Positions 1 through 64,000 of a stretch of 64,000 nucleotides of DNA are shown piece by piece. The stretch is from assembly GCA_032718475.1 (NCBI GenBank), contig JAUCBJ010004465.1, positions 12,864-76,863 on the forward strand. The letters are read 5' to 3'. The notes beneath the pieces are model-generated. The model ran no database searches. It saw only the letters and a list, made by a program, of their open reading frames with translations, and was not told where the DNA came from. This DNA is from Nemertoderma westbladi. Taxonomy: Eukaryota > Animalia > Xenacoelomorpha. Within the stretch, counting starts at the first letter, position 1; each line of letters starts with the position of its first letter. Both the position numbers and the translations under genes were made by a program.

Positions 1-1390
1 GAGTCCATAGCTTTCCAGTTCGCTTCTTGAACTGGGTTCCAGCCGAAAACAATCCATTTCCAGAGATAAAATCCTGAAGATGGACAGAATTTCGGTTAAC
101 ACTATTGCTATAGACCCAGGGCGATGTAGGTGATTGATGCAGACTTGCATTAAAGTCTCCCAGGAATGTTAAGAATGCATGCTGATCCACTCCATCACTA
201 GCTTCTTGTAGATTGTGGTAGAAATTTTCCACCTCCTCTACAGGGGCAACACTAGTTGGAGAGTAGCACACAATCAGAACCACCTTAGGAAACTTCTTAA
301 CCAGTCTTCCAGAACTTGAGAAGTGGCAACGGATGATGCGGTTAGAGATTTGGTCTATTTTGTCCAATGCTGCATGTGCAGTTGGATTCATCAATATACC
401 AATTCCACCATTGCCACTATCATCTGCTGACGCTAGGGCGAGTCGCCAACCGCCCCTCATGTCCTTAATCAGAACCTCATTAGTCTGTCCAGTCTGCATT
501 CGGTGCTCTTGAACACCCACTGCGCTAAGAGAAAGCTTATCTGCCAAGGCAGTCAGCTCACCTTGTCGCATTGGGGACCCAAGTGTTAGGGTGTTTACTG
601 AGGCTAGTCTAGTGACTTGCCTCAGATTCACCAATGACTTTGTTGGTCGGGGTGGAACATGAGAGTAGCCTCCAACTCCAGAATCCCTCTCCCCATCACA
701 ATCTGGCCTCCCTGGTGACCCAGGGTTTGGGCCAGAAAGGTCATCAGGAAAGGGACTCAAAGAATTGTTGGCTGCTCTCTCTCCAGTAGGGGGTGAGACA
801 GGCAGCCGGTCAGGAGATAACTGACGCCTGTGAGGCCGATTGTGTCCGGTAATTCCACTGGCCTCTAGTGGCCGGACCTCCGCATTACTAATATAATCCA
901 TAGTGGGGGTTGGGGGGAGCTTTTTTGCCGAGTCAGCTCTCGGGGCAAATACCACACCCTGGTTTGCCATTCCCCAGGGTGGGTATCGCAATGGAGTCAG
1001 ATATGAGGCCCATCACCCATATCTACTCTGGCGCACATGACCCACCATTGGCTGTTGCAGCTCATCTGCTGGGTCATGCCCTGTACCCCTGCTGCCAGGT
1101 GCAGGTCGCTGTGAAGTGCACTCAGAGTGGACATGAGAACACTCTACTCCTGACCAGCCATTGGTAGATCACCATCTGCCTGGCCATGCCATTTACCCCT
1201 GCAGCCAAGTATATGGGTCCTTAATCCAGGACCAAGGGCATCCTTATCCCAGAACGAAGGGGGTCCTAGTTACAGGACCAGATTTGCCCTAGTAAGAGGG
1301 TCTATGCAGCTACAGGTGGCACCTCCTTTATGCAGCATGGATGTGGCAAGTTTTCTTGATCAATGACCTAGAATACCTGGCCTGACCTGA
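1..1390 (-). mobile_element. 5' part of an RTE-like non-LTR retrotransposon: 5' UTR plus apurinic-type endonuclease ORF from ATG 901, running off the window
   Basis: Minus-strand translation gives APE motifs (LASVNTLTL, VGVQEHR, VCYSPT, LGDFNA). The 5' end TCAGGTCAGG matches the LINE 5' end at 58033. Confidence 0.85.
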
Positions 1391-2420
1391 TCCGGTACAC
1401 AGGTACTGCATTGAATCCTACTTCCGGTACACAGGTACTGCATTGAATCATACTTCCGGCATACATGTACTGTACTGTATTGAATCCTACTTCCGGTACA
1501 CAGGTACTGCATTGAATCCTACTTCCGGTACACAGGAACTGCATTGAATCCTACTTCCGGTACACAGGTACTGCATTGAATTCTACTTCCGGTACACAGA
1601 TACTGCTTTGAATGCTACTTCCGGTACACAGGAACTGCATTGAATTCTACTTCCGGTACACAGGTACTGCATTGAATCCTACTTCCGGTACACAGGTACT
1701 ACATTGAATCATACTTCCGGTACAGAGGTACTGCATTGAATCATACTTCCGGTTCACAGGTACTGCATTGAATCCTACTTCCGGTACATAGGTATTGCAT
1801 TGAATCCTACTTCCGGTTCACAGGTACTGCATTGAATCCTACTTCTGGTACACAGATACTGCATTGAATCATACTTCCGGTTCACAGGTACTGCATTGAA
1901 TCCTACTTCCGGTACACAGGTACTGCATTGAATCCTACTTCCGGTACACAGGTACTGCATTGAATCCTACTTCCGGTACACAGGTACTGCATTGAATCCT
2001 ACTTCCGGTTCACAGGTACTGCATTGAATCCTACTTCCGATACACAGGTACTGCATTGAATCCTACTTCCGGTACACAGGTACTGCATTGAATCCAACTT
2101 CCGGTTCACGGTACTGCATTGAATCCTACTTCCGGTACACAGGTACTGCATTGAATCATACTTCCGGTACAGAGGTACTGCATTGAATCATACTTACGAT
2201 TCACAGGTACTGCATTGAATCCTACTTCCGGTACACAGGTACTGCATTGAATCCTACTTCCGGTTCACAGGTACTGCATTGAATCCTACTGCTGGTACAC
2301 AGATACTGCATTGAATCATACTTGCGGTTCACAGGTACTGCATTGAATCCTACTTCCGGTACACAGGTACTGCATTGAATCCTACTTCCGGTACACAGGT
2401 ACTGCATTGAATCCTACTTC
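1391..2420 (+). repeat. 32-bp minisatellite (CTTCCGGTACACAGGTACTGCATTGAATCCTA), left part, about 32 units
   Basis: Directly visible tandem units; the array resumes at 34668 after the LTR element. Confidence 0.97.
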
Positions 2421-4131
2421 TGTGAGCGGATTCAATTCCGCCTCATTACCCCCATAAAGTTTGGAAGTGGCGCCTTTTTCAGCAATATTGGAGATACGAG
2501 ATTGATAACAACCAATCTCGTATCACACCCAATAACGGGGATAACTCATACCCCAAAAGCCACACAAAGGGAGGTTAGAGGTCAAACCACCTCGAGAGGG
2601 CAAGTAACCAACAGCGGGGGAGAACTACTACTACTACTACTAGGATCGGCATGCTGCATTGCAGCTGCATTTTTAAGAATGCTGTGCCGGCTTGTCAACA
2701 AAATTGCACCGCCACAACTCCCTATCACCCATGACATTTGCTAGATCATCCGCATCTTTAAGGCCAGTGTCCTTTAAGATGCGTCTCAAGAAAGTCATGG
2801 GCTGTCTACCATGCTTATTCACTCCATGAGGCTGCCAAAGTACAAGATTATGCACTGGCTGGTCCTCACGGCGAAAGCAATGTCCTGCAAAGCGGAGGCG
2901 ATTTTGTTCTAGTGTCAAGCTTGGGGGAACCAATGAGACACCTCCAATGTTATAGTGTCTGGTTGGAGATGTGTGCATTGTACTTGACACAATGTACCCG
3001 GCGTAGCATTCTTGTGAATGTGCCATCCAGAGATTTGGTGTCCTCAGCAGTTAGAGCCCAGCATGGACTCCCGTAGAGGAGTACTGGAACTACTGCTGCT
3101 CTAAATAATCGGACCTTAAGTTTCCGATTAATTCTAGGTGACTTCCAAATCCTGGAAAGCCTATTCAAGGCTGCCCATGCCTTTCCCTTACGTATTCGAA
3201 GGTCCTCACCTGACTTCCGGATCCATGATCCCAGGTAACAGAAGTCGTCCACATGCTCAAGCATACCATCCTTTGAGCTTATGCTCATCCGATCAGAGAC
3301 TTGCTGAGGACTTTCAAAGTTAACTGTCAGAATTTTGGTCTTTCTGGAGTTAATAAAAAGACCAACACTAGAAGCAGCATGTTCTAATGAGCTGAGGAGC
3401 CGCTGGGCTCCCTCTAATGATTCTGAGAGTACTCCTAAGTCATCAGCAAAGTCTAGATCAGTTAGGTACGTGGCAGGATTTCCTCGACTTCTGGAGCCAG
3501 TAGGTGGAGTTAACATCACCCCATCATCATTATGATGATCTAAGGACATGCGTAGAACATAGTCAACCACAATAATGAACAAGAATGGTGCAAGTGTGTC
3601 TCCTTGGAGGACGCCCCATAACACTTCAAATGGTTCTGTGTCACCATCAACAGTAGACACAAATGTTGTCGAACCATCGTATACTGATCTGATTGCTGCA
3701 ATAATTTCATCAGGAATCCCATATAATGAAAGTATGAAAGAAGCACTCCCACAGAGGTGAGATGCGTGAAGTAGGTTATGAGCCAGCGGGGGAGAGTATC
3801 CACTGGACAAAGGCCACAGTAGTGTACTAATTATACATATATTATCCTGCTACCGGTCAGTTAATCAGTTTACTCAGTCATTCAGTTCAGTGCAGACTGG
3901 TGATATCTTTTACCGTCACTGTCACCACATATCATCAATATTATCACTACTGGTACACTGGTATTATCGATATCATATTAACTGTGCTACTATTTACTAT
4001 TATTAATTTACTATACTATATTATCAATTATCGATCGAATATCAAGACGGTAACAACAAACTTTATATCATTTCAAATACCACAGTGACGCGTAATCTGA
4101 CAACCGGTCGGGATCCCTTGATCCCGTCACA
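2421..4131 (+). repeat. 5' LTR of element A, interrupted by an RTE insertion
   Basis: TGTGAGCGG...CCCGTCACA, near-identical to 34069-34667 once 2625-3738 is removed. Confidence 0.93.
2625..3738 (-). mobile_element. 5'-truncated RTE-like LINE (RT C-terminal half, frameshifted), (TAG)n tail
   Basis: RT motifs GVLQGDTLAPFLF, LDFADD and FCYLGS. (CTA)n tail on the + strand at 2625-2643. Absent from the 3' LTR. Possible short TSD AGAA. Confidence 0.9.
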
Positions 4132-4158
4132 GTAAAAGATATCCCAACACTATAAACT

Positions 4159-5712
4159 GTGACTGCCAGGAAAGATGAGCACAGGGCAACAAGGATTGTC
4201 GGAGGGAGAGAGGACACCGCCGCGGACCCCGGACGATACCAACCAAACGACCCGCGAGGCCGCGACGCAACGGTACCGACCTGCGACGCTGGATTCGCCG
4301 ACGAGAGACGATCTGGCAGTCTAAGTGGAGGGCGGCCGTCTACCACGAGAAAGGGACGAGTCGAGGCACGACGGCGGTCGAAGTACCGAAGTCGCCGGCC
4401 AGCCACAGGCCGAGGGTGATGGACGGCCCACCGGAACGGCGGCGGTGGGGCCGCCGGTACGATGCCGAACCAGGAGAGGAGGAGGAGATACGAAGAACGC
4501 CACAAAGAAACAGCTCAAGGAGGCCAGAGAGGGGGCGAAGGTAAACCAAGGGAAGTTGAGCCAGTGGCTAGGTGAGTCGAACAAACATTTCAGATATCTA
4601 GTCCGTTTTGGGCAGGGAGAACTGGCGAGTGAGAGAGCGAGGGGGGTCGTCACCGAACTATTCGAACTGTGGTGATCCGGGGTTATGGAGCGTGAAGTAG
4701 TGTACGTAGGGCTGTATTTAGTGGATGCTAGGGGAATTAAGTTAGTGGGTTGGGCAGATCCGCATGAGGGCGAACCCGAGGTTAACCCCGAGGATTCGGT
4801 CTCGTCGGTTAGTGAGAACCCCAGAAAGTGGGGGAAAGTTAGTAGGACAGGGAGGCAATGAGAGTCCGTCGCTACCGATAAGTCCGCTACATCCTCCACG
4901 AAAGCAAGAAGGGTGTTAGAAATAGATCTGGCGTGTCAATTAGACATGGTGGCGCTAGACCAGAAAGAATTAGAGAGGCAGTTGGATGAGGGAACTGCGC
5001 TGTTGGAGAAAGAGAGGGAGTTGGCGAGGTAGTGTAGAGAGAGGGACGAGAGGGTAGCGAGAAATTGTAGAGAACAAGAAGACAGAGAGGCAGAGGAACG
5101 TAAGGAGCAAGAAACGAGAGTAGAGGAGGAACGTAAGGAGCGAGAAACGAGAGTAGAGAAGGAACATAAGGAGCGAGAAACGAGGATAGAGGAGGAACGT
5201 AAAGAGTGAGAAACGAGAATAGAGGGGGAACATAAAGAGCGAGAAATGAGAGTGGAGAACGAGTGCAAAGAACGAGAAGTGAGAGAGGCAGCGAGGGTGG
5301 AGAGAGAAACAAATGAATATAGAGAGCGGGAGGCGAGAGTAGAGAGCGAACGTAGAGAGTGGGTGGTGAGAGAAACAGAGTTAGCGAACCAGAGTTTGCG
5401 AGAGAGAGAGCGGGAAAGCGCATGCGGGATGATACGCATGCCCGGTTGAGGGGGCTTATGCAATAACAGGCCAAACAGAAGCGCCGACTAGAACTGGCGC
5501 AGTTGGGACTATCAGAGAGTGAGGCTGGCTCGGGTAGTATTTACGAGGAGCCACAGGTTATGGAAATGTTTGTTAATACCCCACTTACAGGGACCGGGCG
5601 ACAAACCCAAGACTGGTGTAACCGTACGGGCAGGGGGGGGGGGGGGGGGTAATAACAATAAGTTAGAAGACGTTAATATTAATAGTACCGTAGTAGACAA
5701 CCCTAATCAAAC
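4159..5712 (+). pseudogene. Decayed N-terminal, coiled-coil-like part of element A gag; continues at 22604
   Basis: Broken R/E-rich ORF pieces homologous to element C 59826-61100. The sequence joins 22604 onward when element B is removed. Confidence 0.6.
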
Positions 5713-6887
5713 TGTTCGCGCTTTCAGACCTTTAGCAGTTTAACCTGCCAAATTTGGATGTCTTCTAGATTATAAATCGACTTTAGCCTATGACGAGTAT
5801 TTGATACACTACATTAGCCGAAGCCAGTCTATGCGCGACCATTCACCCGCTGGATATACCCGGGAGACTGGATTCGGAAGCTTTGACCTTATTGCGGTGT
5901 AGGCCTACTGTATTATTCGACTGATTGTTAATATCTAATTTCTGACCAATATTATTCACTTTCGGGAAATATTAACAGTTCCTTTAGGACGTGGCGCTCT
6001 AAATATGTAAACAGAGTTATGACTTACACTAGACACAACGGGATGGCTATTGGTTCACGTATAAAGCGCATTCTTTAGGAGATGCTTTGTTATCAGTCAC
6101 AATCATGCACACTACCGCACAATACTGCACACCGATCTGCCGACCTTCACTAATTTTAGTCACATATAAAGAGAACAGCAACCGACTCATGTAGTGCCTA
6201 TGAAATAGCATTACATTCACTCCAAAACCACTTTAATGTAAGTCGCAATTGTTATATGTAACCGGTCTCTTACCTTCAGTATATCAAGAAGATTGGGGGT
6301 TTTATAATTATTTATCGGTATTATCCAAATATAATAATATTCCATCAACTGATATAATTAATAACCGATAGTAAATAGCAGTAAAAATGCGGTGTTTGTA
6401 GTTGACAATATGATTTGACACACTGACTTGTGATTAGATAACAGTTATATGTTTCTATGACCAAAGCCTACTAATGTTTGGCTAAAGCCTGAAACACAGA
6501 AACTCCAAAGCCGGTCTTCTGGCTGTGGACAAAATACACATACTGACTGCATTGCATGAGTTTCTGTATACAATCTCCAACACAGAGTCAAAAAACGCTC
6601 TGATTGGTCGACCGAACAAAGAACGAACAAAGAACAAAGAAAAAGTTACACGTGTACATATCAGCTGTTAGATGTCGTCATGGTAACTACACTGTATCAA
6701 GAGGATTTTGGCTTATTGCGACATAAGATCTCTAGTTATGTCCGCTAAAGTACACATACAGAAGAAATGGCTTTTTATGTCCACTAAAACACCGGTACAG
6801 TAAGGAAACGGCTTTTTATGTCCGTTAAAACACCTACAGAGTACTTTGCGGGGAAAATAACTAGCTAGATCCGCAAAAGCCTTTACA
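5713..6887 (-). repeat. 3' LTR of element B (about 1175 bp)
   Basis: Direct repeat of 21426-22598; purine tract TGGGAGCGG adjoins it on the minus strand. Confidence 0.93.
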
Positions 6888-6965
6888 CCGCTCCCAGAAA
6901 ATGGGATTTAATTCTATAAAATATAAAAAATCACAGTTTCTAAAATATAAAAATACTCTAAACAG

Positions 6966-8517
6966 TTAGTTTTTCTTGCGCGGACGGCGTTTACGCAGTT
7001 TTTTGAGGCTAGCAAGTGTCCTTTTCTCTTTGGGGCGAGCCACTTTACTAGGAGGGCTGTAACTCCTGGGTGAAGGGTGCAATACAATTGCATCAGAAGG
7101 TTTAGGGTTACGGTCGGTGTATCCGCCGGTCGAGGTACCTGGTTGATCTATATCAACCTCAGTGGAACGAGGTCGAACAACCTTGAGAGCGCATTTTAAG
7201 ACAGTAGCTCTTATTGGTCCTTGACGATTCGTCTGCACAAGAGCGGTAGGTGGACCGTGTGTAGTGAGAAATTTCCTCGGTTTGATGATTCTTTTCAACT
7301 CGCGTTCTCGCACTCTATCGGAATCGATATGCTTCTCCTCGAGCTGATTTTCCTCCGCTTGTTGTCGGAAGCATTCGTCTAAACTCTTGCAGAAAGTAGA
7401 GCCATCCAGGTTCGATATCTTCTTAGAGATTCTGGATTTCCTGATCGAACTGAGATAAAGCTAATTCGTTTACCGCTTGGACTTGTTGCTACAATTTACG
7501 TTTCTCTAAACAATTGTAGGTTCCTTTTCCGATCTTTTGAATAATAGTGTCCAACGCGTTTCGTACAACTCTCTCCTCCGCCTCGGTGACAGGTTGTATC
7601 GGGTTAATCCGGGACGATGATACGGTTGAATGGCGATATTAGATGTCCGCGTCCCAATCCGGCTAGGTAAGATGGGCGAATATTTAGGGAGACCACAACC
7701 GGAGTGCCACCGACTAACTGTTCGGGTAACACTAGATCTTGAACAGTGAGTACAGTTCGGGAGGATCCGTGATACTATTAGGATCAAGAGTCTGAGGTCT
7801 AACTAGGGAATGAGGAGGTCTGACCGAGTATTCCGGAACTCTGATCATAGGTTTATTTAAGGATCGTTTGAATCGAGCGAGCATAGGTGATACATCGAAC
7901 AAGTTTCGCTCGAAACTCCCGTAAATATAGCGAGTAAAACCGTGTTTAAAGCAACGTCTCCGCGGATGTTTATGTCTTTCCGTTTGTTGGTTGGGTCTTG
8001 GGCATTCATCGCAATAATACCAAAGACGCACGTCTTGTAGGGTAAACGCGGGTGACATTTATTCGGTTTTACAACGTTTCTCTCAAGAATTCCAAATATA
8101 CGTTGGAGTTACTGCGTTTATCCGGTTCTTTAACGTCTTCTCTTTCGAGTCGATTTCGAATAGAATTTTCGCATTCGATTTTCAGTTCATCGTTCCGACT
8201 CCGCTGGGTAGGATACTCAAAGCAGTACCATTTCCCTTTCGGTGTCGACATCGTCCGTATTGTGTAAATCGATAGGATGACCAGTAGTTAAGAAGTCCAT
8301 AAGCGTACCATTACGATGCGTATAGCGAGCAGTGAATTTTTTCGATAGTCCAATTCACGCGTAAGTTGCTACTGGGACATCGGCAGTTCGATATAACGAC
8401 CATCGTCCTCCGTAGTAGTTGGACTAGCGTCGCTGCGTATCAAGCTATCAACAAACGATTGCAACGGTAGAGTATATTTCTCCCTGATACCAAGATCATC
8501 TTCTATCAACTGCGTCA
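6966..8517 (-). pseudogene. Decayed extra ORF(s) between integrase and 3' LTR of element B, unknown function
   Basis: Chain of same-strand ORF fragments (8069-8251, 7732-8058, 7506-7787, 6966-7313) with CxxC motifs and a basic C-terminus. Confidence 0.45.
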
Positions 8518-10151
8518 TAGCTGCTATATGAGTTTATCAATATTATAATTAGTTATAATTAGGCTAGCGGGTGTCGCTGCCTACCCCTCTCGGCCCCCAG
8601 ACAGCGCAAGATTCTCAGCGCTGGTGTACTTTCGCCGATGTGCCTATCGCCAACATCGTAGCTGCACAACGACCACAACAACCAGCGCGAGTCACTCCAC
8701 CGTCCGTCCCAAAGGCTTAGATTTACTTCAGGTTCTTACTGGAGAGTTAGGGCTACTTTCACAATTGCGACTCGCTACTGTAAACACACTTTAGTAGTAA
8801 CATTCACCTATAAATGCACAAATTCCACACAACTGTCACAAACCGCACACATTCGGGCCATTTGTACGTTAGTCAAGTGCCTTCCAGAATGTCACGTTAT
8901 TATTGGGTATCTTTAGATACTAGCAGTGTGCTATTTTATTCCTTATGCTATTCAATGGGGCAAGCCTTTATTGTTCTTTTAACTCACTTCTAATTCTAGC
9001 GTGGTTGTTGCCATGGTGACATTATGGAAAGCTAGCAGTAGAATTAGAGTAATTCTCATGCATACAGATCTGGGATGCTATTTAATAGTAATTCTTTAAT
9101 TGTCAATATTCCTCTTTATACATGATTTTATGAATTTTATCGGCTATTGACTATATATTGGAGATTCTCGCACACTAATACACTTAATAGAGTGAATCTC
9201 CGCTCCCATGATCTATTAATTAATGGAATTTTGGGAATGTTATAAATTGTATAAAAATGACAATTTATCAAATTCATTAAAACATGAATTTAAATTTATT
9301 CCCGTAAATTTTATTATTTAATATTAAATAGACACAATTTTATTCCAGAACATGTCTGGGGACTAGGATCCTTGATTCTAGGAAATTGGTCTTTTTAAGA
9401 ATATCGGTAAGTGCTACGATATCTTAATAGACTAGAATTTTAAAGGATCTAAAATTTGACAGATTTTGTAAATATTAATAATTAATATTTAGGATGGGCA
9501 CCAGTTTATTCCAGAACTTGTCTGGGGATGTTAACCACTGATTCTAGAATTTTGTCTTTCAAGTATATCGGTGGGTGCCGCGATATCTTAATCGACTAGA
9601 ATTACAGATGGTCAAGGGTTTAACAGATTTATTTGCGTTGTACGCTACTGTTAAAGGGACATCACGCTACTATATGTATTATTTAATATACGGTATGAGA
9701 GCAATATCGCACGAAGCAATGTCAGTGAGAAGAGGCAAGTCGTTTCCAAGGTCTACCCAGAGCTTGGTTTAGCCGAGACACGAGGATCTGAATTTTGCAT
9801 TCCTAATACTCTACTTTACCAATAATACTTGAATATAGTAGGAGCTTTATTGTACTTTAATAAGTACGGATATTTCATCTTACTGTAGTTACGTATTTGT
9901 AATGTAATACGGACAGTAAGGAAAGATAAAAAGAATTATTTCTCGCCGTCGCTGTAAATATATAATATATAAGTAATTAAGTAATAAACACTAATATATA
10001 TTGCACTAATCTACTAAATAATCGCTAAAATAACATTCTACTAAATAAAATTAAAGAAAACGATTATAATAAAATTACATAATAATACGTAGCTAAATAT
10101 AAAATAATAAGAATATAAAATAATATAGTCACACACCCACTCCAGCCGTTG

Positions 10152-13100
10152 TTAAGTTGGGGAGTCCCTAGATGTTTGCTGGATTAGGGAGGTGGTCGTG
10201 GGAAGAGTATCTTGCCTTCCATAGTTTCCGGAGAGTTCTCTGTCTCTTTCCAATAAACATAAACGACCAACTGGGCGATTGAGCTGCTGTGTCTCGAAGA
10301 CAATTCCCGGTTTCTTGAAGTTACGTCGCATGACGACGAGTTCTACCGATCGCACCAAACCATCATCCGAGATGTGAGTCTCGATGATACGACCTGTCTG
10401 CCACCGCTTACGTGGAAGATCTGAATCCACAATAAGGACCATGTCTCCAGCGCTGACGTTTTCTTGCTGCGCAAACCACTTAGTTCGAAGTTGTAGCGTG
10501 GGCAGATAATGTTTTTCGAAATGGTCAGCGAAACGACGGGATAACAACTGCATAAGTTGCCAAGTTTGTCGGCAGTATTCGTCTCCGTCTGTGATTTCCG
10601 ATCGTGGGAGCATGGCTACAGGTTTCTTCAGTAGGAAGTGCGCGGGTGTTAGCGCTTCCAGGGAATCGGGACTCGAGGAGACTGGCATAAGCGGTCTCTC
10701 GTTGAGATAGGCATCGATTTCTTCCATTAACGTCTGCAAAAGTTCGTCGGTGAGATACGCGCGACAAGGCACTATAAAGTGAAATGTGGTTTTCACGCTC
10801 CTGATTAATCTCTCCCAACTTCCTCCCCACCAAAGGGCGTCGGCGGCGTTGAAGGTCCAGCTAGACGCTGTTACCCTTAGCTGATCGTCCACCTGTCTTT
10901 GGTTCCAATCTTTAACGTAAGTTTTGATTTCATTGTTAGCACCAATGAAGTTTGTTCCCTTATCAGATCTCATCGTGTTACTAGTTCCAAAGCGAGTGAT
11001 CTGTCGTCGTAAGCTCAATAGGAAGCTGTTGGTAGATAAATCGTTCACCATATCGAGATGGATAGCTCTACAAGTCATACAAACAAAGATGACACACCAT
11101 CTCTTGACTATAGTCCTAGCACGATATACTTCAATAGGGCCAAATAAATCTACACCTGTATTAGTAAAGGGTGGTTCATAGAAGCTTACTCGTTCCCTAG
11201 GTAATTCTGCCTCTCGCTGTGTTAAAGGCCTACTGAATGCTTTCCTACAGGGTATGCAGTTCCTAAGAACTTGGTTCAGAGCTCTACGGGGTTTATAAAA
11301 ATAATAGCGAGTTCAAATTTCGCTAAGAACTCGTTCTCTACCAGCATGATAAAGTTTGCTGTGAACATCTACAATCATCTTGATTTGTATTTCAAGATTT
11401 CTAATGAGTATGGGAAATTTAGTGTCAAAGGATAATGGAGCATTAGTTAATCTTCCTCCAACACGGATCAACCCATCTATCATTGTGCTAGAGAAACGAT
11501 CCCTTAAGCGCATCTGTGGATTTCTCAACAACAGGAAATACTTATCGGAATCCTCATAGCATTGCATGAGTCTCAGCATCTGCTTGTTGGTTTCTTCATG
11601 CTCCTGATAACTGATCTTCTCCTTCAGAAACCTGTCGGATATCTTATATTTGGGAAGATCTTTAACAACATGGACCTGCACAGATGTTAGTGGAGCGGTA
11701 TCACTATTGGTCTTCGCCCTGGAGTAGTGATGATGAAAACATCGCTTTAAATATGTAACGGCCTTACAGAGCCGATTCCAGGAACTGTAGTGATATATCG
11801 CTCTCTGCAGGAGAGGTGAGAGTCCTTGCGAGACATCTGGTATTCCAGATTTCCAATCCTTCTCTCTGATTTCTACAACAGACTTATTTGTGGCTGTGGG
11901 TTTCGGATCCAAAGCGTCGTCTCCGATAGTGTGTAGTACAGACAGATCTACCACGGGTTTAAATAACTTCGATTTACTCGCCCGAGTTTTAGGTTTGACT
12001 TTCTCCGCTCCCTTGGCCTGTCTAATCTCTGCCGTAATAAGATGAGGAGGCCATTCATCCTCTTCTTTGCTTAGGAAGTCGGGTCCACCTAACCAGTCTG
12101 GAGTATCTATCAGTTCTTGTGGAGTTGCTCCCCTGGAGGCGATGTCTGCTGGATTAATCGCTCCGGGGCAATGTCTCCATTGATCCATCTTCGTGCGACT
12201 AAGTATAATGGCTACTCTGTTGGTAACGAAGACGCTGAACTGACAGACTTCATTGATTATATACTCCAACACGAGTAAAGCATCGGTCCAATAGACAGTT
12301 TTCTCCAGTGGATAGTCGATCTGTTCTGTTACATTCCGGCCGATGGCTGTAGCGTATAAAGCCGCTTTTAACTCCGCTCGAGGAACTTTCAACTTGTTGT
12401 TTATCAATGCCTTAGAGGTAACCAAGGTGACTTTGATTCCATCCGGAGTTTCCACTCTTAGGTAGGCTACTATACCTATTCCCATATCGCTGGCGTCTCC
12501 AAACATATGGAGTTGATAGGAATACGTAGGGAGAACATGACCAAAATATGAACGGGAAATTATAAAGTTCTCAATGGCTGGTAGAGAATCTTCCCATTTC
12601 ATTCACTTCTTTAATAATTCTCCCTTAAGTGGATCGTCCCATGAGTGGTTTTCAAGCCACATTTGTTGTACTAAACTCCGAGCAATCAATATAACTGGGC
12701 TAATAATTCCCAATGGATCGAAATAAGTGCTCAGGATACTTAAACAAATCCGTTTAGTCCGAACTGGATTATCTCGCTGTTTTAGCTGGAAAAACAGGAT
12801 ATCTCTCTCTGTGTCCCATTTCAAACCAAGTGTCTTGGTTTCTGGAAGATCATCTTTGATTAGGACTAGGTCTTTCGCTCCTCGATCTTCTACCGGGATC
12901 GATTCCAGAAACTCACGGGAGTTGCTGGTGAATTTAGTTAATCGAAATCCACCTCTTTTTAAGCACTCTACCGTTCCTTTGGCGACATCAATGGCTTCTT
13001 CCACAGATGGAATGGACTTTAAATTGTCGTCCATGTATATATCCCGTTTGATGTTGTCGATCACCTCTTTTGAGAAGGCTTCCCGGTTGTCATCAGCAGT

Positions 13101-14644
13101 GGTGCGCACCACTGAGCAGGCGTTTGAAGGGCTTGAGATGATCCCAAAAGCCTGGATGGTCATCCAATACTCCACCGGTTTCTGGTTGAGGTCTCCTTCA
13201 GGCCACCACAGAAATCGTAGGCTATCTCGATCCCTATCCAGCGCCTTGACTTGTAAGAACATGCCTTCTATATCGGAGGCGAAAGCGATTGAATATTGTC
13301 GTAATCTTAAGAGTATTCCCAACAAGGATTGGAGTAAGTTGGGTCCTGGTAACAACTCGGAATTAAGGGATTGGCCCATGTAGAGGGCGGAGCCATCAAA
13401 TACTACTCGTACCTCATGGGGTTTCCCGGGTTTGGGAACGTAATGATGTGTTAAATAGTACGTTCTCTCAGTTAGGGGTTTTCCTTCCGGTACTCGCTCC
13501 GCATATCCCTTGTTAATAAATTTCTTCAACTGAGTCTGATACATTTCTTTAGCTGAAGCATTTGCCGTAAGGCGTCGATGTAGTTGAGCAATTCTTTTCT
13601 CCGCCAAGGGTCGGTTGTTTATGAATTTTGGTTCTCGCTTTCGGAATGGGAGACCGATTTCATATCTACCTTGATCTTTAAGAAAACGTGTAGTTGTCTC
13701 CTGGATCTGCTTGGCTCTTTCTTCTTCTACCGATAGGGCCTTATCGTAGGAATTGGGCTCTACAGCCTCTTGAGTAAAGAATCGTACGGCGTGTTCATCT
13801 CGAGTTTTCGCGTTATATCTCTCGATTACGTCATTCAGTTCGTCGTTATAGTCGACTTGTCCTGATGGACGAATGACTTGACATAGGTTCACTTGGTTTT
13901 GCCAAGTCTCGTTTTCCGTAAGGATATCGATGGTATTCTCCTCGTCGAAGAGCTGGTGTATATCGTCATTATCTGAGGAGTATGGTGTTCCCTCAGTTGG
14001 GTCGTCAACTTCACTGCTCTCCACTTCCCATTCACTTAATTGATATACCTGTTCTTTTGGTAATCTTTCCATGAGAGTTCTACGTGAAGGGCCAGTAAAG
14101 TACCAACCTACTCTAGTTCTTCCCGCATAGACTTGTAATGGTTGCGGTTGAGCAGGCCGTTTCTCTAATGTCTCAAGCGCTTCATGCGCATTTTGGCCGA
14201 TGAGTATTTGCACTCCGGGGTAATCTGTGTTGAATCTAGGTATATTAAGCTGCTGGGTGGAATCGTCCTCATCCCAGTTATAAGGTTCTACTTGGCTGGT
14301 AGCGAAGTTCTTTATCTCTACCATTTTTACTGACCTTATACTATGTTCTCCTAGTTCATCCTGGGGGGTGGACAACGCACCTACATAATAATCCGCTATT
14401 ACTGTAGATTTCCAAACCTGCATAATTCCTGACATGTTTAACTTAGTTCGGAACTTGGGTTGTCCAGCAAAGATGTCTTCGGCTAGTTCTTTGTCGATGG
14501 ATGTTCCTGTGCTACCGGAGTCAAGGAGGGCGTTCACTATATAACTCCTTTTAGGTCCGTGGACCCTCAACTGTACTACGGGAAATTCTCGGATTCCTAC
14601 ATTGGAAGTTGGTGCTTTCCAAGATGGTTGTCGGTCAGAAGTAG
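10152..14644 (-). pseudogene. Element B pol: protease, RT, Pao RNase H and integrase, with stops
   Basis: LLDSGS protease, YMDD RT, HMFGDASD/YWTD/NPADIASRG RNase H, and SDKGTNF/WERLIRSVK/LTPAHFL integrase motifs. Confidence 0.93.
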
Positions 14645-17600
14645 TTAGGAGAGCTCGCTGTCTGTGTCTTTTTCATACGTAAGTGCTCGATACACTGCGG
14701 TATTTATCAGGTAACAGGATTCGTTTTCATCGGAGAATTCGTCCGTATAGAATCCTTCCATCTCAGAACTTTGGTCTGTGTTGTTCACATCACTGAATTG
14801 GACATGTAGTTCGGAATCACTTACCTGACTCGGGCTGTTTCGTTCGAATTCAGTGTGCAACAAGAGATGATGTTTTGCGCCGCACTTCGCACACCTTGCG
14901 TCTGAGTAACAGGTTCGCCGTTGGTGTCCTTGTCTGAGGCAATTATAACACAACCGCTTATCCCACATGACTTCCCGTCTATCCTTTAATGATTTCTTTA
15001 GGAATTCATCACACACATTCAAACGGTGGGTCCCGTCACATAGCGCACATTTCGGTTTGATATTACTTACCTTATTTTGATTAACGTTGTGCACACTCGT
15101 TCTTTCTTCGGGCTTTCTTACCTGAATTCTCTTAGGAGACGTAAGAGGAGTTTTTCTTACCTGTTCTCTCCTGTCATTGGTTCGAGACTTTAATTTACTT
15201 ACGTCTTTAGGCGTTTTATTGACATAATAAGATCTTTCAGTGTCTTTCCCGCTGTCTTCTTCTTGAGAAGCCTGGCTTTCGCCGTCGTCGGTATAACACA
15301 CTGGTGTTACCTTTCTCCTAGAAACGGGTTTCTCACTTACCTTGTTTTCCGGTGTCTTCTCTCTGGACTGCTTTAGGAGCTGTAATTTCACTTCTCCATC
15401 TAAGAATGACATGAGATCAGCCATGGTAGGGTCTCGTCGTTGTTGTTCCATCATATATAACACTTTCTTATACAGCTCCAATAACCATAGAACTCTGATA
15501 TTCATGAGACTTACCTAGCCAATCTAATTGTCTACAGATCTCTTGAATCTCATCGGAAAACTCTATAATCCCGCTGCTAATGAACTTTCTGGGGGCTACC
15601 AATTTTGCATACAAATACCTAGCTATGTTATTCCTATTACCATACCTGATGTTTAGTGTATCCCAAACTTGTCTTAATCCATCTGGATGTCCAATAAACT
15701 TTAACGCCATTAACTTGGGAGATCCTTCCAAGCACTCAATGAGGAATCTAAGTTTCTCTCCGTTAGATAGCACAGAGTTCTGTATGTTATCTTTGTAATA
15801 TTCATTAAAAGGTAACCATTTCATCTCATCTCCATTGAACTTGACGATCTCTCCCACCTTTACCGCTTGACGGGCTTCGGTTCTAGCCATTTGACGCGTA
15901 AAACTTTCTTGGGCCATCGTGTTATTTAATATCGAGTTATCGGTATATAAATTTCTTGGATTATTATCAAGTCTATATGGAATATCATTGTCAACAGGTT
16001 TATAATTACCCTTAATAGGGTTTACTATAGGAGTTTCCACTTCACTAGCAGTATAGATGCATGTAGGCTCCACACCTTGCGCATGAAATACTTCAGACCT
16101 AACAGGTTGACACATTGTTACAGGGGGTGGAGGTATACCCTTTTGTGTATTTACTAATTTATCGCGTTCTAATGCGATACTCTGCTGCACTTCTTGCAAC
16201 TCTAACCTACTTTCCCTTACTGTTCCTTTAAACTGATGAACAGTCTCCTGCATCTGCCCGAGCAGGAGATTCATCCCCCGCCGCCCCTCATCCACCCACT
16301 CGACCGCCGAAGCGGGAGCCACCAACGTAGTAGCGGGTAGACGAGGGACAACGGGCGACAAATCATTGATCTTTTGCTCGGAGTCCAGGACAGGAACTGT
16401 CTCAGGGGTTGTTTTGTGGGGCACAGGTAGTTTAGTGCTGTGTAAAGGGAATTTAGAGGTAGGTTCTGGGAGTACAGGTGTCTCTATCACCGAAAGGGTG
16501 GCTTCGAGAACAGGCCTAATTATTTCAGGCTCATCTACTATAGTAGGGAGTCTTTCTATTTTAATTATTTGGTCTGTGGGTTCTATACTACCTAAGTCTG
16601 TGTTAGTTAGTTGCCTTCTAACAGCTGGGGGCAAATCAGGCAATTTCTGACGGTGGGACATTCTTCTACGCCTACTTAGACGAGATCTATTTCCTCCGCC
16701 TTCAGGATCGGTGGTATCGCCTTCATCAGATGATGTAAATCCCTGCCTTTTGGGAGTAGATCGACTCATCATCTGCATTTGACTAGCTGTTAACTGTTTA
16801 TTTATGCAGTCTTGATTCTCTTGAATATTTTCCAACTCTAGTTGGGTGGTCTCTTCAGATGCTCTTCGTTCTGCTTCTGCCACTGCTATCTTTCTTTCCG
16901 CTTCTGCCGCTGCTGCTTTTGCCTCTGCCGCTGCCTCTGCCGCCTTTCTTTCCGCTTCTGCCACTGCCATTGCCGCTGCTGCTGTCTTTCTGTCTTCTAT
17001 ACGTTTTTTCTTGACTTGTTCTTCTTGGACCCTAGCGATGCGGAGCCTTTCATCAAATTTAGCTTGGTTCGCAGCTATCATATCCGCATTGATTGCATCT
17101 AACACAAGCTTGGCTCCTTCACTATTAGGGCTAAGTCCAGACAGCCGTCTCCTCAACTCTTCGTCACCTACAAATCGTTGATAGTCTGACAGATAGATGT
17201 CAATAGCATCCCTCTTATGCGGTTTCTCAGCTGTCGCCTCACTTTCCACTTGGGAAAAGGTAGCGTCTGTTGATTCTCCATGGGTTGAGCGCTCAGCCAG
17301 CCGAACTTTCCACTGGGCCGTTCCTTGAACCTGGAGACTCACCCGCTGGAACCAAGTCTTTACAGCAACTTGCAACGACGTGTCTTGTCTTCTTTTCGAA
17401 GCTTCCTCAAAGGCCGATAGGATTAGTCTGATTCTTAGAATTCTTTCTCGAACTTGATAAAGCAGCTCTCCCTGCTCTTGGGGTCCTTGGGGTTGTCGAA
17501 ACAGTTGTTCTTCTAATCGCTCCAAAGAGCTAAAGAATCCCTGTACGTATCCTGCTGCTGACCTCTTCCATACAGCTGGATCACTGGTGTCTTTTGTTAC

Positions 17601-18161
17601 TCCCATCCTGTGTATGTCTTCCCAGGCAGCTTCCGATAAGTCAAACGGGAGTCCGGGTCTGGCGAAGTTCCATTGCGACTCGACAATAGACTTCAGTTCT
17701 TCCCTTGTATATCCCGCATAACTATCCTTGGTCGATCGCTTACTTCTCGCCCAATCAATCTGGTGTTCCTCCACCGCAATCAATACCCTAGTGAGTACGG
17801 CTGCAGGAAGGATGAGAAGGGGATCCGAATAAACCGCATCTGCCATCTTTGCTCCGCGCTCGGGTGTCAGCTCTACAGTATCCGCACTACTGGAGCTGTC
17901 GGGCCGCTGAGAAATAAGTTCTCGGCTCGAGTGTTGCTGCTGTTCTGCTGCTTCTTGGTCCCGCTTGACCTGAGCTCGAGTGCCTATGATAGACCTATGG
18001 TGTTGGACCAGCCTAGGGTCTGATACTACTACTGGAGGGATGATTTTTCTTACAGTAGGAGGTGAATTGAACTTCGGTCTCACACGTTCCACACTCCTGT
18101 CTGGGTCACAGATGGTTGTATCTAGGAGACTGTCTGACAGGTTTTGCTTTGTGTCAGACAT
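14645..18161 (-). pseudogene. Element B gag (897-aa ORF plus frameshifted zinc-knuckle part)
   Basis: Pao gag core (KFNGDEMKWLPF...EKLRFLIECLEG) and three Cys/His knuckles: CALCDGTHRLNVC, CYNCLRQGHQRRTC, CAKCGAKHHLLLH. Confidence 0.9.
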
Positions 18162-18294
18162 GTTTGTTTGTACAGTTGAATGCCTACTGCTATATTACAG
18201 TTAAAGCAAGTCTAGTAATTCAGTATCAACTGTTAGCCTAGTAATTAATTACCGATACTGTTACTCAGTGTAACGTGATATATATATATAATAT

Positions 18295-18675
18295 ATTAGA
18301 ATACCGGTATACACTTATAGTATATATATAAGTATTATTACAGACTAGGTTTGTCACAGAATACCGGTATGTAATTTCAGCGCAAATATATAGCAATATA
18401 TAATAAGCCTATCGTGAATACCAGTATACAGCTTACACTTATATTATATATAAGTATAATTATTACAGACTAGGTTTGTCACAGAATACTGGTATATAAT
18501 TTCAGCACAAATATATAAATATAGAATAGGCCTATCGTGAATACCGGTATACAGCTTACACTTATAGTATATATTAGTATAATTATGGACTAGAATTAAT
18601 TACAGAATACCGGTATAATTTCAGCCTAAATTTGTAGAAATAAATATAATAAGCCTATTGTAAATACCGGTATGT
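18295..18675. repeat. Degenerate tandem repeats (GAATACCGGTAT core, about 60/120-bp period) in the element B leader
   Basis: Recurring AATACCGGTAT and GACTAGGTTTGTCACAG motifs. Confidence 0.75.
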
Positions 18676-19627
18676 CAATTATTTTAGAATAATTGAATTT
18701 CTGACTTTTAGGGGTTACTTGGTTACTTTACTTTACTTGATTACCGTTATTTAAGCAGTAGTCCAACTGATATTTAGACCTAATTGATGTATGACAGGCC
18801 TACTATTTTATAAATCGGTTTGAGTTGATTTATAATATATATATACCCGTATAATGGGTTTTGTCAATATTTGAAATAAATGTTATTATTTCTGGGAAGG
18901 AGTCACTGCACAGAAGCTGTACGCTCTCAGTGAAGTGCTACTTGTTGGACACTAAAACAAATAATTCTAATTTACCTAAGTTACTTAATACTACAAATTA
19001 CGTACAATTCGGGATGAGATTACAATCTCTAAATAAACACAAAAATTACACGTACGAATTTTTAGGGTAATTTTACAAGAATTCTACAAACCAGCCTAAC
19101 AAAGGGTTAGAATATCTGGTTATTACAAACAGACAGGATACTACGGTATTTGAAAATAACAAAGCAGTAGTAAATATACTGCGTTGTCCAGATAGGAAAA
19201 ATACCACCGTCTGACGACTTATAGCCGTAACGCTATAAGTACTACGTTATGTATCACGGAGTGTTCCTACCTAGAAGTTAATTACCGCGGTCTACCAGAA
19301 CCAATGTGCCTATTAACCACTTTACAACACAAATATACTGCCTACACGCTAATTACCTTCGGAAAGCACTGTACACTAAACCCTAAATTAGGTACAAGTA
19401 CTTATACAATAAATAATCAGCAGTTAGAAATACTTGTACAGCTAAAAGAACCACAGTATCTGCTGGAGTGACTGGGGCACAAAATCACCAGTCTTTACCT
19501 ACACCAAGCAGCCCTGATGTAGTAGCGGGGTTAATTTAACTATAACGGTATGTACAACAAGCACAATTACTGTAGGAATAAACTTGGGGATATGAATGTT
19601 GCGAATAATCGCATAAACTCTGAATAA

Positions 19628-20202
19628 TAAATATTACGCTACGCGTACAGACTACTCAAACAAAATACAGACCAAACACTGGCAGACTACTATCAAGCCT
19701 AAACAAACTACAGTATATGCAGACTCCGAAATGGTTAGTTAGTATGCGTTCTAACCGAGTAGTACGACTTATTCTTTCAGGGGGATTTACCTCACAGCAC
19801 TGGAAGCCCCTACGTTCCTAACTAGTACTTTATTGGACATACACTCTACACACACCGCACTCTCTTCAGACCTAACAACAGCCAGACAACAATCCAGCCT
19901 ACAAATTATCTAAATAAGAAATATTACGCTACCCGTACAGACTACACAAACAAAAATACAGACCAAACACTGGCAGACTACTATCAAGCCTAAACAAACT
20001 ACAGTATATGCAGACTCCGAAATGGTTAGTTAGTATGCATTCTAACCGAGTAGTACGACTTATTCTTTCGAGGGGATTTACCTCACAGCACTGGAAGCCC
20101 CTACGTTCCTAACTAGTACTTTATCGGACATACACTCTACACACACCGCAATCTCTTCAGACTTAACAACAGTCAGACAACAGTCCAGCCTACAAATTAT
20201 CT
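19628..20202. repeat. Tandem duplication of about 290 bp in the element B leader
   Basis: 19631 and 19921 both begin ATATTACGCTAC and align through to CCTACAAATTATCT. Confidence 0.9.
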
Positions 20203-20552
20203 GTACAATCTGAGCAGGCTTACACGCCTTCTGCTCAATATTGGCCTACAAATAAATAAAACTGACAGAAATAAGTAAAATCCCAATAAAAAACCAGGGC
20301 GGGCCCACCCTGATTAAATATTAAGGCCTACCGGTATATAATTATCAAATCGAATAATACTACTGTACCTGTACTGCTGTAAGTACCGGTCCGGGTGGTT
20401 AGGAAGTCAGGCCTACTAGGTACCGGTTGACCGGTACTTCAGCTTTATTGCCTACGTTGCAATACAGAAGCAATAACTGTTATTGTTCTTACCAGAACAA
20501 TATTAAACTGTATTTATTGCCTACACTGCAATCAGAAGATTATAACTGTTAT

Positions 20553-20775
20553 TGTTCGCGCTTTCAGACCTTTAGCAGTTTAACCTGCCAAATTTGGATG
20601 TCTTCTAGATTATAAATCGACTTTAGCCTATGACGAGTATTTGATACACTACATTAGCCGAAGCCAGTCTATGCGCGACCATTCACCCACTGGATATACC
20701 CGGGAGACTGGATTCGGAAGCTTTGACCTTATTGCGGTGTAGGCCTACTGTATTATTCGACTGATTGTTAATATC
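20553..20775 (-). repeat. Extra 223-bp copy of the element B LTR U5 end
   Basis: Matches 5713-5935 with one visible mismatch. Confidence 0.92.
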
Positions 20776-20936
20776 AACAACATCCGACAACGACGGCGGC
20801 CTATGAGCTAAGTAGCAAAGGTGAACGGACACTAACACTACTACAGTAGGCCTGCTACACTCTACTGTTGTACTGATACTAGCTAATAAATGGGTTGCTA
20901 AGCAACCTTGAAGATGGTTGCTAAGCAATCGAATCT

Positions 20937-21362
20937 CATGCCAACTACACACACATGCCAAATACACATATGCCAACTACACACACATGCCAACTACACA
21001 CACATGCCAACTACACACACGTGCCAACTACACACATATGCCAACTACACATGCCAACTACACACACATGCCAACTACACACACATGCCAACTACACACA
21101 CGTGCCAACTACACACATATGCCAACTACACATGCCAACTACACACACATGCCAACTACACACATGCCAACAACACACGTGCCAACTACACACACATGCC
21201 AACTACACACACATGCCAACTACACACACATGCCAACTACACACACGTGCCAACTACACACACATGCCAACTACACATGCCAACTACACACACATGCCAA
21301 CTACACACATATGCCAACTACACACACGTGCCAACTACACACATGTGCCAACTACACACACA
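20937..21362 (+). repeat. Minisatellite TGCCAACTA(CA)n, about 15-19-bp units
   Basis: Directly visible. Confidence 0.95.
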
Positions 21363-21425
21363 TAAAAAATCAGATTTTATGTGTAAAGTTGACTGGCACT
21401 TGTGGGCTTCCGTAAGTATCTGAGG

Positions 21426-22598
21426 TGTTTGCGCTTTTAAGACCTTTGACAGTTTAACCTGCCAAATTAGGATGTCTTTTAGATGATAGATAGTCTTTAG
21501 CCTATGACGAGTATTTGATACACTACATTAGCCGAAGCCAGTCTATGCGCAATCATTCACCCGCTGGATATACCCGGGAGACTGAATTCGGAAGCTTAAT
21601 GATTGATGGTGTAAGCCTACTGTATTATTCGACTGATCGCAATATATAATCTCTGACAAATATTATTCACTTTCGGGAAATATTAACAGTTCCTTTAGGA
21701 TGTGGCGCTCTAAATATGTAAACAGAGTTATGACTTACACTAGACACAATGGGATGGCTATTGGTTCACGTATAAAGCGCATTCTTTAGGAGATGCTTTG
21801 TTATCAGTCACAATCATGCACACTACCGCACAATGCTGCACACCGATCTGCCGACCTTCACTAATTTTAGTCACATATAAAGAGAACAGCAATCGACTCA
21901 TGTAGTGCCTATGAAATAGCATTAGATTCACTCCAAAACCACTTTAATGTAAGTCGCAATTGTTATATGTAACCGGTCTCTTACCTTCAGTATATCAAGA
22001 AGATTGGGGGTTTTATAATTATTTATCGGTATTATCCAAATATAATAATATTCCATCAACTGATATAATTAATAACCGATAGTAAATAGCAGTAAAAATG
22101 CAGTGTTTGTAGTTGACAATATGATTTGACACACTGACTTGTGATTAGATAACAGTTATACGTTTCTATGACCAAAGCCTACTAATGTTTGGCTAAAGCC
22201 TGAAACACAGAAACTCCAAAGCCGGTCTTCTGGCTGTGGACAAAATACACATACTGACTGCATTGCATGAGTTTCTGTATACAATCTCCAACACAGAGTC
22301 AAAAAACGCTCTGATTTGTCGACCGAACAAAGAACGAACAAAGAACAAAGAAAAAGTTACACGTGTACATATCAGCTGTTAGATGTCGTCATGGTAACTA
22401 CACTGTATCAAGAGGATTTTGGCTTATTGCGACATAAGATCGCTAGTTATGTCCGCTAAAGTACACATACAGAAGAAATGGCTTTTTATGTCCACTAAAA
22501 CACCGGTACAGTAAGGAAACGGCTTTTTATGTCCGTTAAAACACCTACAGAGTACTTTGCGGGGAAAATAACTAGCTAGATCCGCAAAAGCCTTTACA
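21426..22598 (-). repeat. 5' LTR of element B; the first 230 bp or so are diverged
   Basis: Aligns with 5713-6887. Confidence 0.9.
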
Positions 22599-22603
22599 CA
22601 AAC

Positions 22604-25600
22604 TTTCATTCCAGGAAATAATATTTTGTCCGATAATAGTAATTTAAATCCGAGTATCCCTAATTTAAACGCACATAATAATCCAAATAATTCAAATAAT
22701 AACCTAAACCCAAATATAGAAAATATTTAAAATATGCAAAGTAATTCGAATAATTTAAATTTAAATACGCAAAATAATTAAAATAATAATTTTAATTCAA
22801 ACGAGCAAAATATTCCCGATTCCAATCAAAATATACAAAATAATTTAAATAACAATCCGAATTCAGAACATAATTCAAATAAATTAAATAATTTAGAAAA
22901 CAATCTTGATAATGGTGCTATTAATATAAACGCGGCAGATATAGGTGGTCCGGCCAGCGAGAGCCTGCAAGGCCACATAATTAGTACGCAGGGGGTAGCG
23001 GGGGTAAGAGACCCCGACGGGAACCTGGAAGGCCACGTAGTTAATACGCAGGGAGTAGCGGGGGTGAGTCAACCCGACGGGAGCCTGCCAGGCCACGCAG
23101 TGATAGAGGGAGAGGCGGAGGTGAATAGACCCAGCCGCAGTAGAGATAGTGCGTCGACCAGAGAGGGGCGTAGAGGCGAAGCGAGAAATAGTGAAGTGAT
23201 AGGTGGCGAGTGGGGGGGGGGGGCTACAGGAGCCCCACAACGAGAGATTAGCGGCGAGAGGGGGGGGGGGGGGGGGGGGCAGAGAGTGTCCCACAGGCAT
23301 CGGCGGATAATCCCTTGGCGAATTAGGTGGACTGCAGCACCCGGCGACGGAGAATAGTAGGGGGATTACGAATATCCCCAGCGGCGTGCAACCGGGTAGA
23401 GAGAGGGGGGTTGGCTTCGCGAGCGGGCGAGCGACGAGACGTCGAGCCCAGTCAGAAGAGGGAAGAAGAACAGTGGAGTTTAACCGGGAGGTCGAACGAG
23501 AGATCTCATGAGCGGGGATGCTACACTGAAGAGAGAAGAAGAGAAGAGAAAAGAAGAAGCGTCGCTACGAGCGACCGGAGAGCGAGGACAGATAGCGAGC
23601 CGTCGGTAGTAGAGATGGAGTTGGAGAGTCAGTGGGCTCGAACTACGGGAGATTGCCATCGCCCCGGAGAGATGCAGCCTGGCGAGGCATATTATACACC
23701 GAGAGAGGGGTACAGGACGTACCGGCACGAGGACAAGAACAGGAGAGGGGATCGAAGAGAAACTTCCCGATGGGATATAGCTGCCGATCGAGGGTACGGC
23801 AGTCGCGGGGAGGACTTCTTGGATTATTCAAGAAGATTAAACTTCGGACCGGAGGGACACATACAGACTGCAGGACATACTGTAGGCCTTACTGCACATA
23901 CTATAGGCCATGTTGGGAGAGATAGTGTAGGCGATAGGGTAGCGCGGACAACGGGATTAAACCCGGAAGTCGCGGAGTATATACCGGTAGGTAGGCCAGA
24001 AGTGGATAGGCCTATACCGGTACCAGCACAGCAGTATGACTATAACATGCAGGGACATAACATATATCCAGGGGAAGGGAGAGTTATTGCGGATAGGTGT
24101 ATGGGCCCCAATATATTAATATCAACCCCAGTACCAAACATACCACCGGTGGGGGGGGGGGGGGGAGACAGGGTGACATTCCCCCATTACAATATCAACA
24201 ATACACTCAAACAGAAATAAGAACATCGAACCCCCTGGACGAGAACAGGTCTTGTGACACGGAAATATGGAGGGGGCCATTACCCCCAATGGTATATCCG
24301 ACGAAACGGAAGGCAACAGGCCGGACGGCAGGACCGCACCCAACGGGAGAATCTGTACAGCATCCTTCGAACCCATTGGAAGCACAGGCGATCGGAATGG
24401 CTACACTAATCGATGCACTCAAGACCAGAATCGAGCTATCACCCATAGAGCCATTTAAATTCGACGGAAGTAGGCCAGAAGAATACCTGCAATTTCGGCG
24501 CATGTACAGCAAAGAGATATTAACTAAGAACCTGACGCAGGCGGAGTGCCTAAAATATCTACAGGTATATACAGGAGGCCTAGCGTACGACATCGTGAGG
24601 CAGTATCAGGGCATCGAGGGTGGCTTCACGACTGCATGGCGGGCCCTAGACAGGGAATACGGGCATCCGGCCAAGATCATCCGGCAAACCCTGAGGGGTA
24701 TAACATCGGGTGGCCTACAGGATAACCCCGTTAGCATAAAGACGTTTGCGAACAAAGTCGAGAAGGCGTTAATCGTGCTGAAAACATTAGACGCGCCATA
24801 CGAACTTAACCCATCTAATAATATCACCACGATAGCGCAGGCACTGCCGATCTGGCTGTCCAATAAATGGAGAAAGATCGCCTTCTCCACCCAGGAGAAG
24901 AAGGGTGCTGAACCGGGCCTAGAGGAAATGTCGAACTTCCTCAACTACAAAGCCGAATTGATCACGGACCCAGTCTTTAGCGAGGATAGTCTGGGGAAAG
25001 GGCCAAAGACCGAATATAACAGGCCGAAACCAGAACACAACACGGCAAACACATTGCCAAAGCTTAGACAATCGCTGCCATACGCGGCGACGCAGGGGAC
25101 TGCTAGTCCACATGTAGCCGGGGGTAGGGTCACACCATGGAGCGGACAGGGGAAAAATAACAACACAAACAAACATAACCCCAACACGCCCAGTAGGCCG
25201 AACCCAAACAATAAGAACAGTAGGGATCTAGGTACGAACGTAAGTGCGATACGCAGCACACTGTATAGGGACGGCTATAATCCAAACAACAAATGCAAAT
25301 TGCATACGAACGCACTTCATCAGACCAGGAACTGCAGATATTGGCAAGCGTTGCCCAAACAAGATCAGGTAGAATATGCAAGGAAGAGTGGAATCTGTCA
25401 TCGATGTGTGGCGGGCGGACACAGAGCTGATCAATGTAAAGAAACACCAATTAAGTTTGGTCAAGGGAAAGGGCAGACAATGGCGACAAGCACCGTAGGG
25501 GCGAAGAGAAGAGGAACGGTACCACTCGGGGTGGTACCAGTGAGGATGGTCGGAGAAGGCGGTCGATCAGTAACTACTCTGATGCTGGTCGACAGTGGAG

Positions 25601-28600
25601 CAGCCTTCACATTGGTGGAGAATTGGGTGGCTGAAGAGATAGGACTAAAGACAAGGCCAAGTAGGATGGCGGTAACAACCATCTCCAGCAAAGATGAGGT
25701 CCTGGAGATGAGAACGGGACGGTGCGAGATAGCAGCGATAGCAGCGATAGCACCGGGATGCGATTATGGGGCGACCATCGACCCCATCCAGGTAATAGAA
25801 TTGATCAACATCAACACCAGGCGACCAACCAACATCGAGGTCGAACAATACAGATTCCTGGACAGCATCGATTTCTCGATACCAGAGGTGGACGTTAGGA
25901 AGGTATCCATTATAGTGGGAATGGACTGCCTGACAGCCCACGAGAGAATGCAGACGGTCTTCGGCGAAGACAGACAGCATGACCTGATGGCAATTTTAAC
26001 ACCATTCGGGTGGACGCTAAGCGGCCCAATTAGAACCAAGATTCCGTTTAGGATGTCGGAGACATCAGGGTGCATGTTCGCAGGAACTATGAGGGAGATG
26101 GAGGATGAAGGAGTGGAGGAGCAACTCAAGAGACTGCTCAGACAAGACTTTGAGGGACTAAAGGAGACCGGGGTCGGAACCTCGGTAGAGGATAAACAAG
26201 CGATACAAAGCGTAAAGGAGTCGATGAGATGCGACGAGAGCGGTACACCATAGGCATGGTGTGGAAACAACCAAAATTACCGCTACCTGAGAACAAGGGA
26301 ATGGTACTCATGAGGCTTCGTAAACTGAAGCAAACGCTGAAACGGAGCACCGAGAAGGATGAGTACATCCATAAGACGATAAAGAAGTATGTCGAGAAAG
26401 GATGGGCCGTGGAGTTGCCAGTCGACGAACCGAACACGGACAGGACCTATTACTTGCCACTTCACGTGGCTCTAGATCCAAAAAAAGGTAAATTGCGGAT
26501 GGTAGTTGACGCATTGGCTAAAACCAACGGCAAGTGCCTAAACGACTATCTGCTAGAGGGCCCCAATATCTATAACACGGGAATCGAGGTCCTACTGAGA
26601 TCCGTGTTACGGAGGAGGATAGTGACAGCCAGCGCTTCCTATGGTACAACGGCGACGAGGAACCATCGATAATACCAATGTACAAGATGGTGGTGCAGAA
26701 CATGGGGGCCAAGTCGTCCTCGTTTACGACGACTGTGGCTGTAAGAGATACAGTAGAGGGGAAAGTGGGGAAGTATAGCGCCAAAGCGGTCAATATGATT
26801 CAATGCGGCTTCTATGTAGACGACGGAATGGAGCCTGGAAACACGGTTAAAGAACTACTGGATACAGGGTGCGAGGTTCGCGACATCCTGAAGGGATGTC
26901 CTGAAGGGAGGGACATCCTGAGGAGTTTATGAAAGCCATAGAGGACAGACGACCGGAGTCGACCATGGATAACCCTACAACAGCCAAGGGACAGGACATG
27001 GCGAACAAGAGAGTAGAGTCTCAGCAGAAGGCACTGGGGATTGTGTGGAACCGGGAGACAGATGAGCTCAAATATCAACTGAGCCAGGAGGGCGCGGACA
27101 TCCACACAAAGAGGGGCTATGTATCGTACATAGCAAGGATATATGATCCCCTAGGCTTAGCATCCCCACTGTTAGTCACGGGGAAACAGATTCTTAAGAA
27201 AGTATATAAGCTAAAGGACGAATGGGATACAGAGGTCCTGGAAGAAATCAGCAAGCAGTGGAGTAAGTGGACGGAGAGTTTAGAACAGATGGGGACGTAC
27301 AGCATGCCACGCGTGTATTTCCCGGATGGGGACATGACGGATCTGGATCTATACATGTTCTCCGATGCATCATTGGAAGCATACGGGGCGGCACTCTACC
27401 TAGTACATCGAGAGGGGGCTCATACGCCCAGACTTGCATTTAGCAAAGCAAAGTCGACGCTGCCAGATTCAGCATCAGTCCCGAAACTCGAGTTGACAGC
27501 TGCAAGATTAGGAGTAAGGGCCACAGCCTACTTGATGGACACTATTCCCAACATAGTGGAAACACACTACTGGACGGACTCCATGGTAGTGCTTGGTTGG
27601 CTGCACAATGAGAAGACGAGATACCCTATATTCGTCACAAATAGGGTGGACGAAATAAGGGCGACGACAGAGTTGGAAAGGTGGCACTACTGCCCAACGG
27701 ACGAGAACCCAGCAGACTTGTTATCGAGGGGCGTGGCACGCCACACTTTCTTAAAGAAGGAAGTATTGTGGCAGCACGGGCCACAGTTCCTGAACGATAG
27801 GGCGGCCTGGCCACCGATGAAGAAGGTGGACCCGGGCTCAGAGGAAGTAGCACCAGAGGAAGAGGGAGAAGACTCAGAAGGTGAAGAGATATATAGTCAG
27901 ATGGCGGGGGAGATCAGGGGGGGCAACCAAAATTAGAAGAACCATGCGACAACCCGACGGATAAGCTCCTCAGCTACAGCTCAAGCTGGTACAAGACCAA
28001 GAAGTTGGTAGCGTACTGGAGGGCCTTCGGGGATTTCCTCAAGGGAGTTGGCAAGGATGCCAAGAGGAAACCAAACATCGATCTGGAGGGAGTGGCCAAG
28101 GCCGTGATACGGTATGAACAGAGAAAGAACTACGGCGACGAAATGGAACGCATCGGCAAACAACAACATCTTCGCCGGAACAGCGAGCTCATCATGCTGT
28201 CACCACAACTCAATGATGATGGGATTCTAGTAATGAACTCCAGAGTGCTGAATAACAACAGCCTCATCATCCCACCGAAACCCATTATCATCCCAAACAG
28301 ATCGCCGATAGTCCACCAGATCATTTGGAACTCCCACAAGTCGATATTGCACGGGGGCACCAACCAGACCCTCACGGAGATACGGAGGACCTTCTGGGTC
28401 ACGCAGCTAAGAAAGAAGGTGAAGGCGGTAGTGGGGCAGTGCCAGACCTGCCGACGGGCGAGAAAGGAGCGGGCCGTACAGGAGATGGCGCCATTACAGG
28501 CCAGTAGGGTGAGACAGCACGACCCGCCATTCACGCACTGCGGCGTAGATATGTTCGGGCCGATAAAGATCAAGGTGATGCGACACACGGTGAAACGCTA

Positions 28601-29421
28601 CGGCATCATCTTCGTATGTAACAACACGAGGGTGGTAGGAATAGAACTCGCCCAAGACGCAACCGCATCGGCATTCATCAATGCCCTAGAGAGGTTCAGG
28701 GACCGCAAAGGTGGGACGATCACAGTGATCTATTCCGACAATGGAACCAACTTTGTGTGGGCGGAGAACGAGCTGGCGGAGGCCTTGGACATCCTGGAAG
28801 GAGAGGAAGTCAGGGCAGCCATGAGGAGATGACAGGTGAAGTGGGAAAGGATTTTGGATGCGTCGAGAGACTCGTGGGTAGTTCCAAGCATCTGATGACG
28901 AAGTTGATGAACACCCACATGGTGACAGAAGATATACTAAGGACAGTGCTAGCTAAGTGCGAGGGTATCATCAATAGCAGACCGCTATACCCAGAAAATG
29001 ACGACCCAGAATCACTAGATGTGCTGACACCCAGTCATTTCTGATGGAAAGGCCGGCGACCATCGACATGCGGGGTGTAGACCCAGATGACATACACTCC
29101 CGGCAGAGCTGGAAAGTCGCTAAGGCGATAAGCGCAGAGTACTGGAGGAGGTGGGTCGAGGAATACCTACCCACATTACATAGGAGGAGCAAGTGGAGAA
29201 ATACCACTAGAGAATTAAAGAAAGGGGATTTGGTGATTGTCATGGACAACACAATCATCAACAATCAATGGAGGCTAGCAAGAGTAGTAGACACTTACTC
29301 CGACGAGGACGGAAGAGTGCGATCGGTGGAAGTGCGGATAGGGGGTAAGATAGGAGCGAAAGACAGGAAGACCTACAGGAGGGCCGTAGGTAAATGTTGC
29401 CTGCTAGAAGGGGCACCATAG
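22604..29421 (+). pseudogene. Element A gag-pol remainder: gag, protease, RT, RNase H and integrase, with frameshifts and deletions
   Basis: PFKFDGSRPEEY gag core, CHRCVAGGHRADQC knuckle, LVDSGA protease, YVDD RT, FSDASLEAYG RNase H, and CGVDMFGP/SDNGTNF integrase motifs. Confidence 0.93.
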
Positions 29422-29584
29422 TGTTTAGTCGTCCAAGTGTTGGACTGAGGGGGGTGGGATTGAGGGCGAGACGCCCTTCCCCACACAAAATATAAAAAAA
29501 AATAATAAAATAATAGAAAGAGAGTAAGAGTAAGAGAAAGGAAAGTAATAGTACATAGTACGTAGTAGTAAGTAAGTAGGCAGA

Positions 29585-30235
29585 TAGAAGTTAGTTAGAG
29601 AGTTAGTAAGAGTAGTAAGAGGGTACGTAGTACCGTTAGAAGAGTTAGTAGTAAGAGGGTACGTAGTACCGTTAGTGGAGTTAGTTAGTAGTAAGAGGGT
29701 ACGTAGTACCGTTAGAAGAGTTAGTAGTAAGAGGGTACGTAGTAACATTAGAAGAGTTAGTAGTAAGAGGGTACGTAGTACCGTTAGTGGAGTTAGTTTG
29801 TAGTAAGAGGGTACGTAGTACTGTTAGAAGAGTTAGTAGTAAGAGGGTACGTAGTACCGTTAGAAGAGTTAGTAGTAAGAAGGTACGTAGTACCGTTAGT
29901 GGAGTTAGTTAGTAGTAAGAGGGTACATAGTACCATTAGAAGAGTTAGTAGTAAGAGGGTACATAGTACCATTACAGGAGTTAGTTAGAGAGTAAGATGG
30001 TACGTAGTACCATTAGAGGAGTTAGTTACAGAGTAAGAGGGTACGTGTTGTACCGTTAGTAAGAGTTAGTAGGAGTTAGTTAGAGTGTTAGTAAGAGATA
30101 GTAAGAGTTAGTAGGAGTGTTAGTAAGAGTTAGTAAGAGTTAGTAGGAGTTAGTTAGAGTGTTAGTAAGTGTTAGTAAGAGTTAGTAGGAGTGTTAGTAA
30201 GAGTTAGTAGAGTTAGAGAATTAGTAGGGTTAGTA
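29585..30235 (+). repeat. Purine-rich tandem repeats (GAGTTAGTAGTAAGAGGGTACGTAGTACCGTTA, about 36-40 bp) between integrase and ORF3
   Basis: Directly visible; a related array lies at 62840-63945. Confidence 0.9.
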
Positions 30236-30738
30236 GTGAGAAGTGAGGGGGGCACGTGGGTACAGCAGGACAGACCGTGTATGCCGCACGAGACATACTA
30301 CTGTAACGCACAGCCCGTAGAGTAGGTCAGAATGTTTGATACAGGGCCAGGAGGTTACCTGGTGCAGACTAGCACAGTAAGGAGTAGCTGGTCCATCCTG
30401 TATACAAACCATAGGGGTTATTAAAATACCTATAATCTATTATAGGTATTGATAGCACAGTTATAGAATTAAAATTAATATAAAAAGAATCAAAATTCGA
30501 CAAATTATAGCAACAGTAGGTAAAATGTTCTAGAAGATAATAAAAGTAGACAAATTTAGGGAATTTAGGAAAATTTAGTACTTTAGGGGGTAAAATAGGG
30601 AAAATATAACACATAATCTAGCGTTCTGAGAGAGATAGGCAATTATCGGACCATACAGACCATCCTAACTACATCACTCACTTATATTGAGCCTTGGCAA
30701 GGCACCACCTTATAGGTGAGCGATCGGGAGCATTTGAA

Positions 30739-33300
30739 ATGGCGGAGAAACTTGTTAGAAAGAGAAAGGCGGAAATGGGTGGAAAGGAGATACTAGTAGA
30801 CTTCACCGAGAGGCATCCAGAGGAGAAGACGGGGGGATACTACGAGCGGTTAGAAAAGGGTCACAAGGCGCGAACGCTGCAGGACCATTTCAGAGAGGTG
30901 CACGAGAGGCGACTGGTCGGGACCTACAGGACGCCGTCGCTAGACAACGCGATCCTCGAGCATTTCCACTACGTGGTGAAGGGAGACGAGGCGAAGTTCG
31001 GGATACCAAAGTATCCGAGGGAACCACCGATAAAGGACTGGAAGAGGTTCGTAGAGTACGTCAGCAGGGGAGGATACATGGTCCTAGACGACAAAGGGAC
31101 CGTGGAAGACGACGAGGGTTCGAGGAGAGGGTCGGCGGGGTTGGCCAGAACCATACTTCTGCATTTGGCTGCGCCAAATGGGGACATATTCCTGTTCGAT
31201 CTGGGAACATATGGGAAGAAGAATGGGCCGAAGTTAAACCGGTTGCCAAGGGCGGTGCATAACATAGTAAGAGAGAAGTCGATGATAAAGGTGGGATCGG
31301 CGATCCGCAACGATGCGGAGAGTATCATCGATCCGGAGACCCCCAACCTCCTGGACATGCAAATGGTCTACATGGCTATGACAGGGCCAGCAGGGTTGGG
31401 ATTAGTAGAAAACATAGGACATTGTGGAGCGGTTGCGATGGGCCAGCTAATGGGGCTCGTCTGCCACAAGCCAATGGACTGGGGTAAATTCAGGGAGGAG
31501 TACGGAGCGGAGTTGGCGAACTCGCTGAAGTGGGGAGCGAGGCCGGGGAAACAGGAGGTGTATCAATTCCGGAGAGGAGCGATAAAGATATATCAGAAGC
31601 GATATATCCTGCAGGAGGATTGGATAATGATAGGTTTACTAAACCTATTCATGGCCATGGTTATCGAAAGAGAGCCAACGGCGTTTCTGCTATCGGGATC
31701 ACCCCTGAACTACAGAAGAGCCTTCAAAGTGGCTTTCGAGGGTCCAGTAGACCACCCGGGGCTGAAGGGCGAGTCGGTATACTACAACTGCCGATATCTA
31801 GTAGACAGGGAGGTGGATACACCATATCAGAGGTGGGAGAAGCTAGAGGCGGATAGACAAGAGGAGAAGCGATTGGAAGAAATCGCTAGACGAGAAAGGA
31901 TGGATGCAGATGAAAGAGAGGCGGAAGATAGAGGAGAGGGCTACGGGTTCGACGCCCAGGCCTTGGACGATTTACAGTGGGCATCAGGGAGCTCAGGCGA
32001 GTCTCTGGGGCGAGAGTTGGGGTGGACAGAAGGATCGCTGAAACAGTCGACATCGGGATTGCAGACGACGCCCATGCCAGCGGGCGCCGAGGGCGATTTC
32101 GCGAAGAGAAGGCCAGGGGAACTGGAAGGATGGAAAGTCACGGGCGAGAGCCAAGGTGGGAAGGGACACTGTGGGTCTACCGGGATACCGGGTTTGGAGC
32201 CACTCCCAGCGGAGGATGAGGATGACGACGAGTTCGGAGAGATGCCGCCCATCGGGAGAATCGGCCACTCAGACACGGACTGTGTTGGCGGGAGAGTGGT
32301 GATGGCCAGCGGGGCGAGGGCTTTCTGGGATAAACCCAGCAAGTGGGCCTGGGTGCATGAGGAGCCGGCGATGGATTTCGCGGGGAGCACCATCAGGTTG
32401 GGCGAGCAACCGGGAATGGCACCACGGGTAGTATTCGGAGAGACGATGCCCAGGCGAGACGAGGACATAGACGTGGACAGAGACGTTAACGTCCAGAAGT
32501 TTGCTTACCAGCGGCTCCATAGACCGAGGAGATCGCTTGGGGTGAAGGACGACTTGGGGCGGGACGCGTTGGTACTCGGCTGCGATTACTGTGGGAGGCT
32601 TACTCACCAGGAAAGGAGCTGCTTGTATCGATTCCAGAAGGGGACAAGCTGCCTCTACTGCCGCGAGTCGAGTCATAGGATGGGAGAGTGTCCACGGTTG
32701 CACAAACGGTGTTCTAAGTGCAACTTCCGGGGGCACTATGGATGCCAGTGCGACTGGATGGACGACGAGGAGAAGTTTAAGATCTTCGAGGAGTGGGCCG
32801 ATGTCGGCGTCATGACGCGGCAGCGGATGAAGGCCCAGGAATTCCGGTGGGGTTTCTTTAATATTAACAAGGAGGCCCACCTGGAAATCATCAAACGGAG
32901 GTTTCCTTTTACTTATCAAGAAGTATCAATGGCAGCATCGTATGCGGGAGTGATGAATACACAGAGGTATTTAGACAGATGGGCACCAGAGAACCGAGGA
33001 GAGTTCAGAGATTTCCTGGCGGAGCATGTGCCACGGGCCAGGAAGGTGATCCTATGGGACGCCACTAGGGGGAAGCAGCAGGGGCATTCAGAGGGGCCAC
33101 CTGCGAAGCGATACCGGGAGCTAATAACAACAGCGCCCAAGGAATCGACGACGGGAATCAGTAGGGAAGTAACAGCAAGGATGAGGAACCTTAAGGAGGA
33201 GAAGGGCAAGGGAGCGGCGACAACCAGGAAGCGACCGAGACAAGACGACGACAGAGGGAAGGAACTGAGATGGTTCCCAAAGACAGGAGGAGCGAACTAG
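30739..33300 (+). CDS. Element A ORF3, about 853 aa from the first ATG: DEDDy/WRN-like 3'-5' exonuclease domain plus three CCHC zinc knuckles
   Basis: Uninterrupted ORF. Motifs YMVLDDKG, LLHLAAPNGDIFLFDL, LPRAVHNIVREKSMIKVGSAIRND and QKRYILQED resemble ExoI/II/III. Three CX2CX4HX4C motifs at 32581-32751. The domain call is by eye. Confidence 0.72.
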   Translation: MAEKLVRKRKAEMGGKEILVDFTERHPEEKTGGYYERLEKGHKARTLQDHFREVHERRLVGTYRTPSLDNAILEHFHYVVKGDEAKFGIPKYPREPPIKDWKRFVEYVSRGGYMVLDDKGTVEDDEGSRRGSAGLARTILLHLAAPNGDIFLFDLGTYGKKNGPKLNRLPRAVHNIVREKSMIKVGSAIRNDAESIIDPETPNLLDMQMVYMAMTGPAGLGLVENIGHCGAVAMGQLMGLVCHKPMDWGKFREEYGAELANSLKWGARPGKQEVYQFRRGAIKIYQKRYILQEDWIMIGLLNLFMAMVIEREPTAFLLSGSPLNYRRAFKVAFEGPVDHPGLKGESVYYNCRYLVDREVDTPYQRWEKLEADRQEEKRLEEIARRERMDADEREAEDRGEGYGFDAQALDDLQWASGSSGESLGRELGWTEGSLKQSTSGLQTTPMPAGAEGDFAKRRPGELEGWKVTGESQGGKGHCGSTGIPGLEPLPAEDEDDDEFGEMPPIGRIGHSDTDCVGGRVVMASGARAFWDKPSKWAWVHEEPAMDFAGSTIRLGEQPGMAPRVVFGETMPRRDEDIDVDRDVNVQKFAYQRLHRPRRSLGVKDDLGRDALVLGCDYCGRLTHQERSCLYRFQKGTSCLYCRESSHRMGECPRLHKRCSKCNFRGHYGCQCDWMDDEEKFKIFEEWADVGVMTRQRMKAQEFRWGFFNINKEAHLEIIKRRFPFTYQEVSMAASYAGVMNTQRYLDRWAPENRGEFRDFLAEHVPRARKVILWDATRGKQQGHSEGPPAKRYRELITTAPKESTTGISREVTARMRNLKEEKGKGAATTRKRPRQDDDRGKELRWFPKTGGAN

Positions 33301-34068
33301 AACTTGGAGGGGGAGATGTGGGGATGCCTGGAAGGCACCACATGCGAAGTAATACGAACTCCTAAGTGCAAATTTAATAAAAGTGCAATTAGTATGTACG
33401 TATGTAATAATCAATAGAATAATAATCATATAATCAATATCCAATATAGTCAAAGTAAGTAGTATAGTCATGTAACCTTTTTTCCAACTAGCTACTGGGA
33501 CTGGGGACCAATCGATTATAACAGGAGGACGGGAGACTAGACGAGACACTACACACTTCACACTTCTTAAGTGCGACGGCACGGAAGGGGAGGGTGAGGT
33601 TCGTCAGGAGTGAATGGGATAAAGTGAGTAAGGGTTGAGATCGCAGGGGAGATAGTGAGAGGTGGTGTTGAGGCGTGTGGAGAGAGTACGGGTGCGATTC
33701 AAATGTGGGGGGGGGGGGGGGGGGGAGTAAGAGGCAGAGTAAGGGACAAAGAGGTCCGAAAGTGGAGTGGAGTTAGAGTGGAAGTAGAGAGAAGTTAGAG
33801 TCAGTTTAGAGTGGAGTGGAGATTTAAAAATTGTGTGAGAGGAGTCCACAATTGTCTCGAACCGAGACGCCAGATGTCTTGGTGCAACATAGATTGGGGT
33901 TGCACCAAGACGGGGTAGTAATATCATACCCAGAGGGAGCGGCCTGGAAAGCCGACTCCAAGTAAAAGAATTCCACCCCACACCCGATAGTAGATCGGGT
34001 TCCAGCGGAATTGAAGCGCACTCATTGGTGATGCTATCTTCTCACCGGGAAGATAGCATGGGGGGGAG

Positions 34069-34667
34069 TGTGAGCGGATTCAATTCCGCCTCATTACCCC
34101 CATAAAGTTGGGAAGTGGCGCCTTTTTCAGCAATATTGGAGATACGAGATTGATAACAACCAATCTCGTATCACACCAATAACGGGGATAACACATACCC
34201 CAAAAGCCACACAAAGGGAGGTTAGAGGTCAAACCACCTCGAGAGGGCCAGTAACCAACAGCGGGGGGGGGGGGGGGGGAAGCACTCCCACAGAGGTGAG
34301 AGGCGTGAAGTAGGTTATGAGCCAATGAGAGCGGGGGAGAGTATCCACTGGACAAAGGCCACAGTAGTGTACTAATTATACATATATTATCCTGCTACCG
34401 GTCAGTTAATCAGTTTACTCAGTCATTCAGTTCAGTGCAGACCGGTGATATCTTTTACCGTCACCGTCACCGTCACCACATATCATCAATATTATCACTA
34501 CCGGTACACTGGTATTATCAATATCATATTAACTGTGCTACTATTTACTATTCATATTATCAATTATCGATCGAATATCAAGACGGTAACAACAAACTTT
34601 ATATCATTTCAAATACCACGGTGACGCGTAATCTGACAACCGGTCGGGATCCCTTGATCCCGTCACA
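34069..34667 (+). repeat. 3' LTR of element A (about 600 bp)
   Basis: Follows the PPT, ends in CA, and is followed by the TSD. Confidence 0.95.
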
Positions 34668-36090
34668 ACTTCCGGTTCACAGGTACTGAATTGAATCCGA
34701 CTTCTGGTACACAGATACTGCATTGAATCATACTTCCGGTTCACAGGCACTGCATTGAATCCTACTTCCGGTACACAGGTACTGCATTGAATCCTACTTC
34801 CGGTACACAGGTACTGCATTGAATACTACTTCCGGTTCACAGGTACTGCATTGAATCCTACTTCCGGTACACAGGTACTGCATTGAGTCCTACTTCCGGT
34901 TCACAGGTACTGCATTGAATCCTACCTCCGGTACACAGGAACTGAATTGAATCCTACTTCCGGTTCATAGGTACTGCATTGAATCATACTTATGGTATAC
35001 AGGTACTGTACTGCATTGAATCCTACTTCCGGTACACAGATACTGCATTGAATCCTACTTCCGGTACACAGGTACTGCATTGAATCATACTTCCGGTATA
35101 CAGGTACTGTACTGTATTGAATCCCACTTCCGGAACACATGTACTGCATTGAATCCTACTTCCGGTACACAGGTACTGCATTGAATCCTACTTCCGGTTC
35201 ACAGCTACTGCATTGAACCCTACTTCCGGTTCACAGGTACTGCATTGAATCATACTTCCGGTACACAGGTACTGCATTGAATCCTACTTCCGGTACACAG
35301 GTACTGCATTGAATCCTACTTCCGGTACACAGGCACTTCATTGAATCCTACTTCCGGTTCATAGGTACTGCATTGAATCATACTTCTGGTATACAGGTAC
35401 TGTACTGCATTGAATCCTACTTCCGGTACACAGGTACTGCATTGAATCCTACTTCCGGTACACAGGTACTGCATTGAATCCTACTTCCGGTTCACAGGTA
35501 CTGAATTGAATCCTACTTCTGGTACACAGATACTGCATTGAATCATACTTCCGGTTCACAGGCACTGCATTGAATCCTACTTTCGGTACACAGGTACTGC
35601 ATTGAATCCTACTTCCGGTACACAGGTACTGCATTGAATCCTACTTCCGGTACACAGGTACTGCATTGAATCCTACTTCCGGTTCACAGGTACTGAATTG
35701 AATCCTACTTCTGGTACACAGATACTGCATTGAATCATACTTCAGGTTCACAGGCACTGCATTGAATCCTACTTCCGGTACACAGATACTGCATTGAATC
35801 CTACTTCCGGTACACAGGTACTGCATTGAATCATACTTCCGGTATACAGGTACTGTACTGTATTGAATCCTTCTTCCGGAACACATGTACTGCATTGAAT
35901 CCTACTTCCGGTACACAGGTACTGCATTGAATCCTACTTCCGGTACACAGCTACTGCATTGAACCCTACTTCCGGTTCACAGGTACTGCATTGAATCATA
36001 CTTCCGGTACACAGGTACTGCATTGAATCCTACTTCCGGTACACAGCTACTGCATTGAATCCTACTTCCGGTTCACAGGTACTGCATTGA
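34668..36090 (+). repeat. 32-bp minisatellite, right part, about 44 units; the last unit overlaps the exon start
   Basis: Same unit as 1391-2420. Confidence 0.97.
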
Positions 36091-36259
36091 GAGAGCAGCT
36101 GTCCACACTGCTCATATATTTACCACAGTTTCCGACGTTACTGGTTTTGAGGCGGAACATCTATTAAAGCGAAAACCCGACTTTATCACACCGAATGGAC
36201 TCAACCTTAAGCTATTCCCTAACATCAATGAGATACAGGAACTCCACACTGAAGCTAAG
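36079..36259 (+). CDS. GYS: Glycogen synthase (GT3) internal exon
   Basis: (R)[42 protein letters not shown]...; CAG acceptor and GT donor. Confidence 0.93.
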
Positions 36260-36622
36260 GTCAGTTAATACGGTTCTAAAACTCTCTTACTTTATTCCCA
36301 TGTCAAAAAGTTATTACATTATTTAATTCTTCAAAAAAATACCTTTATTAGTGAATTATAAAGGAAGATGACGTATATAAGTTGCTCTTTCAATCCCGGC
36401 GGGATATAAAGTGTGATATTGAGATAATGCGAAAATGTTGGCAGACTTCTTTCGTACGCCAAACCATTTTATATTATAAGTCGAACTGCTCAATCAGCCA
36501 CCGTAGGCTAATTAATTAAATGCCTAGTGGGGGTGGGGGGGAGGTCGATGTCCTGGAGTGGCACTTGTCCTCGGGTGGCCCTTGTTGTGATCTTATGTTA
36601 TTATATATAGTTGTTATTTCAG

Positions 36623-36780
36623 GATAAAATTAACGACTTTGTCCAGGGACATTTCCATGGTAATATAACCTCCGATGCCAACGACACTCTGTATTTCTTC
36701 ATTGCTGGACGATACGAGTTCATTAACAAGGGAGTAGATATATTCCTCCAAGCTCTAGCTAAACTCGAAAAGATAATCAG
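36623..36780 (+). CDS. GYS: Glycogen synthase internal exon
   Basis: [13 protein letters not shown]...[24 protein letters not shown]; TTTCAG and GT boundaries in compatible phase. Confidence 0.95.
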
Positions 36781-36891
36781 GTTTGGTTTATCACTGGTGT
36801 ATATCAGTTGACTGTAATTTGTAAGCGGATCCATTCCGTTATACACTTCCTACCAATAAATGGGGGGTGAACTGATTTATCAATCAGTTAA

Positions 36892-38522
36892 GGGGGGGGG
36901 GGGGGGGGGGGTACACCCCCCTATGGACCTTTTTTGCAAATGGCTATAATTTCTGCTTGTGTGTAATTTTGTATATTTTATACCTTTCGGGGGATTAACA
37001 TATGGCCAAAGATTGGGTTCAAAAAAAAAATTTTCAAATTTGCGTCGCCCTCTAGCGGCCACCAGCGAAATTGTTAATTTCACTAAAAACACTACTAGTC
37101 TCACAATTTTGGGCGAAAATTTTCGAAACTTGGTTTTTCTGAATCAGCATCCTCGGCTCCACAAAACTTATCGGTTACATTTTTTATTTAGGTCTTAAAT
37201 ATTTTTTAAATATTATTAACTAATATTAATTATTACTTAATAGATATTAACTAATTTCAAGAAATTAATATGGCACAATTCAAAATTCTAACCGATAACT
37301 TTTGATCAAAACCCGAAAAGAAATCAAACAAAAAAAAAATTTCGAAAATTGGTTAAGAAATGGCTGAGTAGTAGTATTTTGAATGTGAAAAATACAATTC
37401 CGAGATAAACGCATTTAAAGTTTAAGAACAATATATTTCAAATGTTCCCGCTATTTTCAGTACTGGTATCTCCTTTTCTTTTCCCATTGGTTATCCCCTA
37501 TCCATATTTTGTGATTTCTCAATGGATTTCATGAAATTTGGTTCAAAAAAACCCCTACCCACTTTTAACAACCTGTTAAAATAATTTTAGAGTGCTTGCC
37601 AAAAAACACTTCGCGCAGCACGTGAACAAATTACATTTTGGCGTATTGATTTGATCGCATACTATTTCGTCATTTAGTAATAAATAGTCATGGAATAATG
37701 AGATAACCTTAAGAAACATTCAAAATTATATAAAAATTTCCACATAATTTTATAATAAGCCTTTACACAGAACATTAAGCTTTGCGCAGCACGTGAAACC
37801 TTCGCGCAGCACGTGAGACATTTGCGCAGCAGGTGAAGGTTTCACGTAGCACTTAAATTCTTCATAAAGCACGTTAATTAATCGAGCACCTCGGAAAGCT
37901 TTTTGATCAGAATGAGAAGCCTTCACGCGGCACATGAAAAGTTCATGCTGCACATGAAGACTTCGCGCAGCACGTGAATTATTCTCAGAGCCTGCGGAAT
38001 TAAAAAAAAATAAGTTTATGGTTGTTTCCCAGAATAATTATTACTAGCTATTGTTATATGATGGTTCACATTTGTTATTACTAGTAGACAACTAGTCCAT
38101 TAGACAACTGTTCAATATGTAATACAAAACTCACAAATATCTATTAAATATATATTAATTAAAATTTGACGGACATGTTGACAGACAGACAGACATACAA
38201 ACAGACAGACAAACTGAGAGACAGACTGAGATACAGACATAGTGATTAGATAATTCCAAATATTAAAACAGACATCGACATTAAGAAAAATCCTAACAGT
38301 AAACATTTCAGATTGCTTATTTTATGCCCTTTTTAATATTTCGATGGACAGACAGACAGACATACAGACGGAAAACCAGCCATTACTCGAGAAGTAAAAG
38401 AGATCTCGCTAAGCCGTTTCCAGATTTGAAATCCGCATTAAATTCTACTCTAGATGAAATAAAAAAACAAAAAATGAAAATTTTGACCTGAGGGGGGGTG
38501 TACCCCCCCCCCCCCCCCCCCC
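36892..38522. mobile_element. Non-autonomous TIR DNA element with TTAA TSD (Kolobok-like termini)
   Basis: TTAA|(G)nTACACCCCCCT ... AGGGGGGGTGTA(C)n|TTAA. Contains internal GCGCAGCACGTGA and (CAGA)n repeats and no transposase. Confidence 0.75.
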
Positions 38523-38939
38523 TTAAGGTATGCAGCCAATAAAGCCAACCACAGAATGGATGATGCAACAATGTTAGCCAAGGGGTGGTTTAACAACCCA
38601 CATCAGGGGGCAGAGGCCAACATAGGCCCAATGGGAAATAGGAATTGTGAGGCAAGTATAAGCCGACCAATGAGACAGCGCCACCAGACAATTTTAATTT
38701 TAATTTTTTTAAATTTAATTTCATACATAACCAAATAATTGGAATGTACAGTAACAATGAATATTATAGGAAATGACATTGAGCAGACTGAGAATATAAA
38801 CACAATAGACAATACAAAAAATACACAATACTGCATAATAATAGGATTAGGTAATAGGAATATAACGAAAAAGAAAATAATATTAACATATTATGTAGTT
38901 GTGACTGCGATTAAAATATCAAATAAAGCGGTGTCTGTT

Positions 38940-41900
38940 AAATTGTTAAGTTCTGAAGACCCTGATCTAATAGCGATACTTTCCTTACATTTGTTACGTT
39001 CTGAAGACCCTGATCTAATAGCGATAATTTCCTTACATTTGTTAAGTTCTGATGACCCTGATCTAATAGCGATAATTTCCTTACATTTTTTAAGTTCTGA
39101 AGACCCTGATCTAATAGCGATAATTTCCTTACATTTGTTACGTTCTGAAGACCCTGATCTAATAGCGATAATTTCCTTACATTTGTTACGTTCTGAAGAC
39201 CCTGATCTAATAGCGATAATTTCCTTACATTTGTTACGTTCTGAAGACCCTGATCTAATAGCGATAATTTCTTTACATTTGTTACGTTCTGAAGACCCTG
39301 ATCTAATAGCGATAATTTCTTTACATTTGTTACGTTCTGAAGACCCTGATCTAATAGCGATAATTTCCTTACATTTGTTACGTTCTGAAGACCCTGATCT
39401 AATAGCGATAATTTCCTTACATTTGTTACGTTCTGAAGACCCTGATCTAATAGCGATAATTTCCTTACATTTGTTACGTTCTGAAGACCCTGATCTAATA
39501 GCGATAATTTCCTTACATTTGTTAAGTTCTGAAGACCCTGATCTAATAGCGATAATTTCCTTACATTTGTTAAGTTCTGAAGACCCTGATCTAATAGCGA
39601 TAATTTCCTTACATTTGTTAAGTTCTGAAGACCCTGATCTAATAGCGATAATTTCTTTACATTTGTTACGTTCTGAAGACCCTGATGTAATAGCGATAAT
39701 TTCCTTACATTTGTTACGTTCTGAAGACCCTGATCTAATAGCGATAATTTCCTTACATTTGTTAAGTTCTGGTAGACCCTGATCTAATAGCGATAATTTC
39801 CTTACATTTGTTACGTTCTGAAGACCCTGATCTAATAGCGATAATTTCTTTACATTTGTTAAGTTCTGAAGACCCTGATCTAATAGCGATAATTTCCCTA
39901 CATTTGTTAAGTTCTGAAGACCCTGATCTAATAGCGATAATTTCCTTACATTTGTTACGTTCTGAAGACCCTGATCTAATAGCGATAATTTCTTTACATT
40001 TGTTAAGTTCTGAAGACCCTGATCTAATAGCGATAATTTCTTTACATTTGTTAAGTTCTGAAGACCCTGATCTAATAGCGATAATTTCCTTACATTTGTT
40101 ACTTTCTGAAGACCCTGGTCTAATAGCGATAATTTCCTTACATTTGTTAAGTTCTGAAGACCCTGATCTAATAGCGATAATTTCCTTACATTTGTTAAGT
40201 TCTGAAGACCCTGATCTAATAGCGATAATTTCCTTACATTTGTTACGTTCTGAAGACCCTGATCTAATAGCGATAATTTCTTTACATTTGTTAAGTTCTG
40301 AAGACCCTGATCTAATAGCGATAATTTCCCTACATTTGTTAAGTTCTGAAGACCCTGATCTAATAGCGATAATTTCCTTACATTTGTTACGTTCTGAAGA
40401 CCCTGATCTAATAGCGATAATTTCCTTACATTTGTTACGTTCTGAAGACCCTGGTCTAATAGCGATAATTTCCTTACATTTGTTAAGTTCTGATGACCCT
40501 GATCTAATAGCGATAATTTCTTTACATTTGTTACGTTCTGAAGACCCTGATGTAATAGCGATAATTTCCTTACATTTGTTACGTTCTGAAGACCCTGATC
40601 TAATAGAGATAATTTCCTTACATTTGTTAAGTTCTGAAGACCCTGATCTAATAGCGATAATTTCCTTACATTTGTTACGTTCTGAAGACCCTGATCTAAT
40701 AGCGATAATTTCCTTACATTTGTTACGTTCTGAAGACCCTGATCTAATAGCGATAATTTCCTTACATTTGTTACGTTCTGAAGACCCTGATCTAATAGCG
40801 ATAATTTCTTTACATTTGTTACGTTCTGAAGACCCTGATCTAATAGCGATAATTTCCTTACATTTGTTACGTTCTGAAGACCCTGATCTAATAGCGATAA
40901 TTTCTCTACATTTGTTAAGTTCTGAAGACCCTGATCTAATAGCGATAATTTCTTTACATTTGTTAAGTTCTGATGACCCTGATCTAATAGCGATAATTTC
41001 CTTACATTTGTTACGTTCTGAAGACCCTGATCTAATAGCGATAATTTCCCTACATTTGTTAAGTTCTGAAGACCCTGATCTAATAGCGATAATTTCCTTA
41101 CATTTGTTAAGTTCTGAAGACCCTGATCTAATAGCGATAATTTCTTTACATTTGTTAAGTTCTGAAGACCCTGATCTAATAGCGATAATTTCTTTACATT
41201 TGTTACGTTCTGAAGACCCTGATCTAATAGCGATAATTTCTTTACATTTGTTACGTTCTGAAGACCCTGATCTAATAGCGATAATTTCTCTACATTTGTT
41301 AAGTTCTGAAGACCCTGATCTAATAGCGATAATTTCCTTACATTTGTTAAGTTCTGAAGACCCTGATCTAATAGCGATAATTTCCTTACATTTGTTAAGT
41401 TCTGAAGACCCTGATCTAATAGCGATAATTTCCTTACATTTGTTAAGTTCTGAAGACCCTGATCTAATAGCGATAATTTCCTTACATTTGTTAAGTTCTG
41501 AAGACCCTGATCTAATAGCGATAATTTCCTTACATTTGTTACGTTCTGAAGACCCTGATCTAATAGCGATAATTTCTCTACATTTGTTAAGTTCTGAAGA
41601 CCCTGATCTAATAGCGATAATTTCTTTACATTTGTTAAGTTCTGATGACCCTGATCTAATAGCGATAATTTCCTTACATTTGTTACGTTCTGAAGACCCT
41701 GATCTAATAGCGATAATTTCTCTACATTTGTTAAGTTCTGAAGACCCTGATCTAATAGCGATAATTTCTTTACATTTGTTAAGTTCTGATGACCCTGATC
41801 TAATAGCGATAATTTCCTTACATTTGTTACGTTCTGAAGACCCTGATCTAATAGCGATAATTTCCCTACATTTGTTAAGTTCTGAAGACCCTGATCTAAT

Positions 41901-44900
41901 AGCGATAATTTCCTTACATTTGTTAAGTTCTGAAGACCCTGATCTAATAGCGATAATTTCTTTACATTTGTTAAGTTCTGAAGACCCTGATCTAATAGCG
42001 ATAATTTCTTTACATTTGTTACGTTCTGAAGACCCTGATCTAATAGCGATAATTTCTTTACATTTGTTACGTTCTGAAGACCCTGATCTAATAGCGATAA
42101 TTTCTCTACATTTGTTAAGTTCTGAAGACCCTGATCTATTAGCGATAATTTCCTTACATTTGTTAAGTTCTGAAGACCCTGATCTAATAGCGATAATTTC
42201 CTTACATTTGTTAAGTTCTGAAGACCCTGATCTAATAGCGATAATTTCCTTACATTTGTTACGTTCTGAAGACCCTGATCTAATAGCGATAATTTCTCTA
42301 CATTTGTTAAGTTCTGAAGACCCTGATCTAATAGCGATAATTTCTTTACATTTGTTAAGTTCTGATGACCCTGATCTAATAGCGATAATTTCCTTACATT
42401 TGTTACGTTCTGAAGACCCTGATCTAATAGCGATAATTTCTCTACATTTGTTAAGTTCTGAAGACCCTGATCTAATAGCGATAATTTCTTTACATTTGTT
42501 AAGTTCTGATGACCCTGATCTAATAGCGATAATTTCCTTACATTTGTTACGTTCTGAAGACCCTGATCTAATAGCGATAATTTCCCTACATTTGTTAAGT
42601 TCTGAAGACCCTGATCTAATAGCGATAATTTCCTTACATTTGTTAAGTTCTGAAGACCCTGATCTAATAGCGATAATTTCTTTACATTTGTTAAGTTCTG
42701 AAGACCCTGATCTAATAGCGATAATTTCTTTACATTTGTTAAGTTCTGAAGACCCTGATCTAATAGCGATAATTTCCTTACATTTGTTACGTTCTGAAGA
42801 CCCTGATCTAATAGCGATAATTTCCTTACATTTGTTACGTTCTGAAGACCCTGATCTAATAGCGATAATTTCCTTACATTTGTTACGTTCTGAAGACCCT
42901 GATCTAATAGCGATAATTTCCTTACATTTGTTACGTTCTGAAGACCCTGATCTAATAGCGATAATTTCCTTACATTTGTTACGTTCTGAAGACCCTGATC
43001 TAATAGCGATAATTTCCTTACATTTGTTACGTTCTGAAGACCCTGATCTAATAGCGATAATTTCCTTACATTTGTTACGTTCTGAAGACCCTGATCTAAT
43101 AGCGATAATTTCCTTACATTTGTTAAGTTCTGAAGACCCTGATCTAATAGCGATAATTTCCTTACATTTGTTACGTTCTGAAGACCCTGATCTAATAGCG
43201 ATAATTTCCTTACATTTGTTAAGTTCTGAAGACCCTGATCTAATAGCGATAATTTCCTTACATTTGTTAAGTTCTGAAGACCCTGATCTAATAGCGATAA
43301 TTTCCTTACATTTGTTAAGTTCTGAAGACCCTGATCTAATAGCGATAATTTCTTTACATTTGTTACGTTCTGAAGACCCTGATCTAATAGCGATAATTTC
43401 CTTACATTTGTTACGTTCTGAAGACCCTGATCTAATAGCGATAATTTCCTTACATTTGTTAAGTTCTGAAGACCCTGATCTAATAGCGATAATTTCCTTA
43501 CATTTGTTAAGTTCTGAAGACCCTGATCTAATAGCGATAATTTCCTTACATTTGTTACGTTCTGAAGACCCTGATCTAATAGCGATAATTTCCTTACATT
43601 TGTTACGTTCTGAAGACCCTGATCTAATAGCGATAATTTCCTTACATTTGTTACGTTCTGAAGACCCTGATCTAATAGCGATAATTTCCTTACATTTGTT
43701 ACGTTCTGAAGACCCTGATCTAATAGCGATAATTTCCTTACATTTGTTAAGTTCTGAAGACCCTGATCTAATAGCGATAATTTCCTTACATTTGTTAAGT
43801 TCTGAAGACCCTGATCTAATAGCGATAATTTCCTTACATTTGTTACGTTCTGAAGACCCTGATCTAATAGCGATAATTTCCTTACATTTGTTACGTTCTG
43901 AAGACCCTGATCTAATAGCGATAATTTCCTTACATTTGTTACGTTCTGAAGACCCTGATCTAATAGCGATAATTTCCTTACATTTGTTACGTTCTGAAGA
44001 CCCTGATCTAATAGCGATAATTTCTTTACATTTGTTACGTTCTGAAGACCCTGATCTAATAGCGATAATTTCCTTACATTTGTTACGTTCTGAAGACCCT
44101 GATCTAATAGCGATAATTTCCTTACATTTGTTACGTTCTGAAGACCCTGATCTAATAGCGATAATTTCCTTACATTTGTTACGTTCTGAAGACCCTGATC
44201 TAATAGCGATAATTTCCTTACATTTGTTAAGTTCTGAAGACCCTGATCTAATAGCGATAATTTCCTTACATTTGTTAAGTTCTGAAGACCCTGATCTAAT
44301 AGCGATAATTTCCTTACATTTGTTAAGTTCTGAAGACCCTGATCTAATAGCGATAATTTCTTTACATTTGTTACGTTCTGAAGACCCTGATCTAATAGCG
44401 ATAATTTCCTTACATTTGTTACGTTCTGAAGACCCTGATCTAATAGCGATAATTTCCTTACATTTGTTAAGTTCTGAAGACCCTGATCTAATAGCGATAA
44501 TTTCCTTACATTTGTTACGTTCTGAAGACCCTGATCTAATAGCGATAATTTCCTTACATTTGTTAAGTTCTGAAGACCCTGATCTAATAGCGATAATTTC
44601 CTTACATTTGTTAAGTTCTGAAGACCCTGATCTAATAGCGATAATTTCCTTACATTTGTTACGTTCTGAAGACCCTGATCTAATAGCGATAATTTCTTTA
44701 CATTTGTTAAGTTCTGAAGACCCTGATCTAATAGCGATAATTTCTTACATTTGTTAAGTTCTGAAGACCCTGATCTAATAGCGATAATTTCCTTACATTT
44801 GTTACGTTCTGAAGACCCTGATCTAATAGCGATAATTTCCTTACATTTGTTAAGTTCTGAAGACCCTGATCTAATAGCGATAATTTCCTTACATTTGTTA

Positions 44901-47900
44901 AGTTCTGAAGACCCTGATCTAATAGCGATAATTTCCTTACATTTGTTACGTTCTGAAGACCCTGATCTAATAGCGATAATTTCCTTACATTTGTTAAGTT
45001 CTGAAGACCCTGATCTAATAGCGATAATTTCCTTACATTTGTTAAGTTCTGAAGACCCTGATCTAATAGCGATAATTTCCTTACATTTGTTACGTTCTGA
45101 AGACCCTGATCTAATAGCGATAATTTCCTTACATTTGTTACGTTCTGAAGACCCTGATCTAATAGCGATAATTTCCTTACATTTGTTAAGTTCTGATGAC
45201 CCTGATCTAATAGCGATAATTTCTTTACATTTGTTACGTTCTGAAGACCCTGATGTAATAGCGATAATTTCCTTACATTTGTTACGTTCTGAAGACCCTG
45301 ATCTAATAGCGATAATTTCCTTACATTTGTTAAGTTCTGAAGACCCTGATCTAATAGCGATAATTTCCTTACATTTGTTACGTTCTGAAGACCCTGATCT
45401 AATAGCGATAATTTCCTTACATTTGTTACGTTCTGAAGACCCTGATCTAATAGCGATAATTTCCTTACATTTGTTACGTTCTGAAGACCCTGATCTAATA
45501 GCGATAATTTCTTTACATTTGTTACGTTCTGAAGACCCTGATCTAATAGCGATAATTTCCTTACATTTGTTACGTTCTGAAGACCCTGATCTAATAGCGA
45601 TAATTTCTCTACATTTGTTAAGTTCTGAAGACCCTGATCTAATAGCGATAATTTCTTTACATTTGTTAAGTTCTGATGACCCTGATCTAATAGCGATAAT
45701 TTCCTTACATTTGTTACGTTCTGAAGACCCTGATCTAATAGCGATAATTTCCTTACATTTGTTAAGTTCTGAAGACCCTGATCTAATAGCGATAATTTCC
45801 TTACATTTGTTAAGTTCTGAAGACCCTGATCTAATAGCGATAATTTCTTTACATTTGTTAAGTTCTGAAGACCCTGATCTAATAGCGATAATTTCTTTAC
45901 ATTTGTTACGTTCTGAAGACCCTGATCTAATAGCGATAATTTCTTTACATTTGTTACGTTCTGAAGACCCTGATCTAATAGCGATAATTTCTCTACATTT
46001 GTTAAGTTCTGAAGACCCTGATCTAATAGCGATAATTTCCTTACATTTGTTAAGTTCTGAAGACCCTGATCTAATAGCGATAATTTCCTTACATTTGTTA
46101 AGTTCTGAAGACCCTGATCTAATAGCGATAATTTCCTTACATTTGTTAAGTTCTGAAGACCCTGATCTAATAGCGATAATTTCCTTACATTTGTTAAGTT
46201 CTGAAGACCCTGATCTAATAGCGATAATTTCCTTACATTTGTTACGTTCTGAAGACCCTGATCTAATAGCGATAATTTCTCTACATTTGTTAAGTTCTGA
46301 AGACCCTGATCTAATAGCGATAATTTCTTTACATTTGTTAAGTTCTGATGACCCTGATCTAATAGCGATAATTTCCTTACATTTGTTACGTTCTGAAGAC
46401 CCTGATCTAATAGCGATAATTTCTCTACATTTGTTAAGTTCTGAAGACCCTGATCTAATAGCGATAATTTCTTTACATTTGTTAAGTTCTGATGACCCTG
46501 ATCTAATAGCGATAATTTCCTTACATTTGTTACGTTCTGAAGACCCTGATCTAATAGCGATAATTTCCCTACATTTGTTAAGTTCTGAAGACCCTGATCT
46601 AATAGCGATAATTTCCTTACATTTGTTAAGTTCTGAAGACCCTGATCTAATAGCGATAATTTCTTTACATTTGTTAAGTTCTGAAGACCCTGATCTAATA
46701 GCGATAATTTCTTTACATTTGTTACGTTCTGAAGACCCTGATCTAATAGCGATAATTTCTTTACATTTGTTACGTTCTGAAGACCCTGATCTAATAGCGA
46801 TAATTTCTCTACATTTGTTAAGTTCTGAAGACCCTGATCTATTAGCGATAATTTCCTTACATTTGTTAAGTTCTGAAGACCCTGATCTAATAGCGATAAT
46901 TTCCTTACATTTGTTAAGTTCTGAAGACCCTGATCTAATAGCGATAATTTCCTTACATTTGTTACGTTCTGAAGACCCTGATCTAATAGCGATAATTTCT
47001 CTACATTTGTTAAGTTCTGAAGACCCTGATCTAATAGCGATAATTTCTTTACATTTGTTAAGTTCTGATGACCCTGATCTAATAGCGATAATTTCCTTAC
47101 ATTTGTTACGTTCTGAAGACCCTGATCTAATAGCGATAATTTCTCTACATTTGTTAAGTTCTGAAGACCCTGATCTAATAGCGATAATTTCTTTACATTT
47201 GTTAAGTTCTGATGACCCTGATCTAATAGCGATAATTTCCTTACATTTGTTACGTTCTGAAGACCCTGATCTAATAGCGATAATTTCCCTACATTTGTTA
47301 AGTTCTGAAGACCCTGATCTAATAGCGATAATTTCCTTACATTTGTTAAGTTCTGAAGACCCTGATCTAATAGCGATAATTTCTTTACATTTGTTAAGTT
47401 CTGAAGACCCTGATCTAATAGCGATAATTTCTTTACATTTGTTACGTTCTGAAGACCCTGATCTAATAGCGATAATTTCTTTACATTTGTTACGTTCTGA
47501 AGACCCTGATCTAATAGCGATAATTTCTTTACATTTGTTAAGTTCTGAAGACCCTGATCTAATAGCGATAATTTCCTTACATTTGTTACGTTCTGAAGAC
47601 CCTGATCTAATAGCGATAATTTCCTTACATTTGTTAAGTTCTGAAGACCCTGATCTAATAGCGATAATTTCCTTACATTTGTTACGTTCTGAAGACCCTG
47701 ATCTAATAGCGATAATTTCCTTACATTTGTTACGTTCTGAAGACCCTGATCTAATAGCGATAATTTCCCTACATTTGTTAAGTTCTGAAGACCCTGATCT
47801 AATAGCGATAATTTCCTTACATTTGTTAAGTTCTGAAGACCCTGATCTAATAGCGATAATTTCCTTACATTTGTTAAGTTCTGAAGACCCTGATCTAATA

Positions 47901-50233
47901 GCGATAATTTCCTTGCATTTGTTAAGTTCTGAAGACCCTGATCTAATAGCGATAATTTCCTTACATTTGTTAAGTTCTGAAGACCCTGATCTAATAGCGA
48001 TAATTTCCTTACATTTGTTAAGTTCTGAAGACCCTGATCTAATAGCGATAATTTCTTTACATTTGTTACGTTCTGAAGACCCTGATCTAATAGCGATAAT
48101 TTCCTTACATTTGTTAAGTTCTGAAGACCCTGATCTAATAGCGATAATTTCCTTACATTTGTTAAGTTCTGAAGACCCTGATCTAATAGCGATAATTTCT
48201 TTACATTTGTTACGTTCTGAAGACCCTGATCTAATAGCGATAATTTCCTTACATTTGTTAAGTTCTGAAGACCCTGATCTAATAGCGATAATTTCTTTAC
48301 ATTTGTTACGTTCTGAAGACCCTGATCTAATAGCGATAATTTCCTTACATTTGTTAAGTTCTGAAGACCCTGATCTAATAGCGATAATTTCCTTACATTT
48401 GTTAAGTTCTGAAGACCCTGATCTAATAGCGATAATTTCCTTACATTTGTTAAGTTCTGAAGACCCTGATCTAATAGCGATAATTTCCTTACATTTGTTA
48501 CGTTCTGAAGACCCTGATCTAATAGCGATAATTTCCTTACATTTGTTAAGTTCTGAAGACCCTGATCTAATAGCGATAATTTCCTTACATTTGTTAAGAT
48601 CTGAAGACCCTGATCTAATAGCGATAATTTCCTTAATAGCGATAATTTCCTTACATTTGTTACGTTCTGAAGACCCTGATCTAATAGCGATAATTTCCTT
48701 ACATTTGTTAAGTTCTGAAGACCCTGATCTAATAGCGATAATTTCCTTACATTTGTTAAGTTCTGAAGACCCTGATCTAATAGCGATAATTTCCTTACAT
48801 TTGTTAAGTTCTGAAGACCCTGATCTAATAGCGATAATTTCCTTACATTTGTTAAGATCTGAAGACCCTGATCTAATAGCGATAATTTCTTTACATTTGT
48901 TACGTTCTGAAGACCCTGATCTAATAGCGATAATTTCCTTAATAGCGATAATTTCCTTACATTTGTTACGTTCTGAAGACCCTGATCTAATAGCGACAAT
49001 TTCCTTACATTTGTTAAGTTCTGAAGACCCTGATCTAATAGCGATAATTTCCTTACATTTGTTACGTTCTGAAGACCCTGATCTAATAGCGATAATTTCC
49101 TTACATTTGTTAAGTTCTGAAGACCCTGATCTAATAGCGATAATTTCCTTACATTTGTTAAGATCTGAAGACCCTGATCTAATAGCGATAATTTCCTTAA
49201 TAGCGATAATTTCCTTACATTTGTTACGTTCTGAAGACCCTGATCTAATAGCGATAATTTCCTTACATTTGTTAAGTTCTGAAGACCCTGATCTAATAGC
49301 GATAATTTCCTTACATTTGTTAAGTTCTGAAGACCCTGATCTAATAGCGATAATTTCCTTACATTTGTTAAGTTCTGAAGACCCTGATCTAATAGCGATA
49401 ATTTCCTTACATTTGTTAAGATCTGAAGACCCTGATCTAATAGCGATAATTTCTTTACATTTGTTACGTTCTGAAGACCCTGATCTAATAGCGATAATTT
49501 CCTTAATAGCGATAATTTCCTTACATTTGTTACGTTCTGAAGACCCTGATCTAATAGCGACAATTTCCTTACATTTGTTAAGTTCTGAAGACCCTGATCT
49601 AATAGCGATAATTTCCTTACATTTGTTAAGTTCTGAAGACCCTGATGTAATAGCGATAATTTCCTTACATTTGTTAAGTTCTGAAGACCCTGATCTAATA
49701 GCGATAATTTCCTTACATTTGTTAAGTTCTGAAGACCCTGATCTAATAGCGATAATTTCCTTACATTTGTTAAGTTCTGAAGACCCTGATCTAATAGCGA
49801 TAATTTCCTTACATTTGTTAAGTTCTGAAGACCCTGATCTAATAGCGATAATTTCCTTACATTTGTTAAGTTCTGAAGACCCTGATCTAATAGCGATAAT
49901 TTCCTTACATTTGTTAAGATCTGAAGACCCTGATCTAATAGCGATAATTTCTTTACATTTGTTACGTTCTGAAGACCCTGATCTAATAGCGATAATTTCC
50001 TTAATAGCGATAATTTCCTTACATTTGTTACGTTCTGAAGACCCTGATCTAATAGCGATAATTTCCTTACATTTGTTAAGTTCTGAAGACCCTGATCTAA
50101 TAGCGATAATTTCCTTACATTTGTTACGTTCTGAAGACCCTGATCTAATAGCGATAATTTCCTTACATTTGTTAAGTTCTGAAGACCCTGATCTAATAGC
50201 GATAATTTCCTTACATTTGTTAAGTTCTGAAGA
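38940..50233 (+). repeat. 48-bp satellite (TCTGAAGACCCTGATCTAATAGCGATAATTTCCTTACATTTGTTAMGT), about 235 units, intronic
   Basis: Directly visible; lies between phase-compatible glycogen synthase exons. Confidence 0.98.
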
Positions 50234-50569
50234 GGTGAGCTCCACAAAAGTTAACGGTTTTTATGAAAATTAATTAATATTTATTAATATTTGGCAAAAT
50301 TTTAACAAATTTTTGGCTTTCATTTGAAAAATTGACTTTAAAAACAGAAATATAAAAATTCCAACCGATAACTTTTAATGAACAGCCGAAACCCTTACGA
50401 ATGAGCCAAAAATAAAGAAACAGGTTAAAAAATGGAGGAGGAGTAGTATTTTGAAAATTGAAAAATGTCATTCCGAGATAATTGCCTTCAAAGTTTAAAC
50501 CCTCCCGCTAAAAGTGGCTGTCTGTGGTCTGGTTATAAACCCCCTTAAATTACTTCGATTTCATTCTAG

Positions 50570-50660
50570 AGCTAACGATGATATAAAAGTTACAGTAATA
50601 GCTTTCTTAATTCTCCCTACGGCAACCAATGGATACAACGATGACACAATATCTGGCCAG
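50570..50660 (+). CDS. GYS: Glycogen synthase internal exon
   Basis: (R)ANDDIKVTVIAFLILPTATNGYNDDTISGQ corresponds to the TVVAF..P..TNNFNVE.LKGQ segment; AG/GT boundaries, phase fits. Confidence 0.88.
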
Positions 50661-50971
50661 GTAGCTCAATTAAGTAAACAAATACAGTATTCTACCCTAT
50701 ATAAATAATACACCTTATCCCGTGAAAAATTAAGATATTGGTGCAAATGGACCGCAAGTGAAATATATTTTCGTTTATTGTTTTGGTTAGAAAATACCCA
50801 AACTCTAACCTTCATTCCCATTAATGTTTTAAATTAAATTAATATTCTGCAAAACACATATACTGCATTTGGTGTTTGCTGTCATTTTGCGCCACTAACT
50901 CAGTAAATTACATAATAAACTAATGAAGGAAACTATATTTAACGCTATCACATGTACTAATTACTTCTTAG

Positions 50972-51132
50972 GGTCTAGTTCGACAATTGAAAGGCATTGT
51001 TAGTGACGTCACGAAACACGTTGGAAAGCGACTGCTGAAGTCTGCATTGGACGGGGAAGTTTTATCTCCAGCAGAATTTATTGACCAGCCCGACATTATT
51101 AAACTAAAGAAAGCTATTCTAGAAACGAAAAG
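50972..51132 (+). CDS. GYS: Glycogen synthase internal exon
   Basis: GLVRQLKGIVSDVTKHVGKRLLKSALDG...IIKLKKAILETK; AG/GT boundaries, phase fits. Confidence 0.85.
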
Positions 51133-52123
51133 GTTATGAGTTTAATCTATAATAATTATTTATGATATTATGGCCGTCTATGGAGATATGTATAGAGATA
51201 ATCATTGGCAAAAATGTAATAGTAAATATGTTCCCTTATCTCTCATAATTATAGAATACTAAAATTCATTTATTTTACAAAATTGGTATAAATTTAGTTC
51301 CGGTATATACAGTTACTGTAGTTGGGAAGTGGACATATAAAAAGTGAAAGTGAAAATGAGATGTTTATTGTATGGATGCAGTTTATATAACAATAAAAAA
51401 ATGTTCCAATTATAGCCACGCGCGAACTCGGACAGTGGATCAGGTTTCATTGGAAAATAAATAATAATTATTCAATAACTAGTATTGGTTGTATTACTAT
51501 TTAATAACTGTTTTTATTTAATAATTATTATCAGATGGGAAAAATTTATAACTTTTTTTCACTATTTTCGAGACATTTATTTACCGAGCGCCAGCGAGTT
51601 TAAAATAAAGTGTCGAGAGAATATTGAAAACATGTTCTACGTTTTTTTCCCATGTAATACATAATTTTATTCTTAAATTGTTACTTTTTGATTCGAACAT
51701 ACCCCAAAATCGGGAGAAAATGTAGCACTTTTTCTCTAGGGAAAAAAGTAACCCATAGGATTGCATTGATTTTACTATTTTTCCCGGCGAAAAATTAAAA
51801 TAAATATTTTTGTTGAACTTCTTAAATTTTATTACATGGTGTTGAAAGAGCATTGACGTAGAAAAGGTTTGCGCGTAATTTTTTCAAAATCCATTCACAC
51901 AATCAAAAGTTATTGCAACTTTAGTGTCTGCAAGGCGAACTCGTACTCCAAAACGGAACTCTATAGTTGCAGGGCTGCGGGGATCCGACCTCCCTGATCG
52001 GTACTAAAATCCCGGTGTTGGTGCAGTGGTGTATTTGTGTTCGTTGTGCAAATGTTTAATTTACCATAATTATCAACTAAGTAGGCCTAACATGAACTCC
52101 AAAACGGAACTCATTATCCAATA

Positions 52124-52650
52124 TTGGGTTTATTTGGGCAGTTGGAACGGCGTTATAGACAATTTAAGCTTGAGATTGATAGAACATCATTTGTAAATCA
52201 ATGTGCAGTGCTATCTGCTACAATATATAATTCGAAGCATTCGTATTACAAGGGGATACTAGAATCCATCTCTGGTGACCAGAAACAGTTATGGTCTACT
52301 GTTAATAAACTCTTGTACCACAACCAATCACGCATTCTACCGGAGCATGACTCAACTGATGAATTGGCAAATAGATTTGCTGACTTCTTCGAGACTAAAA
52401 TTGCAAAAATAAGGGATGAATTTTAGAGGAAGAGGATTCATATGATGATACGAATAAATGTAAGCCAGATGTTGAATCGTCTAGACTTACAGGAGTAATA
52501 AATCACTCAAATAATGATAACGGAGATCGAAATGGAACTAATTGCCATGCCAGCGCATAAAACCAGAGGGGTCGAAGCTCAGCCACTTCGAACAACTATC
52601 AGAAAGTGAAGTCGAAGAACTTATCAAAAATTCTAAAGCCGAATCAAGCT
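52124..52650 (+). mobile_element. Fragment of an L2/CR1-group LINE (endonuclease-RT linker)
   Basis: GDQKQLWSTVNKLL...LANRFADFFETKIAKIR and LSHFEQLSESEVEELIKNSK. Confidence 0.7.
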
Positions 52651-53087
52651 GTAGAGGTAAATTCCATATAGGTAAATGTGTCGGATTAAAAATAGGTAAG
52701 AGATTAAATATAGGCCTACAGGTAGGTAAATGCCCTTTCACGCTGGCATATAAGTATAAAGTCAAAATTACGCCATATCAATTTGTCAACTCACTGGTAT
52801 TGTAAAATATTTAAATATATACAGTAAGTAAATTATTCCGATTCAGAGTATCAAAATATCGGGATTTTGTTTGTTCTGCATGTCAACTCAAGTCTCTACT
52901 TCAACTTTCTGACTTGGTAAACTAAAACTTTCTCCTTTGGTCCGGTTCGCGCTTTGCAAGTAGATAGGCTTACCTATTGACTGACTGAACTGATAGTAAA
53001 CAAGTTTTAGTTTCTACAGTAGCCTATGTACTGTAATGTAAAACTGTATGTATAGGTATACTGTAGACAACTTGTAAGATATGTACT

Positions 53088-53786
53088 ACACACATACTTG
53101 TTGCAAAGTACTTTACAGTGTTCTGATCCTTGTGGCTTTATTTTCACTCACTCACTAACGCTCGTTCGTGTAACAAAGCACTCGGATCATCACACTGTAA
53201 AGTGCTACTTTATACACAAGCATGTATTCCAAAATTGAAACATTACTCAACGCCGTTAGTATTAACAGCGAGTTGTTATTTAGCACTTTACAACTTTAGA
53301 AGACATTACAGCATTGTATTGGCCGGTACATTTAGTATTGTATTTGGTGTTATTGTTTACGCGGTAACCCATGATGGCGTTAAGTAATGTCCACTAAGGG
53401 GACGTTACTTAACGCCGTCATTGGATACCACGTAAACAATAAGTGGAAATTTGCCTGACAGCCAGTTAGGCCTACTTCATTAACTACCGGTAGGCGGGGT
53501 ATAGCTATTAATAACCAGTAGGAAAAATGCCTTTATGTCATTTTTACATTTATTTATACAGCAACTAATATAATTTGTGCAGTTTCTATCACTTATAATA
53601 TATATACAATCATTTCGTAATGTTAAAATTTTGGAATAAAACTACATACATACTTGTTGCAAAGTACTTTACAGTGTTCTGATCCTCGTGGCTTTATTTT
53701 CACTCACTCACTAACGTTCGTTCGTGTAGCAAAGCCGTTCGGATCATCACACTGTAAAGTGCTACTTTACACACAAGTATGTATAT
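53088..53786. repeat. Two copies of a hairpin element of about 140 bp (53088-53226, 53646-53786) flanking a palindrome of about 90 bp (53350-53442)
   Basis: ACTTTACAGTG..TGATCC / GGATCA..CACTGTAAAGT arms in both copies; central ATTGTTTACG...CGTAAACAAT inverted repeat. Confidence 0.8.
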
Positions 53787-54010
53787 AGTTATTATTTATG
53801 TTGTTAAGCGGCTCTCTAGTTACTTAATAAATATTCGAGAACACTAAATTATTTAACATTGAGTAAGCTTCGACACAGCTATTGACACTACCGAGTCAAA
53901 GTCAAAAGACAAAATGTAAAACACATCACATGAAATTTAATTGTTTCTAGAATATCTTATGTATTATATTAATATAATGTATTAATGTTTATTATTGCTA
54001 GCTAGCTATA

Positions 54011-57000
54011 CAGGGTGTCCCAATAAATTTGATCCGGTTTTAAAGTTTAATAACTCGTCACAATGAACATCAATCCATACTTCTTGGTATCATATGAAAG
54101 CCAATAGGTGAACTGAGACTTTGGGAGTTGTTCTGGATGTGGTAGTTGCTATGGTAACTAATCAGATTAGTTTACATTAAAACTGTATCTTGAGTGTTAA
54201 GATGTGAAATTTATTCGCGGAAATCCATAAATAATAACTTGTTTCCCTGTGAATAAACGACTATTCTAGAATGCCATCTGTAGTTACTAGAGTAGCCAAT
54301 GTTTCTGCAATGTTTACAGACGAACAAAGAGTTTTCATTGTTAAAACCTACTACCGAAAGCAGTCTTCCAAGCTTACACAGTTAGAATTTTCTTACCAGT
54401 TCGTACTTCGTAGGTGTTCGGCATCCTACGAGATCAGACATATCACGTCTTGTAAGAAAATTTGAGAGTGAAAAAACTTCGTTACGCAAATCAGGCTCTC
54501 AAAGGCATTCGATTACCCAAGAGAAAGTTTCTGCTATTAAAACTCACTTCCTAACATATCCAGAAACCTCTTTGCACCGTGTGTCCTTACTACTAGGATC
54601 GGCATGCTGCATTGCAGCTGCATTTTTAAGAATGCTGTGCCGGCTTATCGACAAAATTGCACCGCCACAACTCCCTATCACCCATGACATTTGCTAGATC
54701 ATCCGCATCTTCAAGGCCAGTGTCCTTTAAGATGCGTCTCAAGAAAGTCATGGGCTGTCCACCATGCTTATTCACTCCATGAGGCTGCCAAAGTACAAGA
54801 TTATGCACCGGCTGGTCCTCACGGCGAAAGCAATGTCGTGCAAAGCGGAGGCGATTTTGTTCTAGTGTCAAGCTTGGGGGAACCAATGAGACACCTCCAA
54901 TGTTATATAGTGTCTCGTTGGAGATGTGTGCAATGTACTTGACACAATGAACCCGGCGTAGCATTCTTGTGAATGTGCCATCCAGAGATTTGGTGTCCTC
55001 AGCAGTTAGAGCCCAGCATGGACTCCCATAGAGGAGTACTGGAACTACTGCTGCTCTAAATAATCGGACCTTAAGTTTCCGATTAATTCTCGGTGACTTC
55101 CAAATCCTGGAAAGCCTATTCAAGGCTGCCCATGCCTTTCTTTCCCTTACGTATTCGAAGGTCCTCACCTGACTTCCAGATCCATGATCCCAGGTAACAG
55201 AAGTCATCCACATGCTCAAGCATCTTTTGAGCTTATGCATCTGCTAGCGTATTAGAGAGCAGGGCGATGTCATCCGCAAAGTCGGTGTCTGTGACTGTAG
55301 TTGCCGGATATCTACTACTTCTGCGTTCTTGAAGTGTGAATCCCAGGTCTCCACCCTTTGTGGCCGTCCTCATTTCATAATCCAGCACAATTACAAATAG
55401 TAATGGTGCTGATGTGTCACCTTGCAGTACGCCAGCCAGGATTGAGAAAAACTCAGTTTCACCATCTGGTGAGAGTACCTGCGCTTCTGTGTCACAATAT
55501 AACAATCCAATGCCAGCAACAATTACTTCTGGTATTCCATAAGCTCTTAAGATTTCAAGCGTTTTACCTCTATGGATTGAGTCGAATGCCTTCTTGGAGT
55601 CCACAAAAGTCATGACTGCGGGGAGATTCTTTGACTTAATTCCTTCAATCAATCTCCGTAGTGCAAGTATCTGAGCTATTGTTGATCTACGTGGTCGAAA
55701 TCCGTTTTGGCTCTTACGCAGTAGTTTCTCTATGTGAGGGATAATCCTATATAGAATCATTTTATTGTATATTTTGGCAGCTACCACAAGCAGACAGATC
55801 CCACGATAGTTTGTTGGTATGCCGAGGTCTCCTTTCTTGGGGGAGAGGCCTTAGTTGACCTTTAGTCCAAATTGGTGATGGCTTTTCCCCTTTTAACATC
55901 CGGTTGCAAACATTCAATAATGGTATGTTTAGCACTCCGGTTTTCCATACCTCCGCTGGGATTTCATCTAATCCACCTGCTTTATTATTGGACATGCTTT
56001 TAATGCTTCTTTGGAGTTCGGCAGGTGTGAAGTCCCCTGTTTCTATAGGTAGTGTCTTGTCATATATTTTCCTTGTAGGGCTGACCTCGATGTTTGGTGG
56101 CTGCCCAAGCAAGTTGCTGAAGTGATTTTTCCACTTCCCAACACGTTCTTCAGGACTATCGGCTTTGAGGCGCCCCTTTGCACAACTTTTCCGACCAGAT
56201 ACCTCATTTACAGTTTGCCAGGTAAGTCTTGATTGTTGCTGTATGTGAGCAGTTGTAATTGCTTCAGTTTTATCCTGTATGTACTTTTCCTGGCAGATGT
56301 TGTAGGCCAATTTAAGATCATCCTTAGCTTTCTCAACCTTGTTAATGTTTTCGGTTGTTGGTTGTTCGGTTTTAACTTTGTAGGCTATCTTAAGATCTTC
56401 TCTCTTACAAGTAACCTCAGAGTTTTGCCATGGCACATACTGTTTTCGTTTGGGTTTCTGGGGGATATGCCTCTTAGCTGATTCCTTGTGGGCTGTTATT
56501 ATATTCTGGTATATTGAATTGGTGGATTGGTCTTCATCCATTGACTGAAGTGCTTCAAAGCGGTTTTGAACTTCTACTGTATAAGCATCCTTTACAGCAT
56601 TGTCAGTTCTGAGTTTCTCCCAGTCATAGTTGATTTGCTTGCTTGTCCTGGGTTTGCTGGCTCTCAAACTGAGTCTGATCTCTGCAGTCACAATTCTGTG
56701 TTCCGAACCAATTAGGTTGAACGAGCTGTATACCTCGCAGTTGATCATGCTGTTTCTCCACTTTTTGTTTATAAGGATGTAATCCAGTTGTGCTTTGGTT
56801 CCATTAGGATATTGAAAGGTCCATAGCGTCCCCTTACTCTTTTCGAATATGTTGTTTGTTGGTATCAATTCACATTCTTCCATTAGGTCTAAAAGTAAGT
56901 ACCCATTTCTGTTAGAACTGGTGTTATAGGTGTAACCCTTGATGTCTTCTGGGCCAATTTGCGCATTCAGGTCACCAGTAATGACTTTAACATTGTGTTT

Positions 57001-58084
57001 CGGGATGTCCTTAATAAGTCCAGTCAGTTCTTCATAAAACCTGACTGCTTGTTCTGGCTCTGATGCATTGGTTGGACTGTAGCAACATATAACTGTTGTC
57101 TTGGGATTCCCATCAAATGTTGCGATCATAACCCTGGAATTTATAGATTCGATGTTGTTTAGGGTCTTAAGTGCAAATGGGCTTAGCAGAATTCCTACTC
57201 CACCAATTGATGCATTGGCCGAGTTTCTTACTGCTGAGCTTGTTACTAACGTCCATCCATTTCCAATGTCATTGTACTTCATGGCAGTGCCTTCATGACA
57301 AATCCGATGTTCTTGAATGCAGATGATGTCGATGTTATATTCCGTGCTTTCAGCGTGCGTGCGTTCATTGTAGCAATCTTTAGTGTCGTTTTACATTTCA
57401 ACAGGTTGGTTCTTCTTTCTTCTCTGTCTTCTGTTCCAGTAGCCAATTTATCGACCCTAGCCTGGTGTACCACTGAGGGACGCGGTCCTTGTTGACCCGG
57501 GCGACGACCGAGCCGGTATTTCTCCTGGAGGGTTCTCATACTCATATCTTTCAGTTGCGGGAGTAAACCGCTTGTGGTCGCAACTCCTACAAGCGTCTTC
57601 GCAGTAGATCGCCGTTGGTTGATTACCTTCCGCCGACCTTGTCAGCATGTCTAGCCGTTGGTTGATTACCTTCCGCCTATCCATGGCCTACAGCCCTGCT
57701 GCCGACTGTAGGGATCCTTTTGTTACACCCTGAACCAAGTGTGCCTCCTGGGTTAGGTTACCTAACACTGGTAGAGGAGCATCCAGTATAGACAGGACGG
57801 GGCGTGTATAGTATAATCTCTAATGCAGATGCGTATCAAGCCTTTGCCTTCAATGGTGCCCTAGGTGCTATCAATGACTTATTTAGTTGACGGGGCTAAA
57901 CCAACCCACTCTTTATCAACTAAATAATGAATAGGCTATGCTTATCGGGCCTTCCCTACTGGGCTGACAGCTACAGGTAGTACCACATTACTGCCATAGT
58001 GGTAGCAGGATCTGGGGACCTGACCTGACCTGAGTGACGAGTTATTAAACTTTAAAACCGGATCAAATTTATTGGGACACCCTG
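54011..58084 (+). mobile_element. Tc1/mariner-family DNA transposon remnant
   Basis: Perfect 51-bp TIRs at 54011-54061 and 58034-58084, TA on both flanks, and a transposase N-terminus MFTDEQRVFIVKTYY at about 54310. Confidence 0.9.
54588..58033 (-). mobile_element. Chimeric RTE-like LINE (endonuclease plus RT, frameshifted)
   Basis: APE motifs (CCYSPT, GDLNAQ, QLDYIL), RT motifs (QNGFRPRRST, KAFDSIHR, DFADD) and a (TAG)n tail. The last 650 bp or so are near-identical to 2633-3285. Confidence 0.9.
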
Positions 58085-58523
58085 TATTTTCTTTTGAATT
58101 TGTCTTTGGACGTTGACTCGGTAGTGTGATTGTGAATGCGGCCTAAGGCAGCATCAGGAGTTGAAGAGTACAGTAATTTGAATTACAGTAACTATGGAAG
58201 CAATATAGTAAAATACTGCAGTTCAATTTATTTTGTAACACTATATCGTTCTATCTTTTATTTAAAGAATTGATCAACAAAAAGTACAAATAAATGAATA
58301 AAATTACGTATTACATGGGAAAAAACGTAAATATTAAAAATATAAAAAATAATTATATATTTATTAATAACGCCTGGTGTGGCACAATATACAGTACAAA
58401 ATTCCAAGTAAAATAAATAAATAGTAGTATAATGTATGGATCATATAGTTAAGAAAAATGTAGAATTTTAAAATTGGATTATTAATTCATTGTAAAAAAC
58501 TGGTCGGGGGGGGGGGGGGGGGG

Positions 58524-58765
58524 CTATTCGGCAGAGTTTGCCCATTTGGAGAGGGAGGCGGTATTCTGTGGGCAGTCTAGCAGGTGGTACGTTGTAGCCG
58601 TGAGTCCGCATAGTCTACAGGTGCAGGAGTCTATGGGGACGTGGAAGGAGCGGTTCGTGCAGATACGGTGGTGAAAACCGTGTACGCTGAAGCGCGTGGT
58701 CACGTGCCGCTGTCTACGGTTTGGGCCACACCAACTGCGGTCAGTGAACCCGAACTCGTCTTTTT
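58524..58765 (-). mobile_element. Probable 3' fragment of a non-LTR element (C-terminal Cys/His motif)
   Basis: CTCRLCGLTATTYHLLDCP followed closely by a stop codon. Confidence 0.4.
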
Positions 58766-58769
58766 CGCG

Positions 58770-59210
58770 AACTCGTGCGAACGACTTAGTATGTCGTGCG
58801 AACGACTTTACTAACTCGTGCGAACGACTTACTAAGTCGTGCGAACGACATACTAAGTCGTGCGAACGACATACTAAGTCGTGCGAACGACATACTAAGT
58901 CGTGCGAACGACATACTAAGTCGTGCAAACGACTTAACTAACTCATGCGAACGACTTACTAAGTCGTGCGAACGACATACTAAGTCGTGCGAACGACATA
59001 CTAAGTCGTGCGAACGACATACTAAGTCGTGCGAACGACATACTAAGTCGTGCGAACGACTTAACTAACTCGTGCGAACGATATACAGTACTAACTCGTG
59101 CGAACGACTTACTAAGTCGTGCGAGCGAGCGACTTAACTAACTCGTGCGAACGACTTCGTAACTCATGCGAACGACTTACTAAGTCGTTCGCACGACATA
59201 CTAAGTCGTT
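58770..59210 (+). repeat. 21-bp minisatellite AAGTCGTGCGAACGACATACT
   Basis: Directly visible; each unit is self-complementary. Confidence 0.95.
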
Positions 59211-59213
59211 CTC

Positions 59214-62200
59214 TGTTAGCTTATCCAATTCCGCTAACCTACCCCATAAAGTGAGCCGTTAAGCAATATTGGGAGCACGAGGTTGATTACCAATATCAAC
59301 CTCGTGTCACCCCAACAAAGTGGGAAGGAGAAACACACAATAGGGGTCAGGGGCCATACCCCTGACAGAGAGAGAATAGCAAGGGCGAAGGGAAGCACTT
59401 CAGAGGGGGGCAAAGGGTGACAAGTAGGATATTAGCCAATGGGGGGAAGGCATCGGCTGAGTAGTGATTATATGGCCAACCGTGCAATATATATTACCGG
59501 TCGATGCAACATTCATTCAGTTTACTCAGTCAGTTCAGTAGGGTGGAGCGGTGACTTCTATCACCGTCCGCTACCGCCATCACTGTAATAGTTATCTACC
59601 GGTAACCGTGTCATCCATTCAACTGTGCTATATCAACTATATTATACCTTTATACATATTACCGAACATCAGAACTCTTAACGAACCTTTTCATATACAC
59701 GGCGGGGACGCGTAGATAGAAAACCCAAACGGATAAATCGGGATCCGTAGATCCCGTCACAGTGATAGAACTAGATCCAACCAACTGCCCTGACAGACTG
59801 TGGCTGCCAGCCACCAGAGATAAAGATGAGCCAAGAAGGAAAGATGACACCGCCGCGGACCCCGGACGACGATCTAACGATCCGTGAGGCCGCGGCGAGA
59901 CGGTATCAACCCACGACGCCGGACCCATCGATGAACGGGCATCCGGCGATCCAAGATGAGGGGGGCCGTCTACAAGGAGAGGACGAGTCGGGAGTCGAAA
60001 GGGAGAAAGACGAGTCGACGCGGAGCGAGGGTCGACGTACCGATGTCGCCGGCCAGCCACAGGCCGAGGGCGACGGACGGCCCACCGGAACGGCGACGGT
60101 GGGGCCGCCGGTACGACGTCGGACCCGGAGAGATGGAGGAGAGGTCGGCGACGAGGACGTCGGGGTTTCTGATCGACTTCGACGGGCCTACAACGCGACC
60201 CGGAAGCTACTTAAGGAGGCCAAGAGGGGGCGAAGATAGACGAGGTAAAGTTGACAAAGGACTAGGTGAGTCGGATAGACATTTTGGTTATCTAAAGCGT
60301 TCTGGGCAGGAAGAACTAGCCAGCGAGAGAGCGAGAGGGGTTGCAAACGAACTGCTTGAACTATGGGAGTGTGGGGGTATGGAACCTAGCGTAGTGTACG
60401 TAGGGCCATACTTAGTCGATGCCCGGGGAGTAAAATTAGTGGGTTGGAAGAGACCTGCAGGAGGGCGAATCCGAGGTTAACCCGAGGATTCGGTCTCGTC
60501 GGTCGGAGGAAGTTCCGGGAAGCGGGGGAAAGTTGGTGGGACGGAGGGGCGACGGGAGTCCGTCGCAACCGATAAGTCTGCTACATCCTCCGCAAAAGAA
60601 AGAAGGGTGCGGGAGATAAATCTAGAGTATAAATTAGAAATGGTGGCGAATGAGCAGAAATGGTTAGAGTGGCAACTGAGGGATGAAACCGCATTTTTAG
60701 AGGGGTTAGGAGAGTTGGCGAGGGAGTATAGAAAGGGGGTCGAGGAGCGTATAGGGCGGGAGATGAGAGTAGGGGACGAGCCGGCGACGCGGCTTGAGAT
60801 AATTGCGAGAGGGGCAGAGTTGTTCGAGCGGGGTAACCGAGAGAGTGAGATAGAGGCAGAGCGTGAGCGGGATGATTTGCGTGCCCAGCTAGGGAGGCTT
60901 GCGCAACATCAAGCCAAACTGAAGCGCCGACTAGAACTGGCGCGGTCGGGACTGTCAGAGAGTGAGACCCCACTTACAGGCACCGGGCGAGAGAACCAGA
61001 ACTGGTGTAGCCGTACGGGCGGGGGGGGGGGGGGGGGGGTAGTAGTAGTACGTTAGAAATAGTTAATATTAATAGTACCGTAGTAAATAACCCTAATCCC
61101 TTTATTACAGGAAATAATATTTTACCTGGCAGTAGTAATTTAAATTTAAATTCAAATAATAACATTAATTCAAATATTCAGAATAATTCAAATAATTCGA
61201 ACTTAAATAATTTAAATAATAATCCGGTTTCAAATTCTAATAATTTAATTGATTTAACAAATAATATTGGGAATGGTGCTATTAATATGAGCGTGTCGGA
61301 CGTACATAACCCGGCAGACGGGGGCCTGGTAGGCCACGCAGTTAGTAGGCAGGAGGTGGCGGGGTTGAGCCAACCCGACGGCGGCCTGGTAGGCCACGTA
61401 GTTGGTAGGCAGGAGGTAGCGGGGTTGAGCCAACCCGAAGTGGGCCTGGTAGGCCACGCAGTAGTAGAGAGAGAGGCGGGGGTGAATAGACCCAGCCGTA
61501 GTAGAGACAGTGTGTCGACTAGAGAGGGGTGTAGAGACGAAGTAAGAGATAGTGAAGTTAGATGTGGCGAGTGGGGGGGGGGGGGCTACGAGGCGCCCCA
61601 CCACATAAGATTAGTGGCGAGAGAGGGGGGGCAGAGAATGTCCCACAAGAGGGGTGTAGAAGTGTAGTAAGAGATAGTGAAGTTAGAAGTGGCGGGTGGG
61701 GGGGGGGGCTACGGGCACCCCACCGCGAGAGATTAGTAGCGAGAGAGGGGGGCAGAGAGTGTCCCACAGGCGTCGGCGGATAATGCGCGGGCCGAACTAG
61801 GTAAACCGCAACACCCGGCGACGGAGAGTAATAGGGGGATTGCGAGTATCCCCAGCGGCGTGCGATCGAGCAGAGAGAGGCAGGTTGACGTCGCGAGAGG
61901 GCAGACGAAGCGTCGAGCCCGATCAGAAGAGGGAAGAAGAACAGTGGAGTTTAACCGGGAGGTCGACGAGAGATCTCATGAGCCGGAATACTGCACTGAA
62001 AAGAGAAGAAGAGGAGATAGTAGAAAAGGTGTCGCCACGAACGATAGGAGTGTGAGGACGGATAGCGGACCGTCGATAGTAGAGATGGAGTTAGGGAGTC
62101 GGTGGGGTCGAACTTCGGGAGATTGCCGTCGCCCCGGAGAAACGCACCGCACGCCAAGAGAGGGGTACAGGACGTACCGATATAAAGTCGAGAACAGGAG

Positions 62201-63945
62201 AGGGGATCGAAGAGAAGCTTCCCGACGGGATATAGCTGCCGATCGAGAGTGCGGTAGTCGCCGGGAGATTCGAGATTCGCGAAGATTAAACTTCGATTCG
62301 AAAGGGCACATGCAGACTGCAGGACATACTGTAGGCCTTACTGCACATACTATTATAGGCCATGCTGGGAGAGATAGAGTAGGCGATAGGGTAGCGCGAA
62401 CGACGGGATTAAACCCGGAAGCCGCGGAGTACATACCGGTAGGTAGGCAAGAAGTGGGTAGGCCTATATCGGTACAGCAGCATGACTATAATACACAGGG
62501 ACATAACATAGACCCGGTTGAGGGGGATATTGCAGATAGATGGATGGGCCCCAATATATTAACATCAACCCCAGTACCAAACATAACACTGGGTGGGGGG
62601 GGGGGGGGGGGGCAGGGTGACATTCCCCCATTACAAAATATCCGCAGTATAAACAACCAAGAACATACAGGAACAAGAGAACAAGCTAGAGGAAACAAGT
62701 AGGGTGAGCTAGAGGAGGAAGATGGGAGAGATGAGAAGGGTACAGGGGGTGCGTTGAATAAGTAGGGCACGTGTGTGATGACGTGTTTGATTTAAGAGTA
62801 GGGTATGTTAATTAGGGTTAGTATTAGCAGAGTAGAGGTAGTAGTAGAGTGGTTGTGGGCACCGTAAGCGCCATGCAGATAGACGTAAGAGGGTACGTAG
62901 TACCGTTTGTGGTTGTGGGCACCGTTAGCGCCACGTAGATGGAGGTAGAGTTAGTAAGAGGGTACGTAGTACCGGTTGTGGTTGTGGGCACCGTTAGCGC
63001 CACGTAGATAGAGGTAGAGTTAGTAAGAGGGTACGTAGTACCGGTTGTGGTTGTGGGCACCGTTAGCGCCACGTAGATATAGGTAGAGTTAGTAAGAGGG
63101 TACGTAGTACCGGTTGTGGTTGTGGGCACCGTTAGTGCACGTAGATAGAGGTAGAGTTAGTAAGAGGGTACGTAGTACCGGTTGTGGTTGTGGGCACCGT
63201 TAGCGCCACGTAGATAGAGGTAGAGTTAGTAAGAGGGTACGTAGTACCGGTTGTGGTTGTGGGCACCGTTAGCGCCACGTAGATAGAGGTAGAGTTAGTA
63301 AGAGGGTACGTAGTACCGGTTGTGGTTGTGGGCACCGCAAGCGCCACGTAGATGGAGGTAGAGTTAGTAGTAGTCTACACAATTAACATACCCACTATGC
63401 CGGCACTCAGAGCGTCGCGTGCAGGTAGAGGAGTTACGTGAGAGGAGATGAGATGGTAGTTAGTACCGTTAGCGGGAGTAGTTAGTAGAAGTAGTAAGAG
63501 GGTACGTAGTACCGCTAGTTAGAGAGTTCGAAGTAGTGAGAGGGTACGTAGTACCGTTAGTAAGAGAGTTAGAAGTAGTTAGAGGGTACCGTAGTACCGT
63601 TAGTTAGAGAGAGTAAGAGTTAGAGGGTACGTAGTACCGTTAGTTAGAGAGAGTAAGAGTTAGAGGGTACGTAGTACCGTTAGCTAGTTAGAGAGAGTTA
63701 GAAGTAGTAAGAGGGTACGTAGTACCGTTAGTTGAGAAAGTTAGAGAGTCAGTAGAGTTAGTGGAGGTAGAGAGTCAGTAGAGTTAGAGAGCCAGTAGAG
63801 TTAGAGAGCCAGTAGAGCTAGAGAGTCAGTAGAGTTAGCAGAGTCAGTAGAGCTAGTGGAGTAGAGTTAGTAGAGACCTAGTGGAGTTAGCAGAGTTAGT
63901 AGAGCTAGTGGAGTAGAGTTAGTAGAGAGTAAATGGAGTTAGCAG
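59214..63945 (+). mobile_element. BEL/Pao element C: diverged relative of A, internally deleted (5' LTR 59214-59761, gag N-terminus, repeat array)
   Basis: LTR TGTTAGC...GATCCCGTCACA resembles the A LTR. 59762-62640 is collinear with A 4132-5712 plus 22604-24195. It then jumps to the post-integrase repeat type. Confidence 0.88.
62840..63945 (+). repeat. Tandem repeats (about 69-bp units, then shorter units) containing GAGGGTACGTAGTACC
   Basis: Directly visible; shares its core with 29585-30235. Confidence 0.9.
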
Positions 63946-64000
63946 TTTAATTTTTATTGCTATGTAAGCCTAATGTATTATTCGACTGACAGTACTATAT

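Follow-up and report, generated by a model that had tools for sequence, protein, structure and literature searches.

Candidate self-priming in a BEL/Pao retrotransposon lineage with a primer-binding position complementary to its own LTR

The position directly downstream of the 5' LTR of a BEL/Pao retrotransposon (element A), where a primer binds, is complementary to a segment within that LTR, and this pairing is real and conserved between A and a sister element (element B) in the same window, the whole stretch of 64,000 nucleotides that was analysed. The absence of a tRNA site, together with a primer site that is complementary to the LTR and co-varies with it, suggests that the lineage likely self-primes. 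It is considered reasonably probable, on the sequence evidence, that it does so in a Tf1-like manner, with a piece of its own RNA serving as primer for minus-strand DNA synthesis. By analogy with Tf1, this primer probably originates by cleavage from the transcript's 5' end.

Element A consists of the following main parts.

2421-34667 (+), element A, BEL/Pao, broken and with nested insertions; TG...CA ends, target-site duplication ACTTC
2421-4131 (2421-2620 + 3740-4131) (+), 5' LTR of A, interrupted by a LINE fragment at 2621-3739
24097-29421 (+), gag-pol of A in several broken frames, with DUF1759, aspartic protease, a YVDD reverse transcriptase (RT) motif at about 26815, Peptidase_A17 (RNase H) and integrase
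34069-34667 (+), intact 3' LTR of A, 599 bp, with a G-rich polypurine tract just upstream

Self-comparison of the window and alignment delimited the 599-bp LTR, with 3740-4131 corresponding to 34279-34667 and 2421-2620 to 34069-34267; apart from indels, the two LTRs agree at all but 10 of 576 aligned columns. Alignment with the 3' LTR places the last base of the 5' LTR at A4131. This agrees with the LTR end given in the preliminary description, but the start lies at 2421, as the LTR is split by the LINE fragment, which carries an RVT_1 match. The 5-bp duplication ACTTC is situated within a 32-bp satellite, which surrounds A at 1391-2420 and 34668-36090. Pfam matches follow the order DUF1759 (6e-9), Asp_protease_2 (1e-5), Peptidase_A17 (2e-39) and Integrase_H2C2 (2e-11). 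The RT has no Pfam match because its reading frame is broken, and its YVDD motif was read directly from the sequence. All homologues of the RNase H region among the matches listed (120 of 867) contain PF05380, and the metazoan relatives among the matches listed share approximately 35-41% identity with A. Element A thus belongs to BEL/Pao on the basis of its Pol, and the earlier assignment to this superfamily is confirmed by the domains and the PF05380 homologues. The domains of A are of the BEL/Pao type, a domain search gave no chromodomain match, and A is not a member of the Tf1/sushi group. Further BEL/Pao features of A are an LTR within the 0.2-1.2 kb range, the G-rich polypurine tract and the target-site duplication. 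The 18-nt host-tRNA primer-binding site (PBS) is lacking, this being a descriptive trait in a family that the ICTV rests on phylogeny.

Stop codons, frameshifts and nested insertions have broken element A. A non-coding repeat, present in near-identical copies (5713-6888, 20553-20775 and 21426-22599), interrupts its gag and flanks a nested BEL block. Polypurine-like, G-rich tracts, each followed by TG, lie downstream of pol (29440-29455), downstream of an extra ORF (33303-33317) and ahead of the 3' LTR (34058-34068), and several strong short hairpins are located upstream of the 3' LTR at 33530-34060 (for example at about 33876-33912). A 48-bp satellite of approximately 240 units (38700-50300) gives rise to long spurious ORFs.

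Two segments of A make up the complementary pair.

3902-3913 (+), candidate self-primer segment of A, of which the 3' C3913 pairs with G4132
4132-4143 (+), primer-binding position of A, self-complementary and without TGG; reverse complement of 3902-3913

The sequence at 4132-4143, GTAAAAGATATC, is the exact reverse complement of 3902-3913 in the LTR, comprising 12 bp at offset 0, and the only further copy of the 3902-3913 12-mer is that in the 3' LTR (34447-34458). The polarity fits a primer, with C3913 opposite G4132, the first base past the LTR. All coordinates of this complementarity and its termination at the LTR edge, as previously described, check, and the reported absence of TGG after the 5' LTR holds over 60 nt. 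A complement of this length is expected 4.0e-5 times in the LTR by chance, and 12 nt were reached at 1 of 38,200 control start positions. Element A also passes a published screening rule for self-primers, given in an excerpt of PMC6317226, whereby an LTR complement of at least 10 bp begins 0-5 nt past the LTR.

The corresponding features of element B are as follows.

59214-59761 (+), 5' LTR of sister element B, 548 bp
59556-59564 (+), candidate self-primer segment of B, orthologous to 3905-3913
59762-59770 (+), primer-binding position of B, complement of 59556-59564 via three compensatory changes

The LTRs of A and B are identical at 352 of 555 aligned columns (~63%). At the orthologous site, nine contiguous pairs are retained in B (expected 1.6e-3 at the anchored position; nine pairs are reached by 88 of 38,200 controls). 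Between A and B, six of the first nine pairs are the same and three are altered on both sides, from T-A to C-G, T-A to A-T and A-T to T-A, with all three still Watson-Crick. Under a permutation null of three random changes this has a probability of 3.9e-4, a value that assumes equal substitution rates and applies to a nine-pair span picked post hoc. The comparison comprises two elements, both of them broken, and within it the covariation test proposed in the preliminary description is borne out by the three two-sided changes. Pairs 10 and 12 do not match in B, leaving 9 contiguous bp, or 10/11, just below the 10-bp rule. The primer sites of A and B differ at 5/12 positions, each matching its own LTR, and the cognate duplexes are predicted at -12.5 and -10.6 kcal/mol, against -3.7 and -2.5 kcal/mol for the crossed ones. 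No TGG occurs within 39 nt of the LTR end in A or B, the first in B being at +40. In B (59214-64000), gag leads straight into the tandem repeats found downstream of pol in A; element B looks internally deleted, with its 3' end beyond the window. A chance match, or a one-off inverted duplication in A through template switching, could be entertained in an AT-rich region with two decayed elements. This explanation is largely refuted by the low expected numbers for A and for the anchored position in B and by the compensatory changes at orthologous positions, and is regarded as very improbable.

The primer helix is accompanied by further potential structures in R, U5 and the leader.

3914-3922 (+), 5' arm of the R/U5 helix, 9 bp, beginning at the predicted cut
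4082-4090 (+), 3' arm of the R/U5 helix
4109-4126 (4109-4115/4120-4126) (+), U5 hairpin of 7 bp with a 4-nt loop; stem identical in B, loop different
4156-4163 (+), leader arm, which can pair with 4126-4133 (one G-U in B) or with the initiator (Inr) region

The R/U5 helix of A (expected 2e-4), which like element B does not feature in the preliminary description, meets the primer helix at 3913/3914, the cut site that self-priming needs. Its counterpart in B consists of 5+5 bp interrupted by a 4-nt bulge and includes one two-sided change, although significance is not reached by the anchored 5 bp on their own (0.058). A difference between the two LTRs of A at 3920/4084 (T-A versus C-G) was not counted as compensation, both changes being CpG-type transitions after insertion. 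The U5 hairpin and the U5/leader stem of the preliminary description are both present, but the latter shares G4126 with the U5 hairpin and 4132-4133 with the primer helix. The three structures can therefore not all fully form together and are partly alternative folds.

The self-primer segment also contributes the loop and the 3' arm to a local hairpin (approximately 3898-3915 in A), as it does in B, where this hairpin is stronger (-16.3 versus -8.3 kcal/mol). Two of the three compensatory changes sit in its 6-nt loop, suggesting that the pairing may be nucleated by the loop. The 5' region of A folds with a z of -3.07, with 0/100 shuffles as good and the primer helix in the minimum free energy (MFE) structure. 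The primer-pair probability in A lies between 0.01 and 1.0 overall, at 0.35-1.0 with the 5' end set at 3859 or 3867 and 0.01-0.14 with 3884. The primer:PBS pair probability in B is at most 0.01 in 12/12 folded windows; in silico the local hairpin wins, and forcing the primer pairs costs 5.1 kcal/mol. Around the PBS, both elements hold the U5 hairpin, the R/U5 helix and the U5/leader stem, but the U5/leader stem overlaps the primer helix and the ensemble of B does not favour the primer helix. An extended duplex between the 5' end and the leader is striking in the MFE structure but was dropped as support, being no better than dinucleotide shuffles (matched by 377 and 186 of 1000 in A, and by 670 and 561 of 1000 in B).

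These folds also bear on the alternative that the pairing constitutes a structural or regulatory switch, acting in packaging, dimerisation or translation, with priming relying on a host RNA, for instance a fragment of a tRNA, or on a different site. The conserved hairpin around the segment, with its greater strength in B, would suit such a switch, and the U5/leader stem can enclose the primer site in a loop, a switch-like anatomy. Furthermore, half-tRNA priming is known in copia lineages, according to passages of PMC6317226, and the 64-kb window contains no tRNA for comparison. However, a host primer would have to fit two sites that differ at 5/12 positions and each track their own LTR, the helix stops exactly at the LTR end in both A and B, and TGG is missing near either LTR end. 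A switch with a primer from elsewhere is thus considered unlikely.

Self-priming from the 5' end requires consideration of where the transcript begins, for which two promoter elements are informative.

3838-3845 (+), TATA-like box of A, conserved in B (59488/59490)
3865-3880 (+), Inr block of 16 nt, identical in A and B, with predicted start A3867

The spacing from TATA to Inr is 29 nt in both elements, and that from Inr to the end of the primer segment is 47 nt in A and 46 nt in B. Judged from these motifs alone, transcription likely starts approximately 35 nt upstream of the segment, near A3867, which would place the complementary segment of A at +36 to +47 of the predicted transcript. TATA-like and Inr motifs had been noted before, with the former at about 3832. 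The motifs are there, but the TATA box shared with B sits at 3838, 29 nt before A3867. A conserved CATAAA in U3 (34101 in A, 59245 in B) precedes the predicted start.

The start site, the cut, its enzyme and the priming can be inferred by analogy with Tf1. The transcript would start near A3867, and 3902-3913 would leave its local hairpin and pair with 4132-4143, an interaction that the 6-nt loop may nucleate. Cleavage would follow at 3913/3914, the junction of the primer and R/U5 helices, with RNase H as the enzyme if the process is as in Tf1. This would release a capped 46-47-nt fragment, the 3'-OH of which would be extended into U5. The self-priming model thus predicts an RNA end at 3913/3914. 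More tentatively, a BEL/Pao lineage may have independently evolved a tRNA-free priming system, of a design other than that of Tf1. Here the capped 46-47-nt 5' fragment would serve as primer, with its 3' end held by the hairpin, the 6-nt loop would meet a looped-out primer site, a two-state RNA switch would gate the process, and the cut would fall at the junction of two stacked helices. Although possible, this fuller scheme is put forward with less conviction than self-priming as such.

The primer could also be derived from the opposite end of the transcript. In this case 34447-34458 in the 3' R would pair with the primer site, either in the same genome or in its partner, and the 3' tail would be cut or trimmed to the duplex edge, possibly by an exonuclease-like product of the extra ORF.

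30691-33300 (+), extra ORF of A, 869 aa, after pol, with a possible 3'-5' exonuclease-like domain and CCHC knuckles (weak)

The segment is present in both LTRs, and the sequence cannot tell which copy serves. By language-model features the extra ORF resembles a 3'-5' exonuclease (PF01612 cluster, score 0.93, 24/30 matches), three CCHC-like knuckles can be discerned in it, and DEDDy ORFs are present in rotifer LTR elements, as an excerpt of PMC5408684 indicates. The exonuclease assignment is nevertheless without Pfam or homologue support, as searches with the extra ORF gave no Pfam match and no sequence homologue. Its best PDB match (7c42, E 0.16) is not significant, a single-sequence model is unusable (pLDDT 32), and by eye the first exonuclease motif looks degenerate. 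Neither AATAAA nor ATTAAA occurs in the LTRs of A (34069-34667) and B (59214-59761), and both the R/U5 helix and the Tf1 precedent favour a 5' primer. Priming from the 3' end is thus considered quite improbable. A primer made by splicing was likewise rejected, since no junction of at least 9 nt was found for the A, B or C/D LTR.

An unrelated BEL family nested in the window on the minus strand (DUF1759, Peptidase_A17, DUF5641) served as control.

8875-8889 (-), control post-LTR site of the unrelated BEL family (LTR 8890-10133), with TGG at +4, tRNA-Thr-like and without self-complement

This second family occurs in tandem at 6900-20500 (-), where one element terminates in the 1244-bp LTR 8890-10133, past which lie the tRNA-Thr-like site and the gag-like region belonging to another element. 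The control TGG site matches tRNA-Thr 3' ends bar one extra base (compared by eye with a table in the supplement of PMC13524379), and its self-complement amounts to at most 5 nt. This suggests that other BEL elements in this host are primed by tRNA in the ordinary way. ARAGORN and Rfam searches detected no tRNA or Rfam match in the 64-kb window. Among candidate relatives elsewhere, loci matching the hairpin pattern (one metagenome and six viral loci) were rejected as family members, having no similarity beyond the motif; they showed no tblastx match and an anchored complement of at most 5 nt, and are thus chance matches. A gag-start pattern search for relatives returned 0 matches, and none of the 8, 13 and 21 matches obtained when viral and prokaryote contigs were scanned with protein patterns was confirmed.

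The region 3740-4400 was compared with contigs from four DNA runs, which represent at most three samples. Two PBS variants were observed, with 4134 A>G, which is the base of B, in 15, 16 and 9 contigs and 4138 G>A in 8, 12 and 6 contigs of X1-X3, respectively, among the matches listed. No partner change at 3911 or 3907, or any other change in 3902-3913, was found among the matches listed (40 of 279). These contigs do not join the LTR segment with the primer site, and covariation is read from the A/B pair only. Contigs in two runs (4137-4202) represent a relative whose leader diverges past the sixth base of the primer site. The depth in the X1 contigs is 19,456 for the U5-hairpin bin and 56 for mid-LTR, values that do not represent a copy number; the high depth is consistent with the hairpin being shared by many diverged relatives.

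If the proposed mechanism is true, BEL/Pao would become the third LTR superfamily with self-priming, after gypsy (shown, in Tf1) and copia (predicted). It would account for those BEL/Pao elements in which no PBS has been annotated, and self-priming might release such elements from control by tRNA fragments. A self-primed BEL/Pao lineage also bears on whether self-priming is ancestral or has repeatedly arisen; it is named as a possible ancestral state in an excerpt of PMC3601003. The ICTV profile describes the Belpaoviridae as primed by host tRNA, with an 18-nt PBS for tRNA-Arg or tRNA-Gly, and their replication as poorly understood (PMC8742986). A term search of two BEL/Pao papers (PMC3118150 and PMC554778) gave no primer or tRNA wording. 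The literature searched, mostly titles and with subscription journals, Repbase/GyDB notes and most supplements lying outside it, contained no report of self-priming in BEL/Pao.

Compared with the Belpaoviridae of the ICTV, A shares the Gag (DUF1759)-PR-RT-RH (Peptidase_A17)-IN order, the LTR length and the polypurine tract, and differs from them, as does B, in the absence of the tRNA-Arg or tRNA-Gly PBS. In C. elegans, BEL elements of the Cer7 type carry an element-encoded, tRNA-like primer ending in CCA, together with a TGG site. There, too, the element supplies the primer, but as a separate tRNA-like sequence, whereas in A and B the partner is the LTR and TGG is lacking. Self-priming has been predicted for the plant lineages Tcn1 (gypsy) and TAR/Houba/Osr-1 (copia) in the available text of PMC6317226, and A conforms to the same prediction rule in another superfamily and another host.

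The closest parallel is provided by Tf1, which primes with its first 11 nt following RNase H cleavage (excerpt of PMC7175516) and of which the PBS region adopts a three-duplex 'pretzel' fold (excerpt of PMC10085805); Tj1 has been proposed to self-prime as Tf1 does (excerpt of PMC4600332). As far as these excerpts extend, A and B resemble Tf1/Tf2 of S. pombe, Tj1, Tosmo/Tcry and the Tf1/sushi elements in that the post-LTR site complements their own LTR. By the same sources, the complement measures 11 nt in Tf1, against 12 in A and 9 in B, a tRNA site is lacking throughout, and additional helices adjoin the primer site in both systems, although the flanking helices differ, with the R/U5 helix here starting at the cut. 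The Tf1 analogy drawn in the preliminary description holds as regards the lack of a tRNA-type site and the complement to the element's own LTR, but not as regards position. The segment of A is predicted within a local hairpin at +36 to +47, giving a primer of approximately 47 nt, rather than at the 5' end (+1 to +11) as in Tf1. Self-priming has been shown experimentally for Tf1, while A and B are known from sequence alone, and the Pol of A is of the BEL/Pao type where that of the Tf1/sushi elements is of the Ty3/gypsy chromovirus type. Elements A and B thus lie outside the Tf1/sushi group but probably work like Tf1, with a predicted primer length and fold that differ from those of Tf1.

Follow-up and report, generated by a model that had tools for sequence, protein, structure and literature searches.

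The window (the whole 64,000-nt stretch of DNA that was analyzed) contains three BEL/Pao-type elements, referred to here as A, B, and C. Element B lies on the - strand, is nested in the leader of A, and is bounded by CAAAC target-site copies. The parts of the three elements are listed by window position, with the strand in parentheses.

2421-4131 and 34069-34667 (+): 599-nt LTRs of element A, the 5' copy being split by a LINE piece
start at 59214: element C, similar to A
5708-5712 and 22599-22603: target-site duplication of B, 5 bp, CAAAC
5713-6887 (-): 3' LTR of B, 1175 nt, TG...CA
6888-6895 (-): polypurine tract of B, adjoining the 3' LTR
10152-18194 (-): gag-pol of B, broken, with DUF1759, protease, RT, Pao RNase H region, and DUF5641
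20553-20775 (-): true 3' end (U5 side) of the B 5' LTR, identical to the 3' LTR at 222/223 positions (99.6%)
20776-21650 (-): insert in the B 5' LTR, consisting of a diverged LTR end (21426 to ~21650, 88%) and then ~650 nt of unrelated DNA, which includes a short tandem repeat
21651-22598 (-): 5' part of the B 5' LTR, ~950 nt, 98.8% identical to the 3' LTR

By its predicted proteins, B is of the BEL/Pao type. Matches to DUF1759, Peptidase_A17, and DUF5641 exceeded the cutoff; the protease and RT matches were weak (E values of 0.04 and 0.08) and were placed in the expected PR-RT-RH-IN order, and the best homologs of the B proteins contain PF05380. The structural hallmarks of BEL/Pao elements, namely, TG...CA LTRs, a target-site duplication, and a polypurine tract, are likewise present. 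In-frame stops near 12605 and 11315 interrupt gag-pol, and this copy of B is therefore broken. Its 5' LTR is in two pieces with ~870 nt inserted between them, probably through a repair event that copied off another locus, and the true LTR/leader junction is at 20553/20552. Contigs from public sequencing runs (see below) showed that the subfamily with the insert's type of LTR end has a junction variant of its own. A search of the window for tRNA genes with ARAGORN found none, and two subthreshold Rfam matches to miRNAs in gag were taken as chance.

Element A is itself embedded in a 32-nt minisatellite (1391-2420 and 34668-36090), and an 11.3-kb array with a 48-nt unit occupies positions 38943-50233. 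Pieces of one LINE family (RT, endonuclease) lie at 2635-3739, inside the 5' LTR of A, and at 54588-57390. Between its pol and its 3' LTR, A carries an 869-aa open frame (30691-33300, +) with Cys/His-rich motifs in the last third; this frame yielded no Pfam match at E values up to 1 and has no counterpart in B.

Complementarity between leader and LTR in B, A, and C

The + strand carries the 12-mer ATAACAGTTATA twice, at 6438 and 22149; the - strand has it at 20552-20541, right after the LTR end at 20553. The bases at the primer-binding position of B are thus complementary to a segment of its own LTR. The segments concerned, together with their counterparts in A and C and the neighboring features of the B leader and U5 side, are as follows.

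20541-20552 (-): 12 nt at the primer-binding position of B, complementary to LTR 439-450; no TGG
22149-22160 (-): candidate self-primer segment in the B 5' LTR, its 3' end being the limit of the conserved block among copies
6438-6449 (-): counterpart of this candidate segment in the B 3' LTR, LTR 439-450
20472-20488 (-): second copy of the LTR end plus 12-mer (11/12), which begins a duplicated ~70-nt unit in the leader
20495-20502 (-): 8-nt inverted copy of the junction, predicted to pair locally and skipped in some copies
~20571-20592 (-): predicted 8-bp hairpin in the U5 side of B
3902-3913 (+): LTR segment of A, the complement of the 12 nt that follow its 5' LTR (4132-4143)
59556-59564 (+): LTR segment of C, the complement of the 9 nt that follow its 5' LTR (59762-59770)

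An earlier reading of this DNA from its sequence alone (here, the sequence-only reading) had reported the 12-nt LTR/leader complementarity of B, and we found it to be exact and correctly located. Pairing also ends at the LTR boundary as that reading had claimed, since the next pair would set C against the last A of the LTR. Its estimate of the chance of such a match, roughly 1e-4, was a few-fold too low: when the 1175-nt LTR was dinucleotide shuffled 20,000 times, a match as good arose 12 times (6e-4; analytic value, 3.5e-4), and the chance rises to a few per thousand if several offsets are allowed. No TGG occurs within the first 58 bases of the B leader, the first one being at base 59. Because the 12-mer is nearly palindromic, it is also a 10/11 direct repeat of the LTR site; its central base is in the complementary orientation.

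Elements A and C share the trait, with letters other than those of B. The flush complement is 12 nt long in A (1 of 20,000 shuffles) and 9 nt long in C (58 of 20,000 shuffles). When A and C are compared, both sides of the duplex have changed at the homologous place and the pairing has been kept.

We also examined the 8-bp stem that the sequence-only reading had drawn between the junction (20550-20557) and the leader (20495-20502) of B. The complementary sequence is indeed present, but in the predicted fold 20495-20502 pairs with the second junction copy at 20472-20488 and not with the junction itself, and contigs in two of the runs (X1 and X3) skip the stem partner altogether. The corresponding junction/leader stem is present in the predicted folds of A and C, and each of the three elements has a predicted U5 hairpin.

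Several minor observations were made on the LTRs. The two LTRs of A (3914-3930 and 34459-34480) differ by a single 6-nt repeat unit that adjoins the end of the paired 12-mer; the extra unit is similar to the end of the same LTR. In A and C (34440-34470 and 59547-59570), a short local hairpin, recognized by eye, could mask the paired segment and might act as a switch. The B LTR has two pyrimidine-rich splice-acceptor-like sites at 22199 and 22234 (-), ~40 and 75 nt upstream of the paired segment, with no GTRAG donor upstream of either.

Relatives outside the window and further copies of B

A profile search returned 79 loci on metagenome contigs and 16 on genome contigs; this sample was picked by similarity to the Pol of B and is not a survey of all BEL/Pao elements. 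Fifteen elements representing 14 families (L084 and L088 are sisters) were counted, with the LTR end set by a direct repeat with diverging flanks. The other 80 of the 95 loci were not counted separately because the LTR end was undefined or the family had already been counted. Among viral contigs, no relatives were found. Loci L080 to L095 are on contigs from bacterial genome bins that carry animal-type BEL/Pao elements, which likely reflects host contamination.

A self-complement of 10 to 15 nt, beginning 0 to 3 bases past the LTR end, was present in 11 of the 15 outside elements, and the same statistic in 216 other leader windows reached a maximum of 8. For 10 of the 15, the pairing (11 to 15 nt) runs across a GTRAG...AG junction in the LTR, where splicing is predicted from the sequence only. 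The splice rule was tightened midway through the analysis; the loose rule selected the same ten elements but let 10 of the 216 null windows reach at least 10 nt. A single element, L010, has a contiguous flush complement (10 nt). Two further fits were post hoc, a contiguous 11-nt complement at offset 4 in L087 and a spliced one of 10/11 in L080. Elements L048 and L055, classed by their early TGG, show no self-complement, and L029 and L007 have a TGG 12 to 14 bases past the LTR in addition to a spliced complement. A scan that ignored LTR boundaries and took 10-nt complements following any CA was also tried and was dropped, its matches being mostly chance. In L010 (682-1122), the 10-nt complement extends with bulges over ~40 more bases (24 of 1,000 shuffles were as stable).

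From the recurrence of the same geometry with a different sequence, the sequence-only reading had proposed a shared mechanism, to be abandoned if matches were no commoner than in shuffled controls. The matches of A, B, and C exceed those of shuffles, and the 11 of 15 outside elements stand against a null maximum of 8; both results support a shared mechanism. The geometry itself recurs less strictly than was proposed, as the complement is flush in only 3 of the 11 outside cases and is set off by 1 to 3 spacer bases in the others.

Six public runs contain the stretch or part of it. None is recorded as RNA; one of them, X5, is from another organism and may be DNA. Many variant copies of B are found in the run contigs. 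Two B-family junction variants (one contig each) start as that of B does, lack TGG, and differ from it at 2 and 4 of the 12 positions, and a related junction in X5 is likewise without TGG. Intact copies of B with a normal tRNA PBS, which the sequence-only reading had named as evidence against itself, were not seen among these junction variants.

The contig pieces aligned to B carry 1 to 6 differences. An unplanned result was that 19 of 21 pieces among those listed (157 further pieces exist) start at 22147-22149, in three DNA runs. Summed depth across these positions rose from 3,583 to 71,067 in X1, from 1,398 to 56,091 in X3, and from 54 to 290 in X4, an increase of ~5- to 40-fold in contig depth, which is not copy number. 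A longer alignment of the X1 contigs agrees, with a depth of 394 at 22130-22135 versus 80,997 at 22163. The block conserved across B copies stops at the 3' end (RNA sense) of the 12-mer, and the piece starts and the depth jump thus place its end at the predicted cut position (see below). This edge of conservation is compatible with a cut site but is no proof of one.

Candidate self-priming and alternative readings

Element B carries at its primer-binding position a complement to its own LTR and no TGG, and the same trait occurs in A, in C, and in most of the sampled relatives. On these grounds, we consider it probable that the family of B primes reverse transcription with its own RNA rather than with a tRNA, in a Tf1-like manner and from the 5' copy of the segment. 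Transcription would start upstream of LTR 439, and the segment at 439-450 of the 5' copy would pair with the 12 bases past the LTR. The RNA would then be cut at the 3' end of the segment, at about LTR 450, as RNase H does in Tf1, and extension of the new 3' end would begin at the first base of the LTR end. In contrast to Tf1, the segment may sit tens of bases into the RNA. Elements B, A, and C would represent intron-less forms, and most relatives are predicted to assemble the trait by splicing an intron out of the LTR.

Promoter signals bear on where the segment would lie in the RNA. No TATA box was found 23 to 40 nt upstream of the segment in B. In A and C, the best TATA is 68 to 70 nt upstream of the segment, which would put the start ~40 nt further upstream and give a primer of about 47 to 50 nt. 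A start at the paired segment fits only 2 of 16 elements, L029 and L088, with a TATA 28 to 31 nt upstream. We also searched A, B, C, and L010 for the two flanking duplexes of the Tf1 type, and the longest helices were no better than those of shuffles (37 to 193 of 200 were as long). Extension of the duplex beyond its core in A, B, and C was not significant (190 to 252 of 1,000 shuffles were as low).

The absence of these flanking duplexes would also suit a pairing that is real but structural, serving packaging, dimer formation, or a translation switch, with a tRNA fragment or another host RNA as the primer. The competing junction/leader stem predicted in A and C points the same way, as does the TGG that L029 and L007 have besides their spliced complements. 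We nevertheless regard a purely structural role as unlikely, since the pairing begins 0 to 4 bases from the LTR end in every case, is missing from the two elements with an early TGG, and uses letters that vary widely among families, which a single host primer would not permit.

Self-priming might instead proceed from the 3'-terminal LTR copy, with the RNA 3' end formed or cut at LTR 450. The segment is present in both LTRs, no promoter signal puts it at the RNA start in B, and 6 of the 15 outside elements have AATAAA past the paired segment. The B LTR, however, is without AATAAA, its nearest ATTAAA being 200 nt downstream of the segment, and the TATA boxes of L029 and L088 place the start at the paired segment, so use of the 3' copy also appears improbable. 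Least credible, despite the 10/11 direct-repeat match to the LTR site, the further copy at 20472, and the chance of a few per thousand once a few offsets are allowed, is that the match in B comes from a near-palindromic motif that recurs as a protein site or dimer signal, or from coincidence, and is unrelated to A and C, given the complementary orientation of the central base, the flush position, the occurrence of the trait with unrelated letters in A, C, and 11 of 15 outside elements, and the termination of the conserved block at the segment.

Self-priming from the 5' copy could also be cast more broadly, and here we are tentative. A large marine branch of BEL/Pao might have given up tRNA priming. 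Most of its members would splice an LTR intron to build the primer, with host splicing gating replication, and the intron-less B, A, and C would obtain theirs, longer and capped, by a cut within the 5' end of the RNA. The variable stretch immediately following the 12-mer would then mark the site of the cut and of strand transfer.

Comparison with known systems and phylogenetic placement

In Tf1, the RNA's initial 11 bases are paired with the PBS, and RNase H makes its cut between bases 11 and 12 (PMC7175516, available portions), and the priming complex is a three-duplex structure (PMC10085805, available portions). B resembles Tf1, Tf2, and Tj1 and the Tf1/sushi group (Ty3/gypsy chromoviruses), as described in the available text of PMC7175516, PMC4600332, and PMC10085805, in that the bases past its 5' LTR are complementary to 11 to 12 nt of its own LTR and there is no tRNA site. 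It differs from Tf1/sushi elements in its BEL/Pao proteins and the absence of a chromodomain match, and from Tf1 in that the flanking "pretzel" duplexes were not found and the segment may lie inside the RNA rather than at its first bases; most of its relatives differ further in needing a predicted splice to form the segment.

Where their text is available, PMC6317226, PMC4600332, PMC7175516, and PMC10085805 present self-priming as a described trait of Tf1/sushi and as a predicted one of Tcn1 and TAR/Houba elements. The prediction for TAR/Houba/Osr-1 (Ty1/copia) and plant Tcn1 used a complementarity of at least 10 bp that starts 0 to 5 bp past the 5' LTR, a sequence test that B passes (PMC6317226, available portions). 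Those elements are from other superfamilies and from plants, and the accessible part of that source describes no splice-built primer for them. Fungal GalEa copia elements, like B, have no tRNA site and have a palindromic sequence right past the LTR; their partner sequence is downstream in the leader, with no LTR complement found, whereas that of B is inside the LTR (PMC5445492, in the part available).

The ICTV profile of Belpaoviridae describes tRNA priming and an 18-nt site that is the complement of a tRNA-Arg or tRNA-Gly 3' end, and it regards BEL/Pao replication as poorly understood (PMC8742986). B agrees with this profile in its LTRs, its polypurine tract, and its gag-pol domains and their order; it departs from it in lacking the 18-nt tRNA-Arg/tRNA-Gly site, the first TGG lying as far in as leader base 59. 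The available text of three BEL/Pao papers (PMC554778, PMC6238403, and PMC3118150) does not use "PBS" or "tRNA," and that of PMC2774666 does not use "PBS" or "priming." We found no report of BEL/Pao self-priming in the partly accessible literature that was searched; subscription journals, Repbase reports, and supplements lay outside its scope and may mention it.

The feature of B is real and is likely a novel form of an established mechanism, found here in a superfamily whose published description is of tRNA priming. The C. elegans BEL element Cer7 is said to encode its own tRNA-like primer. Tests of self-priming have so far been confined to the yeast element Tf1, with predictions for some gypsy and copia groups; should B and its relatives prime themselves, theirs would be a third LTR superfamily with this solution. 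Self-priming would explain the many BEL/Pao elements without a recognizable tRNA site and would make such elements independent of the tRNA supply. Being high copy and needing no splicing, B offers a useful case in which the start, the cut, and the primer could be mapped directly in host RNA.

The closest proteins to those of B have at most ~46% identity over substantial alignments. The Pol proteins of A (degraded) and B are 28 to 29% identical, at the low end of the 26 to 39% range of similarity between superfamilies given in the available text of PMC3118150. A mixture-model tree contained a group (SH-aLRT, 93) that united B with every self-complementary outside element sampled and with two fluke proteins; A and the TGG pair (L048 and L055) lay outside this group. 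Schistosoma and Dicrocoelium proteins belong to the group, in a tree from which references for the named BEL/Pao clades (Sinbad/Sailor, Suzu, Pao, BEL, Tas, Dan, and Flow) are absent. A and B are long branches, and the position of B shifts between trees; under simpler models, B fell outside the TGG pair. The AU test rejected neither a grouping of A with B (P = 0.14) nor a single clade of all self-complementary elements (P = 0.19). The shared BEL/Pao clade that had been suggested for A and B is thus compatible with the AU test, but the two elements stand apart in the tree and their Pol proteins are distant.

Follow-up and report, generated by a model that had tools for sequence, protein, structure and literature searches.

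A conserved third gene with a predicted DEDDy exonuclease fold and three zinc knuckles in BEL/Pao retrotransposons

A BEL/Pao element of Nemertoderma westbladi carries a third gene (ORF3) encoding a protein with a predicted DEDDy exonuclease-fold domain and three zinc knuckles. BEL/Pao elements have been described with gag, pol and sometimes env (PMC8742986); ORF3 is a conserved third gene other than env, present over deep branches, and it is invisible to Pfam. We consider the chances about even that it is a long-standing BEL/Pao accessory gene encoding a factor that would bind the 3′ end of the element's own RNA, for which cutting would be optional. The function of DEDDy nucleases borne by retrotransposons, and their need for catalysis, have been in question since 2017, and the occurrence of putatively live and dead natural versions of ORF3 in related clades provides a ready comparison. 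All positions are those of the window, i.e. the whole stretch of 64,000 nt that was analysed, and the features are itemized in Table 1.

Organization of the element and of ORF3

The element extends from 2421 to 34667, and is bounded by a 5-bp target duplication (ACTTC at 2416–2420 and 34668–34672). The same 32-bp satellite adjoins both of its ends. The LTR pair is identical at 568 of 576 aligned bases, and the insertion is thus young. Pfam matches in gag-pol are DUF1759, Asp_protease_2, Peptidase_A17, Integrase_H2C2 and DUF5641, of which the last, on the integrase side, lies at 29002–29421 upstream of ORF3. The assignment to BEL/Pao is based upon Peptidase_A17, DUF1759 and DUF5641, the order PR-RT-RH-IN, and TG..CA LTRs with a target duplication. 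The gag-pol order, the LTRs and the polypurine tract are as in the Belpaoviridae, genus Semotivirus (PMC8742986). The ICTV profile of that family names env as the only third gene and gives replication as tRNA-primed (PMC8742986), and neither suits this element. A second BEL/Pao element (element B) is nested on the minus strand at ~5713–22598, within the 5′ part of gag.

ORF3 is located between pol and the polypurine tract with the 3′ LTR, and is separated from pol by a spacer of 1.3 kb that includes a series of tandem repeats. It is free of stop codons, while each of the other five frames has 19–46 stops over the same stretch. A sequence-only reading of this DNA had described an 853-aa frame in the position of env, open throughout, and this is what is found. 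It had also contrasted the open frame with the damaged gag-pol. This is true as seen, but only suggestive; ~8 frame changes are counted over the 6.6 kb of gag-pol, and the probability of zero in 2.56 kb is 0.05–0.07. The frame changes all go in the same direction, a pattern that assembly errors could yield.

Following the exonuclease-fold domain the chain is predicted to form a long charged helix, and then continues as the linker into the knuckles. The linker is acidic, as the sequence-only reading had it, with 49 Asp and Glu against 32 Lys and Arg in residues 365–600, and is predicted to be disordered. The knuckle strings that it had picked out are all present and have exact spacing (C615–C628, C638–C651 and C658–C671). 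The Pfam zf-CCHC model gives no score on the ORF3 of the window.

The N terminus of ORF3 is not hydrophobic (Kyte–Doolittle value of −0.3 for the first 40 residues), and a strong membrane segment is absent, the 19-residue maximum being 1.47. Among the 68 family members this value exceeds 2.0 in none and 1.6 in 14. Neither the signal peptide, the membrane anchor nor the fusogen fold of an envelope glycoprotein is found in ORF3; with the enzyme fold described below, this bears out the earlier view that it is not env.

Table 1. Features of the ORF3-bearing BEL/Pao element, in window coordinates
Feature	Position	Strand	Basis or remark
5′ LTR	2421..4131	+	split by LINE fragment ~2621-3739; found by self-comparison
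Primer-binding position, no TGG	4132..4143	+	exact 12-nt complement of LTR segment 3902-3913 / 34447-34458
BEL/Pao gag-pol	22782..29421	+	~nine frame pieces; 5′ part ~4174-5712, ahead of nested element
Tandem repeats, 36-42 bp units	29611..30234	+	in pol-ORF3 spacer
ORF3, 853 aa: DEDDy domain, linker, three CCHC knuckles, helical tail	30739..33300	+	ATG 30739, stop 33300
Exonuclease-fold domain (predicted)	31024..31698	+	profile without query, 61 bits; EXD2 profile match; model vs Nibbler
ExoI, D117-D118-K119	31087..31095	+	Lys at second acidic position; codon 31093-31095
ExoII Asp, D192	31312..31314	+	family alignment
ExoIII, Y289-x3-E293	31603..31617	+	column: Glu in 16/67 homologues, Asp in 36/67
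Long charged helix (aa 362-397), predicted	31822..31929	+	structure model, its residues 312-347
Acidic linker (aa 415-594), predicted disordered	31981..32520	+	pLDDT <50
Three zinc knuckles, CX2CX4HX4C	32581..32751	+	10 invariant columns across 68 sequences, all here
Conserved helical tail (F683, G690, T693, G705 region)	32752..32988	+	pLDDT 80-96
Polypurine tract	34060..34068	+	directly before 3′ LTR
3′ LTR (TG...CA)	34069..34667	+	self-comparison

The predicted exonuclease fold and its active site

A Pfam scan of the ORF3 protein matched nothing, so that the exonuclease assignment required other evidence. Of the two models that had been suggested as a check (DNA_pol_A_exo1 and zf-CCHC) neither scores the query, and in the family the gathering cut-off of DNA_pol_A_exo1 (PF01612) is missed, one of 68 members reaching 23.3 bits against 23.6. 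A profile made from 29 long relatives with the query left out matches query residues 60–360 (61 bits, E = 1.6e-20). The homologues behind this profile were chosen via the knuckle region only, and the N-terminal domain is thus common to the family. Searching the PDB with a profile of all 68 sequences gave EXD2 (E = 1.4e-13), Trypanosoma brucei RNase D (TbRND; 4e-8, with its two domains each matched), Egalitarian (2.4e-4) and WRN (0.02), and the match to EXD2 extends over the helix ahead of ExoI. The single ORF3 sequence gave a best PDB match of E = 0.15, which falls on the knuckles.

AlphaFold with the 68-sequence alignment returned a model in which the N-terminal domain and the knuckle–tail region are mostly of high confidence and the linker is below 50; the model from the single sequence (pLDDT 34) was dropped. 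Foldseek places Nibbler, Egalitarian and TbRND at the head of the matches to the model, with EXD1 also among them, and the PDB matches include Egalitarian with bound I-factor RNA. VIA-align superimposes the model on Nibbler with Z = 13.9 (rmsd 3.2, 200 residues aligned); NrnC and the WRN and Pol I exonucleases tie with Nibbler within 1 Z unit. The N-terminal domain has a DnaQ/RNase H-like DEDDy fold, established as far as prediction allows. The WRN/Mut-7/EXD type of exonuclease seen by the sequence-only reading is thereby borne out, by both the EXD2 profile match and the Nibbler superposition, and the structure prediction that it had called for gave a DnaQ-like fold. Identity to EXD2, Nibbler and WRN-type proteins is ~13–15%, and the fold matches point to no single subfamily. 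In the ESM Atlas the N-terminal part falls near unnamed clusters (0.91–0.92) and a DNA_pol_A_exo1 cluster (0.90), and the C-terminal part scores 0.85 or less; these are leads only. A BFVD structure search gave nothing beyond generic exonucleases.

EXD2 (PDB 6k17) is the best match in sequence and Nibbler/Mut-7 (7jw2) the best in fold. These, like WRN, are host genes that lack the knuckle module present in ORF3. TbRND (PDB 7c42 and 7c45) resembles ORF3 in that tandem CCHC knuckles come after a DEDDy domain, but is a cellular mitochondrial enzyme with four knuckles and a short linker, whereas ORF3 has three knuckles, a linker of 100–430 aa and a helical tail. The two architectures are probably convergent.

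ExoI reads D-D-K and not D-x-E in this copy, as was noted earlier. D117 and K119 are on a predicted strand (aa 113–121), and D117 is preferred as the start of ExoI on account of this strand and because the family alignment has F104, V108, G112 and D117 in register. The other candidate for ExoI, D124-x-E126, falls within a loop of low confidence and was ruled out. In TbRND the ExoI glutamate is indispensable for cleavage, according to the available text of PMC7797062; since lysine occupies this position here, the copy in the window is likely to be inactive, and the earlier suspicion to this effect is probably correct. D192 of ExoII and Y289 of ExoIII are in place. At 293 of ExoIII stands Glu, where most relatives carry Asp, a point absent from the sequence-only reading; this Glu is common to the present copy and its four nearest homologues.

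The family is divided in its active site. Among 67 homologues 7 are unscorable owing to gaps; all four catalytic acids are kept in 33 of the remaining 60, and at least one is lost in 27. The nearest homologues (P0004, P0008, P0010 and P0059) keep all four, the acidic ExoI included. Since over half of the scorable homologues, with the nearest four among them, keep the acids, catalysis would seem to matter in many lineages.

Distribution, inheritance and constraint

A HMMER search of 1.84 billion proteins found 68 relatives, all via the knuckle region, of which 29 are at least 470 aa in length. Three word-based homologue searches gave no match, which reflects a limit of sensitivity given the 68 found by HMMER. 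A scan with a degenerate knuckle pattern gave at least 120 metagenome loci, 80 of these with flanks; as the scan selects intact knuckles, their conservation among the loci is partly built in. A knuckle pattern had no match in viral contigs. The C-terminal domain profile matches 116 of the 120 listed loci, and in 44 both domains are in one open frame.

BEL/Pao pol is present upstream on the same strand in 30 of the 34 listed loci with at least 4 kb of upstream sequence. Of the four misses, one has only its own long ORF (L005), one a DUF5641 remnant (L022) and one no detectable pol (L012); the fourth, L071, was a chance match and is rejected as a family member. Where a listed locus has 2.5 kb or more of upstream sequence, the exonuclease domain is found in 45 of 48 cases, a count that is not independent because the profile includes many of these loci. 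Two loci, L047 and L059, carry pol together with knuckles but no detectable exonuclease domain. Many of the listed loci represent complete elements, in which ORF3 follows one gag-pol frame of 2100–2380 aa. Pfam applied to 11 ORFs from relatives gave Peptidase_A17 with DUF5641 in eight, protease with DUF1759 in one and nothing in two. In five relatives ORF3 is in frame directly behind the pol stop, an arrangement that would suit read-through from pol; this is not so in the others, nor in the copy described here.

Contigs of the same organism that match ORF3 number 7581, 5267, 5405 and 65 in four runs, which derive from at most three samples; the window itself may come from one of these. All 30 ORF3 bins are covered in three of the runs, and the best 12 of 117 indels by support are every one outside ORF3. 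Fifteen of 32 listed ORF3 variant sites are synonymous against 22–30% expected (p = 0.002–0.03; 40 of 1006 rows), a weak hint. ORF3 is multi-copy and widespread and not a one-off; presence in this copy only, which would have told against the sequence-only reading, is excluded.

The concept of an exonuclease ORF3 is itself not new, being known from rotifer elements. DEDDy ORF3s occur in the bdelloid rotifer LTR retrotransposons Juno1/2 and Vesta2/5, and in Athena/Terminons (available text of PMC5408684; see also the accessible parts of PMC6431247, PMC5718144 and PMC6338049). As described there, they too are separate ORFs in the env position that lack a membrane segment and have a motif altered from DEDD. 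No triple knuckle or helical tail appears in the available text of PMC5408684, and the catalytic residues given for the rotifer proteins are intact (DEED), whereas a whole clade of the BEL/Pao ORF3s is pseudo-nuclease. The same text argues for recent acquisition and exchange of the rotifer ORF3, in contrast to the co-divergence with pol over deep branches seen here. The carriers also differ, being BEL/Pao here and Juno or Vesta in rotifers; the two groups are compared by their descriptions. Juno and Vesta are gypsy-like. We found no BEL/Pao exonuclease ORF in print, although Repbase, GyDB, subscription papers or supplements may hold one, and the word 'exonuclease' is absent from the available text of PMC3118150 and PMC13524379. 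ORF3 is apparently undescribed in BEL/Pao elements.

Distances between ORF3s and between the corresponding pols are closely correlated (Mantel rho = 0.92 for 22 elements, a value reached in 0 of 5000 permutations). This suggests that ORF3 has long been inherited vertically together with pol. In a clade of 13 members in the pol tree (support 96/99) the active site is degenerate in all nine members that could be scored, and members of the degenerate clade have long open gag-pol frames (e.g. L031, L037, L062 and L069). The group with intact nucleases forms a clade in a quick pol tree, and is unresolved in a more careful one. In the careful tree the fewest catalytic state changes is 1, with the pol of the window on a long branch of unsure placement; this pol is far from every sampled relative. 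On the number of catalytic losses that tree supports no conclusion.

The comparison of dN/dS between ORF3 and pol that had been proposed gave values well below 1 for ORF3. For the N-terminal domain pairwise values are 0.19–0.51 where the active site is degenerate (7/7 pairs) and 0.09–0.49 where it is intact (6/8 pairs computable). The C-terminal domain gives 0.04–0.40 and pol 0.05–0.16 (six computable pairs), the N-terminal domain thus lying above pol; these ratios are rough, since the pairs are not independent of one another and dS approaches or exceeds 1. There is no sign of positive selection in this coarse pairwise test. By these ratios ORF3 is clearly constrained with or without an active site. 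The knuckle ligands are all kept in 16/16 of the degenerate group and 16/16 of the intact group. What is constant across lineages is the knuckle module and the fold and not the active site, in part built in by the search.

These results bear on whether ORF3 could be an env-like protein or a recently captured neutral passenger. The position that it occupies is that of env. Against this, the N terminus is not hydrophobic, no member of the 68 exceeds a Kyte–Doolittle value of 2.0, the model has an enzyme fold, and ORF3 has diverged together with pol at dN/dS well below 1. Such an origin is hardly credible, and we regard it as refuted by fold, hydropathy, co-divergence and dN/dS together.

Candidate roles of ORF3

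Selection persists where the cutting residues have been lost, so ORF3 likely works mainly by gripping RNA. In the mechanism that we propose the DEDDy-fold domain and the three knuckles would bind single-stranded RNA and hold its 3′ end. The knuckles would provide affinity and feed the 3′ end into the DEDDy pocket, by analogy with TbRND, where RNA binding is supplied by the CCHC domain (available text of PMC7797062). Members with four acids may trim the RNA, while pseudo-nuclease members, probably including the copy in the window, may cap or carry it, as Egalitarian does. The element's own RNA would thereby be protected or processed. Like EXD1, the exonuclease-fold domain of Egalitarian (ExoHD; PDB 9uju and 9rw3) binds RNA with no need of catalysis, and its putative catalytic residues are dispensable according to the available part of PMC13186709. 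Egalitarian differs in its use of LOTUS-like domains and BicD, and nothing similar was detected in ORF3.

That the ligand is RNA we infer, and put no higher, because the WRN and Pol I DNA exonucleases share the fold at the same Z and because knuckles can bind single-stranded DNA. CCHC knuckles bind this as well as RNA. The equally good fit of the WRN and Pol I domains to the model would suit a helper on the DNA side, one that corrects errors of reverse transcription or resects the cDNA ends ahead of integration, as would the four acids kept in 33/60 scorable homologues. Yet an entire clade whose gag-pol frames are long and open has lost the site and kept the gene under selection, and ORF3 is separate from RT, with no fusion. 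A role as proofreading aid, raised by the sequence-only reading, is weakened in that nearly half of the family lacks catalytic residues and is nonetheless under purifying selection; we think a DNA-side function improbable.

A TGG is missing downstream of the 5′ LTR, and so the element has no recognizable tRNA primer site. The primer-binding position is instead complementary to a segment of the LTR, the chance expectation of such a 12-nt complement being 4e-5. The pairing is present in the lowest-energy fold (z = −2.75), with a geometry that suits priming. ORF3 might then be a nuclease that trims the element RNA back to the primer-site duplex, as had been suggested, and since the pol of the window is far from sampled relatives, a local re-use, or supply in trans to element B, is conceivable. 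But TGG-type sites are found in 20/20 listed relatives that show the 5′ junction (TGGCGCC in 18), including nine with intact and six with degenerate nucleases; 25 listed relatives were inspected, five of them having no 5′ end, and the site was judged by motif. The expected co-occurrence of ORF3 with a self-complementary site is thus absent in all 20. In element B an exact 12-nt self-complementary site occurs as well, and there the ORF3 profile finds no match. Given these two observations ORF3 is not tied to the self-complementary site. In addition ExoI is degenerate in this copy, and in a second copy (from 59214) the complement is only 9 nt and the fold no better than shuffled sequences (z = −0.71). 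Trimming of a self-primer is largely refuted as the role of the family, and is very improbable as an explanation of ORF3.

Compared with the preferred reading, in which ORF3 would act on the element's own RNA, a counter-silencing function overlaps in mechanism and differs in target. Here ORF3 would trim or sequester host piRNAs or siRNAs, or act as a decoy for Nibbler, Mut-7 or EXD1 complexes, the dead forms being sponges. Nibbler, Mut-7 and EXD1 act in small-RNA pathways. Nibbler is the top structural match and EXD1 is also among the matches; both live and dead forms of ORF3 are kept, and the copy number in this organism is high (5267–7581 matching contigs in three runs). However, the best sequence match is EXD2, which is not known as a small-RNA enzyme, and the coarse pairwise dN/dS gives no sign of positive selection. 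Moreover, according to the available text of PMC5408684, which is also a source for the small-RNA roles of Nibbler and EXD1, the copy number of rotifer elements is not clearly tied to the presence of a DEDDy ORF3. We hold counter-silencing, also raised by the sequence-only reading, to be possible, if rather unlikely. A stronger version is doubtful; in this ORF3 would be an ancient BEL/Pao-wide counter-defence, a captured EXD2/Nibbler-type nuclease that, fused to the RNA-binding knuckles, would trim or sequester the 3′ ends of host piRNAs and would repeatedly have been turned into a dead decoy. Were host small RNA the target, ORF3 would be an element-encoded suppressor of RNA silencing in animals.

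Primer positions of the host element and its relatives

The host BEL/Pao retrotransposon is a candidate self-primed element. The 12 nt at its primer position (4132-4143) are exactly complementary to a segment of the element's LTR (3902-3913; 34447-34458), and TGG is absent there. By eye, initiator-like motifs are seen directly upstream of the LTR complement. Exact 12-nt self-complementarity is also found at the primer position of element B, a BEL/Pao element nested within the 5′ part of the host gag, with LTRs of ~1175 bp that are 96.8% identical to each other. The env position of element B (~6966-8287) is occupied by an unrelated ORF region, which is broken.

A second copy, related to the host element at 72-83% identity, is internally deleted, passing from the LTR through the 5′ gag region to the tandem repeats that in the host lie in the spacer between pol and ORF3. 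Compared with the first copy, its primer position and LTR complement show matching differences, but they pair over only 9 nt.

Features of the window and of related metagenome loci
Feature	Position	Strand	Remark
Second relative of host element	59214-64000		internally deleted
Element B, nested BEL/Pao	5713-22598	minus	
Element B, additional LTR-end piece	20553-20775		
32-bp satellite array	1391-2420 and 34668-36090		encloses host element
48-bp unit array	38943-50233		233 copies, 11 kb
LINE fragments	2-1012, 2635-3284, 54588-57390		endonuclease + RT, identified from translations
L047 BEL/Pao ORF3	L047:3341-6529		1063 codons
L059 BEL/Pao ORF3	L059:6880-9648		923 codons

Variant ORF3s and the pol junction

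The ORF3s of L047 and L059 both contain the knuckle module. No exonuclease domain was detectable in either, and Pfam gave no clear match; the N-terminal part is either a different domain or a strongly diverged one. At five related loci (L029, L031, L068, L069 and L080) the ORF3 frame starts right after the pol stop codon and in-frame with pol, an arrangement in which read-through from pol into ORF3 is possible.

Frame changes and surrounding repeats

All frame changes in the host gag-pol (22782-29421) are in a single direction, yet LTR identity is 98.6%; the one-directional changes could be assembly error. The 48-bp array generates artefactual open frames of great length. The LINE fragment at 2635-3284 matches 54588-55238 at 96%.
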